Shown: one piece after another, positions 1-64,000 of the stretch | Numbering within the stretch: the stretch's first letter is position 1 | Layout: each line of letters starts with the position of its first letter | Source: Vicinamibacterales bacterium | Lineage (GTDB): Bacteria > Acidobacteriota > Vicinamibacteria > Vicinamibacterales > UBA2999 | DNA: 64,000 nt | Assembly: GCA_050742535.1 (NCBI GenBank) | Contig: JBOGIQ010000002.1 | Location: forward strand, 1,575-65,574 | Direction: 5' to 3' | Notes under the pieces: model-generated | Told to the model about the DNA's origin: nothing | Databases searched by the model: none | The model's input: the letters and a program-made list of their open reading frames with translations, nothing else | Made by a program: the position numbers and the translations under genes

Positions 1-2055
<2,055 letters not shown>

Positions 2056-2125
2056 CCGTGGGGCGAGCCGTGTGAGGCTCGCCTCGCGGACCTGACACGG
2101 TCCGCGCCACAGACTTCAAACTTAC

Positions 2126-4651
2126 ATGACCGCACAGAACGCGAACCGCCTGCCCGTCAACATCGAAGACGAGATGAAGCGCTCGTACATGGATTACGCG
2201 ATGAGCGTAATCATCGGGCGCGCCCTGCCCGACGTACGGGACGGCCTGAAGCCCGCGCACCGGCGCGTGCTCTACGGCATGAAGACGATGGGCCTCTCGT
2301 CGACGCGCGGCTATCGCAAGTGCGCCAAGATCGTCGGCGAGGTGATGGGCAACTATCACCCGCACGGCGACGCCTCGATCTACGACACGCTCGTCCGGCT
2401 GGCGCAGGACTTCAACATGCGCGCGCCGCTCATTGACGGGCAGGGCAACTTCGGTTCCGTCGACGGCGACCCGCCGGCGGCCATGCGCTACACCGAGGCG
2501 CGCCTGAAGGCCCTCGGCGACGAAATGATGACGGATCTCGACAAGGAGACCGTCGACTTCGTCCCCAACTACGACGAGACGACCGAGGAACCCTCGGTGC
2601 TGCCGTCGCCGTTTCCGAACCTGCTGGTCAACGGGTCAGCGGGCATCGCCGTCGGCATGGCCACGAATATCCCTCCGCACAACCTGCGCGAGGTCATCGA
2701 TGCGGTCATCTGGACGATCGAATCGACGTATCAGGAGACGCCGCCATCCGCGGCGGAGCGTCAGCGCAAGCTGCTCGAGCTGGTGCCTGGCCCCGACTTC
2801 CCCACCGGCGGCTATATCGTCGGCCGCTCGGGCGTTCAGCAGGCCTACCTCACCGGCCGCGGCATGGTCATCATGCGCGCCAAGGCCGAAATCGAGGTGT
2901 CCAAGAAGGGCGATCGCCAGTCGATCGTCATCAGCGAGATTCCCTATCAGGTCAACAAGGCGCGCCTCATCGAGCGCATTGCCGACCTGGTGCGCGAGAA
3001 GACCATCGAGGGCATTTCCGACATCCGCGATGAGTCCGACCGCAAGGGAATGAGCATCGTCATCGAGCTGAAGCGCGGCGAAGTGGCGGACGTCATCCTC
3101 AACAATCTCTACAAGCACACCGCGCTGCAGAGCAGCTTCGGCGTGATCATGCTTGCCATCGTCGGCGGCCGGCCGCGCGTGCTCACGCTCGCCGAGCTGC
3201 TCGACAACTTCACCGAGTTCCGCCGCGACGTCGTGCGGCGCCGGACCGAATTCGAGCTGCGCAAGGCCGAGGCGCGGGCGCACATCCTCGAAGGGCTGAA
3301 GATCGCGCTCGACCACCTCGACGCGGTCATTGCGCTGATTCGCGCGGCGAAGAACCCCGGTGAGGCCCGTGAAGGCCTGATGACGCAGTTCGGGCTCACG
3401 CAGATTCAGGCGCAGGCGATCCTCGACATGCAGCTGCAGCGTCTGACGGGACTGGAACGGCAGAAGATCCTCGACGAGCTGGCCGAGCTGCTCAAGACGA
3501 TCGAACGGCTGCGCGCGATTCTGTCGAGCGACAAGATGCTGATGGAGATCGTCGTCCGCGAGCTGCGCGAGGTGCGCGATCGCTACGGCGACGCCCGCCG
3601 CACCGAAATCCTCGCCGAAGCGGGCGAATTCCGGATCGAGGACCTGATCGCCGAAGAGGACATGGCGATCACGGTCAGCAACACCGGCTACATCAAGCGC
3701 ACCGCGATTACGAGCTACCGCAACCAGCGGCGGGGCGGCAAGGGCCGCATCGGCATGCGGACGCGCGAGGAGGACTTCGTCAGCCACCTCTTCGTGGCGT
3801 CCACCCACGCCTACATCATGATTTTCTCGGACCGGGGCCGCGCCTACTGGCTGAAGGTCCATGAAATTCCCGACGTCGGCCCCGACGGCCGCGGCAAGGC
3901 GATCGCCAATCTGGTGTCGATGCAGGAAGGCGAACGGATCGCCGCGCTCCTGGCGGTCAAGGAGTTCGAGGAGAACAAGTTCATCGTGATGGGTACCCGG
4001 CGCGGCGAGGTCAAGAAGACCGAGCTGAACGCCTTCAGCAACCCGCGCGCCGGCGGCATCATTGCGATGGACGTCGAGGAGGGCGACGCGGTCATCGCCG
4101 TCCAGGTGTCGGACGGCAGCAACGAGATCTTCATCGGCACGCGCAACGGGATGTCGATCCGCTTCAGGGAAACGGACGTCCGTTCGATGGGCCGCACGGC
4201 CGGCGGTGTCCGCGGCATCGAGCTCCGCGAAGACGATGAAGTCGTGGCGATGGAAGTGCTCGAGCCCGGCGGCACCATCCTGTCCGTCACCGAGCAGGGC
4301 TACGGCAAACGCACGCAGCTGGAGGAATACCGCGTGCAGTCGCGGGGCGGCCTGGGCATCATCAACATCCAGACCAGCGAGCGGAACGGCAAGGTCGTCG
4401 GCATGGCGCAGGTCCACGACGATGACGAGCTGATGCTGATCACGCAGCAGGGAAAGATCCTGCGCATGGCATCGCGCGACATCCGCACGATCGGCCGCGC
4501 CACCCAGGGGGTCCGGTTGATCGACATCGAGGGCGACGATCGCGCGGTGTCGATCGCACGCCTCGCCGAGAAGGACGACGAGACGGCAAATGGAACCGCC
4601 GAGCCTCCGACCGACAACGGCGGTGCGCCACCGGCGGCGCCGGAGGAATAG
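2126..4651 (+). CDS. gyrA: DNA gyrase subunit A
   Basis: 841 aa. N-terminal [15 protein letters not shown]-type YHPHGD, and catalytic Tyr region [11 protein letters not shown]-terminal repeated beta-pinwheel-like segments and an acidic tail. Confidence 0.97.
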
Positions 4652-4678
4652 CCGCTGAGGCGGCTCCTTGCCGGCGTC

Positions 4679-5017
4679 GTGTGCGCCGCAGCCATCGGAG
4701 CCATCTCCTGCGGCGTGCTTTCGCCTGAAGAGCAGCTGCTGACGGACTTTTTCGAGGCGTCGCGCGTCTACGACGTCTCGGTGATGTCGCGCCTGTCGGC
4801 GCTTCCGCTCAACCCCAAGACCGACGGGATCGTCGATTCATTCGAGATCGAGCGCGTGGATCGCGCGGACGACGGCACCGAACGGGTGATCGTCACCGCG
4901 AAGGTTCGATCGTTTGGCGGGCAGGTCACCTCTCGCCAGCTGTTGTTCATGCTGACGCGCCGCGACGGCCGCTGGTTCATTCGGGCATGGCACCCCATAA
5001 AGGGCGGCCCTGCGTAG
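4679..5017 (+). CDS. Small hypothetical protein, possible lipoprotein
   Basis: 112-aa ORF (GTG start) beginning CAAAIGAISCG. The in-frame upstream codons (from CTG at 4655: LRRLLAGVV-CAAAIGAISC) would complete a lipoprotein-type signal peptide, so the true start is uncertain. The last ~10 codons run into the palindromic repeat at 4989-5059. No family recognised. Confidence 0.4.
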   Translation: MCAAAIGAISCGVLSPEEQLLTDFFEASRVYDVSVMSRLSALPLNPKTDGIVDSFEIERVDRADDGTERVIVTAKVRSFGGQVTSRQLLFMLTRRDGRWFIRAWHPIKGGPA

Positions 5018-5059
5018 GGCATGCCTTTACTTCACGTAGGGCGCGCCTTCAGGCGTGCC
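4989..5059. repeat. Degenerate copy of the palindromic 3'-end element family (GC hairpin - CTACG box - GC hairpin)
   Basis: Contains ggcgcgcc-ttca-ggcgtgcc (stem with one mismatch) abutting the uvrD stop (cta at 5059-5061), plus cacgtaggg / ccctgcgtaggg boxes and a degenerate second hairpin ggcacccc-ataa-agggcggcc. Architecture matches 7350-7456, 57044-57103 and 58406-58452. Confidence 0.5.
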
Positions 5060-7323
5060 TAGGCGACTTCGAGCTTCGCGAATTTCGCCCGCAGCGTCTT
5101 CTGCCCCACCGAGACAAATTTCACGATCAGCTTCACATCGTCGTCGAGCGGCTCGATGCTCATGATCGTGCCGACACCAAACGCGGGATGCCGGACGCGC
5201 AGGCCCGGCTTCAGGCCCGACGGAACCGACTGATCTTCGTCTTCGTAGGCGTACGCCGGCGATTCCTCGCGGCTCCGGCCGCGGTATCCGCTGCCCTTCC
5301 CGTACGACGTGCCACGGAACTGGGAGAAGGACTGCTGCGGCGTCAGGAATGTCGAGGGGACTTCATCGATCAGGGTGGCGGGAATCTCGTCGATGAACCG
5401 TGACGGGTCGGTGGACTGGTAGTCGCCAAATACGCGCCGGCGGGCCGCCGACGTCAGCACCAGCCGGCGCTGCGCGCGCGTGATCCCGACATAGCAGAGC
5501 CGCCGCTCTTCCTCGAGCTCCGCCTCGTCCTCCGCCGATCGGGAATGAGGGAACAGGCCCTCCTCGAGGCCGGCGATGACGACCACCGGGAATTCCAGTC
5601 CCTTGGCGCTGTGCATGGTCATCATCAGGACGCGCGCGTCCTTCGAGCCTGCTTCTTCGTCCGCGTCCGAGAGCAGCGACAGCTGATCGACGAAACCGGC
5701 AAGCGACGGCTCCGCGGTTCGCGTTTCGTACTCACGCGCCGCGGAGACGAGCTCCATCAGGTTCTCGATGCGGCTCTCCGCCTCCTCGCTCCGCTCCTCG
5801 CGCAGATCCTGCAGATAGCCGCTGCGATCGAGGACTTTGCCGAGCGCGATGGAGACCGACTCCTCCGCCGCCATCGCGGTGAGGTTGACCAGCAGATCGC
5901 GAAATGCCGTGAGCGAGGCTGAGGCGCGTGGCGGCAGCAGGCGGCCTTCGAGGGCGTGCACCAGCCTGGCCCACAGAGAATTGTTCGTGGCAACCGGCTG
6001 AAGCCCGGCAAGCAGCGGCGGCAGCTCCACCTCGTCGCCCAATTCGATCGCGTCGAGCGACTCCATGACTCCCTTGCCGATACCACGAGCAGGGACGTTG
6101 ATCACGCGCCGCAGGCTGACATCGTCATGCGGGTTCAGAACCAGGCGGAGGTAGGCGAGGGAATCCTTGATCTCCTTCCGCTCGTAGAAGCGGACGCCGC
6201 CGATGATCTTGTAGGCGGTTCCCGACCGGCGCAGCGCGTCTTCGACCGTTCGCGACTGGGCGTTGGTTCGATACAGCACCGCGACCGTATTGTCCGGGTC
6301 CGCGTGCAGCGCCGTTCGCGACGTACGGGCAATGAACTCCGCTTCGTCGATGTCGTCGCCGGCGCGGTAGTAGAGGATTCGCGCGCCGCCCGCGCGATCG
6401 GTGTACAGCCGCTTCTCCTTGCGGTGTCGATTCTGCGAGATGACCGCGGACGCCGCGTCCAGGATCACCTGCGTGGAGCGGTAGTTCCGCTCGAGGCGCA
6501 CGATCATCGCCTCGGGAAAGTCCTGTTCGAAATCGAGGATGTTCCGCAGATCCGCGCCGCGCCATTTGTAGATCGACTGATCCGGATCGCCGACGACACA
6601 GAGGTTCCGGTGTGTGCCGGCCAGCTGCTGGATGAGCAGGTACTGCGGCCGGTTGGTGTCCTGGTACTCGTCGACCATCACGAACCGGAACTTGTCGGCG
6701 TATCGCTCGCGCACGGCCGGAGCCTTGTCGAACAGCTCCACGGTGCGGAGCAGCAGATCGTCGAAGTCGAGAGCATTCGCGTCCTTCAGTCGCTGAACGT
6801 AGAGCTCGTACAGCTTGCCGATCTGCGCGTCCTTCGGGTTCCACGAGTTCGCGGTGAACGACTCCGGGCCTTCCATCCTGTTCTTGGCGTGGCTGATCCG
6901 CGAGAGCGCCAGGCGCGGCTGCAGCGTGCTGTCGTCCACGCCGATGTCGCGCAAGGCCTGCTTCATCAGCGTGAGCTGGTCGGTCGAGTCGTAGATCACG
7001 AAGTCGCGCGAGAGACCGATATGCGGCGCCTCGCGCCGCAGGAGCCGGGCGCACAGCGCATGAAACGTGGAGATCCACATGCGCTGGCAGTCGACGCGCA
7101 GGAGTGTTTCGACGCGAGTACGCATCTCGCCCGCCGCCTTGTTCGTGAACGTGACGGCGAGAACACGATCGGGTTCGGCGAACTGTTCGCTGACGAGGTA
7201 TGCGATGCGGTGAGCGATGACGCGGGTTTTTCCGGATCCGGCGCCAGCCAGAATCAGCAGCGGGCCTTCCGTCTTGAGGACAGCTTCCTGTTGTTCGGGA
7301 TTGAGGCTGGAGAGAAGGTCCAA
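5059..7323 (-). CDS. uvrD: ATP-dependent DNA helicase, UvrD/PcrA family
   Basis: 754 aa. Walker A AGAGSGKTRV, motif II VDEYQDTN, TMHSAKGLEF and YVGITRA near the C-terminus. Confidence 0.93.
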   Translation of the reverse strand: MDLLSSLNPEQQEAVLKTEGPLLILAGAGSGKTRVIAHRIAYLVSEQFAEPDRVLAVTFTNKAAGEMRTRVETLLRVDCQRMWISTFHALCARLLRREAPHIGLSRDFVIYDSTDQLTLMKQALRDIGVDDSTLQPRLALSRISHAKNRMEGPESFTANSWNPKDAQIGKLYELYVQRLKDANALDFDDLLLRTVELFDKAPAVRERYADKFRFVMVDEYQDTNRPQYLLIQQLAGTHRNLCVVGDPDQSIYKWRGADLRNILDFEQDFPEAMIVRLERNYRSTQVILDAASAVISQNRHRKEKRLYTDRAGGARILYYRAGDDIDEAEFIARTSRTALHADPDNTVAVLYRTNAQSRTVEDALRRSGTAYKIIGGVRFYERKEIKDSLAYLRLVLNPHDDVSLRRVINVPARGIGKGVMESLDAIELGDEVELPPLLAGLQPVATNNSLWARLVHALEGRLLPPRASASLTAFRDLLVNLTAMAAEESVSIALGKVLDRSGYLQDLREERSEEAESRIENLMELVSAAREYETRTAEPSLAGFVDQLSLLSDADEEAGSKDARVLMMTMHSAKGLEFPVVVIAGLEEGLFPHSRSAEDEAELEEERRLCYVGITRAQRRLVLTSAARRRVFGDYQSTDPSRFIDEIPATLIDEVPSTFLTPQQSFSQFRGTSYGKGSGYRGRSREESPAYAYEDEDQSVPSGLKPGLRVRHPAFGVGTIMSIEPLDDDVKLIVKFVSVGQKTLRAKFAKLEVA

Positions 7324-7349
7324 GCCTCTATTCTAGCGTCGTCCTCCTG

Positions 7350-7456
7350 GTCCGCCTGAAGGCGGACACTACGAACGCGGCGGACACTACGAACGCGGCG
7401 GACACTACGAACGCGGCGGACACTACGACCGACGTAGTGTCCGGCTTTAGCCGGAC
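7350..7456. repeat. Palindromic 3'-end element with an internal 18-bp tandem expansion
   Basis: Hairpin gtccgcc-tgaa-ggcggac (7350-7367). The 18-bp unit ggcggacactacgaacgc repeats 3 times plus a partial 4th (7361-7429). Inverted repeat ggacactacg/cgtagtgtcc (7418-7442). Hairpin gtccggc-ttta-gccggac (7439-7456) directly abuts the glmS stop codon (7457-7459). Ends are near-identical to 57044-57103. Confidence 0.85.
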
Positions 7457-9301
7457 CTATTCCACGGTGACCGACTTGGCCAGGTTGCGCGGCTGATCGA
7501 CGTCGCAGCCGCGCCTGACGGCGATGTGATACGCGAGCAGCTGCAGCGGAATCGTCATGACAATCGGTGTCAGCATCGCCTCGGTGCGCGGCATCGCCAG
7601 AAGGACGTCGTGCTGCGGGTCGAGGATCGCCGCCATTCGAGCGTCCCCTTCGCTGGTAATCGCGATCACCGAACCGCCGCGCGCCTTGGCCTCCTGGACG
7701 TTGCCGACGATTTTTTCGAAGACGTGGTCGTCGGGCGCGATCGCCACCACCGGCATCCTCTCGTCGATGAGGGCGATCGGTCCGTGCTTCATTTCCCCGG
7801 CCGGGTATCCCTCGGCGTGAATGTAGGAAATCTCCTTCAGCTTGAGCGCGCCTTCGAGCGCGATCGGGTAATTGATTCCGCGCCCGAGAAACAGGAAGTC
7901 CGTACGGTTATAGAACTTCTCCGCGATCCGTTCGGTGGCCGCGGAGGCCTTGATCGCCTGCTCGACGATTTGCGGCAGCTGCAGAAGCTTCTCGATGTGG
8001 GTGCGCACCTCCGACGTCGACAGCGTCCCGCGGACCTGGGCCATGTGGAGGGCCAGGAGCTGCAGCGCGACAAGCTGCGAGGTGAACGCCTTGGTCGATG
8101 CCACGCCAATCTCCGGTCCGGCATGTGTATAGACGGTGCCGTCGGCCTCGCGCGTGGCCATGCTGCCCACGACGTTGCAGATGGCAATGCTGCTGGCGCC
8201 TTTGCGTTTGCTTTCGCGCAGCGCCGCCAGCGTGTCGGCGGTCTCCCCCGACTGCGTGATGACGATTGCCAGCTCGTTGTCCGACACGATTGGATCGCGG
8301 TAGCGGTACTCGGAGCCGTAATCGACCTCGACGGGCACGTGCGCCAGTGCCTCAATGAGGTATTTGCCCACCAGGCCGGCATGCCAGGACGTGCCGCAGG
8401 CGATCACCGTGACCTTCTGCAGGCTGCGGAATTTCTCGTCCGGGATGTTCAGGTCGGCGAGGAAGATCCGTCCCCTGTCGAGCGAGACGCGGCCGAGGAC
8501 GGTGTCGCGCGCGGCGGACGGCTGCTCATAGATTTCCTTGAGCATGAAGTGCTTGTGGCCGCCCTTCTCCGCCGCAATCGGATCCCACATCACGCGCTGC
8601 GTTGTCTTCGAGACCGCGCGCCCGTCGTAATCGGTGAAGTCGACGCCGGAGCGGGTAATGACGGCCATCTCCTCGTCGCCGAGGAACACGACATCGCGCG
8701 TGTGGCTCAGAATGGCGGGGATGTCGGAGGCGACGAAGAATTCGTCCTTGCCCAGGCCGACGACAATCGGCGGCCCGTTGCGGACGGCAACGATCTTCTC
8801 GGGATCCTCGGCGGACACCAGCACCAGCGCGAACATGCCGCGCATCAGTTTGAGCGCACGCCGCACGGCGTTCTCGAGGCCATCCGTCTTCATCTCGCGT
8901 TCGACGAGATGGGCGACGATCTCGGTGTCGGTCTCGGTCTTGAAGTCATGTCCCTGGCGCTGCAGCTCCGCCTTCAGCTCCAGGTAGTTCTCGATGATCC
9001 CGTTGTGAACGACGACGATGCGGCCGGTGCAGTCACGGTGCGGATGGGCGTTTTCTTCCGTCGGCCGTCCGTGCGTGGCCCATCGCGTGTGACCCACACC
9101 GTACAGCCCGTCGACCGGTTCGGTCTTGATCGTCTGTTCGAGGTTCGAGAGCTTCCCGGCGGATCGTCGCAGCTCGATTCCATGCTCACCGACCAGCGCC
9201 ACGCCCGCGGAGTCGTAGCCGCGGTACTCCATGCGCCGCAGGCCGTCCAGCAGCACAGGCACGACTGGTTTCGAACCGATGTAGCCGATGATCCCGCACA
9301 T
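7457..9301 (-). CDS. glmS: Glutamine--fructose-6-phosphate aminotransferase (isomerising)
   Basis: 614 aa. N-terminal nucleophile MCGIIGY, tandem SIS-domain region, canonical C-terminus KSVTVE. Confidence 0.97.
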
Positions 9302-9318
9302 AACCGATCTCTCCCCCG

Positions 9319-10719
9319 TTACTCCTTCGCCGCGGTGCCCCGTTTGCGCGCGACCCAGCCCTCGATGTTTCGCTGCTTGCCGGCGCTGACGGCGAGGGCG
9401 CCGGACGGCACGTCTTCCCGCACGGTCGTGCCGGTTCCCACATAAGCGCCCCGCCCGATGGTGACCGGCGCGATGAGCTGCGTGTCGCTGCCGATGAATG
9501 CGCCGTCTTCGATGGACGTCTGGTGCTTCGTCTGGCCGTCGTAGTTGCAGATGATCGTGCCCGCACCGATATTGACGTTCGCGCCGACGGTGGCGTCACC
9601 GAGGTACGCGAGGTGATTGGCTTTCGACCCGGCTCCGAGCGTCGTTTTCTTCAATTCCACGAAATTCCCGACGCGGGCCTTTTCTCCGACAACCGATTCG
9701 GGCCGCAGATGAGCAAACGGTCCAACCGCCGCGCCTTCTGCAACACTCGAACCAACGATCAGGCAGAAACTGTTCACGGAGACGTGCGCGCCGATGGTCG
9801 AATCCACAATCCGCACGTGCGCCTGGATTTCACAGGCTGGGCCAATCCGGGTCTGCCCTTCGATCACCACCCCCGGATGAATGACCGTGTCGGGGCCGAT
9901 TTCCACGCCGGCATCGATATAGGTCGTCGCGGGATCGACGAGCGTGACTCCAGCGGCCATCAGTTCTTCGTTCTTGTTCTGTCTCACGATTCTGCTCACT
10001 TCCGCGAGTTCCGTGCGGCTGTTGATGCCGCGGATCTCATCCGGGTTGTCGACCATCAGCGTCTCGACCGTCAGTTTGCGGCGCCGGTAGATGGCCACCA
10101 AATCCGTCAGGTAATACTCCCCTTGCGCGTTCTGTGAGGCGATGCCGCGCAGCGCCTCGAACAGCCCGTCGAGGTCGAACGCGTAGATCCCGCCGTTTAT
10201 TTCGCGAATCCGACGTTGACTCGGCGAAGCATCCCGCTCCTCGACGATCCGGACGATCCGGCCCTTCGATCTCACAACCCGGCCATAGCCGTAGGGCCGC
10301 TCGACTGTGGCCGTGACGACAGTGGCTGCGGCTGCGGCGCCACGGTGAGTTGCCACGAGCCGTTGCAGCGTGGCGGGCCGGAGCAACGGGACGTCTCCAG
10401 AGAGCAGCACAGCAGTCCCCGAGAGGCCCCGCAGGACGGGTTCCGTCTGCTGGAGCGCGTGCGCGGTTCCCAGCTGGGGCTCCTGAACGACGATCTGGAC
10501 GTTCTCGCGGCCGCGCAGATGGTTCTTGATGTGATCGGCCTTATGACCAACCACGACCGTCACGCTAGAAGGCGAGAGGGTCTCAGCCGCGTCCAGAACA
10601 TGGTCGACCATCGCCCACCCGGAGAGCTTGTGGAGCACCTTGGGTAGACTTGACTTCATGCGCGTGCCTTGGCCGGCGGCCAGGACCACGACGTGAGTGG
10701 CATTATTTGGTCGAGTCAC
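9319..10719 (-). CDS. glmU: Bifunctional UDP-N-acetylglucosamine pyrophosphorylase / glucosamine-1-phosphate N-acetyltransferase
   Basis: 466 aa. [18 protein letters not shown] nucleotidyltransferase motif and C-terminal left-handed beta-helix hexapeptide repeats. Lies 17 nt upstream of glmS. Confidence 0.95.
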
Positions 10720-11558
10720 CTATGTTTGACCCGTTCGATGGCGGCGTAGACATCTCTGGAAGGCAATCCCAGACGTTTGGCTGTAGCCGAGACGGCCTCG
10801 CGCCGCGTCATACTGCCTGATTCTGTTATTAGACCAAATTCGCTGGCAATGGCTTCGTCGCTCCGGTGCGCGGCGGGAACGACTCTTTTGGTTAAAGGAC
10901 CAATAACTACCGTAAATTCGCCTTTCTGAGCGGATTGCAGCTGGGTGGCTACTTCGGATGCACTGCCGCGGAGGAACTGCTGATGCACCTTTGTGAGTTC
11001 CCGCGCGACACAAATTGGTCTATTGCCCAACTCTGTCGCCACAGACAGCAAGGTATTACTGATCCGATGCGGTGCCTCGAAGAACGTCACCGTATTAGCA
11101 ACCTTACAAATGGCTTTAAACCAAGCACTTCTGTCGTTTGCCCGTCGTGGCGGGAACCCAAGTATCGTTAACGGTATCAATGGGAACCCTGAGGCGACCG
11201 CTGCCGCCAATGGCGCGCTCACGCCTGGTATCGGATCGACGGTACCCCCGGCTTCAATGCAGGCCTGCACCAGCTCTGTCCCGGGATCGGAAATGCCGGG
11301 TGTTCCCGCGTCCGTGACCAGCGCAACCGACTCTCCGCGCTGAAGGCGCGTGATCAGCTGCGGCAGCCGTGTACGCGTATTGTGCTCGTGAAAACTGACC
11401 GTCGGTGTCGAGATAGCGTGGCGCGCCAGAAGCCGGGCCGTACGCCGCGTATCCTCGGCCGCAATCACCTGCACCTCGCGCAGGACGCGCAGCGCGCGCA
11501 ACGTGATGTCCTCCAGATTGCCAATTGGCGTTGCGACGACGAAGAGAGTGCCCGGCAT
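10716..11558 (-). CDS. rsmI: 16S rRNA (cytidine1402-2'-O)-methyltransferase
   Basis: GTLFVVATPIGNLEDITLRALRVL and AAEDTRRT motifs. I place the start at the internal ATG (MPGTLF, 11558) because the first 31 codons of the 311-aa ORF (to 11651) are Arg/Ser-rich and absent from RsmI. The 4-nt overlap with the glmU start suggests an operon. Confidence 0.88.
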   Translation of the reverse strand: MPGTLFVVATPIGNLEDITLRALRVLREVQVIAAEDTRRTARLLARHAISTPTVSFHEHNTRTRLPQLITRLQRGESVALVTDAGTPGISDPGTELVQACIEAGGTVDPIPGVSAPLAAAVASGFPLIPLTILGFPPRRANDRSAWFKAICKVANTVTFFEAPHRISNTLLSVATELGNRPICVARELTKVHQQFLRGSASEVATQLQSAQKGEFTVVIGPLTKRVVPAAHRSDEAIASEFGLITESGSMTRREAVSATAKRLGLPSRDVYAAIERVKHR

Positions 11559-11663
11559 GTCGGGTCGGACGCCCGCGCAGGCGTGTCTCGAGCGGGTGGT
11601 TATTGTACCATCGGGAGATGCGCGCTCACGGACGGACGAGACCGAGCGCAACTATGACCGGGC

Positions 11664-13322
11664 ATGTACCCATCGGAGCCTTTTCCGCACTTCGTCGACG
11701 ATTACCTCGCGTACCTGTATGAGGTGCTTCCCACCCAGGCCAGCCTGGATGGAGTCCATTTACACGACGATCTGCTGGAGGACTTGAGCCGCCCGGCCGT
11801 CGACGCCAACGTCCGCGCGCTGTCGGGATTCGGCCGCCGGCTCAATCAGATCGATTCGTCGCTGCTCTCGCCGGTCCAGCAGGTCGAGCACCGGATCGTC
11901 GGCGCGAACATCGAATCGCGGATGTACGAGCTCGAGGCAATCCGGACGTGGGACCGGAATCCGCAGATCTACTCGGACGCGCTGGGGATGAGCCTGGCCG
12001 GGCAGGCGCTGTTCGCGTACTCCCCGGAGGCGGAGCGGGCACGCCGCGTCGTGTCCAAGCTTCGTCAGGTGCCACGCCTGGTCCAGGCAGCCCGGGAAAA
12101 CATCAAGGAGACGCCTGGCATCTTCGTCAAGGTGGGGCTCGAAGCGTGGCGGGGCGCGCTGAAGTTCATCGAAAGCGATCTGCCGCGGGCGTTTTCAACG
12201 CTCGACGATCTGCACATCCTCGGAGATCTCGCGGATACATCGACCGAAGCGGCTGCCGCGGTTTCGTCCTATATCGACTATCTGGAGAACGACCTGGCTC
12301 CACGGGCAAAGGCCTCGTTCCGGCTCGGTCGCGAGCGCTTCGAGCAGAAACTGAAAACCGAGGAAGGCATCACCCTGTCCGCCGACCGGCTGCTGACGAT
12401 TGCACTCCGCGAGCTTCACGAAGTGCAGGAGGAGTTCCGCAGCGTGGCCAGCCGGCTCGATGGCGGTGATCCGCTCGAGGTCTGGCGCAAGGCGAAGGAC
12501 GATCATCCGGCACCCGGCACGCTGGTGTCAGTGGCGCAGTCGCATTTGCAGGAGCTCGAAGCCTTCCTCCAGCGGCAGGCCATCGTGACCGTACCGGCGG
12601 GGGAGCCGGTGGTCGTCGCGCCCACGCCCGAGTTCTTCCGCTGGGCCTTTGCGAGCATGTGGACGCCGGGTCCGTTCGAGCCGAAGCCGAGCCGTGCCTA
12701 TTACTACCTGACGGACGTCGATCGAAGCTGGCCGCCGGACCGCCAGAAAGAGCACCTGCGCGACTTCAATCTGCCCGCGCTGTGGAGCATTTCGATCCAC
12801 GAGGTCTACCCGGGCCACTTCCTGCAGGCGCAGCATTCGCGGCAGGTCGAGTCGAAAGTCCGCAGGTCAACGCTGCTCGCCTCGAACGCCTTCGTCGAAG
12901 GCTGGGCGCATTACTGCGAGCAGATGATGATGGAGGCGGGCTTCCGCCGCGGCGACGCCACGCTGCGGCTGGGCCAGCTCGCCGAAGCGCTGATCCGCCT
13001 GGCGCGATTCGTTGTCGGCATTCGCCTTCACTGCGAGGATCTGTCGGTGGAGCAGGGGATGCGGTTCTTCAGGGACGAAGCGTTTCTCGAAGAGGCCACT
13101 GCCCGCCGCGAAGCCGAGCGTGGGACCTTCGACCCGGGATACATCGTGTATTCGCTTGGCAAGCTGATGATGCTGAAGCTGCGCCACGACTATCAGGAGC
13201 AGCTCGAGGGCAAGTTTTCGCTGCGCACGTTTCACGACGCGGTGCTCGCCCAGGGGACGGCCCCGCTGTGGGCCCACCGGCGCCTGCTGTTGAACGACGC
13301 CACCGACGCGACGTTGGAGTAG
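11664..13322 (+). CDS. DUF885 family protein (putative metallopeptidase-like)
   Basis: 552 aa. Overall DUF885-like layout with the HEVYPGHFLQ (HExxPGH) motif near the C-terminal third. Confidence 0.8.
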   Translation: MYPSEPFPHFVDDYLAYLYEVLPTQASLDGVHLHDDLLEDLSRPAVDANVRALSGFGRRLNQIDSSLLSPVQQVEHRIVGANIESRMYELEAIRTWDRNPQIYSDALGMSLAGQALFAYSPEAERARRVVSKLRQVPRLVQAARENIKETPGIFVKVGLEAWRGALKFIESDLPRAFSTLDDLHILGDLADTSTEAAAAVSSYIDYLENDLAPRAKASFRLGRERFEQKLKTEEGITLSADRLLTIALRELHEVQEEFRSVASRLDGGDPLEVWRKAKDDHPAPGTLVSVAQSHLQELEAFLQRQAIVTVPAGEPVVVAPTPEFFRWAFASMWTPGPFEPKPSRAYYYLTDVDRSWPPDRQKEHLRDFNLPALWSISIHEVYPGHFLQAQHSRQVESKVRRSTLLASNAFVEGWAHYCEQMMMEAGFRRGDATLRLGQLAEALIRLARFVVGIRLHCEDLSVEQGMRFFRDEAFLEEATARREAERGTFDPGYIVYSLGKLMMLKLRHDYQEQLEGKFSLRTFHDAVLAQGTAPLWAHRRLLLNDATDATLE

Positions 13323-13324
13323 CG

Positions 13325-13648
13325 ATGCCGCTGTACGAGTACGAGTGCGACGCCTGCGGCGGCCGCTTCGAGGTGATTCAGAAGTTCTCCGAAACGACCG
13401 AGACCTGCCGGCGCTGCGGCAAGGGTCCGGTTCGCCGGCTGATGTCGTCGCCGGCCATTCAGTTCAAGGGCAGCGGCTGGTACATCACCGACTACGCGCA
13501 GAAGGGCAAGTCCGGCGGCGAATCGTCCTCCGGCTCCGATGCGCCGGCGGAAAAGAAACCCGATTCCACCAAAGCTGACGCGTCGACAAAGTCGGACGCC
13601 GCCGCGACGTCCTCGGCGTCTTCGTCGACGACGCCATCGAAAGATTAG
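13325..13648 (+). CDS. FmdB-family zinc-ribbon protein with Ser/Ala/Thr-rich tail
   Basis: MPLYEYECDACGGRFEVIQKFSE..CRRCG (CxxC...CxxC) starting at the ATG at 13325. Only the last 108 codons of the 329-aa track ORF (12659-13648) are believable. The stop overlaps the convergent galU stop (TTAG). Confidence 0.8.
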   Translation: MPLYEYECDACGGRFEVIQKFSETTETCRRCGKGPVRRLMSSPAIQFKGSGWYITDYAQKGKSGGESSSGSDAPAEKKPDSTKADASTKSDAAATSSASSSTTPSKD

Positions 13649-14553
13649 AGCGCGGGCGTTTTCAGGTCGTGGACGCGCTCGAGGTATTCGCGGAACGGGC
13701 CGGCGAGCTCCGGACGTTTCAGCGCGAAATAGACAAGCGCCTTCAGGAAGCCGAGCTTGCTGCCCGTGTCGTGCCGGACGCCGTTGATCTCGACAGCGTA
13801 AATCGGCCGCTTCTTCAGCAGTTGACGAAGGCCGTTCGTCAATTGGATCTCGCCCGTACGATCTGCCGAGATCGATTCGAGCTCTGAAAAGATATCCGGC
13901 GTGAGCACGTAGCGGCCGATGATTGCCAGATTCGACGGCGCCTCGTCGACACGGGGCTTCTCGACCATGTCGGTGATTCGATGCACGCCGTGGCCGAGAT
14001 CCGCCGTATCGTCGACGGCGACGATGCCGTAGCTGGGAACATCCTCGCGGGCGACGCGTTCAACCGCAATCACCGGTCCCTGCAGCCGCTCGTACACGTC
14101 GATCATCTGTCGGAGCGCCGGCGGCGTCGCGTCCATCACGTCGTCACCGAGGATGACCGCGAACGGCTCGTCGCCGACGAGCGGTTTCGTGACCAGCACG
14201 GCGTGCCCGAGGCCCAGCGGCTCGCCCTGGCGGACGTATGACACCTGGATGAGCGACGTGATCTGGCGGATTTCAGCGAGCTGCGACTTCTTGCCGCGCT
14301 GCTCCAGGAAGCTCTCGAGCTCCACGTTCACGTCGAAGTGATCCTCGATCGCGTTCTTCCCCCTGCCAGTGACGATGATGATGTTGCTGACGCCGGATTG
14401 AACGGCTTCCTCGACACCGTACTGGATGACCGGTTTGTCGACGAGAACGAGCATCTCTTTCGGCTGCGCCTTCGTCGCCGGAAGGAATCTCGTCCCGAGC
14501 CCGGCGGCGGGGAACACCGCCTTCCGCACAGGAGGCACGCTCATGATCGGCAT
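13645..14553 (-). CDS. galU: UTP--glucose-1-phosphate uridylyltransferase
   Basis: 302 aa. KAVFPAAGLGTRFLPATKAQPKEML signature and VEKP motif. Confidence 0.93.
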   Translation of the reverse strand: MPIMSVPPVRKAVFPAAGLGTRFLPATKAQPKEMLVLVDKPVIQYGVEEAVQSGVSNIIIVTGRGKNAIEDHFDVNVELESFLEQRGKKSQLAEIRQITSLIQVSYVRQGEPLGLGHAVLVTKPLVGDEPFAVILGDDVMDATPPALRQMIDVYERLQGPVIAVERVAREDVPSYGIVAVDDTADLGHGVHRITDMVEKPRVDEAPSNLAIIGRYVLTPDIFSELESISADRTGEIQLTNGLRQLLKKRPIYAVEINGVRHDTGSKLGFLKALVYFALKRPELAGPFREYLERVHDLKTPAL

Positions 14554-14577
14554 GGTATCTCAAGCTAAACTTGCTTC

Positions 14578-15864
14578 GTGATTGATCCAGCGCTGCTTCG
14601 CGAGAAGCCTGACGCCGTTCGATCCGGACTCGGCAAGCGCGGCGCCGATCTGTCGACCGAGCTGGAAGAACTGGCGACGCTCGAGACGGCGCGCCGCCGC
14701 CTGCTTCCGGAGGTCGAGGGACTGAAGCGGCAGCAGAACGCCGCCGGCGACGAGGTGGCGCGCGCGAAGCGTCAGGGCCTCGACATCACCGGAATTCAGG
14801 CCGCGAGCCGTGCACGGAACCAGCAGATCAAGCAGCTGAGCGTCGAGCTCGACGTCATCGAGAAGCGGCGCGACCGCGGGCTGCTGAACCTGCCGAACAT
14901 TCCCCACGACAGCGTGCCGGTGGGGAAGAGCAGCGCCGACAACGTCGAGATCCATCGCCGCGGAACCCCGCGGAACTTCGACTTCACGCCGCAGGCGCAC
15001 TGGGACCTCGGACCGGCGCTTGGCATCATCGACTTCGAGCGCGGGACCAAGATCGCTGCCGCGCGGTTTTCCGTGCTGGTGCGCGACGGCGCGGCGCTCG
15101 CACGCGCGCTCATCAACTTCATGCTCCACCTGCACACGACGGAGCACGGCTACACGGAGATCGAGCCGCCGTTCCTCATCAACACCGCGTCGCTGACCGG
15201 CACCGGCAACCTGCCGAAGTTCGAGGCGGATCTGTTCAAGATTGCAGGCGAGTGGGACCTTTATCTGGTACCCACCGCCGAAGTGCCGCTGACGAACATG
15301 CATCGCGGCGAGATCCTCGACGGCCGCACGCTGCCGATTCGCTACACGGCGTATACACCCTGCTTCCGCAGCGAGGCCGGCTCGTACGGCGCCGACGTGC
15401 GCGGACTGATTCGGCAGCACCAGTTCGACAAGGTGGAGCTGATGGCCTTTTCACCGCCGGACACGTCGTACGACGAGCTGGAGCGCCTCACCTCCAATGC
15501 CGAAGAGGTCCTGAACCGGCTCGAACTGCCGTATCGGCGCGTGCTCCTGTGCAGCGGCGATATGGGGTTTGCCTCGGCAAAGACCTATGACCTCGAAGTG
15601 TGGCTGCCCGGGCAGAACACGTATCGCGAGATCTCGTCCTGCAGCAACACGGAGGCGTTCCAGGCGCGGCGCGCGAACATCAAGTTCCGTTCCGAGGGGA
15701 CCGGTAAGGCCGAGTTCGTCCACACGCTGAACGGCTCCGGCCTGGCCGTTGGCCGCACGCTCATCGCGATTCTCGAGAACTACCAGCAGGCGGATGGTTC
15801 GGTCGTGATCCCCGATGCGCTGCGCCCGTTCATGAACGGCGCGACGGTGATTCGCCGGCCCTAA
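14578..15864 (+). CDS. serS: Seryl-tRNA synthetase
   Basis: 428 aa. N-terminal coiled-coil arm and class II core ([38 protein letters not shown]). Confidence 0.96.
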
Positions 15865-15938
15865 CCACGAAGATCGCGAAGGACGCGACGACCACGAAGA
15901 ACTTCTCTAATTCGGGTACGATCAAAGGACCAGACCGC

Positions 15939-16028
15939 GGAGGGATGGCCGAGCGGTTGATGGCGGCGGTCTTGAAAACCGTTGTACCCGAAAGGGTATC
16001 GGGGGTTCGAATCCCTCTCCCTCCGCCA
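15939..16028 (+). tRNA. tRNA-Ser (anticodon UGA), CCA encoded
   Basis: Manual cloverleaf. Acceptor GGAGGGA/TCCCTCC. Anticodon stem GCGGT/ACCGT with loop CT-TGA-AA. Long variable arm (TGTACCCGAAAGGGTATC) typical of class II tRNA-Ser. T arm GGGGG-TTCGAAT-CCCTC. Discriminator G followed by CCA. Confidence 0.93.
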
Positions 16029-16164
16029 GCCTTCGCTCACCTGGATTACGGAGTGAGCTTCGGCTCGGCAGGCCGGTCGAAGCGAGCGACGAGTCAGATT
16101 ATGCGAAGGCGATCACGCCGTAGCCCCCGTAGCGGGCGGAGGCGGACCGCCGAGAAGCCACGAG

Positions 16165-16740
16165 ATGCCCTCACACCTTGAAGCAATCGAAATCAAACGC
16201 AAGATGTACTTCGAGCACGAAGGGGCGCCGTACCACTGCCTCGACGTCGAGGTCTCGAAGCCGACGGCGCGGGGAGGCCAGACGCTCGTCCGCCTGAAGA
16301 TGCGCAACCTGCTGACGCGGGCGGTCTTCGACAAGACCTTCAAGGCCGGCGAGAAGTTCAAGGAGCCCGATCTCGCCCGCGTCGAGGCGATCTACCAGTA
16401 CGCCGACGGCGACGGATTTTACTTCATGGATCAGGAGAGCTTCGAGACGCTCACGCTGCGTCCGGACATGGTCGGCGACGACGGAGATCTGCTGGTTGAC
16501 GATCTGATCGTCCAGATCAACAAGTTCAACGGCAACCCGATCGGGCTGCAGCTGCCGCCGCTGGTCGAGATGATTATCAAGGAGACCGAGCCGGGAACGC
16601 GCGGAGACACGGCAAGCGGAACCGTTACGAAGGTGGCACGCACCGACACCGGCTTGGAAATCCGCGTGCCGCTGTTCATCAAGGAAGGGGAGCGGGTCCG
16701 TGTGCACACCGAAACGCGGGAGTTCGCGGGCCGTGCGTAG
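16165..16740 (+). CDS. efpL: Elongation factor P-like protein (EfpL/YeiP type)
   Basis: 191 aa. The loop SKPTARGGQTLVRLKMR matches the E. coli YeiP SPTARGAATLYKMR rather than the EF-P KPGKGQA loop. The C-terminus RVHTETREFAGRA is YeiP-like (RIHIEERRYMGRA). Confidence 0.85.
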   Translation: MPSHLEAIEIKRKMYFEHEGAPYHCLDVEVSKPTARGGQTLVRLKMRNLLTRAVFDKTFKAGEKFKEPDLARVEAIYQYADGDGFYFMDQESFETLTLRPDMVGDDGDLLVDDLIVQINKFNGNPIGLQLPPLVEMIIKETEPGTRGDTASGTVTKVARTDTGLEIRVPLFIKEGERVRVHTETREFAGRA

Positions 16741-17371
16741 CGACGTCGTGCGACTGTACGCCGTCGTTGGTGTCGCTCTGGCTACGGCAACCGTGATCGC
16801 TGGACAGAGCCGGCTGGCGGATCCCTCGAAGCTTATCGAGACCGCTCCCGAGGTCTATCGTGCTCGCTTCGACACCAGCAAAGGCCCGTTCGTCATCGAA
16901 GCGCATCGCGAATGGGCGCCCCTCGGCGCCGACCGCTTCTACAACCTTGTAAGGAACGGCTTTTACGACGGCACGCGCTTCTTCAGGGTGCGTCCGGGAT
17001 TCATGGCGCAGTTCGGCCTGAATGGCGATCCAAATGTTCAGGTTGCCTGGCAGCGCGCCAGCCTTCGTGATGAACCACCGATGAAGAGCAACACGCGCGG
17101 CTTTGTCTCCTTCGCCAAGGAGAGCCTGCCGAACACGCGTTTCACCCAGATCTTCATTAACTACGCGGACAACAGCTATCTCGACGAACAGGGCTTTGCG
17201 CCGTTCGGGCAGGTCGTCACCGGCATGGAGATCGTGGACAAACTGTTTGGTCCCGCTCGCGAAAACGAGCCGGATCAGCGGCGGATCCTGCGCGAGGGAA
17301 ACGAATACCTGAAGGAGTTTCCGCAGCTCGACTTCGTCAAGAAGGCGTCGATCGTCCCGTCTCCAAAGTAG
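16700..17371 (+). CDS. Peptidyl-prolyl cis-trans isomerase, cyclophilin type, secreted
   Basis: FYDGTRFFRVRPGFMAQFG and a cyclophilin-like core. The real start is probably GTG at 16733 or 16748, which gives the signal peptide (M)RLYAVVGVALATATVIAGQS, since 16700 overlaps efpL by 41 nt. Confidence 0.85.
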   Translation: MCTPKRGSSRAVRSDVVRLYAVVGVALATATVIAGQSRLADPSKLIETAPEVYRARFDTSKGPFVIEAHREWAPLGADRFYNLVRNGFYDGTRFFRVRPGFMAQFGLNGDPNVQVAWQRASLRDEPPMKSNTRGFVSFAKESLPNTRFTQIFINYADNSYLDEQGFAPFGQVVTGMEIVDKLFGPARENEPDQRRILREGNEYLKEFPQLDFVKKASIVPSPK

Positions 17372-17407
17372 GCGTCCACGACGTCCGCAATTACCAGCGC
17401 AGCGCGC

Positions 17408-17437
17408 TTGACACCTTGTCCCGGTTCGTGGATAAGA
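17408..17437 (+). promoter_or_regulatory. Candidate sigma70-type promoter upstream of the actA-like operon
   Basis: TTGACA (17408-17413), 18-nt spacer, TGg-ATAAGA (17429-17437). The cgtgg(a/t)a..at block is shared with the candidate promoter at 44163-44191. About 130 nt upstream of the TTG start at 17571. Motif reading only. Confidence 0.3.
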
Positions 17438-17570
17438 TTGCCGCGCTCTAATCGACAGCTTTTCGGTTCCTCCGACGAATCTTTTTTGGGACGCGCGGAT
17501 CGGCATCAGGGGCCCGGGGTGGACTCGTTGTCCGGGGCAACTGTCCACCGGCACCCCGGAGCCGTAGCCG

Positions 17571-18218
17571 TTGGCCCAAATTTTTCCCCCTTGGTGGAAC
17601 AAACTTCCGATCGTGGCGGCCGTCGTGGTCGTTCTCGGTCCCACACTCGCCACCGCGGGCGTCTGGTACTACTTTTCTCCGTGGTACACCGACGTCGGCT
17701 ACCGTCCCGTTCAGCCGGTCCCGTACAGCCATAAGCTCCACGTCGGCGAGCTTGGTCTCGATTGCCGGTACTGTCACGCCTCGGTTGAGACGTCTCCCGT
17801 CGTGAACCTCCCGCCGACGCGAACCTGCATGAACTGCCATCAGACCGTGATGAGGGACAGCGAGACGCTCGCGCCTATTCGGTCAAGCGCGCAGAGCGGA
17901 CGACCGATGCGCTGGATTCGGGTACACAACCTTCCCGACTACGCCTATTTCGCACACAACGCGCACGTGGCGGCGGGAATTGGCTGTGTCAGCTGCCACG
18001 GCCGCGTCGACGAGATGGAAGTGGTCACGCAGATGACGCCCCTCAGCATGAGCTGGTGCCTCGACTGCCATCGCAACCCCAGTCCGCAGAGACGGCCTGT
18101 CTCCGAGGTGACCAATATGAAGTGGACACCTCCGCGGGACGTCCAGACGCTCGCGGCGCGGCTCGACCGTGAACGACCGGTCAACCCGCCGACTGATTGT
18201 TCGGGGTGCCACCGGTGA
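17571..18218 (+). CDS. actA: ACIII ActA-like pentahaem cytochrome c (copy 1)
   Basis: Five CxxCH motifs (CRYCH, CMNCH, CVSCH, CLDCH, CSGCH) and an N-terminal TM. The TTG start is supported by alignment of (M)AQIFPP with the paralog MPQIFRR at 44274. Shared blocks: DCRYCH.SVETSP, PPT.TCMNCH, RP.RWIRVH.LPD. Confidence 0.9.
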   Translation: MAQIFPPWWNKLPIVAAVVVVLGPTLATAGVWYYFSPWYTDVGYRPVQPVPYSHKLHVGELGLDCRYCHASVETSPVVNLPPTRTCMNCHQTVMRDSETLAPIRSSAQSGRPMRWIRVHNLPDYAYFAHNAHVAAGIGCVSCHGRVDEMEVVTQMTPLSMSWCLDCHRNPSPQRRPVSEVTNMKWTPPRDVQTLAARLDRERPVNPPTDCSGCHR

Positions 18219-21217
18219 GTCGGACCTATTGGCGCAGCCTCGAGCAGATCGACGAACGCCCCGAATTCCGCACTTTTTTCGAGCGCGAGTTCCAGGAGGG
18301 TGCCTCGGAGCTTCCCGAAGGAATCACCCGGCGCGACATGATGATGCTCCTGGGCGCGTCGTTGTCGCTCGCCGGGCTCGCGGGGTGCCGGCGCCCCGCC
18401 GAAGAAATTGTTCCCTACGTCACGGCCCCTGAGGAGATCGTTCCTGGGATCCCCCGACAGTACGCGACGACCATGCCGTTCCGCCGGAGCGCTTACGGCC
18501 TGATCGTCGAGAGCCACGAAGGACGACCGACCAAGATCGAGGGCAATCCCTCGCATCCGTCGACCATGGGTGCCTCCAGCTCGCGCGTCCAGGCATCCGT
18601 ACTCGGCCTGTACGATCCCGACCGCTCGCAATCGGTCAGGTTGCGGGGCACGCGGAAGTCCTGGGACGAATTCGTGAAGGCGTGGGAGGAGCTCGCCAAA
18701 GCTCATGCTGCGGATGGCGGCGCCGGCCTTGCCGTCCTCTCAGAGTCCTTTTCTTCTCCCACGCTGGCGCGCCTGGTCTCCGAGCTTCGTGCCCGCTACC
18801 CTCGCTTGCAGTGGGCGACCTACGACGCCGTCAGCGACGAGAGCCGACTGGCGGGACTGCGGTCCGCCACGGGGCGCGACCTCGATGTGATGCTGCGGTT
18901 CGATCGAGCCGCGGTGATTCTCGCCCTCGACGCCGACCCGCTGCTCACCGACCCGGAGATGATCCGTCACGCGCGAGGTTTCGCGGAGGGAAGGCGCGCG
19001 GGAACCTCCGGTGGCGAGATGAATCGACTGTACGCGGTTGAAGGGGTCTACTCGCTGACAGGGGCGATGGCGGATCATCGGCTCCGTCTCGAGAGCCGGC
19101 AGATCGCCCCCTTTGTCGCGGCGCTCGCCGCGCGCCTTGCTCTGCCCGAAGCCGCGAGCCTGGCGGGAGCTGGCGTCCCGGGTCCGGACTCACGCTGGAT
19201 CGACGTCCTTGCCAAGGACCTTCTGGCGAACCGCGGCAAGAGTCTCATCGTGGCCGGGGAGCGCCAGCCCGCGGCCGTCCACGCCGCCGTGTGCGCCTTG
19301 AACACGTACCTCGGTAACGCAGGTAAGACGGTCAGCTATTACGAGACGAAGGACGCGGCGCTTCCGAGCGTGAGCTCGTTGAATGCGCTGGTTTCCGCGA
19401 TGAAGGGCGGCACGATCCAGACGCTCGTCGTCCTGGGCGGCAATCCTGTATTCGATGCCCCTGTCGATCTCGACTTCGCCTCGGCCATGGCGAAGGTTCC
19501 TCACTCAATCGTGCTCGGACACTCGGTCGACGAAACATCCTCCAGGGCGGAGTGGCATCTCCCGCGCGCTCACTATCTCGAGTCATGGGGAGACGCGCGC
19601 GCCGTTGGTGGCACGCTCAGCATCGTCCAGCCGCTCATCCTCCCGCTGTTCGGCGGACGAACCGCCGTTGAAGTGCTCGGGCTGATGGTCGCAGGCAAGG
19701 ATCGTCCAGGCTACGACATCGTGCGTGAGACCTGGAAACCGATCCTGGGCGACGGGTTCGACAGGAAGTGGAACCGCGTCCTGCATGACGGATTGCTGTC
19801 CGGCAGCGAGCTTCCGGAAGTTGTCCCCGATCTCACTGCGCAGTCGCTGGTGGAGCTTTCGCGCCTGATCGAGGCGGGACCGCCGCGTGGCCTGGAGATC
19901 GTGTTCCTCGCCTCTCCGTCGCTTCACGATGGCCGATTCGCCAACGACGGGTGGCTGCAGGAGCTTCCCGATCCCCTCACCAAGCTGACCTGGGACAACC
20001 CCGCCCTCGTCAGCCCGAAGACCGCCGAAACGTCCGGCCTTGCGGGCGGGGATTTGATCCGTCTCGACTACGCGGGCCGCTCGCTCGAACTCCCTGTCTG
20101 GATCGTTCCCGGCATGGCGGACGGCGTGGTGGCCCTCACGCTTGGCTATGGCCGTCAGCGCGCGGGGCGGGTCGGGTCCGGGGTGGGGTTCGACACGTTC
20201 ACTGTCCGGTCCTCCCGTGCGCCTGGCTTCGATAGCGACGTCAGACTTGCCAGGGTCGGGCGCACGTATCCGCTCTCGGCGACCCAGAACCACGGCAGCA
20301 TGGAGGGGCGACCCCTCGTTCGCGAGTCGACTCTCGCCGAGCTTCAATCGAAATCTGCTGCCGGCGCGGAGCGGGGCGAGAGCGAGCATGCGGGGGAGTC
20401 GAAAGGGGGAGGAATCCCCAGCCCGATCGGAGTCTTCGAAGAGGAAGCCCCACACTTCTCCCTCTGGAAGGAGCACACCTACGATCAGGGACACCAGTGG
20501 GGAATGACGATCGACTTGAACGCCTGCATCGGCTGCAACGCGTGCATGACGGCGTGTCAGAGCGAGAACAACGTGCCGGTCGTTGGGAAGAGGCAGGTCG
20601 CAAAGGGACGCGAGATGCACTGGATCCGGGTCGACCGGTACTTCTCCGGCGAGCCGTCGGGCCCTGAGGTCGTCTTCCAGCCCGTTCCCTGCATGCAGTG
20701 CGAGGATGCCCCTTGCGAACAGGTCTGTCCGGTCGCTGCGACCGTTCACGACGGGCAGGGCCTCAACGTGATGGTCTACAACCGGTGCATCGGAACCCGC
20801 TACTGCTCGAACAACTGTCCCTACAAGGTGCGCCGCTTCAATTTCTTCAACCTCACGAAGGACACGCCCGGCATCCTCAAGCTCGCGATGAACCCGGACG
20901 TCACGGTTCGTGCGCGAGGCGTGATGGAGAAGTGCACGTACTGCACGCAAAGGATCAATCGCACGAAGATCGATGCGAAGCTCGCGGGGCGCGAGCTTCG
21001 TGACGGCGACGTGAAAACGGCATGCCAGCAGGCGTGTCCCGCCTCGGCTATAGAGTTCGGAAATCTGCGGGACCAATCGAGCCGGGTCGTGAAGGCGAAG
21101 GCCGATCCACGCAACTACGCCCTCCTCGACGAGTTGAACACGAAGCCTCGGACGACGTATCTGGCCAAGGTGCGCAACCCGAATCCGGAGCTCGAGGAAG
21201 AGAGGCCCGTTGCATGA
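18215..21217 (+). CDS. actB: ACIII ActB-like subunit (molybdopterin-oxidoreductase-like domain fused to a 4-cluster ferredoxin domain), Tat leader (copy 1)
   Basis: Twin-arginine leader ITRRDMMMLLGASLSLAGLAGC. C-terminal FeS Cys clusters CIGCNACMTAC, CMQCEDAPCEQVCP, CIGTRYCSNNCP, CTYC...CQQACP. Collinear with the paralog at 44941. The start is taken as GTG 18215 (GTGA overlap with the actA stop); TTG 18197 is the alternative. Confidence 0.9.
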   Translation: MSRTYWRSLEQIDERPEFRTFFEREFQEGASELPEGITRRDMMMLLGASLSLAGLAGCRRPAEEIVPYVTAPEEIVPGIPRQYATTMPFRRSAYGLIVESHEGRPTKIEGNPSHPSTMGASSSRVQASVLGLYDPDRSQSVRLRGTRKSWDEFVKAWEELAKAHAADGGAGLAVLSESFSSPTLARLVSELRARYPRLQWATYDAVSDESRLAGLRSATGRDLDVMLRFDRAAVILALDADPLLTDPEMIRHARGFAEGRRAGTSGGEMNRLYAVEGVYSLTGAMADHRLRLESRQIAPFVAALAARLALPEAASLAGAGVPGPDSRWIDVLAKDLLANRGKSLIVAGERQPAAVHAAVCALNTYLGNAGKTVSYYETKDAALPSVSSLNALVSAMKGGTIQTLVVLGGNPVFDAPVDLDFASAMAKVPHSIVLGHSVDETSSRAEWHLPRAHYLESWGDARAVGGTLSIVQPLILPLFGGRTAVEVLGLMVAGKDRPGYDIVRETWKPILGDGFDRKWNRVLHDGLLSGSELPEVVPDLTAQSLVELSRLIEAGPPRGLEIVFLASPSLHDGRFANDGWLQELPDPLTKLTWDNPALVSPKTAETSGLAGGDLIRLDYAGRSLELPVWIVPGMADGVVALTLGYGRQRAGRVGSGVGFDTFTVRSSRAPGFDSDVRLARVGRTYPLSATQNHGSMEGRPLVRESTLAELQSKSAAGAERGESEHAGESKGGGIPSPIGVFEEEAPHFSLWKEHTYDQGHQWGMTIDLNACIGCNACMTACQSENNVPVVGKRQVAKGREMHWIRVDRYFSGEPSGPEVVFQPVPCMQCEDAPCEQVCPVAATVHDGQGLNVMVYNRCIGTRYCSNNCPYKVRRFNFFNLTKDTPGILKLAMNPDVTVRARGVMEKCTYCTQRINRTKIDAKLAGRELRDGDVKTACQQACPASAIEFGNLRDQSSRVVKAKADPRNYALLDELNTKPRTTYLAKVRNPNPELEEERPVA

Positions 21218-21897
21218 TCGCCCGCTCACGGGGTGTGCTGGGCGTGTTTATGCTCATCTCGCTTGTCGCCGTCAGCGGCTGCGTGCGCGGCTGCACGTCA
21301 AGCCGCCCTCCCATCCATCTCAACCCGAGCATGGACGACCAGCCGAAGGTCCGCCCGCAGGCGGCCAGCGATTTCTTCTACAACGGAGCGTCGATGCGAG
21401 AGCCCGTTCCGGGAACAATCCCGATCGGCGGGCTTCGGGAGGACGAGCCCTTCTTTACAGGCAAAGGAGCGGACGGCCAGTTCGTCGCGATGAGTCCCGT
21501 AGCCGTGGACGAGGCGCTTGTCGAGCGCGGCCGCCAGAGATACGGGATCTATTGCCAGCCTTGCCACGACGCTCGAGGGGACGGGAAGGGGATTCTGTTT
21601 CAGCGAGGCAACGTTCCCACCGCCACCTTCCACCAGGACAAGGTGCTGAAGTACCCGGACGGGCAAATCTTCGACGTCATCACGAACGGGGTAGGACTGA
21701 TGTCCGGGTACCGCTGGCCGATCCCTCCCGCGGACAGGTGGGCAATCGTCGCCTACGTGCGAACGATGCAGCGCGATCGGCAGGCACGCGCCGCGAGCGC
21801 ATCCGCCTCCGCTCCGGCTCCCGCCTCCGCTCCAGCTACGGCGGACAAGCCGGCGGACACGCCCGCCCCGCCTCCGCCGCCCAGCGGCGGCAAATGA
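21214..21897 (+). CDS. actE: ACIII ActE-like monohaem lipoprotein cytochrome c (copy 1)
   Basis: ATG at 21214 (ATGA overlap with the actB stop). Lipobox LVAVSGC, a single CQPCH, and DRWAIVAYVR, matching the paralog at 50031 (CAPCH, DRWAIAAYIR). Pro/Ala-rich tail. Confidence 0.85.
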   Translation: MIARSRGVLGVFMLISLVAVSGCVRGCTSSRPPIHLNPSMDDQPKVRPQAASDFFYNGASMREPVPGTIPIGGLREDEPFFTGKGADGQFVAMSPVAVDEALVERGRQRYGIYCQPCHDARGDGKGILFQRGNVPTATFHQDKVLKYPDGQIFDVITNGVGLMSGYRWPIPPADRWAIVAYVRTMQRDRQARAASASASAPAPASAPATADKPADTPAPPPPPSGGK

Positions 21898-21907
21898 GGC
21901 ACGCGCC

Positions 21908-23836
21908 GTGATGAAGAACCGCAAACTGCAGTTCCTTCTCGGTCCCGTCCTCGTCCTCGTGCTGTTCGGGGCGGTGGTCCAGATGGCCTCGTGGCTGATG
22001 AGCCGTGAGTACAAAGAGCCTTACGGAGCCCCTGCGGCGACGGTGGACTCCACGCCACGCGCCGCGGGACTGGCTGACGAAAAGGCTGACACAGAGGCGA
22101 GGGCCAAGGCGAAGCTGTACGAGGAGGCCGAATATCGGACCTTTCCAGTCGTTGGGAGCCGCGTAGCCATTTGGTCGGTCGCGCAGCTCCACCTGCTGTT
22201 CGCGGCGTTCGTCCTTGCCGTTCCGCTGTTCGCATTCATCATCGAGGTGATCGGCTACAAGACCGGAGATCTCCGATACGACAAGCTCGCGCACGAGTTC
22301 ACGAAGCTCCTGTCCGTCTCCTTCTCGCTCACGGCGACCTTCGGCGCGTTCCTGACGTTCATGCTGATCGCGCTGTACCCGAAGTTCACGAACTATCTGA
22401 TGAGCGTGTTCTCTCCCACGTTTCTCCCGTACGTACTGCTCTTCTTTGCCGAGGCGGGCTTCCTCTACACCTATTACTACGGCTGGGGGAAGTTCCATCC
22501 GCTGGTCCACCTTGGTTTAGGGCTCGGCCTGAACCTCGTGGGTACGGCGATCATGTTCATCGCCAATGCCTGGCTGACGTTCATGATGTCGCCGAACGGG
22601 GTCTCGGATACGGGGGCGGTGATCTCCGTCATGGACGCGGTCTACAACTTCACGTGGATGCCGATCAACGTCCATCGAGTGATCGCCAACGTCGCGTTCG
22701 GCGGATCGGTCGCGGCCGCCTACGCGGCCTTCAAGTTCCTCCAGGCGAAATCCGACGAGGAGCGCGCGCACTACGACTGGATGGGTTACATCGGGAACTT
22801 CGTCGCCATCAGCGCCTTCCTTCCGCTTCCCTTCGCCGGATACTGGCTCGCGAGTGAGATCTACGCCTATTCGCAGACGCTCGGGCTGACGATGATGGGC
22901 GGAGCCTTCTCATGGCTCTTCATCATTCAGGCCGTTCTGATCGGGAACCTCTTCCTCGCCGCCAACTTCTATCTCTGGCTCGGGATGGGACGTGTCGAGG
23001 AAGCGCAGCCGCTGCAGAAGTTCGTCAAGTACCTGCTCATCGCGATCGCGATCTGCTTCGCGGTCTGGGCGACACCGCGATCGATCATCGCGACGGTCTC
23101 CGAGCTCCGGGCGATGGGCGGATCGGCACACCCCGTTCTCGGCTTTCTCGGCGTCATGTCCGCCAAGAACACCGCCGTGAACATCCTGATCCTCACGACC
23201 TTCATGAGCTTCCTCCTCTATCGCCGGACAGGGAAGGTCGCCACGGTGCCGTGGGCGAAAACGGGCCATGCGGCGCAGCTCACGATCTTCGCCGCCGCCG
23301 CGATCTTCGTCATCTTCCTCGGCGTCTACGGGTACTTTGTCGAGGCGAGCGTCAGGATTGGCCTGTCGGTGCCCCAGGTCGGTTCGGTTCTGTTCGCGAT
23401 GGTGGCCATCACCGCGATCGACATCTTCCTCTTCCGCGGGGCGAAGACGGCCGCGGTGCGCTGGGGAAGGGTCCCGGCCAGTTCCCAGTACGTGCTGATT
23501 TTCATCGCGGTCACGTTCACGTGGCTCATGGGACTCATGGGCTACGTTCGCTCCGGGCTCCGCCAGCACTGGCATGTCTACGGCGTCATTCGGGACAACT
23601 CGCCCGACGCGTTCACGCCCACCCTCGGCTTCGCGACGCAGGTTGTCTCGGTGACCGTGCTGATCTTCTTCTTCCTGATCGGCTTCGTGTTCTGGCTCGC
23701 GAGCCTGCACGAGCGAGCCGAGCATCGAGCATATGCGCCATCACCCCAGAAAGGGCCGCACACGGGCGTGGACGTGGTTCTCGATGGCGCGCGCCTCTCC
23801 GCGCCGAACGTCGAGGGGCGCACCGGGCTGTCATGA
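21908..23836 (+). CDS. Cytochrome bd subunit I (CydA) superfamily homolog, ~14 TM, no Q-loop, no adjacent CydB
   Basis: 642 aa. Blocks alignable by eye to E. coli CydA: AQLHLLFAAFVLAVPL (H19 region), LLFFAEAGFLYTYYYGWGKF (conserved Glu region), FIANAWLTFMMSPNGV (ANGWMQNP-like), NVHRVIANVAFGGSVAAAYAAF (H186 region). There is an extra N-terminal TM and about 7 extra C-terminal hydrophobic segments. Confidence 0.8.
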   Translation: MMKNRKLQFLLGPVLVLVLFGAVVQMASWLMSREYKEPYGAPAATVDSTPRAAGLADEKADTEARAKAKLYEEAEYRTFPVVGSRVAIWSVAQLHLLFAAFVLAVPLFAFIIEVIGYKTGDLRYDKLAHEFTKLLSVSFSLTATFGAFLTFMLIALYPKFTNYLMSVFSPTFLPYVLLFFAEAGFLYTYYYGWGKFHPLVHLGLGLGLNLVGTAIMFIANAWLTFMMSPNGVSDTGAVISVMDAVYNFTWMPINVHRVIANVAFGGSVAAAYAAFKFLQAKSDEERAHYDWMGYIGNFVAISAFLPLPFAGYWLASEIYAYSQTLGLTMMGGAFSWLFIIQAVLIGNLFLAANFYLWLGMGRVEEAQPLQKFVKYLLIAIAICFAVWATPRSIIATVSELRAMGGSAHPVLGFLGVMSAKNTAVNILILTTFMSFLLYRRTGKVATVPWAKTGHAAQLTIFAAAAIFVIFLGVYGYFVEASVRIGLSVPQVGSVLFAMVAITAIDIFLFRGAKTAAVRWGRVPASSQYVLIFIAVTFTWLMGLMGYVRSGLRQHWHVYGVIRDNSPDAFTPTLGFATQVVSVTVLIFFFLIGFVFWLASLHERAEHRAYAPSPQKGPHTGVDVVLDGARLSAPNVEGRTGLS

Positions 23837-24516
23837 CAATCCCGCTCGTTGCCCGGATTGGCGTTCTCGTCCTCGCGACGACTGCGTTCTATGGCTACGT
23901 CGGCCAGATGGTGCCTCAAAGCGAAGTTCAGCCTCCCGAGGAGATCGCCATCAGAGCCGACCTCACGACGCCAGAGATGGTCGAGATCGGCCGCGAGATC
24001 GCTGACGGTAAGGGCCTGTGCCGGACCTGCCACACGATCGGCCAGAGCGGTGCGCTCCGGTTCCCCGACCTCGCTGGAGTCGCCGGTCGCGCGGCGGAGC
24101 GCGTCCAGGGCCTGAGCGCTCTCGACTACTTCGCCCAATCGCTGTACGAACCTGACGCCTTCGTTGTGCCGGGATTCAATCCGGGGATGCCGACGATCAA
24201 CAGGCCCCCGATTGGCCTGACCGATCAGGAGATCCTCTGCGTGATCGCGTACCTCCAGTCTCTTGGCGGCACGCCGACGGTCACGCTCCAGACGAGCCAC
24301 CGCTACTACGCCGCGCCGGCCACGCCGGGTGCGGCGCCGCCTGGCGCCGCGGCAGGCGCACCCGTTACGACGCCGGCCGCACCGGGCGTACCGGGTACCA
24401 CGCCGGCCGCTCCGGGCGCTCCGCAGAAACCCGAGCCTGGCCAGCCGTTGCCTCTTACCCGGCCACCAGCCGAGCCGGCTCCCGCGGCCCCTGCGAGAGG
24501 AGCGGTCACACGATGA
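23833..24516 (+). CDS. Membrane-anchored monohaem cytochrome c with Pro/Ala-rich tail
   Basis: ATG 23833 (ATGA overlap with the upstream stop). N-terminal TM IGVLVLATTAFYGYV, a single CRTCH, and a downstream GMP Met-ligand candidate. Only the distal 227 codons of track ORF 22912-24516 are credible. Confidence 0.8.
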   Translation: MTIPLVARIGVLVLATTAFYGYVGQMVPQSEVQPPEEIAIRADLTTPEMVEIGREIADGKGLCRTCHTIGQSGALRFPDLAGVAGRAAERVQGLSALDYFAQSLYEPDAFVVPGFNPGMPTINRPPIGLTDQEILCVIAYLQSLGGTPTVTLQTSHRYYAAPATPGAAPPGAAAGAPVTTPAAPGVPGTTPAAPGAPQKPEPGQPLPLTRPPAEPAPAAPARGAVTR

Positions 24517-25331
24517 ACATCCTCGTCGTCGTCGCGGTTGTTGCCGCGTTCGGGCTTCTCCGCTTTCGTCGGGCCAACCTGCTGTTGTGGGCCATCGCCT
24601 GGTGGGCGGGGATTTACGTCCTGCTCCGATTCGGATTCACGATCCCGATTCCCGCCTCCGTCATCTCGATCTACATGGGAATTGTCTCTCTCGCGATCCT
24701 GGCGTACATGTCTTCCAGTCAGGAACGCCGCGAAGAGGTCTCCCGCCCGCTCATCCGGTTGATGACCGAGAAGCGGTACACCGCGCTCCTCGCCGCAACG
24801 GCGATTGCCATACCGGCGCTCGCAGCCGCGAACGTCTACGTCAAGTTGAATGTCCCCCTCGAGCCTCCGTTCTTTCCGCGAACGATCCATCCGGCATCGC
24901 CTTCCGAGATCAGGGTTCACGACAAGACGATCCCGATCGACGCTGGAGACAACCCCTTCAGACAACTCGAACGATCGAATCCGGAAGAGTTCCGCAGGCA
25001 CGTAGAAAACGGGCGCCAGGTCTACTACCGGAACTGCGTCTTCTGCCACGGCGACAACCTGGGGGGCAACGGCATGTTCGCGCATGCGTTGAACCCGATC
25101 CCGACCAATTTCGCCGACGGGCAGACGCTCCCGAATCTCAGCGAGACGTTCCTGTTCTGGCGAATCTCCAAGGGAGGACCGGGGATGCCCGACGAAGGGG
25201 CGCCATGGGACACGGCCATGCCCGCCTGGGAGAAGTTCCTCAAAGAAGAAGAGATGTGGGACGTGATTCTCTTTCTCTACGATTTCACAGGCCAGAGGCC
25301 CGCTGTGCGCGCCCTGGAGGCCGCGCACTGA
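24513..25331 (+). CDS. Polytopic (about 4 TM) membrane protein with C-terminal monohaem cytochrome c domain
   Basis: 272 aa, ATGA overlap at 24513. Four N-terminal hydrophobic segments, then CVFCH and GGPGMP...MPAW typical of class I cytochrome c. Confidence 0.8.
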   Translation: MNILVVVAVVAAFGLLRFRRANLLLWAIAWWAGIYVLLRFGFTIPIPASVISIYMGIVSLAILAYMSSSQERREEVSRPLIRLMTEKRYTALLAATAIAIPALAAANVYVKLNVPLEPPFFPRTIHPASPSEIRVHDKTIPIDAGDNPFRQLERSNPEEFRRHVENGRQVYYRNCVFCHGDNLGGNGMFAHALNPIPTNFADGQTLPNLSETFLFWRISKGGPGMPDEGAPWDTAMPAWEKFLKEEEMWDVILFLYDFTGQRPAVRALEAAH

Positions 25332-27034
25332 TGCGACCCCGACTGATGTCGCGCGCGTGTTTCGCGGCTCTGGTCGCCTGGTTGTGCGCCGGGATGGGAT
25401 CCGTGCGCCCGCAGGGGCAGGGTCCCGACGTCGGCACCGAAGCGCAGCGGGAGTCGGGCAAGAACCTGTATCTCAAGTACTGCTCGCAGTGCCACGGCGA
25501 CAAAGGGGACGCCGCGGGCTACGCTACACCGCATCTGCTCCCCCGGCCCCGCGACTTCACGCAGGGCAAGTTCAAGGTTCGCACGACCCCGAGCGGAGCG
25601 CTCCCGAGCCATCAGGATCTCGTCAACATCATCAGGCTGGGCATGCCCTATACCTCGATGCCCGCCTGGCCCGACTTGTCGGACGGGGAGGTGTCGGATC
25701 TCGCCTACTTCCTGACCACGTTCTCCGCCGACTTCTCGAACCCTGAGCGTGTGCCGCCGCCGATGGAGCTCCCGGGTGCGCCGAGCTCGACGAACGAGTC
25801 CATCGAGCTCGGAAAGAAGCTTTACGTGGATACCGGCTGCATCAAGTGCCACGGCAACCTCGGTCGGGGCGATGGACCATCGGCCCCGACGCTGACGGAC
25901 GACCTGGGGCAGCCAATACGGGCAGCAGACCTCACGCAGAGCTGGACCTTCCGGGGAGGATCCTCCCGCGAGGATATTTTCCGGACGATGACCGCGGGGT
26001 TCAACGGCACGCCAATGCCGTCGTTTGTCGACAGCCTCTCGACAGAGCAGCGGTGGGCGATTACGGACTATATAGCCTCGCTCTCGGGGAGCAACGGGCC
26101 TGGCTATACCAATCTCGTCATTGCGAAGCCGGTCCAGGATCCAATCGATTTGGAGAAAGGGGCTGCAAGCTTCGAATCTGCTCCGGTGGCCCGCTTCCCG
26201 ATCATCGGACAGATTACGGAGCCCGGACGCTCGTTTCATCCTCCCGCGACCTCCATGACGGTTCAGGCCATCTACGACGCCGAGTCGATCGCCCTTCTCG
26301 TTCGATGGCACGACATGAGCGCGGACAAGGCTGGAAAGAACGGGCCGACGCTTCCCGTGCCGCCGGAGGAGGAAGAGTCGGCGCCGGCAGGTGCGCAGAA
26401 GGCCGGAGAGAGCCCGTTTGGCGATGCGGAACTCGCGCCAGCTCAGAAGACCGAAACGGACCCCTTCGCCGAGGAAGCACCAGCCGTCCCGGCATCCGAG
26501 TTCTCCGACGCGGTCTCGATTCAGGTTCCCTCGCAGGTGCCGGCCGGCTCTCGCAAGCCCTATTTCATTCTTGGTGACACCCAGAGCTCGGTGGATCTCT
26601 GGTTCTTCGACCTGGCCCGCAACGGACCCCTTCAGTTCACCGGCCGGGGAAGCGCGGACGTCTCGCCCAACGACACGGGCGATCTCACCGGTGTCGCGAG
26701 CTACGACCAGGGACAATGGTCGGCCATCTTCAAACGGCCCCTTCGCGCCAGCTCGGGTGCCCCGTTGTCGCCCGGGCAGTTCATGCCGGTCGCCTTTTCG
26801 GTCTGGGACGGGTTCTCCCGCGAGCGTGGCAACCGGCGTGGTCTCACGGTCTGGCAGTCTCTCTACCTCGAGCCGGAAGCGGTTCCGTCGGTGATCGGTC
26901 CGATGGTGAGGATTGCCCTGATCATTCTTGCTATCGAACTCATCGTCATCGGCTTGGTGCGCTGGCGTTACGGCTCACGCGCCCGCGGGGCGCTCGGTGG
27001 TGACCCAAGTCAACCGGCAGCCACGCGAGCGTGA
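25331..27034 (+). CDS. Dihaem cytochrome c fused to an EB_dh (ethylbenzene dehydrogenase gamma / DOMON-like haem-binding) domain, C-terminal TM anchor
   Basis: ATG 25331 (TGATG overlap). Signal peptide; CSQCH and CIKCH. C-terminal half shows the EB_dh-like pattern (IYDAESIALLVRWHD..., WSAIFKRPL..., VAFSVWDGFSRERGNRRGLTVW). Final TM IALIILAIELIVIGLV. The upstream 356 codons of track ORF 24263-27034 are an out-of-frame artefact. Confidence 0.75.
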   Translation: MRPRLMSRACFAALVAWLCAGMGSVRPQGQGPDVGTEAQRESGKNLYLKYCSQCHGDKGDAAGYATPHLLPRPRDFTQGKFKVRTTPSGALPSHQDLVNIIRLGMPYTSMPAWPDLSDGEVSDLAYFLTTFSADFSNPERVPPPMELPGAPSSTNESIELGKKLYVDTGCIKCHGNLGRGDGPSAPTLTDDLGQPIRAADLTQSWTFRGGSSREDIFRTMTAGFNGTPMPSFVDSLSTEQRWAITDYIASLSGSNGPGYTNLVIAKPVQDPIDLEKGAASFESAPVARFPIIGQITEPGRSFHPPATSMTVQAIYDAESIALLVRWHDMSADKAGKNGPTLPVPPEEEESAPAGAQKAGESPFGDAELAPAQKTETDPFAEEAPAVPASEFSDAVSIQVPSQVPAGSRKPYFILGDTQSSVDLWFFDLARNGPLQFTGRGSADVSPNDTGDLTGVASYDQGQWSAIFKRPLRASSGAPLSPGQFMPVAFSVWDGFSRERGNRRGLTVWQSLYLEPEAVPSVIGPMVRIALIILAIELIVIGLVRWRYGSRARGALGGDPSQPAATRA

Positions 27035-27060
27035 GCTGTTGCGGGCAATCCGGAGGAGTC

Positions 27061-29070
27061 ATGTACAAGAGCATCTACGTTCCCGTCGATAACTCGGACC
27101 ACTCCAACCGCGCCGTCACCTGCAGCCTCGCGCTCGGGAAGGCGTTCTCGGCGAAGCTGGTCGGCTGTCATGTCTACGCGGCACAGCTGCACGACTATCG
27201 CTTCAGGCAGATGGAGTACACCCTGCCCGAGGAGTACATCGACGAGGTGGAACTGGAGCGCCAGCGCAAGATCCACGACAGCCTCATCACGATGGGCCTC
27301 AAGCTCATCTCCGACAGCTATCTCGATGGCATGTCGCGCCAGTGTGGCGAGTCGGGCCTGGCGTTCGAGCCGCGGATGATGGACGGGAAGCATCACACGG
27401 AGATCCTCAAGGATCTCGCCGGCTCACCGCACGACCTGGTCGTAATCGGCGCATTAGGCATCGGGCGCGCCAAGGACAGCGTCATCGGCTCCGTGTGCGA
27501 ACGCGTGGCTCGCCAGTCCGACCGCGATGTCTGGGTGGTCAAGCACGTCCCCGAGCCGGGCGAGGCCGAGCGGGACACGATCCTCGTTGGCATCGACGGC
27601 AGCCCGCAGTCGTTCGGCGCCCTCATGACCGCCATCGACCTCGCACGCTCGTTCGGGAAGAAGGTCGAAGCGATCGCTGTCTACGACCCCTATCTGCACT
27701 ATTCCGTGTTCAACGGCATCGTCAACGTCCTCACCGAGCAGGCGGCGAAGGTCTTCCGCTTCGAGGAGCAGAATCAGCTGCACGAGGAGATCATCGATAC
27801 GGGCCTCGCGCAGATCTACCAGTCACATCTCGAGGTCGGCGAGCGGATGGTGAGCGAAACAGGCATCGAGATCAAGAAGACGCTGCTCGACGGCAAGCCC
27901 TTCCAGAAAATCATCGACCACGCGCGGAAAACGAATCCGTGGCTGATCGTGCTGGGACGGATCGGCGTCCACAGCCCGAAGGGCGAGACCAGTCTCGGGA
28001 GCAACGCGGAGAACATCCTCCGCTCCGCGCCATGCGACGTCCTCCTCTCCACGCGGCTCGAAGTGCCGCGCCTCGACCTGCGCGCCGAAGAAACCATCAG
28101 ATGGACGCCTGAAGCCGAGGCGCGGATGACGCACGTGCCCGAGCAGGTCAAGGGCATCGCGCGCACCGGCGTCCTCCGGCTGGCGCTCGAGAAGGGACAC
28201 TCCGTGATCACGAGCGCGGTGATCGACGAAGCGATGGATCGGTTCATGCCGAAGAGTGCCTCGGCCGCGACGAAAGCGCTGGCCGAGGCGGTGGCTCTCG
28301 AGCGGGCGAAGTCCGGCCCGGTGTCGATGTGCCGGTCGTGCGGCGTCGCGGCGACGCAGAGTGGCGCCGTCAAGTGCACCGTGTGCGGTTCCACGGACTT
28401 CGAGGTGATCTCGCAGGAGATGATCGAGAAGATTGCGGCCGCCGAGGGAGGCCTCGAGGAAGAGACGACCTACGACGGACGCAAGCTCCGCTGGTCCGAG
28501 GACGCGAGGAAGGGCCTGTGGACCATGAAGAACGCGTATCAGCGCCGCCGCGTCAAGGCGCGTGTCGAAAAACGCGCGCGCATGATGAAGCTCGATGCAA
28601 TCACGCTCGACTTCGCGCGGCAGGTGATCGAGGAAGAAACCGGAGCGCCGCTGGAGATCCAGGTTCGTACTGCGCCACTCCCTGAGAGCGCCGCGGCCGC
28701 AACGGGCGAAGCCCGGCTCGTGGTCCGCGACGACAAGAAGAACCCGTTGATCTCGACCTTCGATTGGACGAGTGATGCCGCACAACGCATCCTGCGCGTG
28801 CCGGCCGGCTTCATGCGGAACCAGACGCAGGAGCGGATCGAGGAGCTTGCGCGGGAACGCGCCGCGTCAACCATCGACCTGGCGCTCGTCGAGGAGGGCA
28901 TCGAGATCGGCAAGAAGATGATGGCCGAGATGATCGCGACCTATCAGGGCCCGTCATCGGCGAAGCCCGCGGCTGCGACACCGCGTGCGTCGGTCAGCGG
29001 CAACGGCAATGACAGCGGGTATCTCAATGAGGTGAGCCCGCTCACGGCACGCAGTGCGTCTGAGGGGTGA
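27061..29070 (+). CDS. Tandem universal stress protein (Usp) domains fused to three PCP_red (BchB/ChlB C-terminal-like) repeats
   Basis: ATG 27061 is preceded by GGAGGAG (27052-27058). Usp-type starts MYKSIYVPVDNSDHS and ILVGIDGSPQS. The three ~45-aa repeats are IRWTPEAEARMTHVPEQVKGIARTG..., LRWSEDARKGLWTMKNAYQRRRVKAR..., FDWTSDAAQRILRVPAGFMRNQTQER.... A CxxC..CxxC knuckle (CRSCG...CTVCG) sits between repeats 1 and 2. Confidence 0.75.
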   Translation: MYKSIYVPVDNSDHSNRAVTCSLALGKAFSAKLVGCHVYAAQLHDYRFRQMEYTLPEEYIDEVELERQRKIHDSLITMGLKLISDSYLDGMSRQCGESGLAFEPRMMDGKHHTEILKDLAGSPHDLVVIGALGIGRAKDSVIGSVCERVARQSDRDVWVVKHVPEPGEAERDTILVGIDGSPQSFGALMTAIDLARSFGKKVEAIAVYDPYLHYSVFNGIVNVLTEQAAKVFRFEEQNQLHEEIIDTGLAQIYQSHLEVGERMVSETGIEIKKTLLDGKPFQKIIDHARKTNPWLIVLGRIGVHSPKGETSLGSNAENILRSAPCDVLLSTRLEVPRLDLRAEETIRWTPEAEARMTHVPEQVKGIARTGVLRLALEKGHSVITSAVIDEAMDRFMPKSASAATKALAEAVALERAKSGPVSMCRSCGVAATQSGAVKCTVCGSTDFEVISQEMIEKIAAAEGGLEEETTYDGRKLRWSEDARKGLWTMKNAYQRRRVKARVEKRARMMKLDAITLDFARQVIEEETGAPLEIQVRTAPLPESAAAATGEARLVVRDDKKNPLISTFDWTSDAAQRILRVPAGFMRNQTQERIEELARERAASTIDLALVEEGIEIGKKMMAEMIATYQGPSSAKPAAATPRASVSGNGNDSGYLNEVSPLTARSASEG

Positions 29071-29921
29071 GCTCGTACCGCTTTTGCCGCACCGATGACA
29101 TCGGGCTACTCGTCGACGCGCTGAATCGCTGTTGGCTGCCGTACTTTCCCGACGAGGGGCCGATGACGCCGGCCGCGTTCAAGCGGTCGATCCGCGACCT
29201 GCAGGTGTGGTGCAGCAGCTGCATGGTCGCCTTCTCGGGGTCCGACCCGATCGGCGTCCTGATCGGCGCCAAGCGGCCTTCCGGAACCCTCGTCCATACA
29301 CTCGCGGTCCATCCCGATCATCGGCGTCAGGGTCATGGGCGCCACCTGCTCGCGTCGCTCGGCTCGAAGCTCGCGATCCTCGGCCCCCCGAGAATTGCCG
29401 CTGAGGTCCCCGAGACTCTCGCGCCTGCCTGCGCGCTGTTCGGCGCAAGCGGGTATGTCCAGGAAGCGCTGCTGACAGACTACGTCTCGCAGCGAGCAGC
29501 CGAAGACAGTGAAACCCGTCAAGGGTTCGTCATCCCGGTCACGGTTGACGATCTCGCGGCCAATGACCTCCTTGGACAGGTGCAACCGCAGGTCTGCTGG
29601 AATCGCTCCGTCGAGACGCTCACGGCAAGGAAGGACGAGATCGCAGGACTCGCCGTCGCCTCCGACGAGCGAATCGAGGCCTTTATTCTCTACGTGATGA
29701 ACGGCATAAAAGAGACCGAGATTCTATCGCTCCGCTCCTTCATCGAGGACGGTGGCGCCCGCTTGAAGCAGCTGCTCTCTCAACTCCACGCGCGAGGCGT
29801 TGAGACCTTCCGGTTCCCGAAGGTCCACCCGGCCGAGATCTCGAAGGAGTGGCTGGAGACGCTCGGGTTCCGCGCTGCCGGCAGGCACCTGCTCTATGCA
29901 GCGAAGGCGCGGTCCGACTAG
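29067..29921 (+). CDS. GNAT-family N-acetyltransferase
   Basis: 284 aa, GTGA overlap with the upstream stop. Acetyl-CoA motif LAVHPDHRRQGHGRHLLASL. Confidence 0.7.
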   Translation: MSSYRFCRTDDIGLLVDALNRCWLPYFPDEGPMTPAAFKRSIRDLQVWCSSCMVAFSGSDPIGVLIGAKRPSGTLVHTLAVHPDHRRQGHGRHLLASLGSKLAILGPPRIAAEVPETLAPACALFGASGYVQEALLTDYVSQRAAEDSETRQGFVIPVTVDDLAANDLLGQVQPQVCWNRSVETLTARKDEIAGLAVASDERIEAFILYVMNGIKETEILSLRSFIEDGGARLKQLLSQLHARGVETFRFPKVHPAEISKEWLETLGFRAAGRHLLYAAKARSD

Positions 29922-29984
29922 ACGATTTCGTTCGCGCTTCGATTCGCGTACCATCGGCTCGACACATTTCCGGAGGCGTCTCGC

Positions 29985-30350
29985 ATGAAACCGTTGGCCC
30001 TGCTCGCACTCGTCGCCGCCATAAGCGTGCGACTCGTGTTTGCCGCCGATGTCAGCGGCAGGTGGACAGCGCAGACGCCTGCAAGGGGTGGGGGAACCGA
30101 TACGACGACGTTCGATTTCCGCGTCGACGGAAAGAGGCTGACCGGCGTCGTCAAGATGGCGGGCCGCGATTATCCGATCAAGGAAGGCGCGATTGAGGCC
30201 GAGACCGTTCGCTTCCATATCACCGTCAACATCGGACGCGAGATAAAGTTCGTTCACACCGGAGCGGTTGCGGGCGAGGTGATTCGCTTTACGCGCGCGC
30301 TCGAAGGCATGGGCCGGAAGTCCACCTTCGTGGCCAGACGCACCAAGTGA
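29985..30350 (+). CDS. Small secreted hypothetical protein
   Basis: 121 aa. Signal peptide MKPLALLALVAAISVRLVFA followed by a beta-rich sequence. No family recognised. Confidence 0.55.
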   Translation: MKPLALLALVAAISVRLVFAADVSGRWTAQTPARGGGTDTTTFDFRVDGKRLTGVVKMAGRDYPIKEGAIEAETVRFHITVNIGREIKFVHTGAVAGEVIRFTRALEGMGRKSTFVARRTK

Positions 30351-30433
30351 GATTTGGGTCCTGCTCTCGGCTCAAGACTGAGGGCGCGGCCGACAAGAAC
30401 GATTAACAGGCTCGGTGTAAGCTACGCGGCATC

Positions 30434-31318
30434 GTGAAGCGCTATCACGACATCGTCGGCGACGGAGGGTCGAGAGTCCTCGAGCAGGTTGCCGCGCAGC
30501 GGACCCGCATCACGGAGGGGCTCGCCGAGGTGCGCCATCTCGTGGCCGTGGGGTCCGGCAAGGGGGGAGTCGGCAAGAGCACGTTGACTCTGCATCTCGC
30601 GGGCGCTCTGCGGGCCCGGGGGCTGCGGATTGCGATCCTGGACGCGGACTTCAACGGCCCCTCACAGGCGCGCATGGCCGGTGTCCTGGGGGCCTTGTTC
30701 GTGCCTGGCACCCGCAAGGTCGCGCTCCCGCGGACCAGGAACGGGATCGCGGTGTTCTCGATGGGCTCGCTGATTCCGGAGTCGCAAGCGCTCGAGTTCG
30801 AAAGCGCGGCGGACGGTGAGTCTCATACGTGGCGTGCCACGAGGGAGTTCGCTCTCCTCGGCGAGGTCCTCGCGTCCTTCGAGTGGGGAGCGCTCGATCT
30901 GCTGATGTTCGACCTGCCGCCGGGAGCGGAGCGTACCGTCCAGTACGCCGATTTTCTCGGGCCCCGGACGTCATTCCTGCTCGTGACGATCCCTTCCGAC
31001 GTGGCACGGGGCGTGGTCGCGCGCTCGGCAGCAGCGCTGTCGAAGGGACGCAATCGCCTCCTCGGTTACGTCGAGAATATGAGCGGCTACTACTGTCGCG
31101 ACTGCGACGCGATCAAGCCCCTCTTCGATACGGGGCAGGACAGCCCGTCGCACCTTGAGATCCCCTGCCTCGGTACCGTCCCATTCGATCCGGAGCTTGC
31201 GCGGCACTGCGATCGGGGGATCCCGCTCGCGGAACGGACCGAAACGCCCGTTGGCAGGGCCCTGGAGCGTGTTGCGCAGCAACTTCTGGAAAGCCTCGAA
31301 TTGGAGCCGCCAAGATGA
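30434..31318 (+). CDS. Mrp/NBP35/ApbC-family P-loop ATPase (Fe-S cluster carrier-like)
   Basis: Deviant Walker A VGSGKGGVGKSTLTLHLA and the ENMS..C..C motif (VENMSGYYCRDCDAIKPLF). GTG start. Confidence 0.85.
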   Translation: MKRYHDIVGDGGSRVLEQVAAQRTRITEGLAEVRHLVAVGSGKGGVGKSTLTLHLAGALRARGLRIAILDADFNGPSQARMAGVLGALFVPGTRKVALPRTRNGIAVFSMGSLIPESQALEFESAADGESHTWRATREFALLGEVLASFEWGALDLLMFDLPPGAERTVQYADFLGPRTSFLLVTIPSDVARGVVARSAAALSKGRNRLLGYVENMSGYYCRDCDAIKPLFDTGQDSPSHLEIPCLGTVPFDPELARHCDRGIPLAERTETPVGRALERVAQQLLESLELEPPR

Positions 31319-31755
31319 AGTTTCTCTGCGTCCCTTGCGACAGCCCGATGAAGCTGCAAACCGTCGGGCCGCCCGAACGGGGCTCGCTGTCGATCGTCTA
31401 TGCGTGTCCTGAGTGCGGCTACGAGATGGCCATGCTCACGAACGCGTACGAGACACAGGTCGTCCAGTCTCTCGGCGTGCGGGTCGGTGTAGAGAGCGGC
31501 AGTGGGAGCGCGGCCGAACCGAACAAGTGCCCGTTCCCGGCGATGATCCCGTCGACGGAGGGTGCCCGACCCGGGCAGACTGGCGAGCCGATCCCCGTCC
31601 GGTGGACTGCCGCCGCGGAAGCCCGGCTCGCGAACATTCCTGAGTTCGTTCGTCCGATGGCGCGAACCGGCATCGAGAGATTTGCTCGCGAAAGGGGAGC
31701 CCTGGAAGTAGACGAGACGATCCTCGACGCGGCCCGTGACTTCTTCGGCATGTAG
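31315..31755 (+). CDS. Zinc-ribbon protein with C-terminal PCP_red domain
   Basis: 146 aa, ATGA overlap with the Mrp stop. CVPC...CPEC ribbon. C-terminal VRWTAAAEARLANIPEFVRPMARTGIERFARERGALEVDETILDAARDFFG closely resembles the BchB/ChlB C-terminal motif (W..EAE..L..IPFFVRGK.RRNTE.FAR..G). Confidence 0.8.
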   Translation: MKFLCVPCDSPMKLQTVGPPERGSLSIVYACPECGYEMAMLTNAYETQVVQSLGVRVGVESGSGSAAEPNKCPFPAMIPSTEGARPGQTGEPIPVRWTAAAEARLANIPEFVRPMARTGIERFARERGALEVDETILDAARDFFGM

Positions 31756-31764
31756 GCGATCGCG

Positions 31765-33168
31765 ATGAACTTGGAAGGATTTGCCCGTCCCTACGTCGTT
31801 TCCTGGAACCTCACCTACCGCTGCAACCTCGCCTGCGAGCACTGCTATCTCGACGCTGGCCCGACGCGTCTGGTCGGCACGGAGAACTTTGCCGATCGGA
31901 GCGAGCTCGGCACCGAGGAATGCTTCAGGGTCATTGACGACATCGCCGCATTTGCGCCTGAATGCCTCACGATCCTGACCGGCGGCGAGCCGCTCTTACG
32001 GCGCGACATACTCGAAATCGTCCAGCGCGCCGCGGAGCGTGGACTGTGGGTCGTCGTCGGCACCAACGGCGTGCGCATCACGGAGAACGTGGCGCGGCGC
32101 CTGGCGGAGGCCGGAGCACGGGGCCTCTCCCTTTCCCTCGACGCACTCGATGCCGACAGTCACGACCGTTTCAGGAAGGTGCGTGGCGCCTGGCACAACA
32201 CCGTGGAGGGCGCGGAGATCCTCAATCGGACCGGGCTCCCCTTCATCGTCCAGACCACTGCGGGCTCGCACAATATCGGCGCGCTCGAAGCGATTGCCGA
32301 TTTCGCGCACGATCGCCTCGCCGCCAAAGTGTGGAACCTCTACTTCCTGGTGCCGACGGGGCGCGGGCAGTTCGTCTCCGACATGACCCCAGCGCAGTAC
32401 GACGAGGTGCTCGCCTCTCTCTACCGAATCCAGCAGAAGTACAACCGCCGGATGCTCGTGAACGCGAAGTGCGCACCGCACTACATCAAGACCGTGCTGG
32501 AGAATGCCCACCTTCGCCAAGGCTCCGGCGGGCAAGCCGGCGATGAAACCGATTCGACGTCCCCCATCAGGACCTACTCGGGAGGGGCCGGCGGGTGCCC
32601 GGCGGGGACGCACTATATGGGTATACGTCCGAACGGGGATGTCACGCCCTGCCCATACCTCCCGGTCTTCGCCGGCAACCTTCGCCGGTCGCCGCTCGCC
32701 GAGCTCTGGACGTCATCGGAGCTGTTCGCCAATATTCGCCGTCGCACCTCGCTCGGCGGGCGATGCGGGGAGTGCGAGATGAACGGACACTGCGGGGGCT
32801 GCCGCGCCAGGGCCTACGGGATGACCGCCGATCTGATGGCCGAGGATCCCCTATGTACCCACACCCCAGGGAAGTTCGCCGGGTCCCCGCTCCTGGTGCT
32901 TCGCGGCCCAAACGGCTCTCGTCCGCCCTCGCCCCTTCGGGGCTACGGCGACACGCCGCCGTTGATCGAGTACGGCGGCGAATCGCCGCCGACTATCGCC
33001 TGGGATGAAGCAGCCGCCACCCGCATGAAGAACGTCCCCGCGTTCGTCCGCGGAATGGTCATCAGGGCCGTCGAGGAATCCTGTCGCAAGGAAGGGCTGG
33101 ATCGTGTAACCGTCGAGGAGCTCGAACGGATCCGCGCACGGATGCCAACCCCAAAGCTCTTCAGATAG
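31765..33168 (+). CDS. Radical SAM / SPASM-domain enzyme (NirJ/AhbC/AhbD-like) with C-terminal PCP_red domain
   Basis: CNLACEHCY radical-SAM cluster motif, TGGEPLLRRD, GTNG. SPASM Cys pattern GCPAG...GDVTPCPY...CGECEMNGHCGGCRARAY...DPLC. C-terminal IAWDEAAATRMKNVPAFVRGMVIRAVEESCRKEGLDRVTVEELERIRARMP. Confidence 0.85.
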   Translation: MNLEGFARPYVVSWNLTYRCNLACEHCYLDAGPTRLVGTENFADRSELGTEECFRVIDDIAAFAPECLTILTGGEPLLRRDILEIVQRAAERGLWVVVGTNGVRITENVARRLAEAGARGLSLSLDALDADSHDRFRKVRGAWHNTVEGAEILNRTGLPFIVQTTAGSHNIGALEAIADFAHDRLAAKVWNLYFLVPTGRGQFVSDMTPAQYDEVLASLYRIQQKYNRRMLVNAKCAPHYIKTVLENAHLRQGSGGQAGDETDSTSPIRTYSGGAGGCPAGTHYMGIRPNGDVTPCPYLPVFAGNLRRSPLAELWTSSELFANIRRRTSLGGRCGECEMNGHCGGCRARAYGMTADLMAEDPLCTHTPGKFAGSPLLVLRGPNGSRPPSPLRGYGDTPPLIEYGGESPPTIAWDEAAATRMKNVPAFVRGMVIRAVEESCRKEGLDRVTVEELERIRARMPTPKLFR

Positions 33169-33237
33169 GCGCCCAGGTCGCGGCTCAGGACCGCAGCTTG
33201 CACCCAAAGGTTTTATAGCCCCGGGAGGAGCTGTGTC

Positions 33238-33447
33238 ATGGAGATCTCGACTGGGCTCTGGATCGCGTTCTGGCTGTGGTTGGCGCTGTTCGTTCCGTAC
33301 GCGATTTGGTACATCCGTCGGGGGAGAGCGCACGGCCATACCTGGTTCACGTGGTGGAAGCCTCGCGGTCACTCCGACATTGGCCCGGACATGGGATTCC
33401 GGCAGACTCGACCGGGCCGGGACGACGCACGAGGATCTCGTTACTGA
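33238..33447 (+). CDS. Small Trp-rich membrane protein (hypothetical)
   Basis: 69 aa. Strong SD GGGAGGAG ends 7 nt before the ATG. N-terminal hydrophobic segment LWIAFWLWLALFVPYAIWYI followed by HGHTWFTWWKPRGH. Codon third positions are mostly G/C in the first two thirds. No homology recognised. Confidence 0.4.
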   Translation: MEISTGLWIAFWLWLALFVPYAIWYIRRGRAHGHTWFTWWKPRGHSDIGPDMGFRQTRPGRDDARGSRY

Positions 33448-33480
33448 AGCCTGGCTCGCCGAAGCTTCAGCGGAGGCGGC

Positions 33481-34290
33481 CTACCGGAAGGGGTCCGATG
33501 CAGTCTCGGACTGTGACTTAACCTCTGCGTCCATCCACGTCTGGAACTCCTCGGCGCTCTGAACGGTGACAAACCCGCGCATTCGCGCGTGGCCCAAGCC
33601 ACAAAGCTGTGCGCACGCGATCTCGTACTGGAACGTGGGATTCCCCGTTTGGGCCCGCATCTGCTCGGTGGTGACGGTCGGGACGAACCAGATGGGGATC
33701 GTCAGGCCGGGCACGGCGTCCTGCTTCACTCTGAACTCGGGCACGCCGAAGCTGTGGATGACGTCCTTGCTCCTGAGCTGCACGATGATCGGCCTGTTCG
33801 CCGGCAGATACAGCTGATTCACTGTCGTGACGTCGTCTTTCCCGGCGGGATCCGAGCGATCGAGTCCCAGCGGGTTCGACTGCAGATCGAGCAGCTTGAC
33901 GTCGGTGCGGCCGAATGCCCTGTCGGGGCCTGGATAGTGCATGTTCCAGGCGAACTGTTCGCCGGTCACCTGAACGATCAGCGCTTCGTTCTCCGGGGGC
34001 ATGTTGCCGATCCTCGCAGCCCACAGCGGAATCGCGAATCCGAACAGGAGAACCGCTTCGACGACGGCGACGCCGATTTCGGCATAGTTCGACGCGTGCG
34101 ACTTGACCCCCGTGTAGTTCGCCACGGGATTCCGCGATCGCCGGAATCGGATCAGGCAGTAGATGAAGAACCCACTCCACCCGACGAACAGGACGAGCAT
34201 GAACACGTGGATCCAGCCGATCATGCCGTCAATCTGGGCGCCGTGTGCCGTGGCGATCGACGGGAGTCCTAGCCAATCCCAATTAGTCAT
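33481..34290 (-). CDS. coxB: Haem-copper oxidase subunit II (CuA, no cytochrome c domain)
   Basis: Two N-terminal TMs. CuA ligand pattern HSFGVPEF...CAQLCGLGHARM. The start is placed at ATG 34290 (ATGA overlap with the upstream small ORF); ATG 34311 is the alternative. Confidence 0.9.
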   Translation of the reverse strand: MTNWDWLGLPSIATAHGAQIDGMIGWIHVFMLVLFVGWSGFFIYCLIRFRRSRNPVANYTGVKSHASNYAEIGVAVVEAVLLFGFAIPLWAARIGNMPPENEALIVQVTGEQFAWNMHYPGPDRAFGRTDVKLLDLQSNPLGLDRSDPAGKDDVTTVNQLYLPANRPIIVQLRSKDVIHSFGVPEFRVKQDAVPGLTIPIWFVPTVTTEQMRAQTGNPTFQYEIACAQLCGLGHARMRGFVTVQSAEEFQTWMDAEVKSQSETASDPFR

Positions 34291-34571
34291 GATTTTTGGA
34301 GCTCCGACCATTCAGTGTCGAGCTCGACGTCGGCGATGTGCTTCGCGCGTCGTCGGAGATAGAGAAAGAAGCCCACGAACCCGCCCTGCACCGTCAGCGT
34401 GACGCACAGCAGCGCCATGATCCCAAGCCTGGTCCCGTCGATGATCGACGTTTCGTGCGCCCCGAAGCAGACCGGGCAGGCCAGGGCGTTCGAACTGCTG
34501 CCGATCACCATGACCGCTGCCATCAGTAGAACCCGCATGATGACGAGACGGATCGATTTCGTCTTCTTCAT
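34287..34571 (-). CDS. Small membrane protein with CPVC motif (hypothetical)
   Basis: 94 aa from ATG 34571 (MKKTKS...). Signal/TM segment, CPVCFG, then a second TM. ATGA overlaps at both ends tie it into the oxidase operon. The longer track ORF (to 34787) overlaps neighbouring genes. Confidence 0.5.
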   Translation of the reverse strand: MKKTKSIRLVIMRVLLMAAVMVIGSSSNALACPVCFGAHETSIIDGTRLGIMALLCVTLTVQGGFVGFFLYLRRRAKHIADVELDTEWSELQKS

Positions 34572-34768
34572 CGCAGCGTCCTTGTCTTGCGCAGAAACCA
34601 CGAGTCGTACACGACCAGGCCGAGCGACACCGCAAAAGACGCAATTCCCGCGGCGAGCATTCCGATCCCGCCGGCCCGATCGTATTCGGACAGGCACCAG
34701 AGACCGAACAGCACCGCGAGCGCCGCGGACAAGAGGATCAGCAGGGCGTGAAACCACCTGAGGTTCAT
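34568..34768 (-). CDS. Small two-TM membrane protein (hypothetical)
   Basis: 66 aa from ATG 34768 (MNLRWFHALLILL...), a 1-nt TAATG overlap with the subunit IV stop. Two hydrophobic segments. Confidence 0.45.
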   Translation of the reverse strand: MNLRWFHALLILLSAALAVLFGLWCLSEYDRAGGIGMLAAGIASFAVSLGLVVYDSWFLRKTRTLR

Positions 34769-35094
34769 TACGCGATCCAATAACCATTGCTGTGGGTGAC
34801 GACGGGAAGCGCCATCAGCGCGATGAAGAAGGCCACGGTCACCGCGAGCACCCAGTAAATCAACTTCTTCTCGGAGATCAAGTGCATGAAGTAGCAGGCA
34901 ACCAGCGATCCTTTGATGGTCGCGACGACCAGCGCCACGGTTACGGCAACCGGAACGGATAGGTCAAGGTACGAGATTGCCACCGTGATGATGGTCAGGA
35001 TCATGAGCGCGACGAAGACGCTGATGTAAATCCTGACATGTTTGTCGATGTCAACCGCGTGATCGCTCGTCATGTCGGCTGCGTGGTCGCTCAT
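34768..35094 (-). CDS. Prokaryotic cytochrome c oxidase subunit IV family protein
   Basis: 108 aa, three TMs. YISVFVALMILTIITV...KGSLVACYFMHL resembles the COX4_pro family and the paralog at 56645. Confidence 0.75.
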   Translation of the reverse strand: MSDHAADMTSDHAVDIDKHVRIYISVFVALMILTIITVAISYLDLSVPVAVTVALVVATIKGSLVACYFMHLISEKKLIYWVLAVTVAFFIALMALPVVTHSNGYWIA

Positions 35095-35103
35095 GAATGC
35101 CGC

Positions 35104-35694
35104 CTACAGGAGATACAGAGTCGGGAAGAGAAATATCCAGACCAGATCCACGAAATGCCAGAAGAGGCCTGAGTGCTCGACCCGGTTGGTGAACCAGACC
35201 GGATTCGTCTTCCACAGCTTCGAGCCTGGCCCCCAGAAATACGCATTCACCATCATCCCACCGAACACGTGGAGCCCATGCAGTCCGGTCAAGGTGTAAT
35301 AGATAGCGAGGAAGTTATTCGTGCGGGGCAGTTCGCCCAGGTGGATATGGTGGCTGTATTCGAAATACTTGACGACAAGGAAGACGAGCCCAAGCAGGAT
35401 CGTCCCACCCATGTACATCCGGAAGGCGCCGAAGCGGCGGCGCATCAGCGACGCCCAGGCCATGACCATCGTGACTGATGACGCAATCAGGACGATCGTG
35501 TTGAGCGTGGCCATCGGGACGTCCAGAAGCGTGTCTCCCCGCGGCCAGCTCGGCGCTCCTACCCGAATCAGGATGTAGCTCGCGAAGAGGGCGCCGAACA
35601 GCATGACCTCCGAAGCCAGGAAGAGCCAGATGCCGATCTTGCCGTTGGTCAGACCGGTATCGCGCCGCACCTCGACGGTGTAGGGGATGTCCAT
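35104..35694 (-). CDS. coxC: Haem-copper oxidase subunit III
   Basis: Start at ATG 35694 (MDIPYTV...), 2 nt after the coxA stop. IGIWLFLASEVMLFGALF, YYTLTGLHGLHVFGG, FWHFVDLVWIFLFP. The first 86 codons of the track ORF are rejected. Confidence 0.9.
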   Translation of the reverse strand: MDIPYTVEVRRDTGLTNGKIGIWLFLASEVMLFGALFASYILIRVGAPSWPRGDTLLDVPMATLNTIVLIASSVTMVMAWASLMRRRFGAFRMYMGGTILLGLVFLVVKYFEYSHHIHLGELPRTNNFLAIYYTLTGLHGLHVFGGMMVNAYFWGPGSKLWKTNPVWFTNRVEHSGLFWHFVDLVWIFLFPTLYLL

Positions 35695-35696
35695 CG

Positions 35697-37460
35697 TCAG
35701 GCCTCGTGCTGCGCCGTGAAGTCCCTGGCCGCGCCGGGAACGCTGTACTCGTAGGGCCCGCGGTACGCCTGCGGGGCGACGACGAAATTGCCGTGCGGCG
35801 GGGGCGAGGGAGCCGCCCACTCGATCGTCGTGGCGTGCCAGGGGTTGTCCTCGGCTGTCTCCCCCTTCCAGATGCTCCAGAAGAAATTGAAGATGAAGGG
35901 AATCTGGAAGATCCCGAGCATCCACGCGCCCCACGACGAGACGACGTTCCAATGCATGGTCGGCTGTGCAAAGTCGTAGGCCGATCCAGCGTCGAACAGG
36001 CGTCGCGAGACGCCGGCCATCCCGATGATGAACATCGGCATGAAGACGACGTTCATGAAGGCGAACGAGCCGGCGAAGTGGATCTTGCCGAGCGTCTCAT
36101 TCATCTTCCGCCCCGTTGCCTTCGGGAACCAATAGTAGATCCCCGCGAAGAGGGCGAAGATCGTCCCCGGAGCGACGACGTAGTGGAAGTGGGCGATCAC
36201 GTAGTACGTGTCGTGCAGAGGGATGTCCGCGATGTTGAAGGCAAGCGGCAGCCCCGTCAGCCCGCCGATGCCGAACATCGGGAGAAAGGCGACCGCAAAC
36301 AGCATCGGCGTGTTGAAGCGGATCGATCCGCCCCAGAGCGAGATGATCAGCGCCGTGAGGATCACGACTGACGGGATCGAGATGATCATCGTCGTCGTCT
36401 GGAAGAACGCCGCCATCGCCGTCCCCATGCCGGTCATGAACATGTGGTGCGCCCAGACGATGAACGACATGAAGCCGAGGAAGACGAGCGAGTAGACCAT
36501 CGAGCGATAGCCCCACAGCGGCTTCCGCGTGTTGTTGGCGATGATCTCGGCCACGATTCCCATCCCTGGCAGAATCAGGACGTAGACCTCCGGGTGCGCC
36601 AGAAACCAGAACAGGTGCTGCCAGAGCAGCGCGTTGCCTCCGCCGGCGCTTTCGAGCGGCTGCCCGCTGACGATGAGACCGCCTGGGTTGAAGAAGGCCG
36701 TGCCGGCGACACGATCCATCAGCTGCATGACGCCCGCGGCCTCGAGCGGCGGGAAGGCCAGGAGCAGGAGGAACGCCGTGACGAACTGCGCCCAGACGAA
36801 GAAGGGGAACCGCATGAAGGTGAGCCCCTTCGCGCGGATCTGGATCGTTGTCGTGATGAAATTGAGCGCCCCGAGCAGGGATGAGGTGATCAGGAAGATC
36901 ATCCCGATGAGCCACCACGTCTGACCCGTGCCCGCGATGCTGGCGAGGGGCGCGTAGGAAGTCCAGCCGGACTGCGCCGCGCCGCCAGGGACGAAGAAGC
37001 TGCCGAGCATCGTGATGCCACCGAGGAAGAGGCACCAGTAGCTCACCATGTTGATCTTCGGGAACGCCATGTCCGGGGCGCCAATCTGGAGCGGGAGCAC
37101 GAAGTTCCCGAATCCGCCGACGGCGAGTGGGACCACGCCGAGGAAGACCATGATGGTGCCGTGCATCGCCCCGAGCTCGTTGTAGAACTCAGGGAGCATC
37201 GTCCCGCCCGGCATGCGCGCTTCGCCGAACAGCTGGCCGATCAGCGGCAGCGCGGCACCCGGGTAGGCGAGCTGCCAGCGCATGAGCATCATCAGCGAAA
37301 AGCCGAACAGGAGAAACAGCATGCCGGTGACGGCGTACTGGATGCCGATGACCTTGTGGTCGGTGGAGAAGACGTACTTGCGCCAGAAGCCGAGTTCTTC
37401 GTGATGGACTTCGTGCGCGACGTGCGTCTTTGATGGGGCGACGCCTGTTGAATCACTCAT
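35697..37460 (-). CDS. coxA: Haem-copper oxidase subunit I, A1-type
   Basis: 587 aa. STDHKVIGIQY, WFLAHPEVYVLILPGMG (helix VI Glu and Tyr retained), HHMF, HDTYYVIAHFHYV. Confidence 0.95.
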   Translation of the reverse strand: MSDSTGVAPSKTHVAHEVHHEELGFWRKYVFSTDHKVIGIQYAVTGMLFLLFGFSLMMLMRWQLAYPGAALPLIGQLFGEARMPGGTMLPEFYNELGAMHGTIMVFLGVVPLAVGGFGNFVLPLQIGAPDMAFPKINMVSYWCLFLGGITMLGSFFVPGGAAQSGWTSYAPLASIAGTGQTWWLIGMIFLITSSLLGALNFITTTIQIRAKGLTFMRFPFFVWAQFVTAFLLLLAFPPLEAAGVMQLMDRVAGTAFFNPGGLIVSGQPLESAGGGNALLWQHLFWFLAHPEVYVLILPGMGIVAEIIANNTRKPLWGYRSMVYSLVFLGFMSFIVWAHHMFMTGMGTAMAAFFQTTTMIISIPSVVILTALIISLWGGSIRFNTPMLFAVAFLPMFGIGGLTGLPLAFNIADIPLHDTYYVIAHFHYVVAPGTIFALFAGIYYWFPKATGRKMNETLGKIHFAGSFAFMNVVFMPMFIIGMAGVSRRLFDAGSAYDFAQPTMHWNVVSSWGAWMLGIFQIPFIFNFFWSIWKGETAEDNPWHATTIEWAAPSPPPHGNFVVAPQAYRGPYEYSVPGAARDFTAQHEA

Positions 37461-37479
37461 TCGGCTGTTCTCCGGATCG

Positions 37480-38202
37480 CTACTTCACGGCGAACTTGAA
37501 GTTCTGGCTCTTGGTATCGCTGCCGGTAACCGTCACCGAGGCCGTCTGCGTCCCCAGCCTCTCGTGCCAGGCGGTGATCTCGTAGGTCCCCTTGTCGAGG
37601 CCCGAGATCGTGAACTTCCCGTCCGCGCTCGTTACCGCAAAGAAGGGATGGCTGAAGACGCCGATGTAAGCAATCATCCACGGGTGAACGTCGCACTTGA
37701 CCTGTAACATCGCCTCCGGCTTGGGGAACGACGTGGTCATCTCCTTGACCGTCGCCGGCTGCCCCCGGTTGAACGCCGGGTTGATCTTGGGAAGCGTGTG
37801 GATGTTGTGGAGGATGCCGTCGGAGTTGAGGATCCTGTAGGACTGCCCGACCATGATCCCCGTGATGCGCGGCTTGTACACACAGCCGTCCTGGTTAAGA
37901 ACCACCGGGGTCTTGGGAGCAGGCCATGTCTTTCCAGCTGGAAGCCCCTTCGACACCCAGATCATGATGTTCCCCATGGTGTTGCCGCTGCCGAGGACCA
38001 GCATCTCGTTTGGCGCGGGTTTTCCCGAGTGTTTCTTGTGGCACACGGGTTCGGCGTCCATCGCGAGCGGCTTGAGATTAGGGGCTTTCCCGTCGAAGGC
38101 AACGGTACCGGTGATGGTCGACGCAGCCACAGCGACACCCGGCCAGAGCAACACCCCAACGAACCCAACCGCCAGCCACAACCCGTTCCGTGTCCCGCGC
38201 AT
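37480..38202 (-). CDS. Secreted cupredoxin-like (type 1 copper) protein with CarboxypepD_reg-like C-terminal domain
   Basis: Signal peptide. Candidate T1Cu ligands are His in GILHNIH and an amicyanin-like C-x2-H-x2-M loop (KCDVHPWM). C-terminal ADGKFTISGLDKGTYEITAWHERLG. AAGGAG SD upstream. Confidence 0.7.
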   Translation of the reverse strand: MRGTRNGLWLAVGFVGVLLWPGVAVAASTITGTVAFDGKAPNLKPLAMDAEPVCHKKHSGKPAPNEMLVLGSGNTMGNIMIWVSKGLPAGKTWPAPKTPVVLNQDGCVYKPRITGIMVGQSYRILNSDGILHNIHTLPKINPAFNRGQPATVKEMTTSFPKPEAMLQVKCDVHPWMIAYIGVFSHPFFAVTSADGKFTISGLDKGTYEITAWHERLGTQTASVTVTGSDTKSQNFKFAVK

Positions 38203-38347
38203 GTTCAGCTCCTTCGGTTATCGCAACATTGGTCTCCGTCGTCGCCGTCGACGCTGCTCGCTCACATACCTGCGGCGGACTCTACACTGATCCCAGCCAT
38301 CCCAGCAAGGCTCAGAGCTCCGCCGTTGCCAGGCTCCGGTGGACAGG

Positions 38348-39556
38348 TCAGGCGTTTTCGAACGCCAGCGACTCGGCCAGCCGTGGATCGCGGAGAGGCA
38401 CGAGCGCCTGCCGTCGCATCAGCCAGCTCGCCGCCGCCACGAAGCACCCGCCGATGGCGACGAACGCGGCCACGTCCAGTACCGACACGCGCAGCCCTTC
38501 GGGATGCAGCGTCGGCATCACCTGCCAGTAGAGATCCAGGTAATGCATCGCGAGAAGCCACGCTCCGCCGACGGCCAGCGTCGCTCCATTCCGCTTCACG
38601 GTCCTTCCCATCAGGTAGAAGAACGGCGCCGCGAAATGCCCCGCCATCAGGAAGAGCGAGACCGTCATCCAGGACCCTTCCATCCGCGCTCTGTACCAAG
38701 TCGTTTCCTCGGGAAGGTTGGCGTACCAAATGAGGAAGAACTGGGAGAAGGCGATATAGGTCCAGAACACCGTGAACGCGAAGAGAAGCTTTCCGACATC
38801 GTGCAGGTGTTCGGGGCTGATGACTGTATCGAGCAGCCCGGCCCGGCGCATCGCCGCGGCAACGACCGAGAGAAGCGCGATGAACCCAACGAAGGAACCC
38901 GCGAAGAAATACACCCCGAACATGGTCGAGTACCAGTGCGGGGTGAGCGACATGATCCAGTCGACCGAGGCGAAGGTCTGGGTCAGCGCGAGGACGATGA
39001 TCGCCGGCCCCGCGAGGCGGCGCAGCCGGGCCGATATCCCGGGATCGCCGGTGGCGTCCTGACCGCGCGAACCACGGTAGTACAGAACGGCAATAAAGGA
39101 CCAGATTGTGAAGAAGAGCGCCGCCCGGATCAGGAAGAACGGGACGTTGAGGTATGGCGCCTTCCATTGAAGCAGCGGATCCTCGGCGACGGCCTCGGCG
39201 TGCGACCACTCATACAAATCATGTAGGCCGAGAATCAACGGAAGGAAGAGGGCCGCCATCACCGGGAGCATTGCGAAGGTCGTCTCCCCAATCCGGCGCA
39301 GCACGATCCCCCACCCTCCCTGGGCCGCATACTGGATCAAGACGAAGAAGAGCGCTCCGAGAGCCAGGCTCAGAAAAAACAGAAACGACACGAGCCACGA
39401 GAAGAAGAACTGCTTCGGATTTGCGATCCCCAGAATCGCGGAGGCCGCAATGCCCACCAGGGCGAAGACGAGGGCAATGACTGGAATGCGGTTCCACGGG
39501 TGCCCCGGCGGGATCGTGGCCTGCTCGGGCCGCAGCGAAACGCGTTCGGGGATCAT
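38348..39556 (-). CDS. actF: ACIII ActF-like polytopic membrane subunit (copy 1)
   Basis: Start at ATG 39556 (MIPERV, ATGA overlap with the actD stop). Collinear with the paralog at 50641 (FFFSWLVSFLFFLSLALG vs FFRSWLIAFLLFLGISLG; SVDWIMSLTPHWYSTMFG vs GIDWIMSINPHWYSTLFG). The upstream 104 codons of the track ORF are rejected. Confidence 0.85.
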   Translation of the reverse strand: MIPERVSLRPEQATIPPGHPWNRIPVIALVFALVGIAASAILGIANPKQFFFSWLVSFLFFLSLALGALFFVLIQYAAQGGWGIVLRRIGETTFAMLPVMAALFLPLILGLHDLYEWSHAEAVAEDPLLQWKAPYLNVPFFLIRAALFFTIWSFIAVLYYRGSRGQDATGDPGISARLRRLAGPAIIVLALTQTFASVDWIMSLTPHWYSTMFGVYFFAGSFVGFIALLSVVAAAMRRAGLLDTVISPEHLHDVGKLLFAFTVFWTYIAFSQFFLIWYANLPEETTWYRARMEGSWMTVSLFLMAGHFAAPFFYLMGRTVKRNGATLAVGGAWLLAMHYLDLYWQVMPTLHPEGLRVSVLDVAAFVAIGGCFVAAASWLMRRQALVPLRDPRLAESLAFENA

Positions 39557-40113
39557 TCGGACTCCACGAGCTCGACGCTTCGTGCGCCCAGCGACTCCAG
39601 CAGCTTCCCCGTGGACTCCGGATCGAACCGCGGATCCCACGACTCGATCGAGATGAAGAAGGCGTCGTCGGTCACGCGCTCGAAGACCTTGGATCGGAAG
39701 AGCGGATGGTGGTGCATGGGAAGCCGGTTCAAGCCGAGCATGCCGAAGACGGCGCCCAGCGCAGCGAAGAGAACTCCGAGTTCGAACGTGACCGGAATCA
39801 TGGCGGGCCAGGCGAAGTACGGCTTGCCGCTGATCACCAGGGGCTGGGCGCTGGCGTGGACCCACCACTGCAGGAGGAACCCGAGCGCCGCCCCCGTCAA
39901 TCCAGTGGCGAGGACGATCCAGGGAAGCGGGGAGCGCCGGAGTCCCATTGCTTTCTCGAGGCCGTGGACCGGGAAGGGGCTATGGGCGTCCCACCGTGTG
40001 AAGCCCGCGTCGCGCACCCGTTCGCACGCGTGATAGAGGTCCGCCGGCGTCGCGAATCCGGCGAGGATTCCGTAGTTGGGCCCTTTCGGAAGCTGGGGCA
40101 TGAGGAGCGGCAT
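39553..40113 (-). CDS. actD: ACIII ActD-like subunit (DUF3341) (copy 1)
   Basis: 186 aa. GILAGFATPADLYHACERVRDAGFTRWDAHSPFPVHGL plus two TMs. Paralog of 49472-50023. Confidence 0.85.
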   Translation of the reverse strand: MPLLMPQLPKGPNYGILAGFATPADLYHACERVRDAGFTRWDAHSPFPVHGLEKAMGLRRSPLPWIVLATGLTGAALGFLLQWWVHASAQPLVISGKPYFAWPAMIPVTFELGVLFAALGAVFGMLGLNRLPMHHHPLFRSKVFERVTDDAFFISIESWDPRFDPESTGKLLESLGARSVELVESE

Positions 40114-41612
40114 CAGGAGGCTCCCTCGGGAGCGGGCTCCCCATGCGCTGGCAGCGCGTCTCGGTGGTGCTTGCGCTCGCGTTCGGGCCCGGAATGCGGA
40201 TCGGCCTGCGGCAGAACGGTCTTCACTTCGGACGTCGCCACCATCGGAACGAAGCGCACGAACAGGCAGAACATCGTGAAGAAGAGCCCGAAGCTCCCGA
40301 GCAGGGTCGACACGTCCCAGATCGTAGGAGTGAAGTGCCCCCAGGACGAGGGGAGGAAGTCACGGTGCAGCGACGTCGTGATGATCACGAACCGCTCGAA
40401 CCACATCCCGATGTTGATGATGATCGACATGACGAACAGGATCGGGATGCTCGTGCGCGCCTTCTTGAACCAGAAAACCTGGGGGCTGAGCACGTTGCAC
40501 GAGACCATGATCCAGTAGGCCCACGCGTACGGTCCGCCCGCGCGGTTGAGGAACGTGAAGAACTCGTAGGGGTTCCCGCTGTACCAGGCTGTGAAGAATT
40601 CCGTGGCATAGGCGAAGCCGACCATAGACCCGGTGACGAGCGTGATCTTCGCCATGTAGTCGAAGTGCCGGATGGTGATGATGTGCTCGAGGTGGAACGC
40701 CTTGCGGCAGATCACCATGAGCGTCAGAACCATGGCGAACCCGGAGAAGATCGCGCCCGCGACGAAGTACGGCGGGAAGATCGTCGTGTGCCATCCCGGG
40801 AGGAGGGAAACCGCGAAATCCATCGAGACGATCGAATGAACCGAGAGGACCAGCGGCGTTGCCAGGGCTGCGAGGACGAGATAGGCGCTTTCGTAGTGGT
40901 GCCACTGGCGCACGGAACCCCGCCATCCGAGGGCGAAGAAACCGTAGATGAACTTCCGGGCGTTGGTCTTCGCCCGATCCCGCATCATCGCCAGATCCGG
41001 AATCAAGCCGACGTACCAGAACAGGACCGAGACCGTTCCGTACACGCTGACCGCAAAGACGTCCCAGAGGAGAGGGCTCCTGAAATTGGGCCACATACCC
41101 ATCTGGTTCGGGAGCGGGAACATCCAGTAGGCGACCCAGACCCGTCCGACGTGGATGCCCGGGAACAGCAGGGCGCACATGACGGCGAAGATCGTCATCG
41201 CCTCCGCCGCGCGGTTAATCGAGGTGCGCCATTTCTGCCGGAAGAGGAAGAGGATCGCCGAGATCAGCGTCCCGGCGTGTCCGATCCCGATCCAGAAGAC
41301 GAAGTTCGTGATGTCCCACGACCAGCCGACTGGGACGTTGAGTCCCCAGATGCCAATCCCCTCCCAGAACAGCCACGAGACCGCGACGCCAAGAAGACCG
41401 AGGAGGGCGACGGAAGGGATGAAAAAGAGCCACCAGCCGAGCGGTGTCTTCCGTTCGACGGGCTCCGCGACAGCCTCTGTGATCGAGTGGAAATCCGGCG
41501 AGCGCAGGATCAGCGTAGGGTGGCCCGCGACAGGATTGTCCAGCAGTTCAGCTTCTGTCTGGGCCAAACGTCTCACCGCTCCACTTTGTGAAAAGTTGCG
41601 CGTTTGTATCAT
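40113..41612 (-). CDS. actC: ACIII ActC-like NrfD-family quinol-interacting membrane subunit (copy 1)
   Basis: 499 aa. [54 protein letters not shown] is nearly identical in pattern to the paralog at 48045. Confidence 0.9.
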
Positions 41613-41648
41613 CGCGCATGGCGGGAGTCAAGCCGGAGATCCGTAACC

Positions 41649-42437
41649 CTAATCGACGTTCGTCAGCTGCGCGAGGATCGCGTCAATGGGCGCCTTCGCG
41701 CACGCGAACATCGGCGTGTCGCGCTGCGTATAGAGGCTCGCCTCGGTGTATCGCAGCCGCCCTACCAGATCGACGAACTCCTGCGGGTAGTCCGAGTCAA
41801 ACGCCACCACGAAGTCCTGATCGTCAATGCCGTAGCTGTTGCTCGTGTTCAGGCGGACACCCTTGAACGGGGCGGAGGCGGCGATGTGTTCGTCCATCAT
41901 CCCCTGCCGCGCGTGAGGGGAAAGGCGGTACCATGACCGCGTTTTCGTGAAGGGGTACACGAACAGATATTTGCCCTCCCCTGGCAGCAGCTCAATACCC
42001 TCCCCGGCGCCCTTGGTCTTGTTGACATACGGCGACCGGCGCTGCAGCGAGAGGTAGCTGTACACCTGCGACAGGTAGGCGCCCAGCCGCGACCGTCTGA
42101 TCGCCGCTTCCATCGACTGAAAGCTCAGCGGATCGAAGGCAATGCGCCAGAGCATGAAATCGACGTCCGCGCGCAGGCCCACGAGTGAGTACGTGCGGAG
42201 AATCAGGTCGTCCACAGACTCCCACTGCTGCACCAGTTCGATGAACGCGGCCACCGCAACTCGCTGCTCGCCGGCGGGGAGCCGCCGGAATAACGGGTCG
42301 AGCCGGTAGAACGAATAGTTCAGGAACTGCCGACGCTGTCTGTCCGCGCTCTTGCCCGTGACGATCCCCGTCGGATCGAGGTCGACGGAGGGACCGCGGC
42401 GGGGCGGCGGGCCCGTGCCCTCGGGAGAGTGCTCCAT
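41649..42437 (-). CDS. chdC: Chlorite dismutase-family protein, HemQ/ChdC-like coprohaem decarboxylase
   Basis: 262 aa. FLNYSFYRLDP, DFMLWRIA, KYLFVYPFTKTRSWYRLS, NTSNSYGIDDQDFVVAFDSD typical of the family. 36 nt upstream of actC. Confidence 0.8.
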   Translation of the reverse strand: MEHSPEGTGPPPRRGPSVDLDPTGIVTGKSADRQRRQFLNYSFYRLDPLFRRLPAGEQRVAVAAFIELVQQWESVDDLILRTYSLVGLRADVDFMLWRIAFDPLSFQSMEAAIRRSRLGAYLSQVYSYLSLQRRSPYVNKTKGAGEGIELLPGEGKYLFVYPFTKTRSWYRLSPHARQGMMDEHIAASAPFKGVRLNTSNSYGIDDQDFVVAFDSDYPQEFVDLVGRLRYTEASLYTQRDTPMFACAKAPIDAILAQLTNVD

Positions 42438-42500
42438 GGCGAGCGACCGTATGACTCACTGCCACGGATTGTCAAGCACGTGAAGAGGAAGGAGGGAATA

Positions 42501-42800
42501 TCAGGTCCGCGGGGCGCGACGTCGCCGCAAGAACCGCCAAAGCACCACACTTTCGTACACCACCAGTAACACAGCGACCACAGCGCCCAACCCGATCAGT
42601 GCCTGTATGGGATAGAAGAACAGGGCCATCATGAACGGTACGAAGAGCAGCGCGTTGAACATGGCCAGCGAGAGCCCACCCTCAGAACTGACCCAGCTAT
42701 CGAGATAGAAGTGGTTTTTGATGAGCGTTCGCAGCGGATGTACGGGGTGTACGTGCTCTATCTCGTAGGTTATCTCGTCGAACGACCGATTGCGAGGCAT
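42501..42800 (-). CDS. Small membrane protein (hypothetical)
   Basis: Start placed at ATG 42800, which is preceded by AGGAGG 7 nt upstream. 99 aa with two C-terminal TMs. The longer 122-aa ORF has no SD. Confidence 0.55.
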   Translation of the reverse strand: MPRNRSFDEITYEIEHVHPVHPLRTLIKNHFYLDSWVSSEGGLSLAMFNALLFVPFMMALFFYPIQALIGLGAVVAVLLVVYESVVLWRFLRRRRAPRT

Positions 42801-42849
42801 GGGATCACCTCCTGGTTGCGCCGGCCGACTTGGGTTTCCGTAGCGCGTA

Positions 42850-42877
42850 ATACTACGCCCATTTCCCACAACGTCAA
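42850..42877 (-). promoter_or_regulatory. Candidate sigma70-type promoter for the minus-strand small ORF/chdC/actCDF unit
   Basis: On the minus strand: TTGACG (42877-42872), 16-nt spacer, TAGTAT (42855-42850), about 45 nt upstream of ATG 42800. Motif reading only. Confidence 0.3.
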
Positions 42878-42962
42878 GCGAATCTCGTCAAGGCTACCAG
42901 ACGCCATCCGTCATCTTGCAGACCACCCCGGTCAAGTGATTCAGCTGCACAAAACCACACAG

Positions 42963-43619
42963 TTACGGCGGCGCCGGCGCGCCGACGGCCGTCCTGACGA
43001 ACACGCTCTCAGGCAGCGCGCCGAGCATTTCGATCGTGCCGTTGACCACGGTCTTTGGCACGCCGGTCACCTGATAACGCTGCGCCAGATCGATGAACTC
43101 GGTTGCCTCGACGCAGGTGGCGCGAATCAGGGGACTCTCTACTGCCAGCCTGTGCGCGAGCGCGACTGCACGAGGACAGTGTGGGCAGCTCGGGGTCACG
43201 AAGACGAGGATGTCCGTCGGCGCCGTGACGTGCGCCGCGACGAGCGCCTTGCTCTCCGGGGTCAATCCGGATTCGCCGGTGCCTGCCAGGACCAGCGCTT
43301 CAATCAGCGAAACGAACTCGTAGCCCGCCGGCGCCCCGAGAAACCGGATGCGGCTGTCTTCCTCCCCTCGAAGCAGCACCAGCGCGGGGATTCCCTCGAT
43401 CCCATACTGCTTGGCCCGCTCCTTTTCCAGAATGAAATTGACCTGTTCGAGAGAGATCAGGTCGCTGAGGCTGGTGACTTCGTCGAGCACCTGTTTCGCC
43501 ACCAGCACCGTGTCCGGTGCGTCGATGGTCTGAGTAAAAAGAAGGACAGTAACCGGGCTCTTGATGGCGGCCAACCGGGCCGAGACGACCGTCCGGTCCT
43601 GTTCGGACAGCAATGCCAT
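42963..43619 (-). CDS. Glutaredoxin/thioredoxin-like protein disulfide oxidoreductase (two Trx-fold units, one CPHC)
   Basis: 218 aa. The second unit has ILVFVTPSCPHCPRAV and VTGVPKTVVNG (cis-Pro loop). The first unit lacks CxxC. The layout resembles the AhpF N-terminal / archaeal PDO family. Confidence 0.75.
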   Translation of the reverse strand: MALLSEQDRTVVSARLAAIKSPVTVLLFTQTIDAPDTVLVAKQVLDEVTSLSDLISLEQVNFILEKERAKQYGIEGIPALVLLRGEEDSRIRFLGAPAGYEFVSLIEALVLAGTGESGLTPESKALVAAHVTAPTDILVFVTPSCPHCPRAVALAHRLAVESPLIRATCVEATEFIDLAQRYQVTGVPKTVVNGTIEMLGALPESVFVRTAVGAPAPP

Positions 43620-43628
43620 TTAACGGCG

Positions 43629-44075
43629 TCAGAACTTGAAGAGGTCGTCGAACGCCTTCCGCGCATCATCGGTGCGCGGAGTCGTCGTTTCCCGTTCCAC
43701 CGTCGTCCTGGGCGCGAACAGCTCGCAGTTGTTTCGCGTGTTTTTGGGCGAAATGCGGGCCGGAATCGCCTCCATGCATTCGAATCGGCTGCCGGGATCG
43801 AAGGATGCGCATTGAGCGCATGCATGAAGGTCGGTTCCGCATCGAGGGCAGCGGGCGTCGGAGCCGATATCCGCGGACCCGACGTTTCCGCACTGGGCAC
43901 AGCGGACGACCTCCCGGTAGCCGGGCATGTTGATGCTCCTGGGAGCGTCGCGCGAGATCCGGCGCGTACCTGCGGGAGCGCCGGGTTCGGGCGCCGGGCG
44001 GCCGCTCTTGGGCGTCGCCGGGCGGTCGCGGTCGTCGTCCTGGTAGCCCTTCTGGCGGTACTTCCTGTCGCTCAT
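43629..44075 (-). CDS. Zinc-ribbon-containing hypothetical protein
   Basis: 148 aa. CAQCG...CPRCG...CAQC...C Cys pattern flanked by basic, disordered-looking ends. Confidence 0.6.
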   Translation of the reverse strand: MSDRKYRQKGYQDDDRDRPATPKSGRPAPEPGAPAGTRRISRDAPRSINMPGYREVVRCAQCGNVGSADIGSDARCPRCGTDLHACAQCASFDPGSRFECMEAIPARISPKNTRNNCELFAPRTTVERETTTPRTDDARKAFDDLFKF

Positions 44076-44162
44076 ATTGCCATCAGCTTACGCTCATTCG
44101 CCCGTTGAGATAGATCCGCACTGGACGTGAACAACAATGGGTTCCGCGCGCCTGTGGCTCGC

Positions 44163-44191
44163 TTGATCCTTTTTTCACAACGTGGTACATA
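44163..44191 (+). promoter_or_regulatory. Candidate sigma70-type promoter for the canonical actABCDEF-cox operon
   Basis: TTGATC (44163-44168), 17-nt spacer, extended -10 TGg-TACATA (44183-44191), about 80 nt upstream of ATG 44274. Motif reading only. Confidence 0.35.
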
Positions 44192-44273
44192 TCGGGACTG
44201 GCCCCGGGAAAATCTGGCAGTTCGTGCTCTGGTCGCGCACGTCGTCTGGTCGGTCCCGCCCGGTTAATATCCA

Positions 44274-44933
44274 ATGCCCCAGATCTTCCGTCGCAGCGCC
44301 AATACCTTCTCGAAGCTTAGTCTCGCCGGCCTCTTGCTCTTCTTCGCCAGCCTGATTTTTACGGCAATTCTCGTCGCCCGCTCGTCGTACGTCACGCGCG
44401 CCCACGAGTACGTCGAGCAGCCGGTGCAGTTCAGCCACCGCCATCACGTCAAGGACGATGGCATTGACTGCAGGTACTGCCACACGTCGGTCGAAACCTC
44501 CCCTTTTGCCGGGATACCGCCGACGAAGACCTGCATGAACTGCCACTCGCAGATCTGGGCGCAGGCGCCAATTCTCGAGCCGATTCGCGCCAGCTTTCGC
44601 GAGGACCGGCCTTTGCGCTGGATCCGCGTCCACGACCTGCCCGACTTTGTCTATTTCAATCACAGCATCCACGTGAAAAAGGGCATGGGATGCGAGACCT
44701 GTCATGGCCGGATCGATGAGATGCCGCTGACCCTGCAGGAAAACACCCTGCAGATGGAGTGGTGCATCAACTGCCATCGCACCCCCGAGAACTACATACG
44801 GCCGCGCAGCGAGATCTACACGATGGGCTACACGCCGCCCGTACCGCAGTCGGTCATCGGGCCACAGCTGGCGAAGGAATACGAGATCCCCGCCGGGGGC
44901 GCCAATACCAGCTGCTCGACGTGCCATCGGTGA
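44274..44933 (+). CDS. actA: ACIII ActA pentahaem cytochrome c (copy 2)
   Basis: Five CxxCH motifs (CRYCH, CMNCH, CETCH, CINCH, CSTCH) and an N-terminal TM. Confidence 0.93.
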   Translation: MPQIFRRSANTFSKLSLAGLLLFFASLIFTAILVARSSYVTRAHEYVEQPVQFSHRHHVKDDGIDCRYCHTSVETSPFAGIPPTKTCMNCHSQIWAQAPILEPIRASFREDRPLRWIRVHDLPDFVYFNHSIHVKKGMGCETCHGRIDEMPLTLQENTLQMEWCINCHRTPENYIRPRSEIYTMGYTPPVPQSVIGPQLAKEYEIPAGGANTSCSTCHR

Positions 44934-44940
44934 CCCGCCC

Positions 44941-48044
<3,104 letters not shown>

Positions 48045-48045
<1 letters not shown>

Positions 48046-49475
48046 TGGCCGAGCATCCCGAGCACCCGCAACGTCCGCAGGACGTCGAGCGCGCCGAAAA
48101 GGAGCTGCTGGCGCGCACGCCGCCGGTGATTGCCCCCGGGCACACCTTCAGCACGATCACCGACGCGATCAGCCACGCGGTGCTGGACAAGAAGACGCCG
48201 ATCGGCTGGTTCCTGGGCTTCGGCCTGGCATTCGTGCTTCTCATGATCCTGAACCTGACCATCGGCAAACTGCTGATGACCGGGATCGGGATCTGGGGAA
48301 ACAACGTTCCGGTCGGCTGGGCGTTCGACATCATCAACTTCGTGTGGTGGATCGGCATTGGTCATGCCGGCACCCTCATCTCCGCGATTCTGCTGCTCTT
48401 CCGCCAGCAGTGGCGCACGTCGATCAACCGCTTCGCCGAAGCGATGACGCTGTTTGCGGTCGCCTGCGCGGCGATGTTCCCTCTGCTGCACACCGGTCGT
48501 CCGTGGCTCGCGGCCTACTGGCTCTTTCCGTATCCGAACACGATGGGTTTGTGGCCGCAGTTCCGCAGCCCGCTGATCTGGGACGTCTTCGCAGTCTCGA
48601 CCTACGGCACCGTGTCCGCGCTGTTCTGGTTCACCGGTCTGGTGCCGGATCTGGCGACGCTGCGTGATCGCGCGAAGTCGCGCGGAGCACGAATGATTTA
48701 CGGGATGCTGTCGCTGGGCTGGCGCGGCTCGGCGAAACACTGGCAGCGCTACGAGATGGCGTATCTGCTGCTCGCCGGCATCTCGACGCCTCTCGTGCTG
48801 TCGGTCCACTCAGTGGTGAGCTTCGACTTCGCGGTCTCTGTGCTGCCGGGGTGGCACGCCACAATCTTCCCGCCCTACTTCGTGGCCGGCGCCATCTACT
48901 CCGGCTTCGCGATGGTGATGACGCTGGCGATCCCGCTGCGGAAGTTCTACCACCTCGAAGACTTCATCACCATGCGTCATATCCACAACATGACGAAGGT
49001 GATGCTGGCGACGGGGATGATTGTGGCTTACGGCTACGCGAATGAGGCGTTCTTCGCGTGGTTCGCCGGCAACCCTTACGAGTCCTACATGATGTACAAC
49101 CGGATGACTGGACCGTATGCGGCGTTCTACTGGTCGCTTATTGCGATCAACGCCGTCATGATCCAGCTGTTCTGGTTCCGCAAGGTGCGCGACAACATGG
49201 AGCTGCTCTTCGTGCTGTCGCTCTTTGTCAATGTCGGCATGTGGCTCGAGCGATTCATCATCATCGTCACGAGCCTGCACCGCGACTTCCTGCCCTCGTC
49301 GTGGGACATGTACGAGCCTACGCGCTGGGACTTCGGCATGCTCGCGGGAACAATCGGACTGTTCCTCGCACTCTTCTTCCTGTTCGTCCGCTTCCTGCCA
49401 GCGATTGCCATCTTTGAAATGCGCACTCTCGTTGAGGAGGAGACGCACGAGCTCAAGAGACCGGGGATGGTGTGA
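48045..49475 (+). CDS. actC: ACIII ActC (NrfD family)
   Basis: 476 aa, 1-nt overlap with the actB stop. [33 protein letters not shown]. Confidence 0.93.
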
Positions 49476-50023
49476 TGGCCCATCAGACACCGGAACCATC
49501 GATTCACGGCCTGATGGCCGAATTCGACCGTCCGACGGCGCTCGTCGCGGCCGCCGAGAAGGCGCGGCTGGCCGGGTTTCGGAACATGGACGCATACACG
49601 CCTATTCCGATTGACGAGCTGGAGGAGGCGCTCGGGCTGCCGCGGACGCGTCTGCCTATCCTGGTGTTTCTCGGCGGGCTGCTCGGTGGAATCGGCGGAT
49701 ACAGCCTGCAGTACTGGACACAGACGATGGCGTATCCGATGAACGTGGGCGCCCGTCCGTTTCACAGCTGGCCGCAGTTCATACCGGTGACGTTCGAAAC
49801 CACCGTGCTCGGCGCGGCGTTGACGGCGTTCATCGGCATGTGGGCGCTCAACAGGCTGCCGCAGCCGTATCACCCCGTTTTCAACGTCCCCGAGTTCGCG
49901 CGCGCGTCGAGTGATCGGTTCTTCCTCTGCATCGAGGCGACCGACCCCCGGTTCGACCGCAACGGCACGCGGCACTTCCTCGAGGGCCTGAATCCGGTTG
50001 GAGTATCCGAAGTTGCGCTGTAA
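49472..50023 (+). CDS. actD: ACIII ActD (DUF3341)
   Basis: 183 aa, 4-nt overlap with actC. GLMAEFDRPTALVAAAEKARLAGFRNMDAYTPIPI plus two TMs. Confidence 0.9.
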   Translation: MMAHQTPEPSIHGLMAEFDRPTALVAAAEKARLAGFRNMDAYTPIPIDELEEALGLPRTRLPILVFLGGLLGGIGGYSLQYWTQTMAYPMNVGARPFHSWPQFIPVTFETTVLGAALTAFIGMWALNRLPQPYHPVFNVPEFARASSDRFFLCIEATDPRFDRNGTRHFLEGLNPVGVSEVAL

Positions 50024-50030
50024 ATCAGCG

Positions 50031-50639
50031 ATGGTGGTCGTTGTTCTCAGCGGCGCGCTCGCCGCGTGCCGTCAGGACATGCACGATGCGCCCCGGTACG
50101 AGCCGCTCGAGGCCAGCACGTTTTTTACCGATGGTGGATCGTCGCGCATGCTCGTGGCGAATACCGTGGCGCGGGGCCAGCTGCGCGAGGACGAGCATCT
50201 CTACACCGGCAAAGTCGCGGGTCAGCTGGTGACCGAGTTCCCGATGCCGGTGACGGCCGACACGATGGCGCGCGGACGGGAGCGTTTCGACGTTTTCTGC
50301 GCGCCGTGTCACGGCCGCACAGGTGAGGGCGCCGGTGTGATCGTGCTGCGCGGATTCAGGCGGCCGCCTTCGTACTACGAAGAGCGCCTCGTGAATGCGC
50401 CCGTCGGATACCTCTTCGACGTCATGACCAACGGCTTCGGGGCGATGCAGGACTATTCCGCGCAGGTGCCGGTGGCGGATCGATGGGCAATCGCCGCCTA
50501 CATCCGCGCGCTGCAGTTGAGCCGCCGCGGCACGGCGAACGACGTGCCTGCGGACCGCCGTGCAGAACTCGATCGAAGCCCCGTGACGCCGGCGCCACCA
50601 CCGCCGCCGGCAGGCACCGCAACGCAGGAGAACCGGTAG
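50031..50639 (+). CDS. actE: ACIII ActE monohaem lipoprotein cytochrome c (copy 2)
   Basis: ATG 50031 gives MVVVVLSGALAAC (lipobox). Single CAPCH. The TTG 49998 alternative would overlap actD. Confidence 0.88.
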   Translation: MVVVVLSGALAACRQDMHDAPRYEPLEASTFFTDGGSSRMLVANTVARGQLREDEHLYTGKVAGQLVTEFPMPVTADTMARGRERFDVFCAPCHGRTGEGAGVIVLRGFRRPPSYYEERLVNAPVGYLFDVMTNGFGAMQDYSAQVPVADRWAIAAYIRALQLSRRGTANDVPADRRAELDRSPVTPAPPPPPAGTATQENR

Positions 50640-50640
50640 C

Positions 50641-51861
50641 GTGGAGATGACCTACAGCCCTCCTGTCGCGGATATCGATGCCCGTCGCTCGCGCGCGCTG
50701 GTCGTCGGCGTTGCCGGACTGATCGTCTGCGGAATCGGATTCTTCTTCGATCGCGACCATTTCTTCCGGTCGTGGCTGATCGCGTTCCTGTTGTTCCTGG
50801 GCATCTCGCTCGGATCGATGGCGCTGATGATGATTCAGCACCTGTCCGGCGGGACCTGGGGTGTTTTCCGCCGGGTCTTCGAGGCGTCCAGTCGCACGGT
50901 TCCGTTCATGTTCGTGCTGTTCGTTCCGGTCATTCTGGGGATGACGAGCCTGTACGTCTGGACGCATCCGGAGCACGTGCAGGCGGACGAAATCCTGCGG
51001 CACAAGTCGCTCTACCTCAACACCGGGTTCTTCATCGGGCGGGCGGTGCTGTATTTCGCAATCTGGAGCGGCTTGTCGATCGTGCTGAACAGGCTGTCGG
51101 CGCGCCAGGATACCGGCGAGGTCAGCGTCAATCCGACGATTCAGCGCGTCAGCGGCGCCGGGATCGTCCTCTACGCACTGACCGTAACGTTTGCGGGCAT
51201 CGACTGGATCATGTCGATCAACCCCCACTGGTACTCGACGCTGTTCGGCTTCCTGATGATGGGCGGGCAAGGCCTTGCCGCGCTCGCCTTCACGATCGTC
51301 ATCTGCACGATCCTGATCAAGCGCGAGCCGCTGAACAGCCTGTTCACACCGAACCACTTCCACGATCTCGGGAAGCTGATGTTCGCGTTCGTCATGTTGT
51401 GGGCCTATTTCAACTTCTCGCAATTCCTGCTCACCTACGCCGCGAATCTCATTGAAGAAATCCCGTACATGGTGGCGCGGACCAGCCATGGCTGGCAGTT
51501 CCTGGCGCTGTTCCTGATTGCCTTTCACTTTGCCGTGCCATGGCTGCTGCTGCTGTCGCGCAAGACCAAGCGCACGCCGCATCGGCTGGTGATCATCGCG
51601 GCATGGTTGCTGTTTGCCCGCTACGCCGATCTCTACATGATGGTGTCGCCGGAGTTCGCGTCAACAGGGCAGAACCTGCATCTCGTCGAAGGGGAGGCGG
51701 TCAGCCACTTCTTCGTGCATTGGCTCGACCTGGCGGCGCCGGTGGCGATCGGCGGCCTATGGTTCTGGATGTTCCTGACCGAGCTGAAGAAACGGCCGAT
51801 GCTCGCGACCGGCGATCCGTATCTGCGGGAATCGCTGGCGAGTGCCGGAGGTCATCACTGA
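50641..51861 (+). CDS. actF: ACIII ActF polytopic membrane subunit (copy 2)
   Basis: 406 aa; follows actE by 1 nt. Paralog of 38348-39556. Confidence 0.9.
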   Translation: MEMTYSPPVADIDARRSRALVVGVAGLIVCGIGFFFDRDHFFRSWLIAFLLFLGISLGSMALMMIQHLSGGTWGVFRRVFEASSRTVPFMFVLFVPVILGMTSLYVWTHPEHVQADEILRHKSLYLNTGFFIGRAVLYFAIWSGLSIVLNRLSARQDTGEVSVNPTIQRVSGAGIVLYALTVTFAGIDWIMSINPHWYSTLFGFLMMGGQGLAALAFTIVICTILIKREPLNSLFTPNHFHDLGKLMFAFVMLWAYFNFSQFLLTYAANLIEEIPYMVARTSHGWQFLALFLIAFHFAVPWLLLLSRKTKRTPHRLVIIAAWLLFARYADLYMMVSPEFASTGQNLHLVEGEAVSHFFVHWLDLAAPVAIGGLWFWMFLTELKKRPMLATGDPYLRESLASAGGHH

Positions 51862-52418
51862 TGGCCCATGCCAATCACCAGCCTTTGGTCGAGGGCGGAG
51901 GCGGACATGCCTCCGCGGAAGACGAGTACCTGGTCACGCCGCCGGGCAGCGGCCACGAGCATACCGACACCAACGTCGGGATCATCGTCAAGTTCGGCAT
52001 CTGGCTGGCGATTTCCGCGATCGTCATTCATATCGGCCTCGGGCTTCTCTTTGTGGTGTTCGTCAAACAGAGTGAGGAGACGGCCGTGGAGTTCCCGCTG
52101 GCCGGCCAGGAGCATCGTCTTCCGGCCGCTCCAACGCTGCAGCAGTTTCCCGAGAACGAGTTCCATGACTTCCGGGTACGCGAAGAGGCGGTGCTTCAAC
52201 AGTACGGCTGGGTGAACAAGGAGACCGGTGCAGTGCGGATGCCGATCGAAGAGGCGATGCGCCTCACCGTCGAGCGCGGCCTGCCGGTTCGCGCGCCGCA
52301 GACGACCGAGCCCCAGCCGGGTGCTCAGACGCAACCTGACGCCGCGCCGCGACAGGTACCCGGACTGATGCCAACGGATTCAAGCGCGGGCCGGACCATG
52401 GAAAGAAGAAGGCAATAG
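51861..52418 (+). CDS. Single-pass membrane protein in the position downstream of actF (possible accessory ACIII subunit)
   Basis: ATG 51861 (TGATG overlap with the actF stop). 185 aa with one TM (GIIVKFGIWLAISAIVIHIGLGLLFVVFV). No family confidently recognised. Confidence 0.55.
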   Translation: MAHANHQPLVEGGGGHASAEDEYLVTPPGSGHEHTDTNVGIIVKFGIWLAISAIVIHIGLGLLFVVFVKQSEETAVEFPLAGQEHRLPAAPTLQQFPENEFHDFRVREEAVLQQYGWVNKETGAVRMPIEEAMRLTVERGLPVRAPQTTEPQPGAQTQPDAAPRQVPGLMPTDSSAGRTMERRRQ

Positions 52419-52422
52419 GACC

Positions 52423-53331
52423 ATGAAGGCAGTAGTTCAAGATTCGAAATGCAGAATGCAAACCCGACAAGTTGTCGTCGCGGTTCTTGTTTGCATTTTG
52501 CATCTTGCGTTTTGCATCGCACCGGCACGCGCCCAGCTCCAGCCCGGCGTGCCGGGCCAGATGGGCCATCAGACCGGCATCGTCGCCTCGAATGTGCCAC
52601 CGAAGCTCAAGTCAGTGACGTTTGCGCAGCGGCTGAATAACCAGATGCCGCTGGCTACGCCGCTGACCGACGAAGCAGGTCGGGCCGTGACTCTTGGCGA
52701 CTACTTCGGGCGCAAGCCGGTCGTGCTGACGTTTGTCTACTACCAATGCCCGATGCTCTGCCCGCTGACGCTGAACGGCATTTCATCGGCGCTGAAGGTG
52801 CTGCCGTTTACGCCAGGCAAGGACTTCGAGGTCGTGGTCATCAGCTTCGATCCGCGCGACACGCCGGAGGCGGCGAATGCGAAGAAACGCGCGCATCTTG
52901 CCCACTGGAAGACCGAGGACACGGCGTCAGGCTGGCACTTTCTGACCGCCGAGGAGAGCGCGATCACGCAGCTGACGTCCGCCGCAGGTTTTGCCTATCA
53001 GTGGGACGACGCCACAAACCAGTTCGCCCATGTCAGCGGCCTGCTGACACTGACACCCGACGGCAGGCTGGCGCGCTATTTCTACGGCGTCGAATACTCG
53101 CCGAAGGATCTTCGGCTGGCGCTCATCGAATCCGGACAGGGGCGCATCGGGTCGCTGGTCGAGGAGGTTCTCCTGTTCTGTTTCGACTACGACCCGGCCA
53201 CCGGCCGTTATGGGTGGGCCGTGATGACGCTGGTTCGTATCGGAGGGTTGCTCACTGTGGCCGCCGTGCTCGGTTTTGTGGTGGTGATGAGGCGCCGCGA
53301 AGGACGCGCTCCCCTGGAAAGGCACGCCTGA
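52423..53331 (+). CDS. sco: SCO1/SenC-family copper chaperone
   Basis: FVYYQCPMLCP (CxxxC), downstream His (FAHVSGLLTLTPDGRL), and a C-terminal TM. Confidence 0.9.
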   Translation: MKAVVQDSKCRMQTRQVVVAVLVCILHLAFCIAPARAQLQPGVPGQMGHQTGIVASNVPPKLKSVTFAQRLNNQMPLATPLTDEAGRAVTLGDYFGRKPVVLTFVYYQCPMLCPLTLNGISSALKVLPFTPGKDFEVVVISFDPRDTPEAANAKKRAHLAHWKTEDTASGWHFLTAEESAITQLTSAAGFAYQWDDATNQFAHVSGLLTLTPDGRLARYFYGVEYSPKDLRLALIESGQGRIGSLVEEVLLFCFDYDPATGRYGWAVMTLVRIGGLLTVAAVLGFVVVMRRREGRAPLERHA

Positions 53332-53337
53332 GCCTGT

Positions 53338-54336
53338 ATGTCGTCCATTTTCCAACTCGTCCCTGATCAGGCGTCGACCATGGCAGCCGACGTGGACCGG
53401 CTGTACTGGTTCATTGTCGGCGTGACGGCGTTCTTCGCCATCCTGGTGTGCGTCCTCGTCGTCTACTTCGCGGTCCGATACCGGACCGAGGACCCGCTGA
53501 AGGTCGGCTCCCCGATTACCGGATCCATCCCGCTCGAGCTCGCGTGGTCAGTGATCCCGTTTCTGATTTCCGTCGTGATCTTCGTCTGGGCGGCGCAGGT
53601 GTTCTTCGATCTGTCCCGGCCGCCCGATCAGACGCTGGAGATCTACGCGACAGGCAAGCGCTGGATGTGGAAGTTCCAGCACCTCGATGGCAAGGCCGAG
53701 ATCAACGAGCTCCATGTGCCGCTCGGCCGTCCGGTGAAGGTGACGTTCACGTCGGAAGACGTCCTGCACTCGCTTTTTTTCCCGTCGTTCCGCGTGAAGG
53801 CCGACGCGATTCCGGGCCGCTACAGCACGGTCTGGTTCAACGCGACGAAGACTGGTGAGTGGCACATCTTCTGCGCCGAGTATTGCGGCACCAGACACTC
53901 AGGGATGATCGGGACAGTCACCGTGATGGAGCCGGCCGCGTATCAGGCGTGGCTCAGTGGAGCCGGAGGCGGCGGGACGCTGGCCTCCCGTGGCGAACGG
54001 CTGTTCAGCGAGCTGGCGTGCAACACCTGTCATCTCGGCGACGGTTCCGGACGCGGACCGTCGCTGTTCAACAAATTTGGCACACAGGAACAGCTGGCGA
54101 ACGGGTCGGTCGTCAACGTCGATGAGAGCTACGTGCGTGAATCAATCCTGACGCCGCAGATGAAGGTCGTTGCCGGCTACCAGCCGGTGATGCCCACGTT
54201 TCAGGGCCTCCTGAACGAGGAGAGCGTGATGGCGCTCATCGAGTATGTGAAGTCGCTGCAGTCATCGACCGGCGGCACCCCCGCGACGAATCCCGCCGGT
54301 GCACCGGCGGCCGCGCCAGCGCAGGAGAACCGGTAA
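53338..54336 (+). CDS. coxB: caa3-type cytochrome c oxidase subunit II with fused cytochrome c domain
   Basis: Two TMs. CuA pattern HSLFFPSF...[13 protein letters not shown]-terminal CNTCH haem c site. Confidence 0.95.
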
Positions 54337-54340
54337 CACC

Positions 54341-55957
54341 ATGGACATGACGCTCGCCGCGCCGCGCGTTGACTACCTGAACGTGAGGCACACCGTCGCG
54401 TCGTGGCTCCTGACCAAGGACCACAAGCGCATCGGCATCATGTACCTCGTCGTCGTCACCATCGCGTTCTTTGTCGGGGGTCTGTTCGCGTCGCTCATTC
54501 GCCTGGAGCTGGCGACGCCGGCCGGCGACCTCGTCAGCTCCGACACCTACAACAAGCTGTTCACGATGCACGGCGTGGCGATGGTCTTCTTCGTCCTCAT
54601 CCCCGCCGTGCCGGCGATTCTCGGGAACTTCGTCCTGCCACTGATGCTGGGCGCGAAGGACGTCGCCTTTCCGAAGATCAACCTCCTCAGCTGGTACGTC
54701 TTCGTCATCGGCTTCCTGTTCACGCTCTACGCGATGATCACCGGCGGCGTGGACACCGGCTGGACGTTCTATACGCCGTACAGCAGCCGCGCCTCGAGCA
54801 CGAACGTGATGATGACGGGCATCGGTGTGTTCATCACCGGGTTCTCGTCGATCCTGACCGGCCTCAACTTCATGGTCACGATCCACCGCATGCGCGCGCC
54901 GGGACTCACCTGGTTCCGCTTGCCGCTGTTCGTGTGGGCCATCTACTCGACGAGCCTCGTGCAGGTCCTGGGCACGCCGGTCATTGCGATTACCGTGCTC
55001 GCCCTCGCCGTCGAGCGCGGTCTTGGTTTCGGCATCTTCGATCCGGCGCTGGGCGGCGACCCGGTGCTCTTCCAGCACCTGTTCTGGTTCTATTCACACC
55101 CGGCGGTCTACATCATGATCCTGCCGCCGATGGGCGCCATCAGCGAGGTGCTCGCCTGCTTCTCGCGTAAGAACATCTTCGGCTACTCGTTCGTCGCGTT
55201 CTCGAGCCTCGCCATCGCCATCTTCGGGTTCCTGGTGTGGGCACACCACCTGTTCGTCGCCGGTATCTCGGTTTATTCGGCGCTGGTGTTTTCCTTCCTC
55301 ACCTACGCGGTCGCGATCCCATCGGCGGTGAAAACGTTCAACTGGACGGCAACGCTCTACCAAGGCGCGATCTGGCTGAAGGCGCCGATGATCTGGGCGA
55401 TCTGCTTCCTCGGCCTGTTCCTCGTCGGTGGTTTGACCGGGCTCTTCACGGCAGCGCTCGGCGTCGACGTGCACATACACGACACTTACTTCGTCGTCGC
55501 GCACTTCCACTTCATCATGGTCGGCGGCGCGATCATGGGCTACTTCGCGGGTCTCCATTACTGGTGGCCGAAGATGACGGGCCGGATGTATTCGGACATC
55601 TGGGCCAAGGTCGCCGCCGTCATCGTATTCGTCGGATTCAATCTGACCTTCGGACCGCAGTTCATCCTCGGCTACCTCGGGATGCCGCGCCGGTATCACA
55701 TGTATCCGGAAGAGTTCCAGGTGCTGAACGTGCTCTCGTCCGCCGGCGCCTCGATCCTCGCCGTCGGATATGTGCTCGTCGCCATCTACCTCATTGCCTC
55801 CCTGTTCAGGGGCGAAAAGGCGGGCGAGAACCCGTGGCACGCCACCGGGCTCGAGTGGACGACGCAGTCGCCGCCGCTGCCGCACAACTTCGAGACGCAG
55901 CCGGTGGTCACCGAAGGTGCCTACGAGTACTCGAAACGGGAGATCAAAGTTGTCTGA
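54341..55957 (+). CDS. coxA: Haem-copper oxidase subunit I, A2-type
   Basis: Start at ATG 54341 (MDMTLAAP), 4 nt after the coxB stop. [26 protein letters not shown] has the YS motif and no helix VI Glu, as in the Thermus/Rhodothermus caa3 enzymes. [14 protein letters not shown]. Confidence 0.95.
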
Positions 55958-56642
55958 CGCGGCAGCGATAACCGGCGACGCGCACGCGCACGGTCATCAT
56001 CCGGATCTCCAGCATCACTTCGACACGCTGGAGCAGCAGCACGAGGCGGCGACACTCGGGATGTGGCTGTTCCTCGTCACCGAAGTACTCTTCTTCGGCG
56101 GTCTGTTCCTGGCCTACATGCTCTACCGCGTCTGGTATCACGAGGCATGGGTGGCGGGGAGCAAGGAGCTCAGCATCGCGCTCGGCGGATTCAACACGGT
56201 CGTCCTCATCGGCAGCAGCTTGACGATGGCGATGGCGGTGCGTTCCGCGCAGACCGGATATCGGCGCGCGACCATCGGCTGGCTGCTCGGCACCATGGCG
56301 CTCGGCCTCACGTTCCTGATCGTCAAGGTCTTCGAATACAAGGACAAGTTCGATCATCATCACGTGCCCGGCTACGACTTCCACGTCGACGCGGCGCACG
56401 CCGGCATCGCCGGGCCGATGGAGATCTTCTTCTCGCTCTACTTCACGATGACCGGCCTGCACGCATTGCACATGATCATCGGCTTCGGTCTGATGTCGGT
56501 CATCACGTGGATGGCGTACAAGCGACGTTTCTCGCCGCAGTGGTATACGCCGGTCGAGATGAGCGGGTTGTACTGGCACTTCGTCGACATCGTCTGGATC
56601 TTCCTGTTCCCGCTGCTTTATCTGGTGGATCGGACGCAGTAG
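55950..56642 (+). CDS. coxC: Haem-copper oxidase subunit III
   Basis: [47 protein letters not shown]. The start is uncertain; TTG 55950 overlapping the coxA stop is proposed. Confidence 0.88.
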
Positions 56643-56644
56643 CC

Positions 56645-57037
56645 ATGTCTCACATCGCCCCAAAGTCGATGTACTACACCATCTTCGGAATACTGATGGT
56701 GATGACCGCGCTGACGGTGTATGCCGCCTTCCATCACCTCGGGGTGTTCAACTTTCCGGTGGCCATCGGTATCGCGATTACGAAGGCGACGCTCGTCGTC
56801 CTGTTCTTCATGCACGCGAAGTACAGCAGCAGGCTGACCAAGCTGTTCGTCGGGATGTCGTTCTTCTTCCTGATCATCATGTTCGCGCTGACATTGACGG
56901 ATTACATGTCGCGCGGGCTGAAGACGTACCCGGGCGGCGCCGGCGGCGCTGGTTACGGGGTGCGGTCCGCGGCGCCGGCGCACGGGGCTCCGGCCGCTGA
57001 AGAACACAAGGAAGGCGCGGCGGAACCCGCGCATTAG
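56645..57037 (+). CDS. Prokaryotic cytochrome c oxidase subunit IV family protein
   Basis: ATG 56645. 130 aa with three TMs. YYTIFGILMVMTALTV...KATLVVLFFMHAK. Gly/Ala-rich tail. Confidence 0.8.
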   Translation: MSHIAPKSMYYTIFGILMVMTALTVYAAFHHLGVFNFPVAIGIAITKATLVVLFFMHAKYSSRLTKLFVGMSFFFLIIMFALTLTDYMSRGLKTYPGGAGGAGYGVRSAAPAHGAPAAEEHKEGAAEPAH

Positions 57038-57043
57038 CACCGG

Positions 57044-57103
57044 GTCCGCCTGAAGGCGGACACTACGTCCCCGGACGTATGTAGTGTCCGGCTTTAGCCG
57101 GAC
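57044..57103. repeat. Palindromic 3'-end element (same family as 7350-7456)
   Basis: gtccgcc-tgaa-ggcggac, then actacg...gtagt, then gtccggc-ttta-gccggac. Starts 6 nt after the subunit IV stop (+ strand) and directly abuts the PLD-family stop (- strand, 57104-57106). Confidence 0.85.
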
Positions 57104-58372
57104 CTAGAACACCTCGCCGAACAGGCTCCAGGTCTTTTCACGTGCCCGGATGTGCAGCGGGCGCGACCGCCAGGAATCCAGGTCCAGCCGTTTCGAGTGT
57201 CCACGGTCGCGCTCGAAATCCTCGCGCAGCCGGTTCGCGACGGCGCGGTCGAACACCACGACGTTGAGCTCGTCGTTCAGTTCGAACGACCGGTTGTCGA
57301 AGTTCGCCGACCCGACGATGCTCAGGATGCCGTCCACGATCACGGCTTTGGTGTGCATCATCGTCGGCTGATATTCGTGGATCTCGATTCCCTGCTGCAG
57401 CAGCTCTCCGTACTGGGCGCGGCTCGCGAACTTCACCGGCTTGGCGTCGGTGATATCGCCTTCAACCAGCATCCGCACGCGTACGCCGCGCCGCCGTGCG
57501 TCGGCCAGGCTCCACGCCGTCGAGGCATCGGTGATCAGGTACGGCGACTGGATGTCGATCGATTCGCGCGCGGCGGCAAGGGACAGCAGATAGACGAGTT
57601 TCAGCGCATTGGTGCCGCCTTCAGGAGAGCTCCAGACCACGATCGAGCTCGCCGGTCCGCGCGGATTTGGATCGTGCGGGATCACGTCCGGATCGACGAT
57701 ACCGCCTGTCTCGATCCAGTTTTCGTTGAACGCCGCTTCGACGTCGGTGGCCGCCGGACCCACGACCTTGACGTGCGTGTCGCGCCACTTGCGTGCCTTT
57801 TCCGTGTCGCGCGCCCACTGGTCCGCAATACCGATTCCGCCGACGAATGCGACGTCACCATCGACGATCAGCGCCTTGCGGTGCGTCCGGTAGTTCACTT
57901 CTTCGATCGCCCGGCTTCGAACCTTGTTGAACCACCCGATGCGGCACCCGGCATCCTCCAACCGGGACGCGTCTTCATCGCTGAGCTTTGCGCCGAACGC
58001 GTCGAAGACGAGTCGCACTTCGACACCGCGCTGCGCCGCGGCCACGAAGGCATCGGTGAACTGGCGCGCGATGTCCTCTTTGCTGTCGTAGATGTAGCCT
58101 TCGAACGCGACCCGGTGTTTTGCCGCGCCGATCGCGGCAAGCATTTCGGGAAAGGCAGTGTCACCGTTCGTCAGCACGGTGTACCGATCTCCGGATGTGA
58201 GCGCGTGGCCCGACAGCTTCGCCAGATATCCCGGGAACCGCGGATCGGTTGCGGCGAGCGACGTCCTGACGCGCAGCGTTTCCTGGTCCTGGGCGACGAC
58301 CAGGCCCATTCCAACGATGATGACGCCGATGACGATACCGATGATGAGGTTGCGCGGCTTCGGCAGCTTCAT
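57104..58372 (-). CDS. Phospholipase D / cardiolipin synthase-like protein (two HKD motifs)
   Basis: N-terminal TM. HRKALIVDGDVAFVGGIGIAD and HTKAVIVDGILSIVGSANFDNRS. Confidence 0.88.
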   Translation of the reverse strand: MKLPKPRNLIIGIVIGVIIVGMGLVVAQDQETLRVRTSLAATDPRFPGYLAKLSGHALTSGDRYTVLTNGDTAFPEMLAAIGAAKHRVAFEGYIYDSKEDIARQFTDAFVAAAQRGVEVRLVFDAFGAKLSDEDASRLEDAGCRIGWFNKVRSRAIEEVNYRTHRKALIVDGDVAFVGGIGIADQWARDTEKARKWRDTHVKVVGPAATDVEAAFNENWIETGGIVDPDVIPHDPNPRGPASSIVVWSSPEGGTNALKLVYLLSLAAARESIDIQSPYLITDASTAWSLADARRRGVRVRMLVEGDITDAKPVKFASRAQYGELLQQGIEIHEYQPTMMHTKAVIVDGILSIVGSANFDNRSFELNDELNVVVFDRAVANRLREDFERDRGHSKRLDLDSWRSRPLHIRAREKTWSLFGEVF

Positions 58373-58405
58373 GCTGCCGGCAAGAGTTGCAAGCTGAGGA
58401 CCGCA

Positions 58406-58452
58406 GGCGCCCTTAAAGGGCGCCCTACGTAGGGCACCCCTTTAGGGGTGCC
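58406..58452. repeat. Sequence-divergent, structure-conserved variant of the palindromic 3'-end element
   Basis: ggcgccct-taa-agggcgcc, palindrome ctacgtag, ggcacccc-ttta-ggggtgcc. Directly abuts the DUF5916 gene stop (58453-58455). Confidence 0.75.
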
Positions 58453-60939
58453 TTAACGGTTGAGCCAGTAGCTCGCCTTCACCATGAAGATGTGGGTCGC
58501 GTCCGCGGTGAAGGCCGAACGAAGGTCGCGCATCGGGCTGAACTCACCAGGCCGGGCGAAATCGGTCTGGGACAGGTACCAGACGAAGAACAGCGTGCTG
58601 CCAGGCTTGTACTCCCAGCGCATCACGACGTTGCCGCGCAGCGATTTGGTGTTGAAATCCGGGTTCGTTGCGATCGTCACCGGGTCGAACTGGAAGCTTT
58701 TCGGCAGCGCAAGCCGGCGGATGTTGCTGTAATCGCCGACCGCCACGAACGGCTGCAGGTAGGTTTGCACCGTCAGGTCGCGCGTAAAGGCGTACGTCGT
58801 CCGGACCGTCACGTCGACGACGTCGCGATCGAGTGTTCCGTAGACGTGATCCGTAGCGCCGTCGCCGTCGGTGTCGCTGTTTTGGATCCATTGCGCCGGG
58901 TCCCTGGCGTAGTTGTAGTTCAGCGAGAACGACGCCTGCAGCCGATCCGATGGCTGCAGTGAGAAGTAAGGCGAATACGTACCGCCGCCGGCTCCGTCGC
59001 CGGCATCGTTACGGAAGCGGTTGCCGTAGAACCCGATCGACCACGGTTTCCGCGAGTCGCTGTTGAAGCGGTAGAACATCCCGCTGTTGCCGGGTCGCAG
59101 AATCGGCGGCCCGCCGCGGGTGTCGAGATCGTCGAAGATCTCGAAATTTCTCCATCCGCCGCCGACCACCTGCCAGAAGTTCATGAAGCGGACGTTCACT
59201 CCGTACTCGGAGTAGCGGCCGATCAACAGCCTTTCGTCCGTCCAGTCGTTTCCGATGTAGGCGAATCCCCAGACGCTGCGCAGCTTCTTCCACGGATCGG
59301 GGTTGCCAACCTCGGCCGACCCGCTCACTTGGTTCCGATTCGCGCGCGTGCGGAAGAAGCCGATGTCGTTGATACGGAAGTCGCGGCCGAAGTGATCGTA
59401 ATGAACGCCCGTGTTGACGTGCTTGCTCGAGTAGTTGAAGTTGGTGACGCCGCCGCCGCTGGTTTTCATGCCTCCCAGGCCTGGCGCGCGCGTGACGGCC
59501 CAGTGGCCATTGAACGTCGTTCGATTCCGATTCCACCGCAGGTTGTAGTCGAAGCCTCCGGTAACAGCGTCGTCCGTTTGCTCTCGGAGGACACCGGTGA
59601 CAATTCCACCGATATTCGACGAGCCGTTCATGACGTCGCGCTGGATCCGGGCGACGTTGTAGGACGTCGCGGGCTCGATCAGCCGTTCGCCGCGGATGTA
59701 CGACGTGGAGCCGTCGGCGCCGATCACGGGCGACTCGATAGTTGCGTACTCGCGGGCGGTCAACGCCGTCATCGCGCCGTAGGTCCAGCCGCCGCCTTTG
59801 CCGGTGAGCTTCGTCGCGCCGAGGATCGTCGTTTCAGCCGGGGCGTCGAGCCGCCGTTCCCCTGTTGCGAGCGGAAGCCGGCCCGGCGATCGCCCGATTC
59901 TGCGCGAGTGGAACAGCTGGAAGTTACCGTAGGGCGGCACGAAGGTCCGGCTGTCTTCCAGAAAGAACGGGCGCTTCTCCGGGAAGAAGGTTTCAAAGAC
60001 CGACAGGTTCAGCACTGCGGGGTCCTGTTCGACCTGTCCGAAGTCCGGGTTGAACGTTGCCGACAGCGTGGCGCCGGTTCCAAGTCCCCATCGGGCATCC
60101 AGGCCGGCCGATGCGCCCCCTTCGTTGGATCGCGCGGGCAGGAACTCGCCGCGCGCGAGCGTATACGGAATCAGCTCCAGCCGTCCGGGCGCGGGCAACT
60201 GCTGGTCGAACACGACGTGACCAAAAAACGACACCTCGCCGCGTTCGCCGCGCGGTTTCGGTACCCAAGTCCCGTTCTCGCTCTTGCGGCGGATCTGCCG
60301 CTGGATGTTGAACCCCCACACCTGGCCGGGCTGCGGCGATGCGGAAAACCGCATCTGTGAGAACGGAATGCGGAACTCCGCGGTCCAGCCCGTATCAGTG
60401 ATTTCGCTGCGGACGTCCCAGACCGCGTTGTAATCGTTGTCGCGATTCGTGTCGTCGTAGAAGGTGAAATCGCCCTGCCATCCGGACGGATTGGTGGAGA
60501 AGTTGTACGCGGTCTGATGATCGTGACGGGCGTCGAATCCAATGGTGATCGAGTCGGTTGGCGGGTTTTCGTCCCGGCGCCCGAGTCCGGCGGCGATCAG
60601 TTTCGCGTCGGAGTCGAGCGCCGACACGGCGACGTAGATATACCGATCGTCGAACGCGATCTGCACGCGCGTGTCGTCGGTCATCGGCTTGCCGTTGTCG
60701 GGGTCGCGCTGCGTCAGCCCCCCGCCGGCCTCGGCGAGCTGCCAGCTCTCGTCCGACAGCCTGCCGTCGATCGATGGCGGCGTCCCGGTAATTCGCAGCG
60801 CCCGCACGACCTTGCCGTCCTTGTGTGTCCGGTTTGGCTCGTTGCCGCTCACCGCCTGAACCTGGGCCGACGCCGCATGGGCACAGAGCAGCAGTCCTGC
60901 GGCGAGGGCTATTCCGACGAGTGAGGGACGTTGCACCAT
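58453..60939 (-). CDS. DUF5916 / carbohydrate-binding family 9-like large secreted or outer-membrane protein
   Basis: The start at ATG 60939 gives signal peptide MVQRPSLVGIALAAGLLLCAHAASA. N-terminal IDGRLSDESW...RVQIAFDDRYIYVAV pattern, then a long beta-rich region. The track ORF extends to 61014. Confidence 0.75.
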   Translation of the reverse strand: MVQRPSLVGIALAAGLLLCAHAASAQVQAVSGNEPNRTHKDGKVVRALRITGTPPSIDGRLSDESWQLAEAGGGLTQRDPDNGKPMTDDTRVQIAFDDRYIYVAVSALDSDAKLIAAGLGRRDENPPTDSITIGFDARHDHQTAYNFSTNPSGWQGDFTFYDDTNRDNDYNAVWDVRSEITDTGWTAEFRIPFSQMRFSASPQPGQVWGFNIQRQIRRKSENGTWVPKPRGERGEVSFFGHVVFDQQLPAPGRLELIPYTLARGEFLPARSNEGGASAGLDARWGLGTGATLSATFNPDFGQVEQDPAVLNLSVFETFFPEKRPFFLEDSRTFVPPYGNFQLFHSRRIGRSPGRLPLATGERRLDAPAETTILGATKLTGKGGGWTYGAMTALTAREYATIESPVIGADGSTSYIRGERLIEPATSYNVARIQRDVMNGSSNIGGIVTGVLREQTDDAVTGGFDYNLRWNRNRTTFNGHWAVTRAPGLGGMKTSGGGVTNFNYSSKHVNTGVHYDHFGRDFRINDIGFFRTRANRNQVSGSAEVGNPDPWKKLRSVWGFAYIGNDWTDERLLIGRYSEYGVNVRFMNFWQVVGGGWRNFEIFDDLDTRGGPPILRPGNSGMFYRFNSDSRKPWSIGFYGNRFRNDAGDGAGGGTYSPYFSLQPSDRLQASFSLNYNYARDPAQWIQNSDTDGDGATDHVYGTLDRDVVDVTVRTTYAFTRDLTVQTYLQPFVAVGDYSNIRRLALPKSFQFDPVTIATNPDFNTKSLRGNVVMRWEYKPGSTLFFVWYLSQTDFARPGEFSPMRDLRSAFTADATHIFMVKASYWLNR

Positions 60940-61042
60940 GCATTGGACCTTGGCGCGGCCAAAATGGTTGGCAACCCGCGCGACGTTCGAGGTACAAAAC
61001 CGGGACCCGACCACAAAGGTTACGGACGAAAGAGGCAGACAG

Positions 61043-62002
61043 GTGCGCGCAATCGTTCTTGAACAAGACGAGGTTCAGATGGACCAGGTTCGGCCCGCGC
61101 CAAACCCGGCCGCAGACGAAGTGCTGGTCCGGGTGACGCGCGCCGGCGTCTGCGAAACCGACCTCCAGTTGATAAAGGGCTACATGGGCTTCAGCGGCGT
61201 GCTTGGCCACGAGTTCGTCGGCGTCGCGGAATCCGGTCCCTACGCGGGCCAACGGGTCGTGGGCGAGATCAATTGCGCCTGCTGGACCTGCGACACCTGC
61301 CGCAACGGCCTGCCAACACATTGTCCGAACCGGACCGTCCTCGGGATTCTCAATCACGACGGCGCGTTTGCCGAGCTGATTGCCGTGCCGCAGCGCAATC
61401 TCCATCGAGTGCCCGACTCGATTCCCGACGACATCGCCGTATTCACCGAGCCCGTAGCCGCCGCGTTTCAGATTCCGGCGCAGCTCGAGATCGCCGCAAC
61501 CGATCGGATCGTGATCCTCGGCGATGGCCGGCTTGGAAATCTGTGTGCCCAGGTGCTCGCATCGATTTCCGATGAGGTGCTCGTTGTCGGAAAGCATCGG
61601 GACAAGCTGGCGCTCCTCGAAGCAATGGGGCTCAGGACGGCTCTCCTTGACGACGACCTTCCCCCCCGTGCGGCCGACCTCGTCGTTGATTGCACCGGCT
61701 CCGAGACCGGTCTACCGACCGCGTTGAAGCTGGTTCGTCCCCGCGGAACGATCGTGCTGAAGACAACGGTCGCGGGTACGCAGACGCTGGCGTGGGCCCC
61801 GTTCGTCATCGATGAAGTGACACTCGTCGGCTCGCGGTGCGGCCCGTTCGATCAGGCGCTCCATGCGCTGGAGCACGGCCTGGTAGACGTCGAGCCGTTG
61901 ATTGCCGACCGGTTCAATCTTTCCAATGGCCTCCTGGCGCTGCAGCGGGCGCAGCAGAAGGGCGTTCTGAAGGTTCTTCTCGAGATGGAATCGTCGGCGT
62001 GA
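61043..62002 (+). CDS. Zinc-dependent alcohol dehydrogenase family (MDR) protein
   Basis: GTG 61043 preceded by GAAAGAGG. GVCETDL, GHEFVG, and structural-Zn Cys cluster CACWTCDTCRNGLPTHC. The first 35 codons of the track ORF are rejected. Confidence 0.85.
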   Translation: MRAIVLEQDEVQMDQVRPAPNPAADEVLVRVTRAGVCETDLQLIKGYMGFSGVLGHEFVGVAESGPYAGQRVVGEINCACWTCDTCRNGLPTHCPNRTVLGILNHDGAFAELIAVPQRNLHRVPDSIPDDIAVFTEPVAAAFQIPAQLEIAATDRIVILGDGRLGNLCAQVLASISDEVLVVGKHRDKLALLEAMGLRTALLDDDLPPRAADLVVDCTGSETGLPTALKLVRPRGTIVLKTTVAGTQTLAWAPFVIDEVTLVGSRCGPFDQALHALEHGLVDVEPLIADRFNLSNGLLALQRAQQKGVLKVLLEMESSA

Positions 62003-63042
62003 CAGTCACCAGGCGTGTAGCGATCGCGGCGTGCGTTCTGGCCGCTGCGTGCCGTCCCACGACAGAAGCGGAGTCCTCAGCGGATCGGCGGATCGTCGAA
62101 CGTTCGCGCCTCAGCATGGGCTCGGAGGTCCGAATCACCGCATCGGTGTCCGACGAACCCGACGCGCTCCGTGCGTTCGAGAAGGTGTTCGACGAGTTCG
62201 ATCGTCTCGACCGGCTGTTGAGCGTCTGGCACGCCGGGAGCGACGTGTCGCGCGTCAACTCCGAGGCAGGACGCGCGCGCGTGACGGTCACTGCCGAGAC
62301 GCTCGAGGTCCTTCGAACCGCAATCCTGGTCGGCGAGTGGACCGGCGGAAAGTTCGACGTGACGTTCGGCGCGCTGTCGGGACTGTGGAAGTTCGATCAC
62401 GATCAGGACAATCGGATTCCACGGCCGGAGGATGTCCGTGCACGGCTGCCCGATATCGATTACCAGGCCGTCGAGTTGAATCGGGACCGACGAACGGTCT
62501 TTCTGCCCCGCACAGGAATGCGCCTTCATCTCGGAGGAATCGGCAAGGGCTACGCTGTTGACCGCGCGGCGGCGATTCTTCGAGCGGACGGCATCAGCGA
62601 CTTTCTCATCCAATCCGGCGGCGATCTCTACGCGAGCGGCGCGCGCAGCGACCGGCCATGGCGTGCGGCGATCCGCGATCCGCGCGGTCCGGCGGACCGA
62701 CTCTTTGCGGCGATGAACGTCCGCGATGAAACCTTCAGCACGTCGGGCGACTACGAGCGGTACTTCATGCATGGCGGGCAGCGCTATCACCACATCCTGG
62801 ATCCGGACAGCGGCGAGCCGGCGCGAGGGTGTCGCAGTGTGACCATCGTCACCAGGCAGGCGATGCTGGCTGACGCGCTATCGACGGGCGTGTTCGTGCT
62901 GGGACCTCAGGCGGGAATGGCCCTGATCGAAACGCTTCCCGACGTCGAAGGGGTCATCGTCACCGACACCAACGTGGTGATGGTCTCGAGCGGGCTCACG
63001 GAGCGGCTGGAGCGGCTGCATTCGCCGACCGACGCGCCATGA
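61999..63042 (+). CDS. apbE: FAD:protein FMN transferase (ApbE family), lipoprotein
   Basis: GTG 61999 (GTGA overlap with the ADH stop). Lipobox VLAAAC. LHLGGIGKGYAVDRAA, TSGDYERYF, HHILDPDSG. Confidence 0.88.
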   Translation: MTVTRRVAIAACVLAAACRPTTEAESSADRRIVERSRLSMGSEVRITASVSDEPDALRAFEKVFDEFDRLDRLLSVWHAGSDVSRVNSEAGRARVTVTAETLEVLRTAILVGEWTGGKFDVTFGALSGLWKFDHDQDNRIPRPEDVRARLPDIDYQAVELNRDRRTVFLPRTGMRLHLGGIGKGYAVDRAAAILRADGISDFLIQSGGDLYASGARSDRPWRAAIRDPRGPADRLFAAMNVRDETFSTSGDYERYFMHGGQRYHHILDPDSGEPARGCRSVTIVTRQAMLADALSTGVFVLGPQAGMALIETLPDVEGVIVTDTNVVMVSSGLTERLERLHSPTDAP

Positions 63043-63979
63043 TCTCGCTCTTGCGGATGATGATCAGGTGGTGCGGACACTTGCGGGTGTCCTCATAGAT
63101 CCGTTCGCAGTCGTCGCAGCGCACGCACTCGGTCAGCACGATCTCGGGCCCGCGAATCGCGCCCCACTCACAGGCCTTCTCGCAGATCCGGCAGTGCCGG
63201 CATTCCGACCATCGCTTGATGCGGAACACCGTCAGTTTCGACAGCACGCCGAGCGCGGCGCCAACGGGACAGAGGAACCGGCAGTACAGATTGCGCACGA
63301 ACAGCGAGGCGATGAGCAGGACACCCAGTCCGGCCCACAGCGGCGCCGTGCTGTGCATGCCGAACATCCAGAACGGCTCGATGTACGGATAAATCAGCGG
63401 ATCGCGCGTGACGAGGAAATACCCGATTGCGCCGGCGAGGATTCCGTACTTGATCAGCGATGCGCGGCGTTCGAGCGCCCGCGGCACCTTGATCTGCCAC
63501 CGGTTCGGCGCGACGCGATCCATCAACTGCGTCAGCGCGCCAAAGGCGCACAGCCGGCCGCAGTAGACGCGGCCCCACAACACGGTCGAGACGACGGTCA
63601 CGATGGCCAGGAGATACCAGGCGAGGTTCTGGCGGAAGATGGGCAGGTTGCCGCCGAACAGGCCGAACACGTTGACGATCGAGATCAGCTGGCTCTTGTA
63701 GAAGCCGAGGTAGGCGACAGCGCCGACGAGCGTGGCGTACTTGAGCGTGACGCTCTTGCGAAAAAAGCTCACGAAGGCGAAGACGAGAAAGGCGCCAACA
63801 GCAATCAGATCCACCGCCTGCGCCCGGATGTCGTCGGCCCAGGTCGCGACCTCTTCCTCGTCCTCGTCGAAGTTCCACCCGCTGTCACCGGCGGCGCGCG
63901 GCTCCGCGTCCCTGGACTGTGCCACGAGCGGCGCGCTCAGGCCGGCGGCGAGGATCAGTAGGAGAACGAGGAGCTTCAC
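62996..63979 (-). CDS. NapH/MauN/NosR-C-terminal-like membrane polyferredoxin (4Fe-4S binding)
   Basis: Signal/TM. CGRLCAFG and CRFLCPVG membrane CxxxC(P) motifs. C-terminal CRHCRICEKACE and CVRCDDCE ferredoxin motifs. Its 3' end overlaps the convergent apbE by 47 nt. Confidence 0.8.
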   Translation of the reverse strand: MKLLVLLLILAAGLSAPLVAQSRDAEPRAAGDSGWNFDEDEEEVATWADDIRAQAVDLIAVGAFLVFAFVSFFRKSVTLKYATLVGAVAYLGFYKSQLISIVNVFGLFGGNLPIFRQNLAWYLLAIVTVVSTVLWGRVYCGRLCAFGALTQLMDRVAPNRWQIKVPRALERRASLIKYGILAGAIGYFLVTRDPLIYPYIEPFWMFGMHSTAPLWAGLGVLLIASLFVRNLYCRFLCPVGAALGVLSKLTVFRIKRWSECRHCRICEKACEWGAIRGPEIVLTECVRCDDCERIYEDTRKCPHHLIIIRKSEIMARRSANAAAPAAP

Positions 63980-64000
63980 GGCTTCGGGGGTGCGATCAGC

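Follow-up and report, generated by a model that had tools for sequence, protein, structure and literature searches.

Gene organization of the locus

The window analysed here, a stretch of 64,000 nt (GCA_050742535.1, contig JBOGIQ010000002.1), comes from a Vicinamibacteria acidobacterium from soil. It contains a set of genes in which PCP_red (PF08369), a domain known elsewhere from BchB/ChlB, a tetrapyrrole enzyme (Pfam, NCBIfam and structure match), recurs in several proteins next to a bd-like oxidase operon. The features are as follows:

17,571–27,034, + strand: operon for ActA-like, ActB-like, cytochrome c, bd-like CydA, two cytochromes c, and dihaem c with an EB_dh haem b domain (Pfam, NCBIfam)
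21,908–23,836, + strand: bd-like CydA, Q-loop-less (Pfam, NCBIfam)
27,061–29,070, + strand: Usp-Usp-PCP_red-zinc ribbon-PCP_red (degenerate)-PCP_red protein, 669 aa (Pfam)
28,099–28,236, + strand: PCP_red unit 1, Usp protein aa 347–392 (NCBIfam, family HMM)
28,330–28,386, + strand: CxxCG...CxxCG zinc-ribbon or rubredoxin-like knuckle pair, Usp protein aa 424–442 (motif CRSCG..CTVCG)
28,489–28,623, + strand: PCP_red unit 2, degenerate, Usp protein aa 477–521 (Pfam, family HMM)
28,765–28,896, + strand: PCP_red unit 3, Usp protein aa 569–612 (best Pfam stretch)
29,067–29,921, + strand: GNAT acetyltransferase, 284 aa, GTGA overlap with the Usp gene (Pfam Acetyltransf_1, 35.8 bits)
29,985–30,350, + strand: small secreted protein, 121 aa (ORF between 63-nt and 83-nt gaps)
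30,434–31,318, + strand: Mrp/ApbC/NUBPL-type P-loop Fe-S carrier ATPase, 294 aa (Pfam ParA/NUBPL, 174.5 bits)
31,315–31,755, + strand: zinc-ribbon (CVPCD...CPECG) and PCP_red protein, 146 aa (Pfam PCP_red, aa 97–141)
31,765–33,168, + strand: radical SAM/SPASM enzyme of the AhbD/NirJ2 group with C-terminal PCP_red, 467 aa (NCBIfam, Pfam)
32,998–33,135, + strand: PCP_red domain of the radical SAM enzyme, aa 412–457, three helices (Pfam, 45.8 bits)
41,649–42,455, − strand: ChdC/HemQ-type coproheme decarboxylase, head of the facing NrfD/cox operon (Pfam Chlor_dismutase, 185 bits)

The Pfam profile search revealed five PCP_red units spread over the Usp protein (71.8 bits), the zinc-ribbon protein (57.9 bits) and the AhbD-like radical SAM enzyme (45.8 bits; gathering score, 32.5), as a first-pass annotation of this DNA had proposed, and the copy it had quoted as the best, VRWTAAAEARLANIPEFVRPMARTGIERFARERG, was located in the translated zinc-ribbon protein. 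Units 1 and 3 of the Usp protein are strong, unit 1 scoring 54.7 bits with our family HMM and being matched by the BchB C-terminus at aa 342–394 (NCBIfam). The middle unit on its own reached 20 bits (E=7e-4), below the gathering score, in register over profile positions 1–42, and its similarity to unit 3 was weak (hhalign, P=0.002); its score with the family HMM (34.4 bits, E=2e-11) is partly circular, as that HMM was built iteratively from 1,124 units that may include unit 2 relatives. Because this unit aligns in register but scores below gathering, we count four clear copies, all passing the Pfam threshold, plus a degenerate one. Scanning the window in all six frames yielded no further convincing copy, and our literature search found no paper describing such a PCP_red/radical SAM gene set.

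The Usp-Usp, GNAT, Mrp/NUBPL and radical SAM/SPASM family calls all held in Pfam. The two Usp domains scored 138 bits, and the first contains G-x2-G-x9-G-S, which we take to be the ATP-binding motif of Usp proteins. The knuckle pair gave a weak HypA match, while the corresponding segment in relatives of the Usp protein, which carry one to five PCP_red units (family HMM), matched RUBY_RBDX with 37.1 bits (cut-off, 26.5). The translated Mrp protein has the deviant Walker A motif GKGGVGKS and ENMSGYYCRDC (ENMS...CxxC) of Mrp/ApbC/NUBPL ATPases; it differs from these in falling below the NCBIfam equivalog cut-offs (MrpORP, 155 bits; ApbC, 109 bits) and in the overlap of its gene with a zinc-ribbon-PCP_red gene.

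As annotated before, the set begins 26 nt 3′ of the dihaem gene, with GGAGGAG preceding the ATG at 27,061. The internal linkage that had been claimed is seen in the GTGA overlap at 29,067, the ATGA overlap at 31,315 and the 9-nt gap before 31,765, but is interrupted by the 63-nt and 83-nt gaps flanking the small secreted ORF. This ORF had no Pfam or NCBIfam match and a homologue in 0 of 82 related loci, and the protein probably stands outside the gene set.

The radical SAM enzyme groups with AhbD and NirJ2

Pfam identified Radical_SAM (79.8 bits) and SPASM (41.2 bits) domains in the enzyme, and the best-scoring NCBIfam families were AhbD (TIGR04545, 301 bits) and NirJ2 (279.5 bits), whereas peptide maturases scored at most 138 bits. 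The enzyme therefore does not group with the peptide maturases; had it done so, the tetrapyrrole proposal of the first-pass annotation would, by its own terms, have been refuted. The radical SAM cluster motif CX3CX2C comprises C20/C24/C27, and the SPASM cysteines are C278, C296, C334, C337, C343, C346 and C364. The auxiliary-cluster motif of AhbD, CX2CX5CX2CX17C (PMC10114771), is present exactly at C334–C364, and the AhbD-type catalytic and auxiliary cysteines are invariant in 86 diverse relatives. These scores and the exact motif count for an AhbD-type haem b synthase, as does the PCP_red domain by its occurrence in BchB/ChlB. On the other side, the enzyme lies below every NCBIfam equivalog cut-off (500 for both AhbD and NirJ2) and is 32–43% identical to the NCBIfam-checked unfused AhbD-like representatives, which group separately in our NJ tree (86% bootstrap); this distance counts against the haem b reading. 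Unlike AhbD and NirJ2, the enzyme ends in PCP_red and is accompanied by a Usp-PCP_red protein and, in some lineages, also by zinc-ribbon-PCP_red and Mrp proteins.

An AF2 model of the enzyme (pLDDT 81, pTM 0.85) placed the helices of its PCP_red domain at residues 415–423, 426–442 and 450–459 (block-mean pLDDT 83–95 over residues 411–460), and the domain matched residues 442–503 of the ChlB chain 2xdq_B. All three proteins share the ~45-residue unit at the C-terminus of BchB/ChlB, the dark protochlorophyllide reductase, but have no nitrogenase-like body; instead, the unit recurs in them fused to Usp, zinc-ribbon and radical SAM domains.

Most SPASM enzymes mature peptides, and Foldseek matched the model best to SuiB, PqqE, SkfB and CteB, which raises the question of a non-tetrapyrrole substrate, either an oxidase subunit that receives a peptide or protein crosslink or a membrane lipid. 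The lipid option has a precedent in Gms (GMGT synthase), an AhbD homologue with an extra domain that is 36% identical to AhbD, a distance similar to that of the present enzyme, and yet modifies lipids (PMC11214058); this also counts against the haem b reading. However, the extra domain of Gms is the lipid-binding COG4001 at its N-terminus, and tes/mss are its neighbours, whereas our protein begins ~20 residues before the cluster motif, carries its extra domain at the C-terminus, and adjoins oxidase and haem genes, with chdC in the window and hemY in Nitrospirota. An unsystematic look revealed no conserved precursor-type ORF and no tes/mss genes. Given also the gap between the maturase and AhbD scores and an added domain otherwise known only from a tetrapyrrole enzyme, we regard a non-tetrapyrrole substrate as very improbable.

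Distribution and gene neighbourhoods

The radical SAM-PCP_red fusion is widespread, occurring in Vicinamibacteria, Gemmatimonadales, Nitrospirota, Nitrospinota and anammox bacteria. It is abundant, with 77–90% identity within classes, as expected of a core enzyme, and relatives carry one to three PCP_red copies. Its commonest neighbour seen across phyla is Usp-PCP_red (22 of 43 lineage clusters), which counts for a haem b module. Among 51 Vicinamibacteria loci with at least 8 kb visible on each side, the Mrp gene was present in all 51, the zinc-ribbon-PCP_red gene in 50, and GNAT 3′ of the Usp gene in 37; the zinc-ribbon-PCP_red architecture is identical in the Gemmatimonadales counterpart. 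Among the more distant relatives sampled, GNAT was seldom detected (3/80 metagenome loci, all Vicinamibacteria-like: L134, L142 and L156).

The gene orders are CydA..dihaem-Usp-GNAT..Mrp-Zn-rSAM in Vicinamibacteria, Mrp-Zn-Usp-rSAM-CydA-c-c-dihaem-COX in Gemmatimonadales, CydA-c-dihaem-Usp-rSAM-HemY in Nitrospirota, and Cyt_bd_oxida_I-cyt c-x-x-Usp-rSAM in a fourth lineage (Zn, zinc-ribbon-PCP_red; rSAM, radical SAM). The CydA-like protein of the window aligns at its N-terminus with solved CydA chains, helix-1 histidine included, and by sequence the oxidase is of the type that Murali et al. described as the OR-N family, which retains the histidine ligand of the active-site haem. Of 80 distant metagenome loci, 34 had a CydA-like gene within the visible flanks, as did 20 of 43 lineage clusters, against a chance expectation that we estimate at ~1% per locus. 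These loci are related by descent, and the metagenome loci were sampled by similarity rank and not at random. The proposed co-conservation with a Q-loop-less cydA-like gene is thus borne out by three gene orders and the cluster count, but fails in ~40% of the full-flank Vicinamibacteria loci, where the Mrp/Zn-PCP_red/radical SAM trio shows no adjacent bd-like operon, in Nitrospinota, with a Usp-radical SAM pair only, and in Brocadia, where the enzyme stands alone. The dihaem c/EB_dh marker lies beside the trio in 30 of the 51 Vicinamibacteria loci, and the cydA-like gene, at the flank edge, is visible in 25.

These neighbourhoods bear on the earlier idea of a module for making or inserting a special haem for the bd-like (OR-N) oxidase, which could be a chlorin-type or otherwise side-chain-modified haem for its oxygen-reducing site. 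Such a role would have a parallel in CtaA/CtaB, the haem o and haem a synthases. The recurrent bd-like neighbour supports it, as do the reported presence of 14-helix bd-like oxidases or OR-N genes in all five fusion-carrying lineages, the histidine ligand retained in the OR-N family, and the ChdC of this genome, which already covers haem b synthesis. The position of the enzyme gene directly adjoining bd-like cydA in ~30 Gemmatimonadales-type contigs resembles that of a dedicated cofactor gene and counts against the haem b reading. However, the bd-like association is not obligatory; haem-copper oxidase genes are about as frequent (42/51 Vicinamibacteria loci); and no known chemistry leads from AhbD-type propionate decarboxylation to a hydroxychlorin. 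To our knowledge, the module is absent from E. coli and other classic hosts of bd oxidases and therefore cannot serve as the general route to haem d. A special haem therefore appears unlikely to us. What stands of the proposed haem tailoring or insertion for the bd-like complex is the placement with tetrapyrrole enzymes and the recurrent bd-like neighbour; the link is not obligatory and a simpler haem b reading exists.

Several kinds of haem-rich respiratory operons adjoin the module, and by analogy the radical SAM-PCP_red protein and its partners might carry or insert haem instead of synthesizing it. A precedent is the haem chaperone HemW, which has a radical SAM fold and delivers haem b to the respiratory NarI (PMC10114771); each system has three to six PCP_red units distributed among several proteins, which would suit hand-off or docking, and the G-x2-G-x9-G-S motif of Usp domain 1 could gate delivery. 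But HemW belongs to the unrelated HemN/CgdH branch, and AhbD-type cysteine sets invariant in 86 sequences are expected of an active enzyme, which makes a pure carrier role distinctly improbable.

Proposed role in oxygen-independent haem b synthesis

The PCP_red gene set probably supplies or tailors haem for the neighbouring terminal oxidases. More specifically, we propose, at about an even chance, that it forms a cytoplasmic module for haem maturation, linked to terminal-oxidase operons and consisting of an AhbD-type oxygen-independent haem b synthase and PCP_red partners. The radical SAM enzyme would oxidatively decarboxylate two propionates of coproheme and so form haem b in an oxygen-free reaction. 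The PCP_red unit at the end of BchB/ChlB helps to close the pigment pocket, and the enzyme's three-helix domain is that same unit. The Usp-Usp-PCP_red and zinc-ribbon-PCP_red proteins would be partners, docking onto the enzyme or accepting the tetrapyrrole, their rubredoxin-like knuckles may transfer electrons, and the Mrp protein would load the three Fe-S clusters of the enzyme. We know of no need of AhbD acting alone for Usp, zinc-ribbon or extra PCP_red partners, which counts against this reading. Direct observations here are the domains, the family assignment, the cysteine motifs, the conserved pairing and the gene neighbourhoods; the substrate, the functions of the partners and the oxygen logic are inferences.

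The ChdC-type protein supplies further evidence. Coproheme decarboxylases were its best matches in the PDB (E~5e-25), and the YPF and ...H motifs fall at corresponding positions in the alignment; it scored 124.5 bits with HemQ_actino (NCBIfam; cut-off, 235), and the gene lies at the equivalent position in seven other loci. Its presence in the island, with the motif positions aligned, implies that coproheme is among the metabolites of this organism. Near the radical SAM gene, no ahbA/B/C genes were seen. According to reviews, AhbD-like enzymes perform oxygen-free conversion of coproheme to haem b in such organisms, and AhbD is found in coproporphyrin-pathway organisms without other Ahb enzymes, as an oxygen-free alternative to ChdC (PMC13564367, PMC10114771). 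Together with the ChdC-type gene, this counts for the haem b reading, which is simpler than a new haem d route. The reading is also favoured by the fusion in anaerobic anammox bacteria without adjacent oxidase genes, by one lineage with Usp-radical SAM-Mrp directly 3′ of a haem-copper oxidase operon and no bd-like gene, and by hemY directly 3′ of the enzyme in Nitrospirota-type contigs (TIGR00562, 304 bits; cut-off, 98), although HemY is oxygen-dependent and fits badly with a purely low-oxygen role.

The oxygen- or peroxide-dependent ChdC and the radical SAM enzyme, whose genes each adjoin an oxidase operon, may thus represent the aerobic and the oxygen-free version of one step. The same logic applies to HemN/CgdH and HemF/CgdC, an oxygen-free radical SAM enzyme and an oxygen-requiring enzyme for one haem step, although HemN/CgdH, the oxygen-independent coproporphyrinogen enzyme, belongs to an unrelated radical SAM branch, acts on another substrate and has no PCP_red partners. 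The hemN gene often lies beside high-affinity cbb3 oxidase genes. CtaA and CtaB, which make haem o and haem a, are likewise often encoded with cox genes, that is, with the oxidase that uses their product; they differ from the present set in being membrane enzymes of unrelated folds and in having a known tailored product.

Organization of the gene run and its respiratory neighbors

The genes under study close a single co-directional gene run (17571-33168, +) in a window with a GC content of approximately 64%. The genes of this run and those facing it are as follows:

From 17571, +, start of the run: ActA-like multihaem c protein, then ActB-like molybdopterin/Fe-S protein
21908-23836, +, bd-like CydA (642 aa), preceded by a cytochrome c
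After CydA, +, two cytochromes c, followed by a dihaem c protein that bears an EB_dh haem b domain
27061-29070, +, Usp-Usp-PCP_red protein
29067-29921, +, GNAT
29985-30350, +, small secreted ORF (121 aa) with good codon bias, between the GNAT and Mrp genes
30434-31318, +, Mrp/NUBPL protein
31315-31755, +, zinc-ribbon-PCP_red protein
31765-33168, +, radical SAM/SPASM-PCP_red enzyme
33481-34311, -, COX2 of a cox operon facing the run
35697-37460, -, COX1 of the same operon, with NrfD further on
41649-42455, -, ChdC-type gene heading the facing NrfD/cox operon

The junctions described in the first-pass annotation were recovered exactly, including a 26-nt gap with a GGAGGAG site before the Usp gene, the GTGA and ATGA overlaps, and a 9-nt gap. 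The small ORF matched no family and had no homologue in 82 related loci, and it is a lineage-specific insertion.

The bd-like gene encodes a Q-loop-less protein with 14 helices, a kind that has been described in Nitrospina, Nitrospira, and Kuenenia, and the N-terminus of this protein aligns with solved CydA chains, the helix-1 histidine included. In a preprint on the cytochrome bd superfamily (Murali et al.), this type is named OR-N. Such enzymes have been proposed to act as terminal oxidases in nitrite and manganese oxidisers and in many soil bacteria. The operon to which the gene belongs (17571-27034, +) resembles that of alternative complex III in its ActA-like, ActB-like, and cytochrome c genes, with the 14-helix CydA in the place of the NrfD-type membrane subunit, and its last product, the dihaem c protein, bears a C-terminal membrane anchor beside the EB_dh domain. 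Another alternative complex III, of the canonical type (ActB, NrfD, ActD, and cytochrome c), is encoded at 44731-51861 (+), followed by a SCO1/SenC gene and a second COX1 (54251-55957, +) whose score exceeds the equivalog cut-off for CtaD. The 64 kb of the window therefore form a dense respiratory island. Beside cox genes in three lineages lies a gene for a protein whose C-terminal domain is CarboxypepD_reg/fn3_3, namely at 37480-38217 (-) in the window and at 15823-16548 and 6617-7774 in the loci L127 and L166, respectively.

PCP_red units and the proteins that carry them

Pfam searches bore out all the family calls that had been made from the raw sequence. PCP_red (PF08369) scored above its gathering threshold of 32.5 bits in all three whole proteins (71.8, 57.9, and 45.8 bits). 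Of the three copies proposed in the Usp protein, the outer two are strong and the middle one is degenerate: on its own it aligned with profile positions 1-42 at E = 7e-4 and 20 bits, below gathering, and hhalign on 55-residue segments gave a weak signal for it. It reached 34 bits with a family HMM built from 1,124 units, a score that is partly circular because the iteration may have absorbed relatives of the middle unit. No further convincing unit was found in any frame of the window.

BchB/ChlB models matched only over their last ~55 profile positions (scores of 43 and 36 bits, where the cut-offs are about 490-510). BchB/ChlB of protochlorophyllide reductase (DPOR) have a nitrogenase-like Oxidored_nitro body, whereas the proteins of this set lack it; a DPOR subunit was thus rejected for want of this body and for scores far below the full-length equivalog level. 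The BchB papers searched did not state a role for the C-terminal domain.

As for the partner proteins, the Usp tandem comprises two Pfam Usp stretches (138 bits). In the first, GALGIGRAKDSVIGS matches the nucleotide-binding pattern G-x2-G-x9-G-S, and the corresponding stretch in the second is one residue longer. The Mrp protein scored 174.5 bits with PF10609 (threshold 27.1), with both the P-loop and the CxxC bridging-cluster motif visible, and fell short of the NCBIfam equivalog cut-offs. The GNAT occurs in Vicinamibacteria only, where its target may be the Usp protein, with a regulatory effect; among known GNAT substrates is a Usp from mycobacteria. The "zinc ribbons" at 28330-28386 and 31327-31416 are rubredoxin-type knuckles (CxxCG...CxxCG and CxxC...CPxCG), and the corresponding segment in relatives passes the Pfam rubrerythrin rubredoxin-like model RUBY_RBDX. 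These knuckles might serve in iron binding and electron transfer instead of binding zinc.

The radical SAM enzyme belongs with the tetrapyrrole side-chain group

Among NCBIfam models, the radical SAM enzyme scored best with AhbD (TIGR04545, 301 bits), followed by NirJ2 (279.5), TIGR04053 (265), NirJ (163), and AhbC (153). None of the equivalog cut-offs was reached, that of AhbD being 500 bits, and relatives in other phyla obtained 301-312 bits with the AhbD model. Neither the CX3CX2C radical SAM motif (C20/C24/C27) nor the full SPASM cysteine set varies among the sequences compared, 20 of them close and 86 diverse. The last five cysteines (C334-x2-C337-x5-C343-x2-C346-x17-C364) form exactly CX2CX5CX2CX17C, which is the C-terminal auxiliary-cluster motif of AhbD according to the Layer group (PMC10114771), and C278-x12-G-x4-C296 is also there for a second auxiliary cluster.

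AlphaFold gave a pLDDT of 46.6 when run on 20 near-identical sequences and of 81 (pTM 0.85) when run on the 86 diverse ones. The latter model comprises a SPASM fold and a C-terminal three-helix domain with a disordered linker between them. Its nearest solved structures in Foldseek were generic SPASM enzymes, since the PDB contains no AhbD or NirJ structure. Two low-complexity insertions of variable length, at 32512-32589 (aa 250-275) between core and SPASM and at 32899-32979 (aa 379-405) between SPASM and PCP_red, are disordered in the model and reach up to ~80 residues in relatives. Taken together, the scores, cysteine motifs, and model place the enzyme as a distinct subfamily within the tetrapyrrole side-chain group, not as a certified AhbD.

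Substrates outside the tetrapyrroles were also considered, and we regard them as very improbable. The first-pass annotation had named clustering with peptide maturases as an outcome that would refute its reading, and this outcome did not occur: the best maturase models gave at most 138 bits, under their own cut-offs, and no conserved small precursor ORF was noticed, the sole small ORF (29985-30350) being non-conserved. The GMGT synthase Gms, which is about as distant from AhbD as the present enzyme, acts on lipids (PMC11214058). Gms, however, has a ~100-residue N-terminal COG4001 lipid domain and tes/mss neighbors, whereas the present enzyme has neither, its cluster motif starting at residue 20 and its neighbors being oxidase, Usp, and Mrp genes; a Gms-type function was accordingly rejected.

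Distribution of the fusion and its gene neighborhoods

When the radical SAM gene was compared with genomic sequences, the closest 80 were nearly all labelled Vicinamibacteria/Vicinamibacterales or were unclassified Acidobacteriota MAGs, which places the window in the class Vicinamibacteria. Among 1.84 billion cluster representatives searched, full-length fusions had 41-48% identity and unfused AhbD-like proteins 32-43%, and a neighbor-joining tree separated nine unfused representatives from every fused one (bootstrap 86%). Named members of the fusion family come from Brocadia, Scalindua, Loosdrechtia, Nitrospinota, Nitrospirota, and Gemmatimonadales, and all five fusion-bearing phyla are among the OR-N phyla (27 in total) in the available parts of Murali et al. 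Across the family, PCP_red units number one to three in the enzyme and one to five in the Usp protein, which often has a CxxCG...CPxC knuckle pair matching RUBY_RBDX. An apparent fusion of zinc ribbon and enzyme in Brocadia was discarded, as the matching segment consisted of PCP_red repeats only.

Gene neighborhoods were compared with genes detected by tblastn and by jackhmmer over stop-to-stop ORFs. Counts for Vicinamibacteria, in which loci of the same class are non-independent, are given below.

Genes near the radical SAM gene in 51 Vicinamibacteria loci with at least 8 kb visible on each side
Mrp: 51/51
Zinc-ribbon-PCP_red: 50/51
COX1, facing strand: 42/51
Usp-PCP_red: 31/51
Dihaem c/EB_dh gene, marker of the bd-like operon: 30/51

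These counts resolve two modules, [bd-like operon-Usp-GNAT] and [Mrp-Zn-radical SAM], often with genes inserted between them. Among more distant metagenome loci, sampled by taking the top 80 matches to a single query and lying on mostly short contigs, a CydA-like gene was in the visible flank of 34 and Usp-PCP_red in that of 40.

The co-location with Q-loop-less cydA-like genes that had been anticipated was found in part. When the loci were clustered into lineages at 80% identity, CydA-like genes were present in 20 of 43 clusters (Usp in 22), in three gene orders, and they were missing elsewhere despite full 10-kb flanks. Gemmatimonadales-type contigs have the packed order Mrp-Zn-Usp-radical SAM-CydA-like-c-c-dihaem/EB_dh-x-COX2-COX1-COX3, Nitrospirota-type contigs have CydA-like-c-dihaem/EB_dh-Usp-radical SAM-HemY, and a further lineage has Cyt_bd_oxida_I-cyt c-x-x-Usp-radical SAM. 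In another group, Usp-radical SAM-Mrp comes immediately after a haem-copper oxidase operon without a bd-like gene; Nitrospinota have the Usp-radical SAM pair only, Brocadia has the enzyme alone, and one group has Usp-radical SAM among unrelated neighbors. The packed cluster is co-directional in L127 (5781-19710), a Gemmatimonadales-type locus in which x is a CarboxypepD_reg-domain protein; the genes of the two oxidases, bd-like and haem-copper, may be co-expressed there.

Haem supply and the proposed function of the enzyme

The 268-aa ChdC-type protein matched coproheme decarboxylases best (E ~5e-25), then chlorite dismutases (~1e-17). In the alignment, its YPF and ...H motif positions coincide with those of coproheme decarboxylase, which we take to be the catalytic tyrosine and proximal histidine. 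The gene lies 8.5 kb from the enzyme gene, and in seven further Vicinamibacteria loci it likewise stands first in the facing NrfD/cox operon. From this likeness, the motif alignment, and the conserved placement, it is very likely that the host makes haem via coproheme; no ahbA/B/C or ferrochelatase gene was seen nearby. With the ChdC-type gene at the head of the NrfD/cox operon, the island thus holds a gene for an oxygen/peroxide-dependent decarboxylase and another of AhbD type, which lie at its opposite edges, each beside an oxidase operon.

In organisms that use the coproporphyrin pathway without other Ahb proteins, AhbD-like enzymes carry out oxygen-free conversion of coproheme to haem b (PMC13564367, PMC10114771). 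On this precedent, together with the exact auxiliary-cluster motif, the adjacency of hemY to the enzyme gene in Nitrospirota relatives, very strong conservation, and presence in strict anaerobes, an AhbD-type haem b synthase is the best-supported reading, and we give it about an even chance. The enzyme would then convert coproheme to haem b without oxygen. Judged only by domain architecture, the PCP_red units would serve in tetrapyrrole binding or in docking between the proteins, the electron that AhbD has to release or accept may travel via the rubredoxin-like knuckles, and Mrp would load the three clusters of the enzyme. Known AhbD has neither an added PCP_red domain nor PCP_red-bearing partners; both are new here.

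The first-pass annotation had instead proposed a special haem for the bd-like oxidase. In that case the enzyme, Usp-PCP_red, and zinc-ribbon-PCP_red would be a dedicated pathway that makes or installs the active-site haem of OR-N oxidases in nitrite oxidisers, anammox bacteria, Acidobacteriota, and Gemmatimonadota, with PCP_red units as tetrapyrrole hand-off modules. The module has repeatedly been re-linked to the bd-like operon in differing gene orders, as dedicated cofactor genes are, and haem b supply would already be met by ChdC. The bd-like link is facultative, however, and haem-copper oxidase operons neighbor the module equally often. Moreover, the module cannot be the general route to haem d, since classic bd hosts are not known to carry it. 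We therefore consider the special haem unlikely, and doubt the dedicated pathway to the same degree. A haem chaperone, for which HemW offers a precedent, appears less probable still.

The enzyme already carries the database label "AdoMet-dependent heme synthase." The literature searched contained no account of the PCP_red fusion, of the Usp-PCP_red and zinc-ribbon-PCP_red proteins that accompany it, or of the recurrent placement beside OR-N and cox genes; searches on PCP_red/PF08369 returned nothing relevant and those on AhbD in anammox bacteria nothing at all, and the available text and supplements of Murali et al. mention neither radical SAM nor Usp. A conserved, easily cloned gene pair beside OR-N oxidases offers a direct experimental handle. 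It would reveal either a partnered oxygen-free haem b synthase or a new haem; either would give PCP_red its first role beyond chlorophyll synthesis, and the blanket label would be corrected if wrong.

Two further gene arrangements were observed in the family. Enzyme versions of ~800 aa (P0272 and P0271) have a second Radical_SAM match past PCP_red and a faint tetrapyrrole-methylase match, and their genes come after Cyt_bd_oxida_I, cytochrome c, and Usp-PCP_red genes. In L108 (3371-7610), a locus of the lineage with Usp-radical SAM and no oxidase neighbor, the co-directional upstream genes encode an ODP-family di-iron metallo-beta-lactamase, a UbiE-type methyltransferase, and a B12-binding radical SAM protein.
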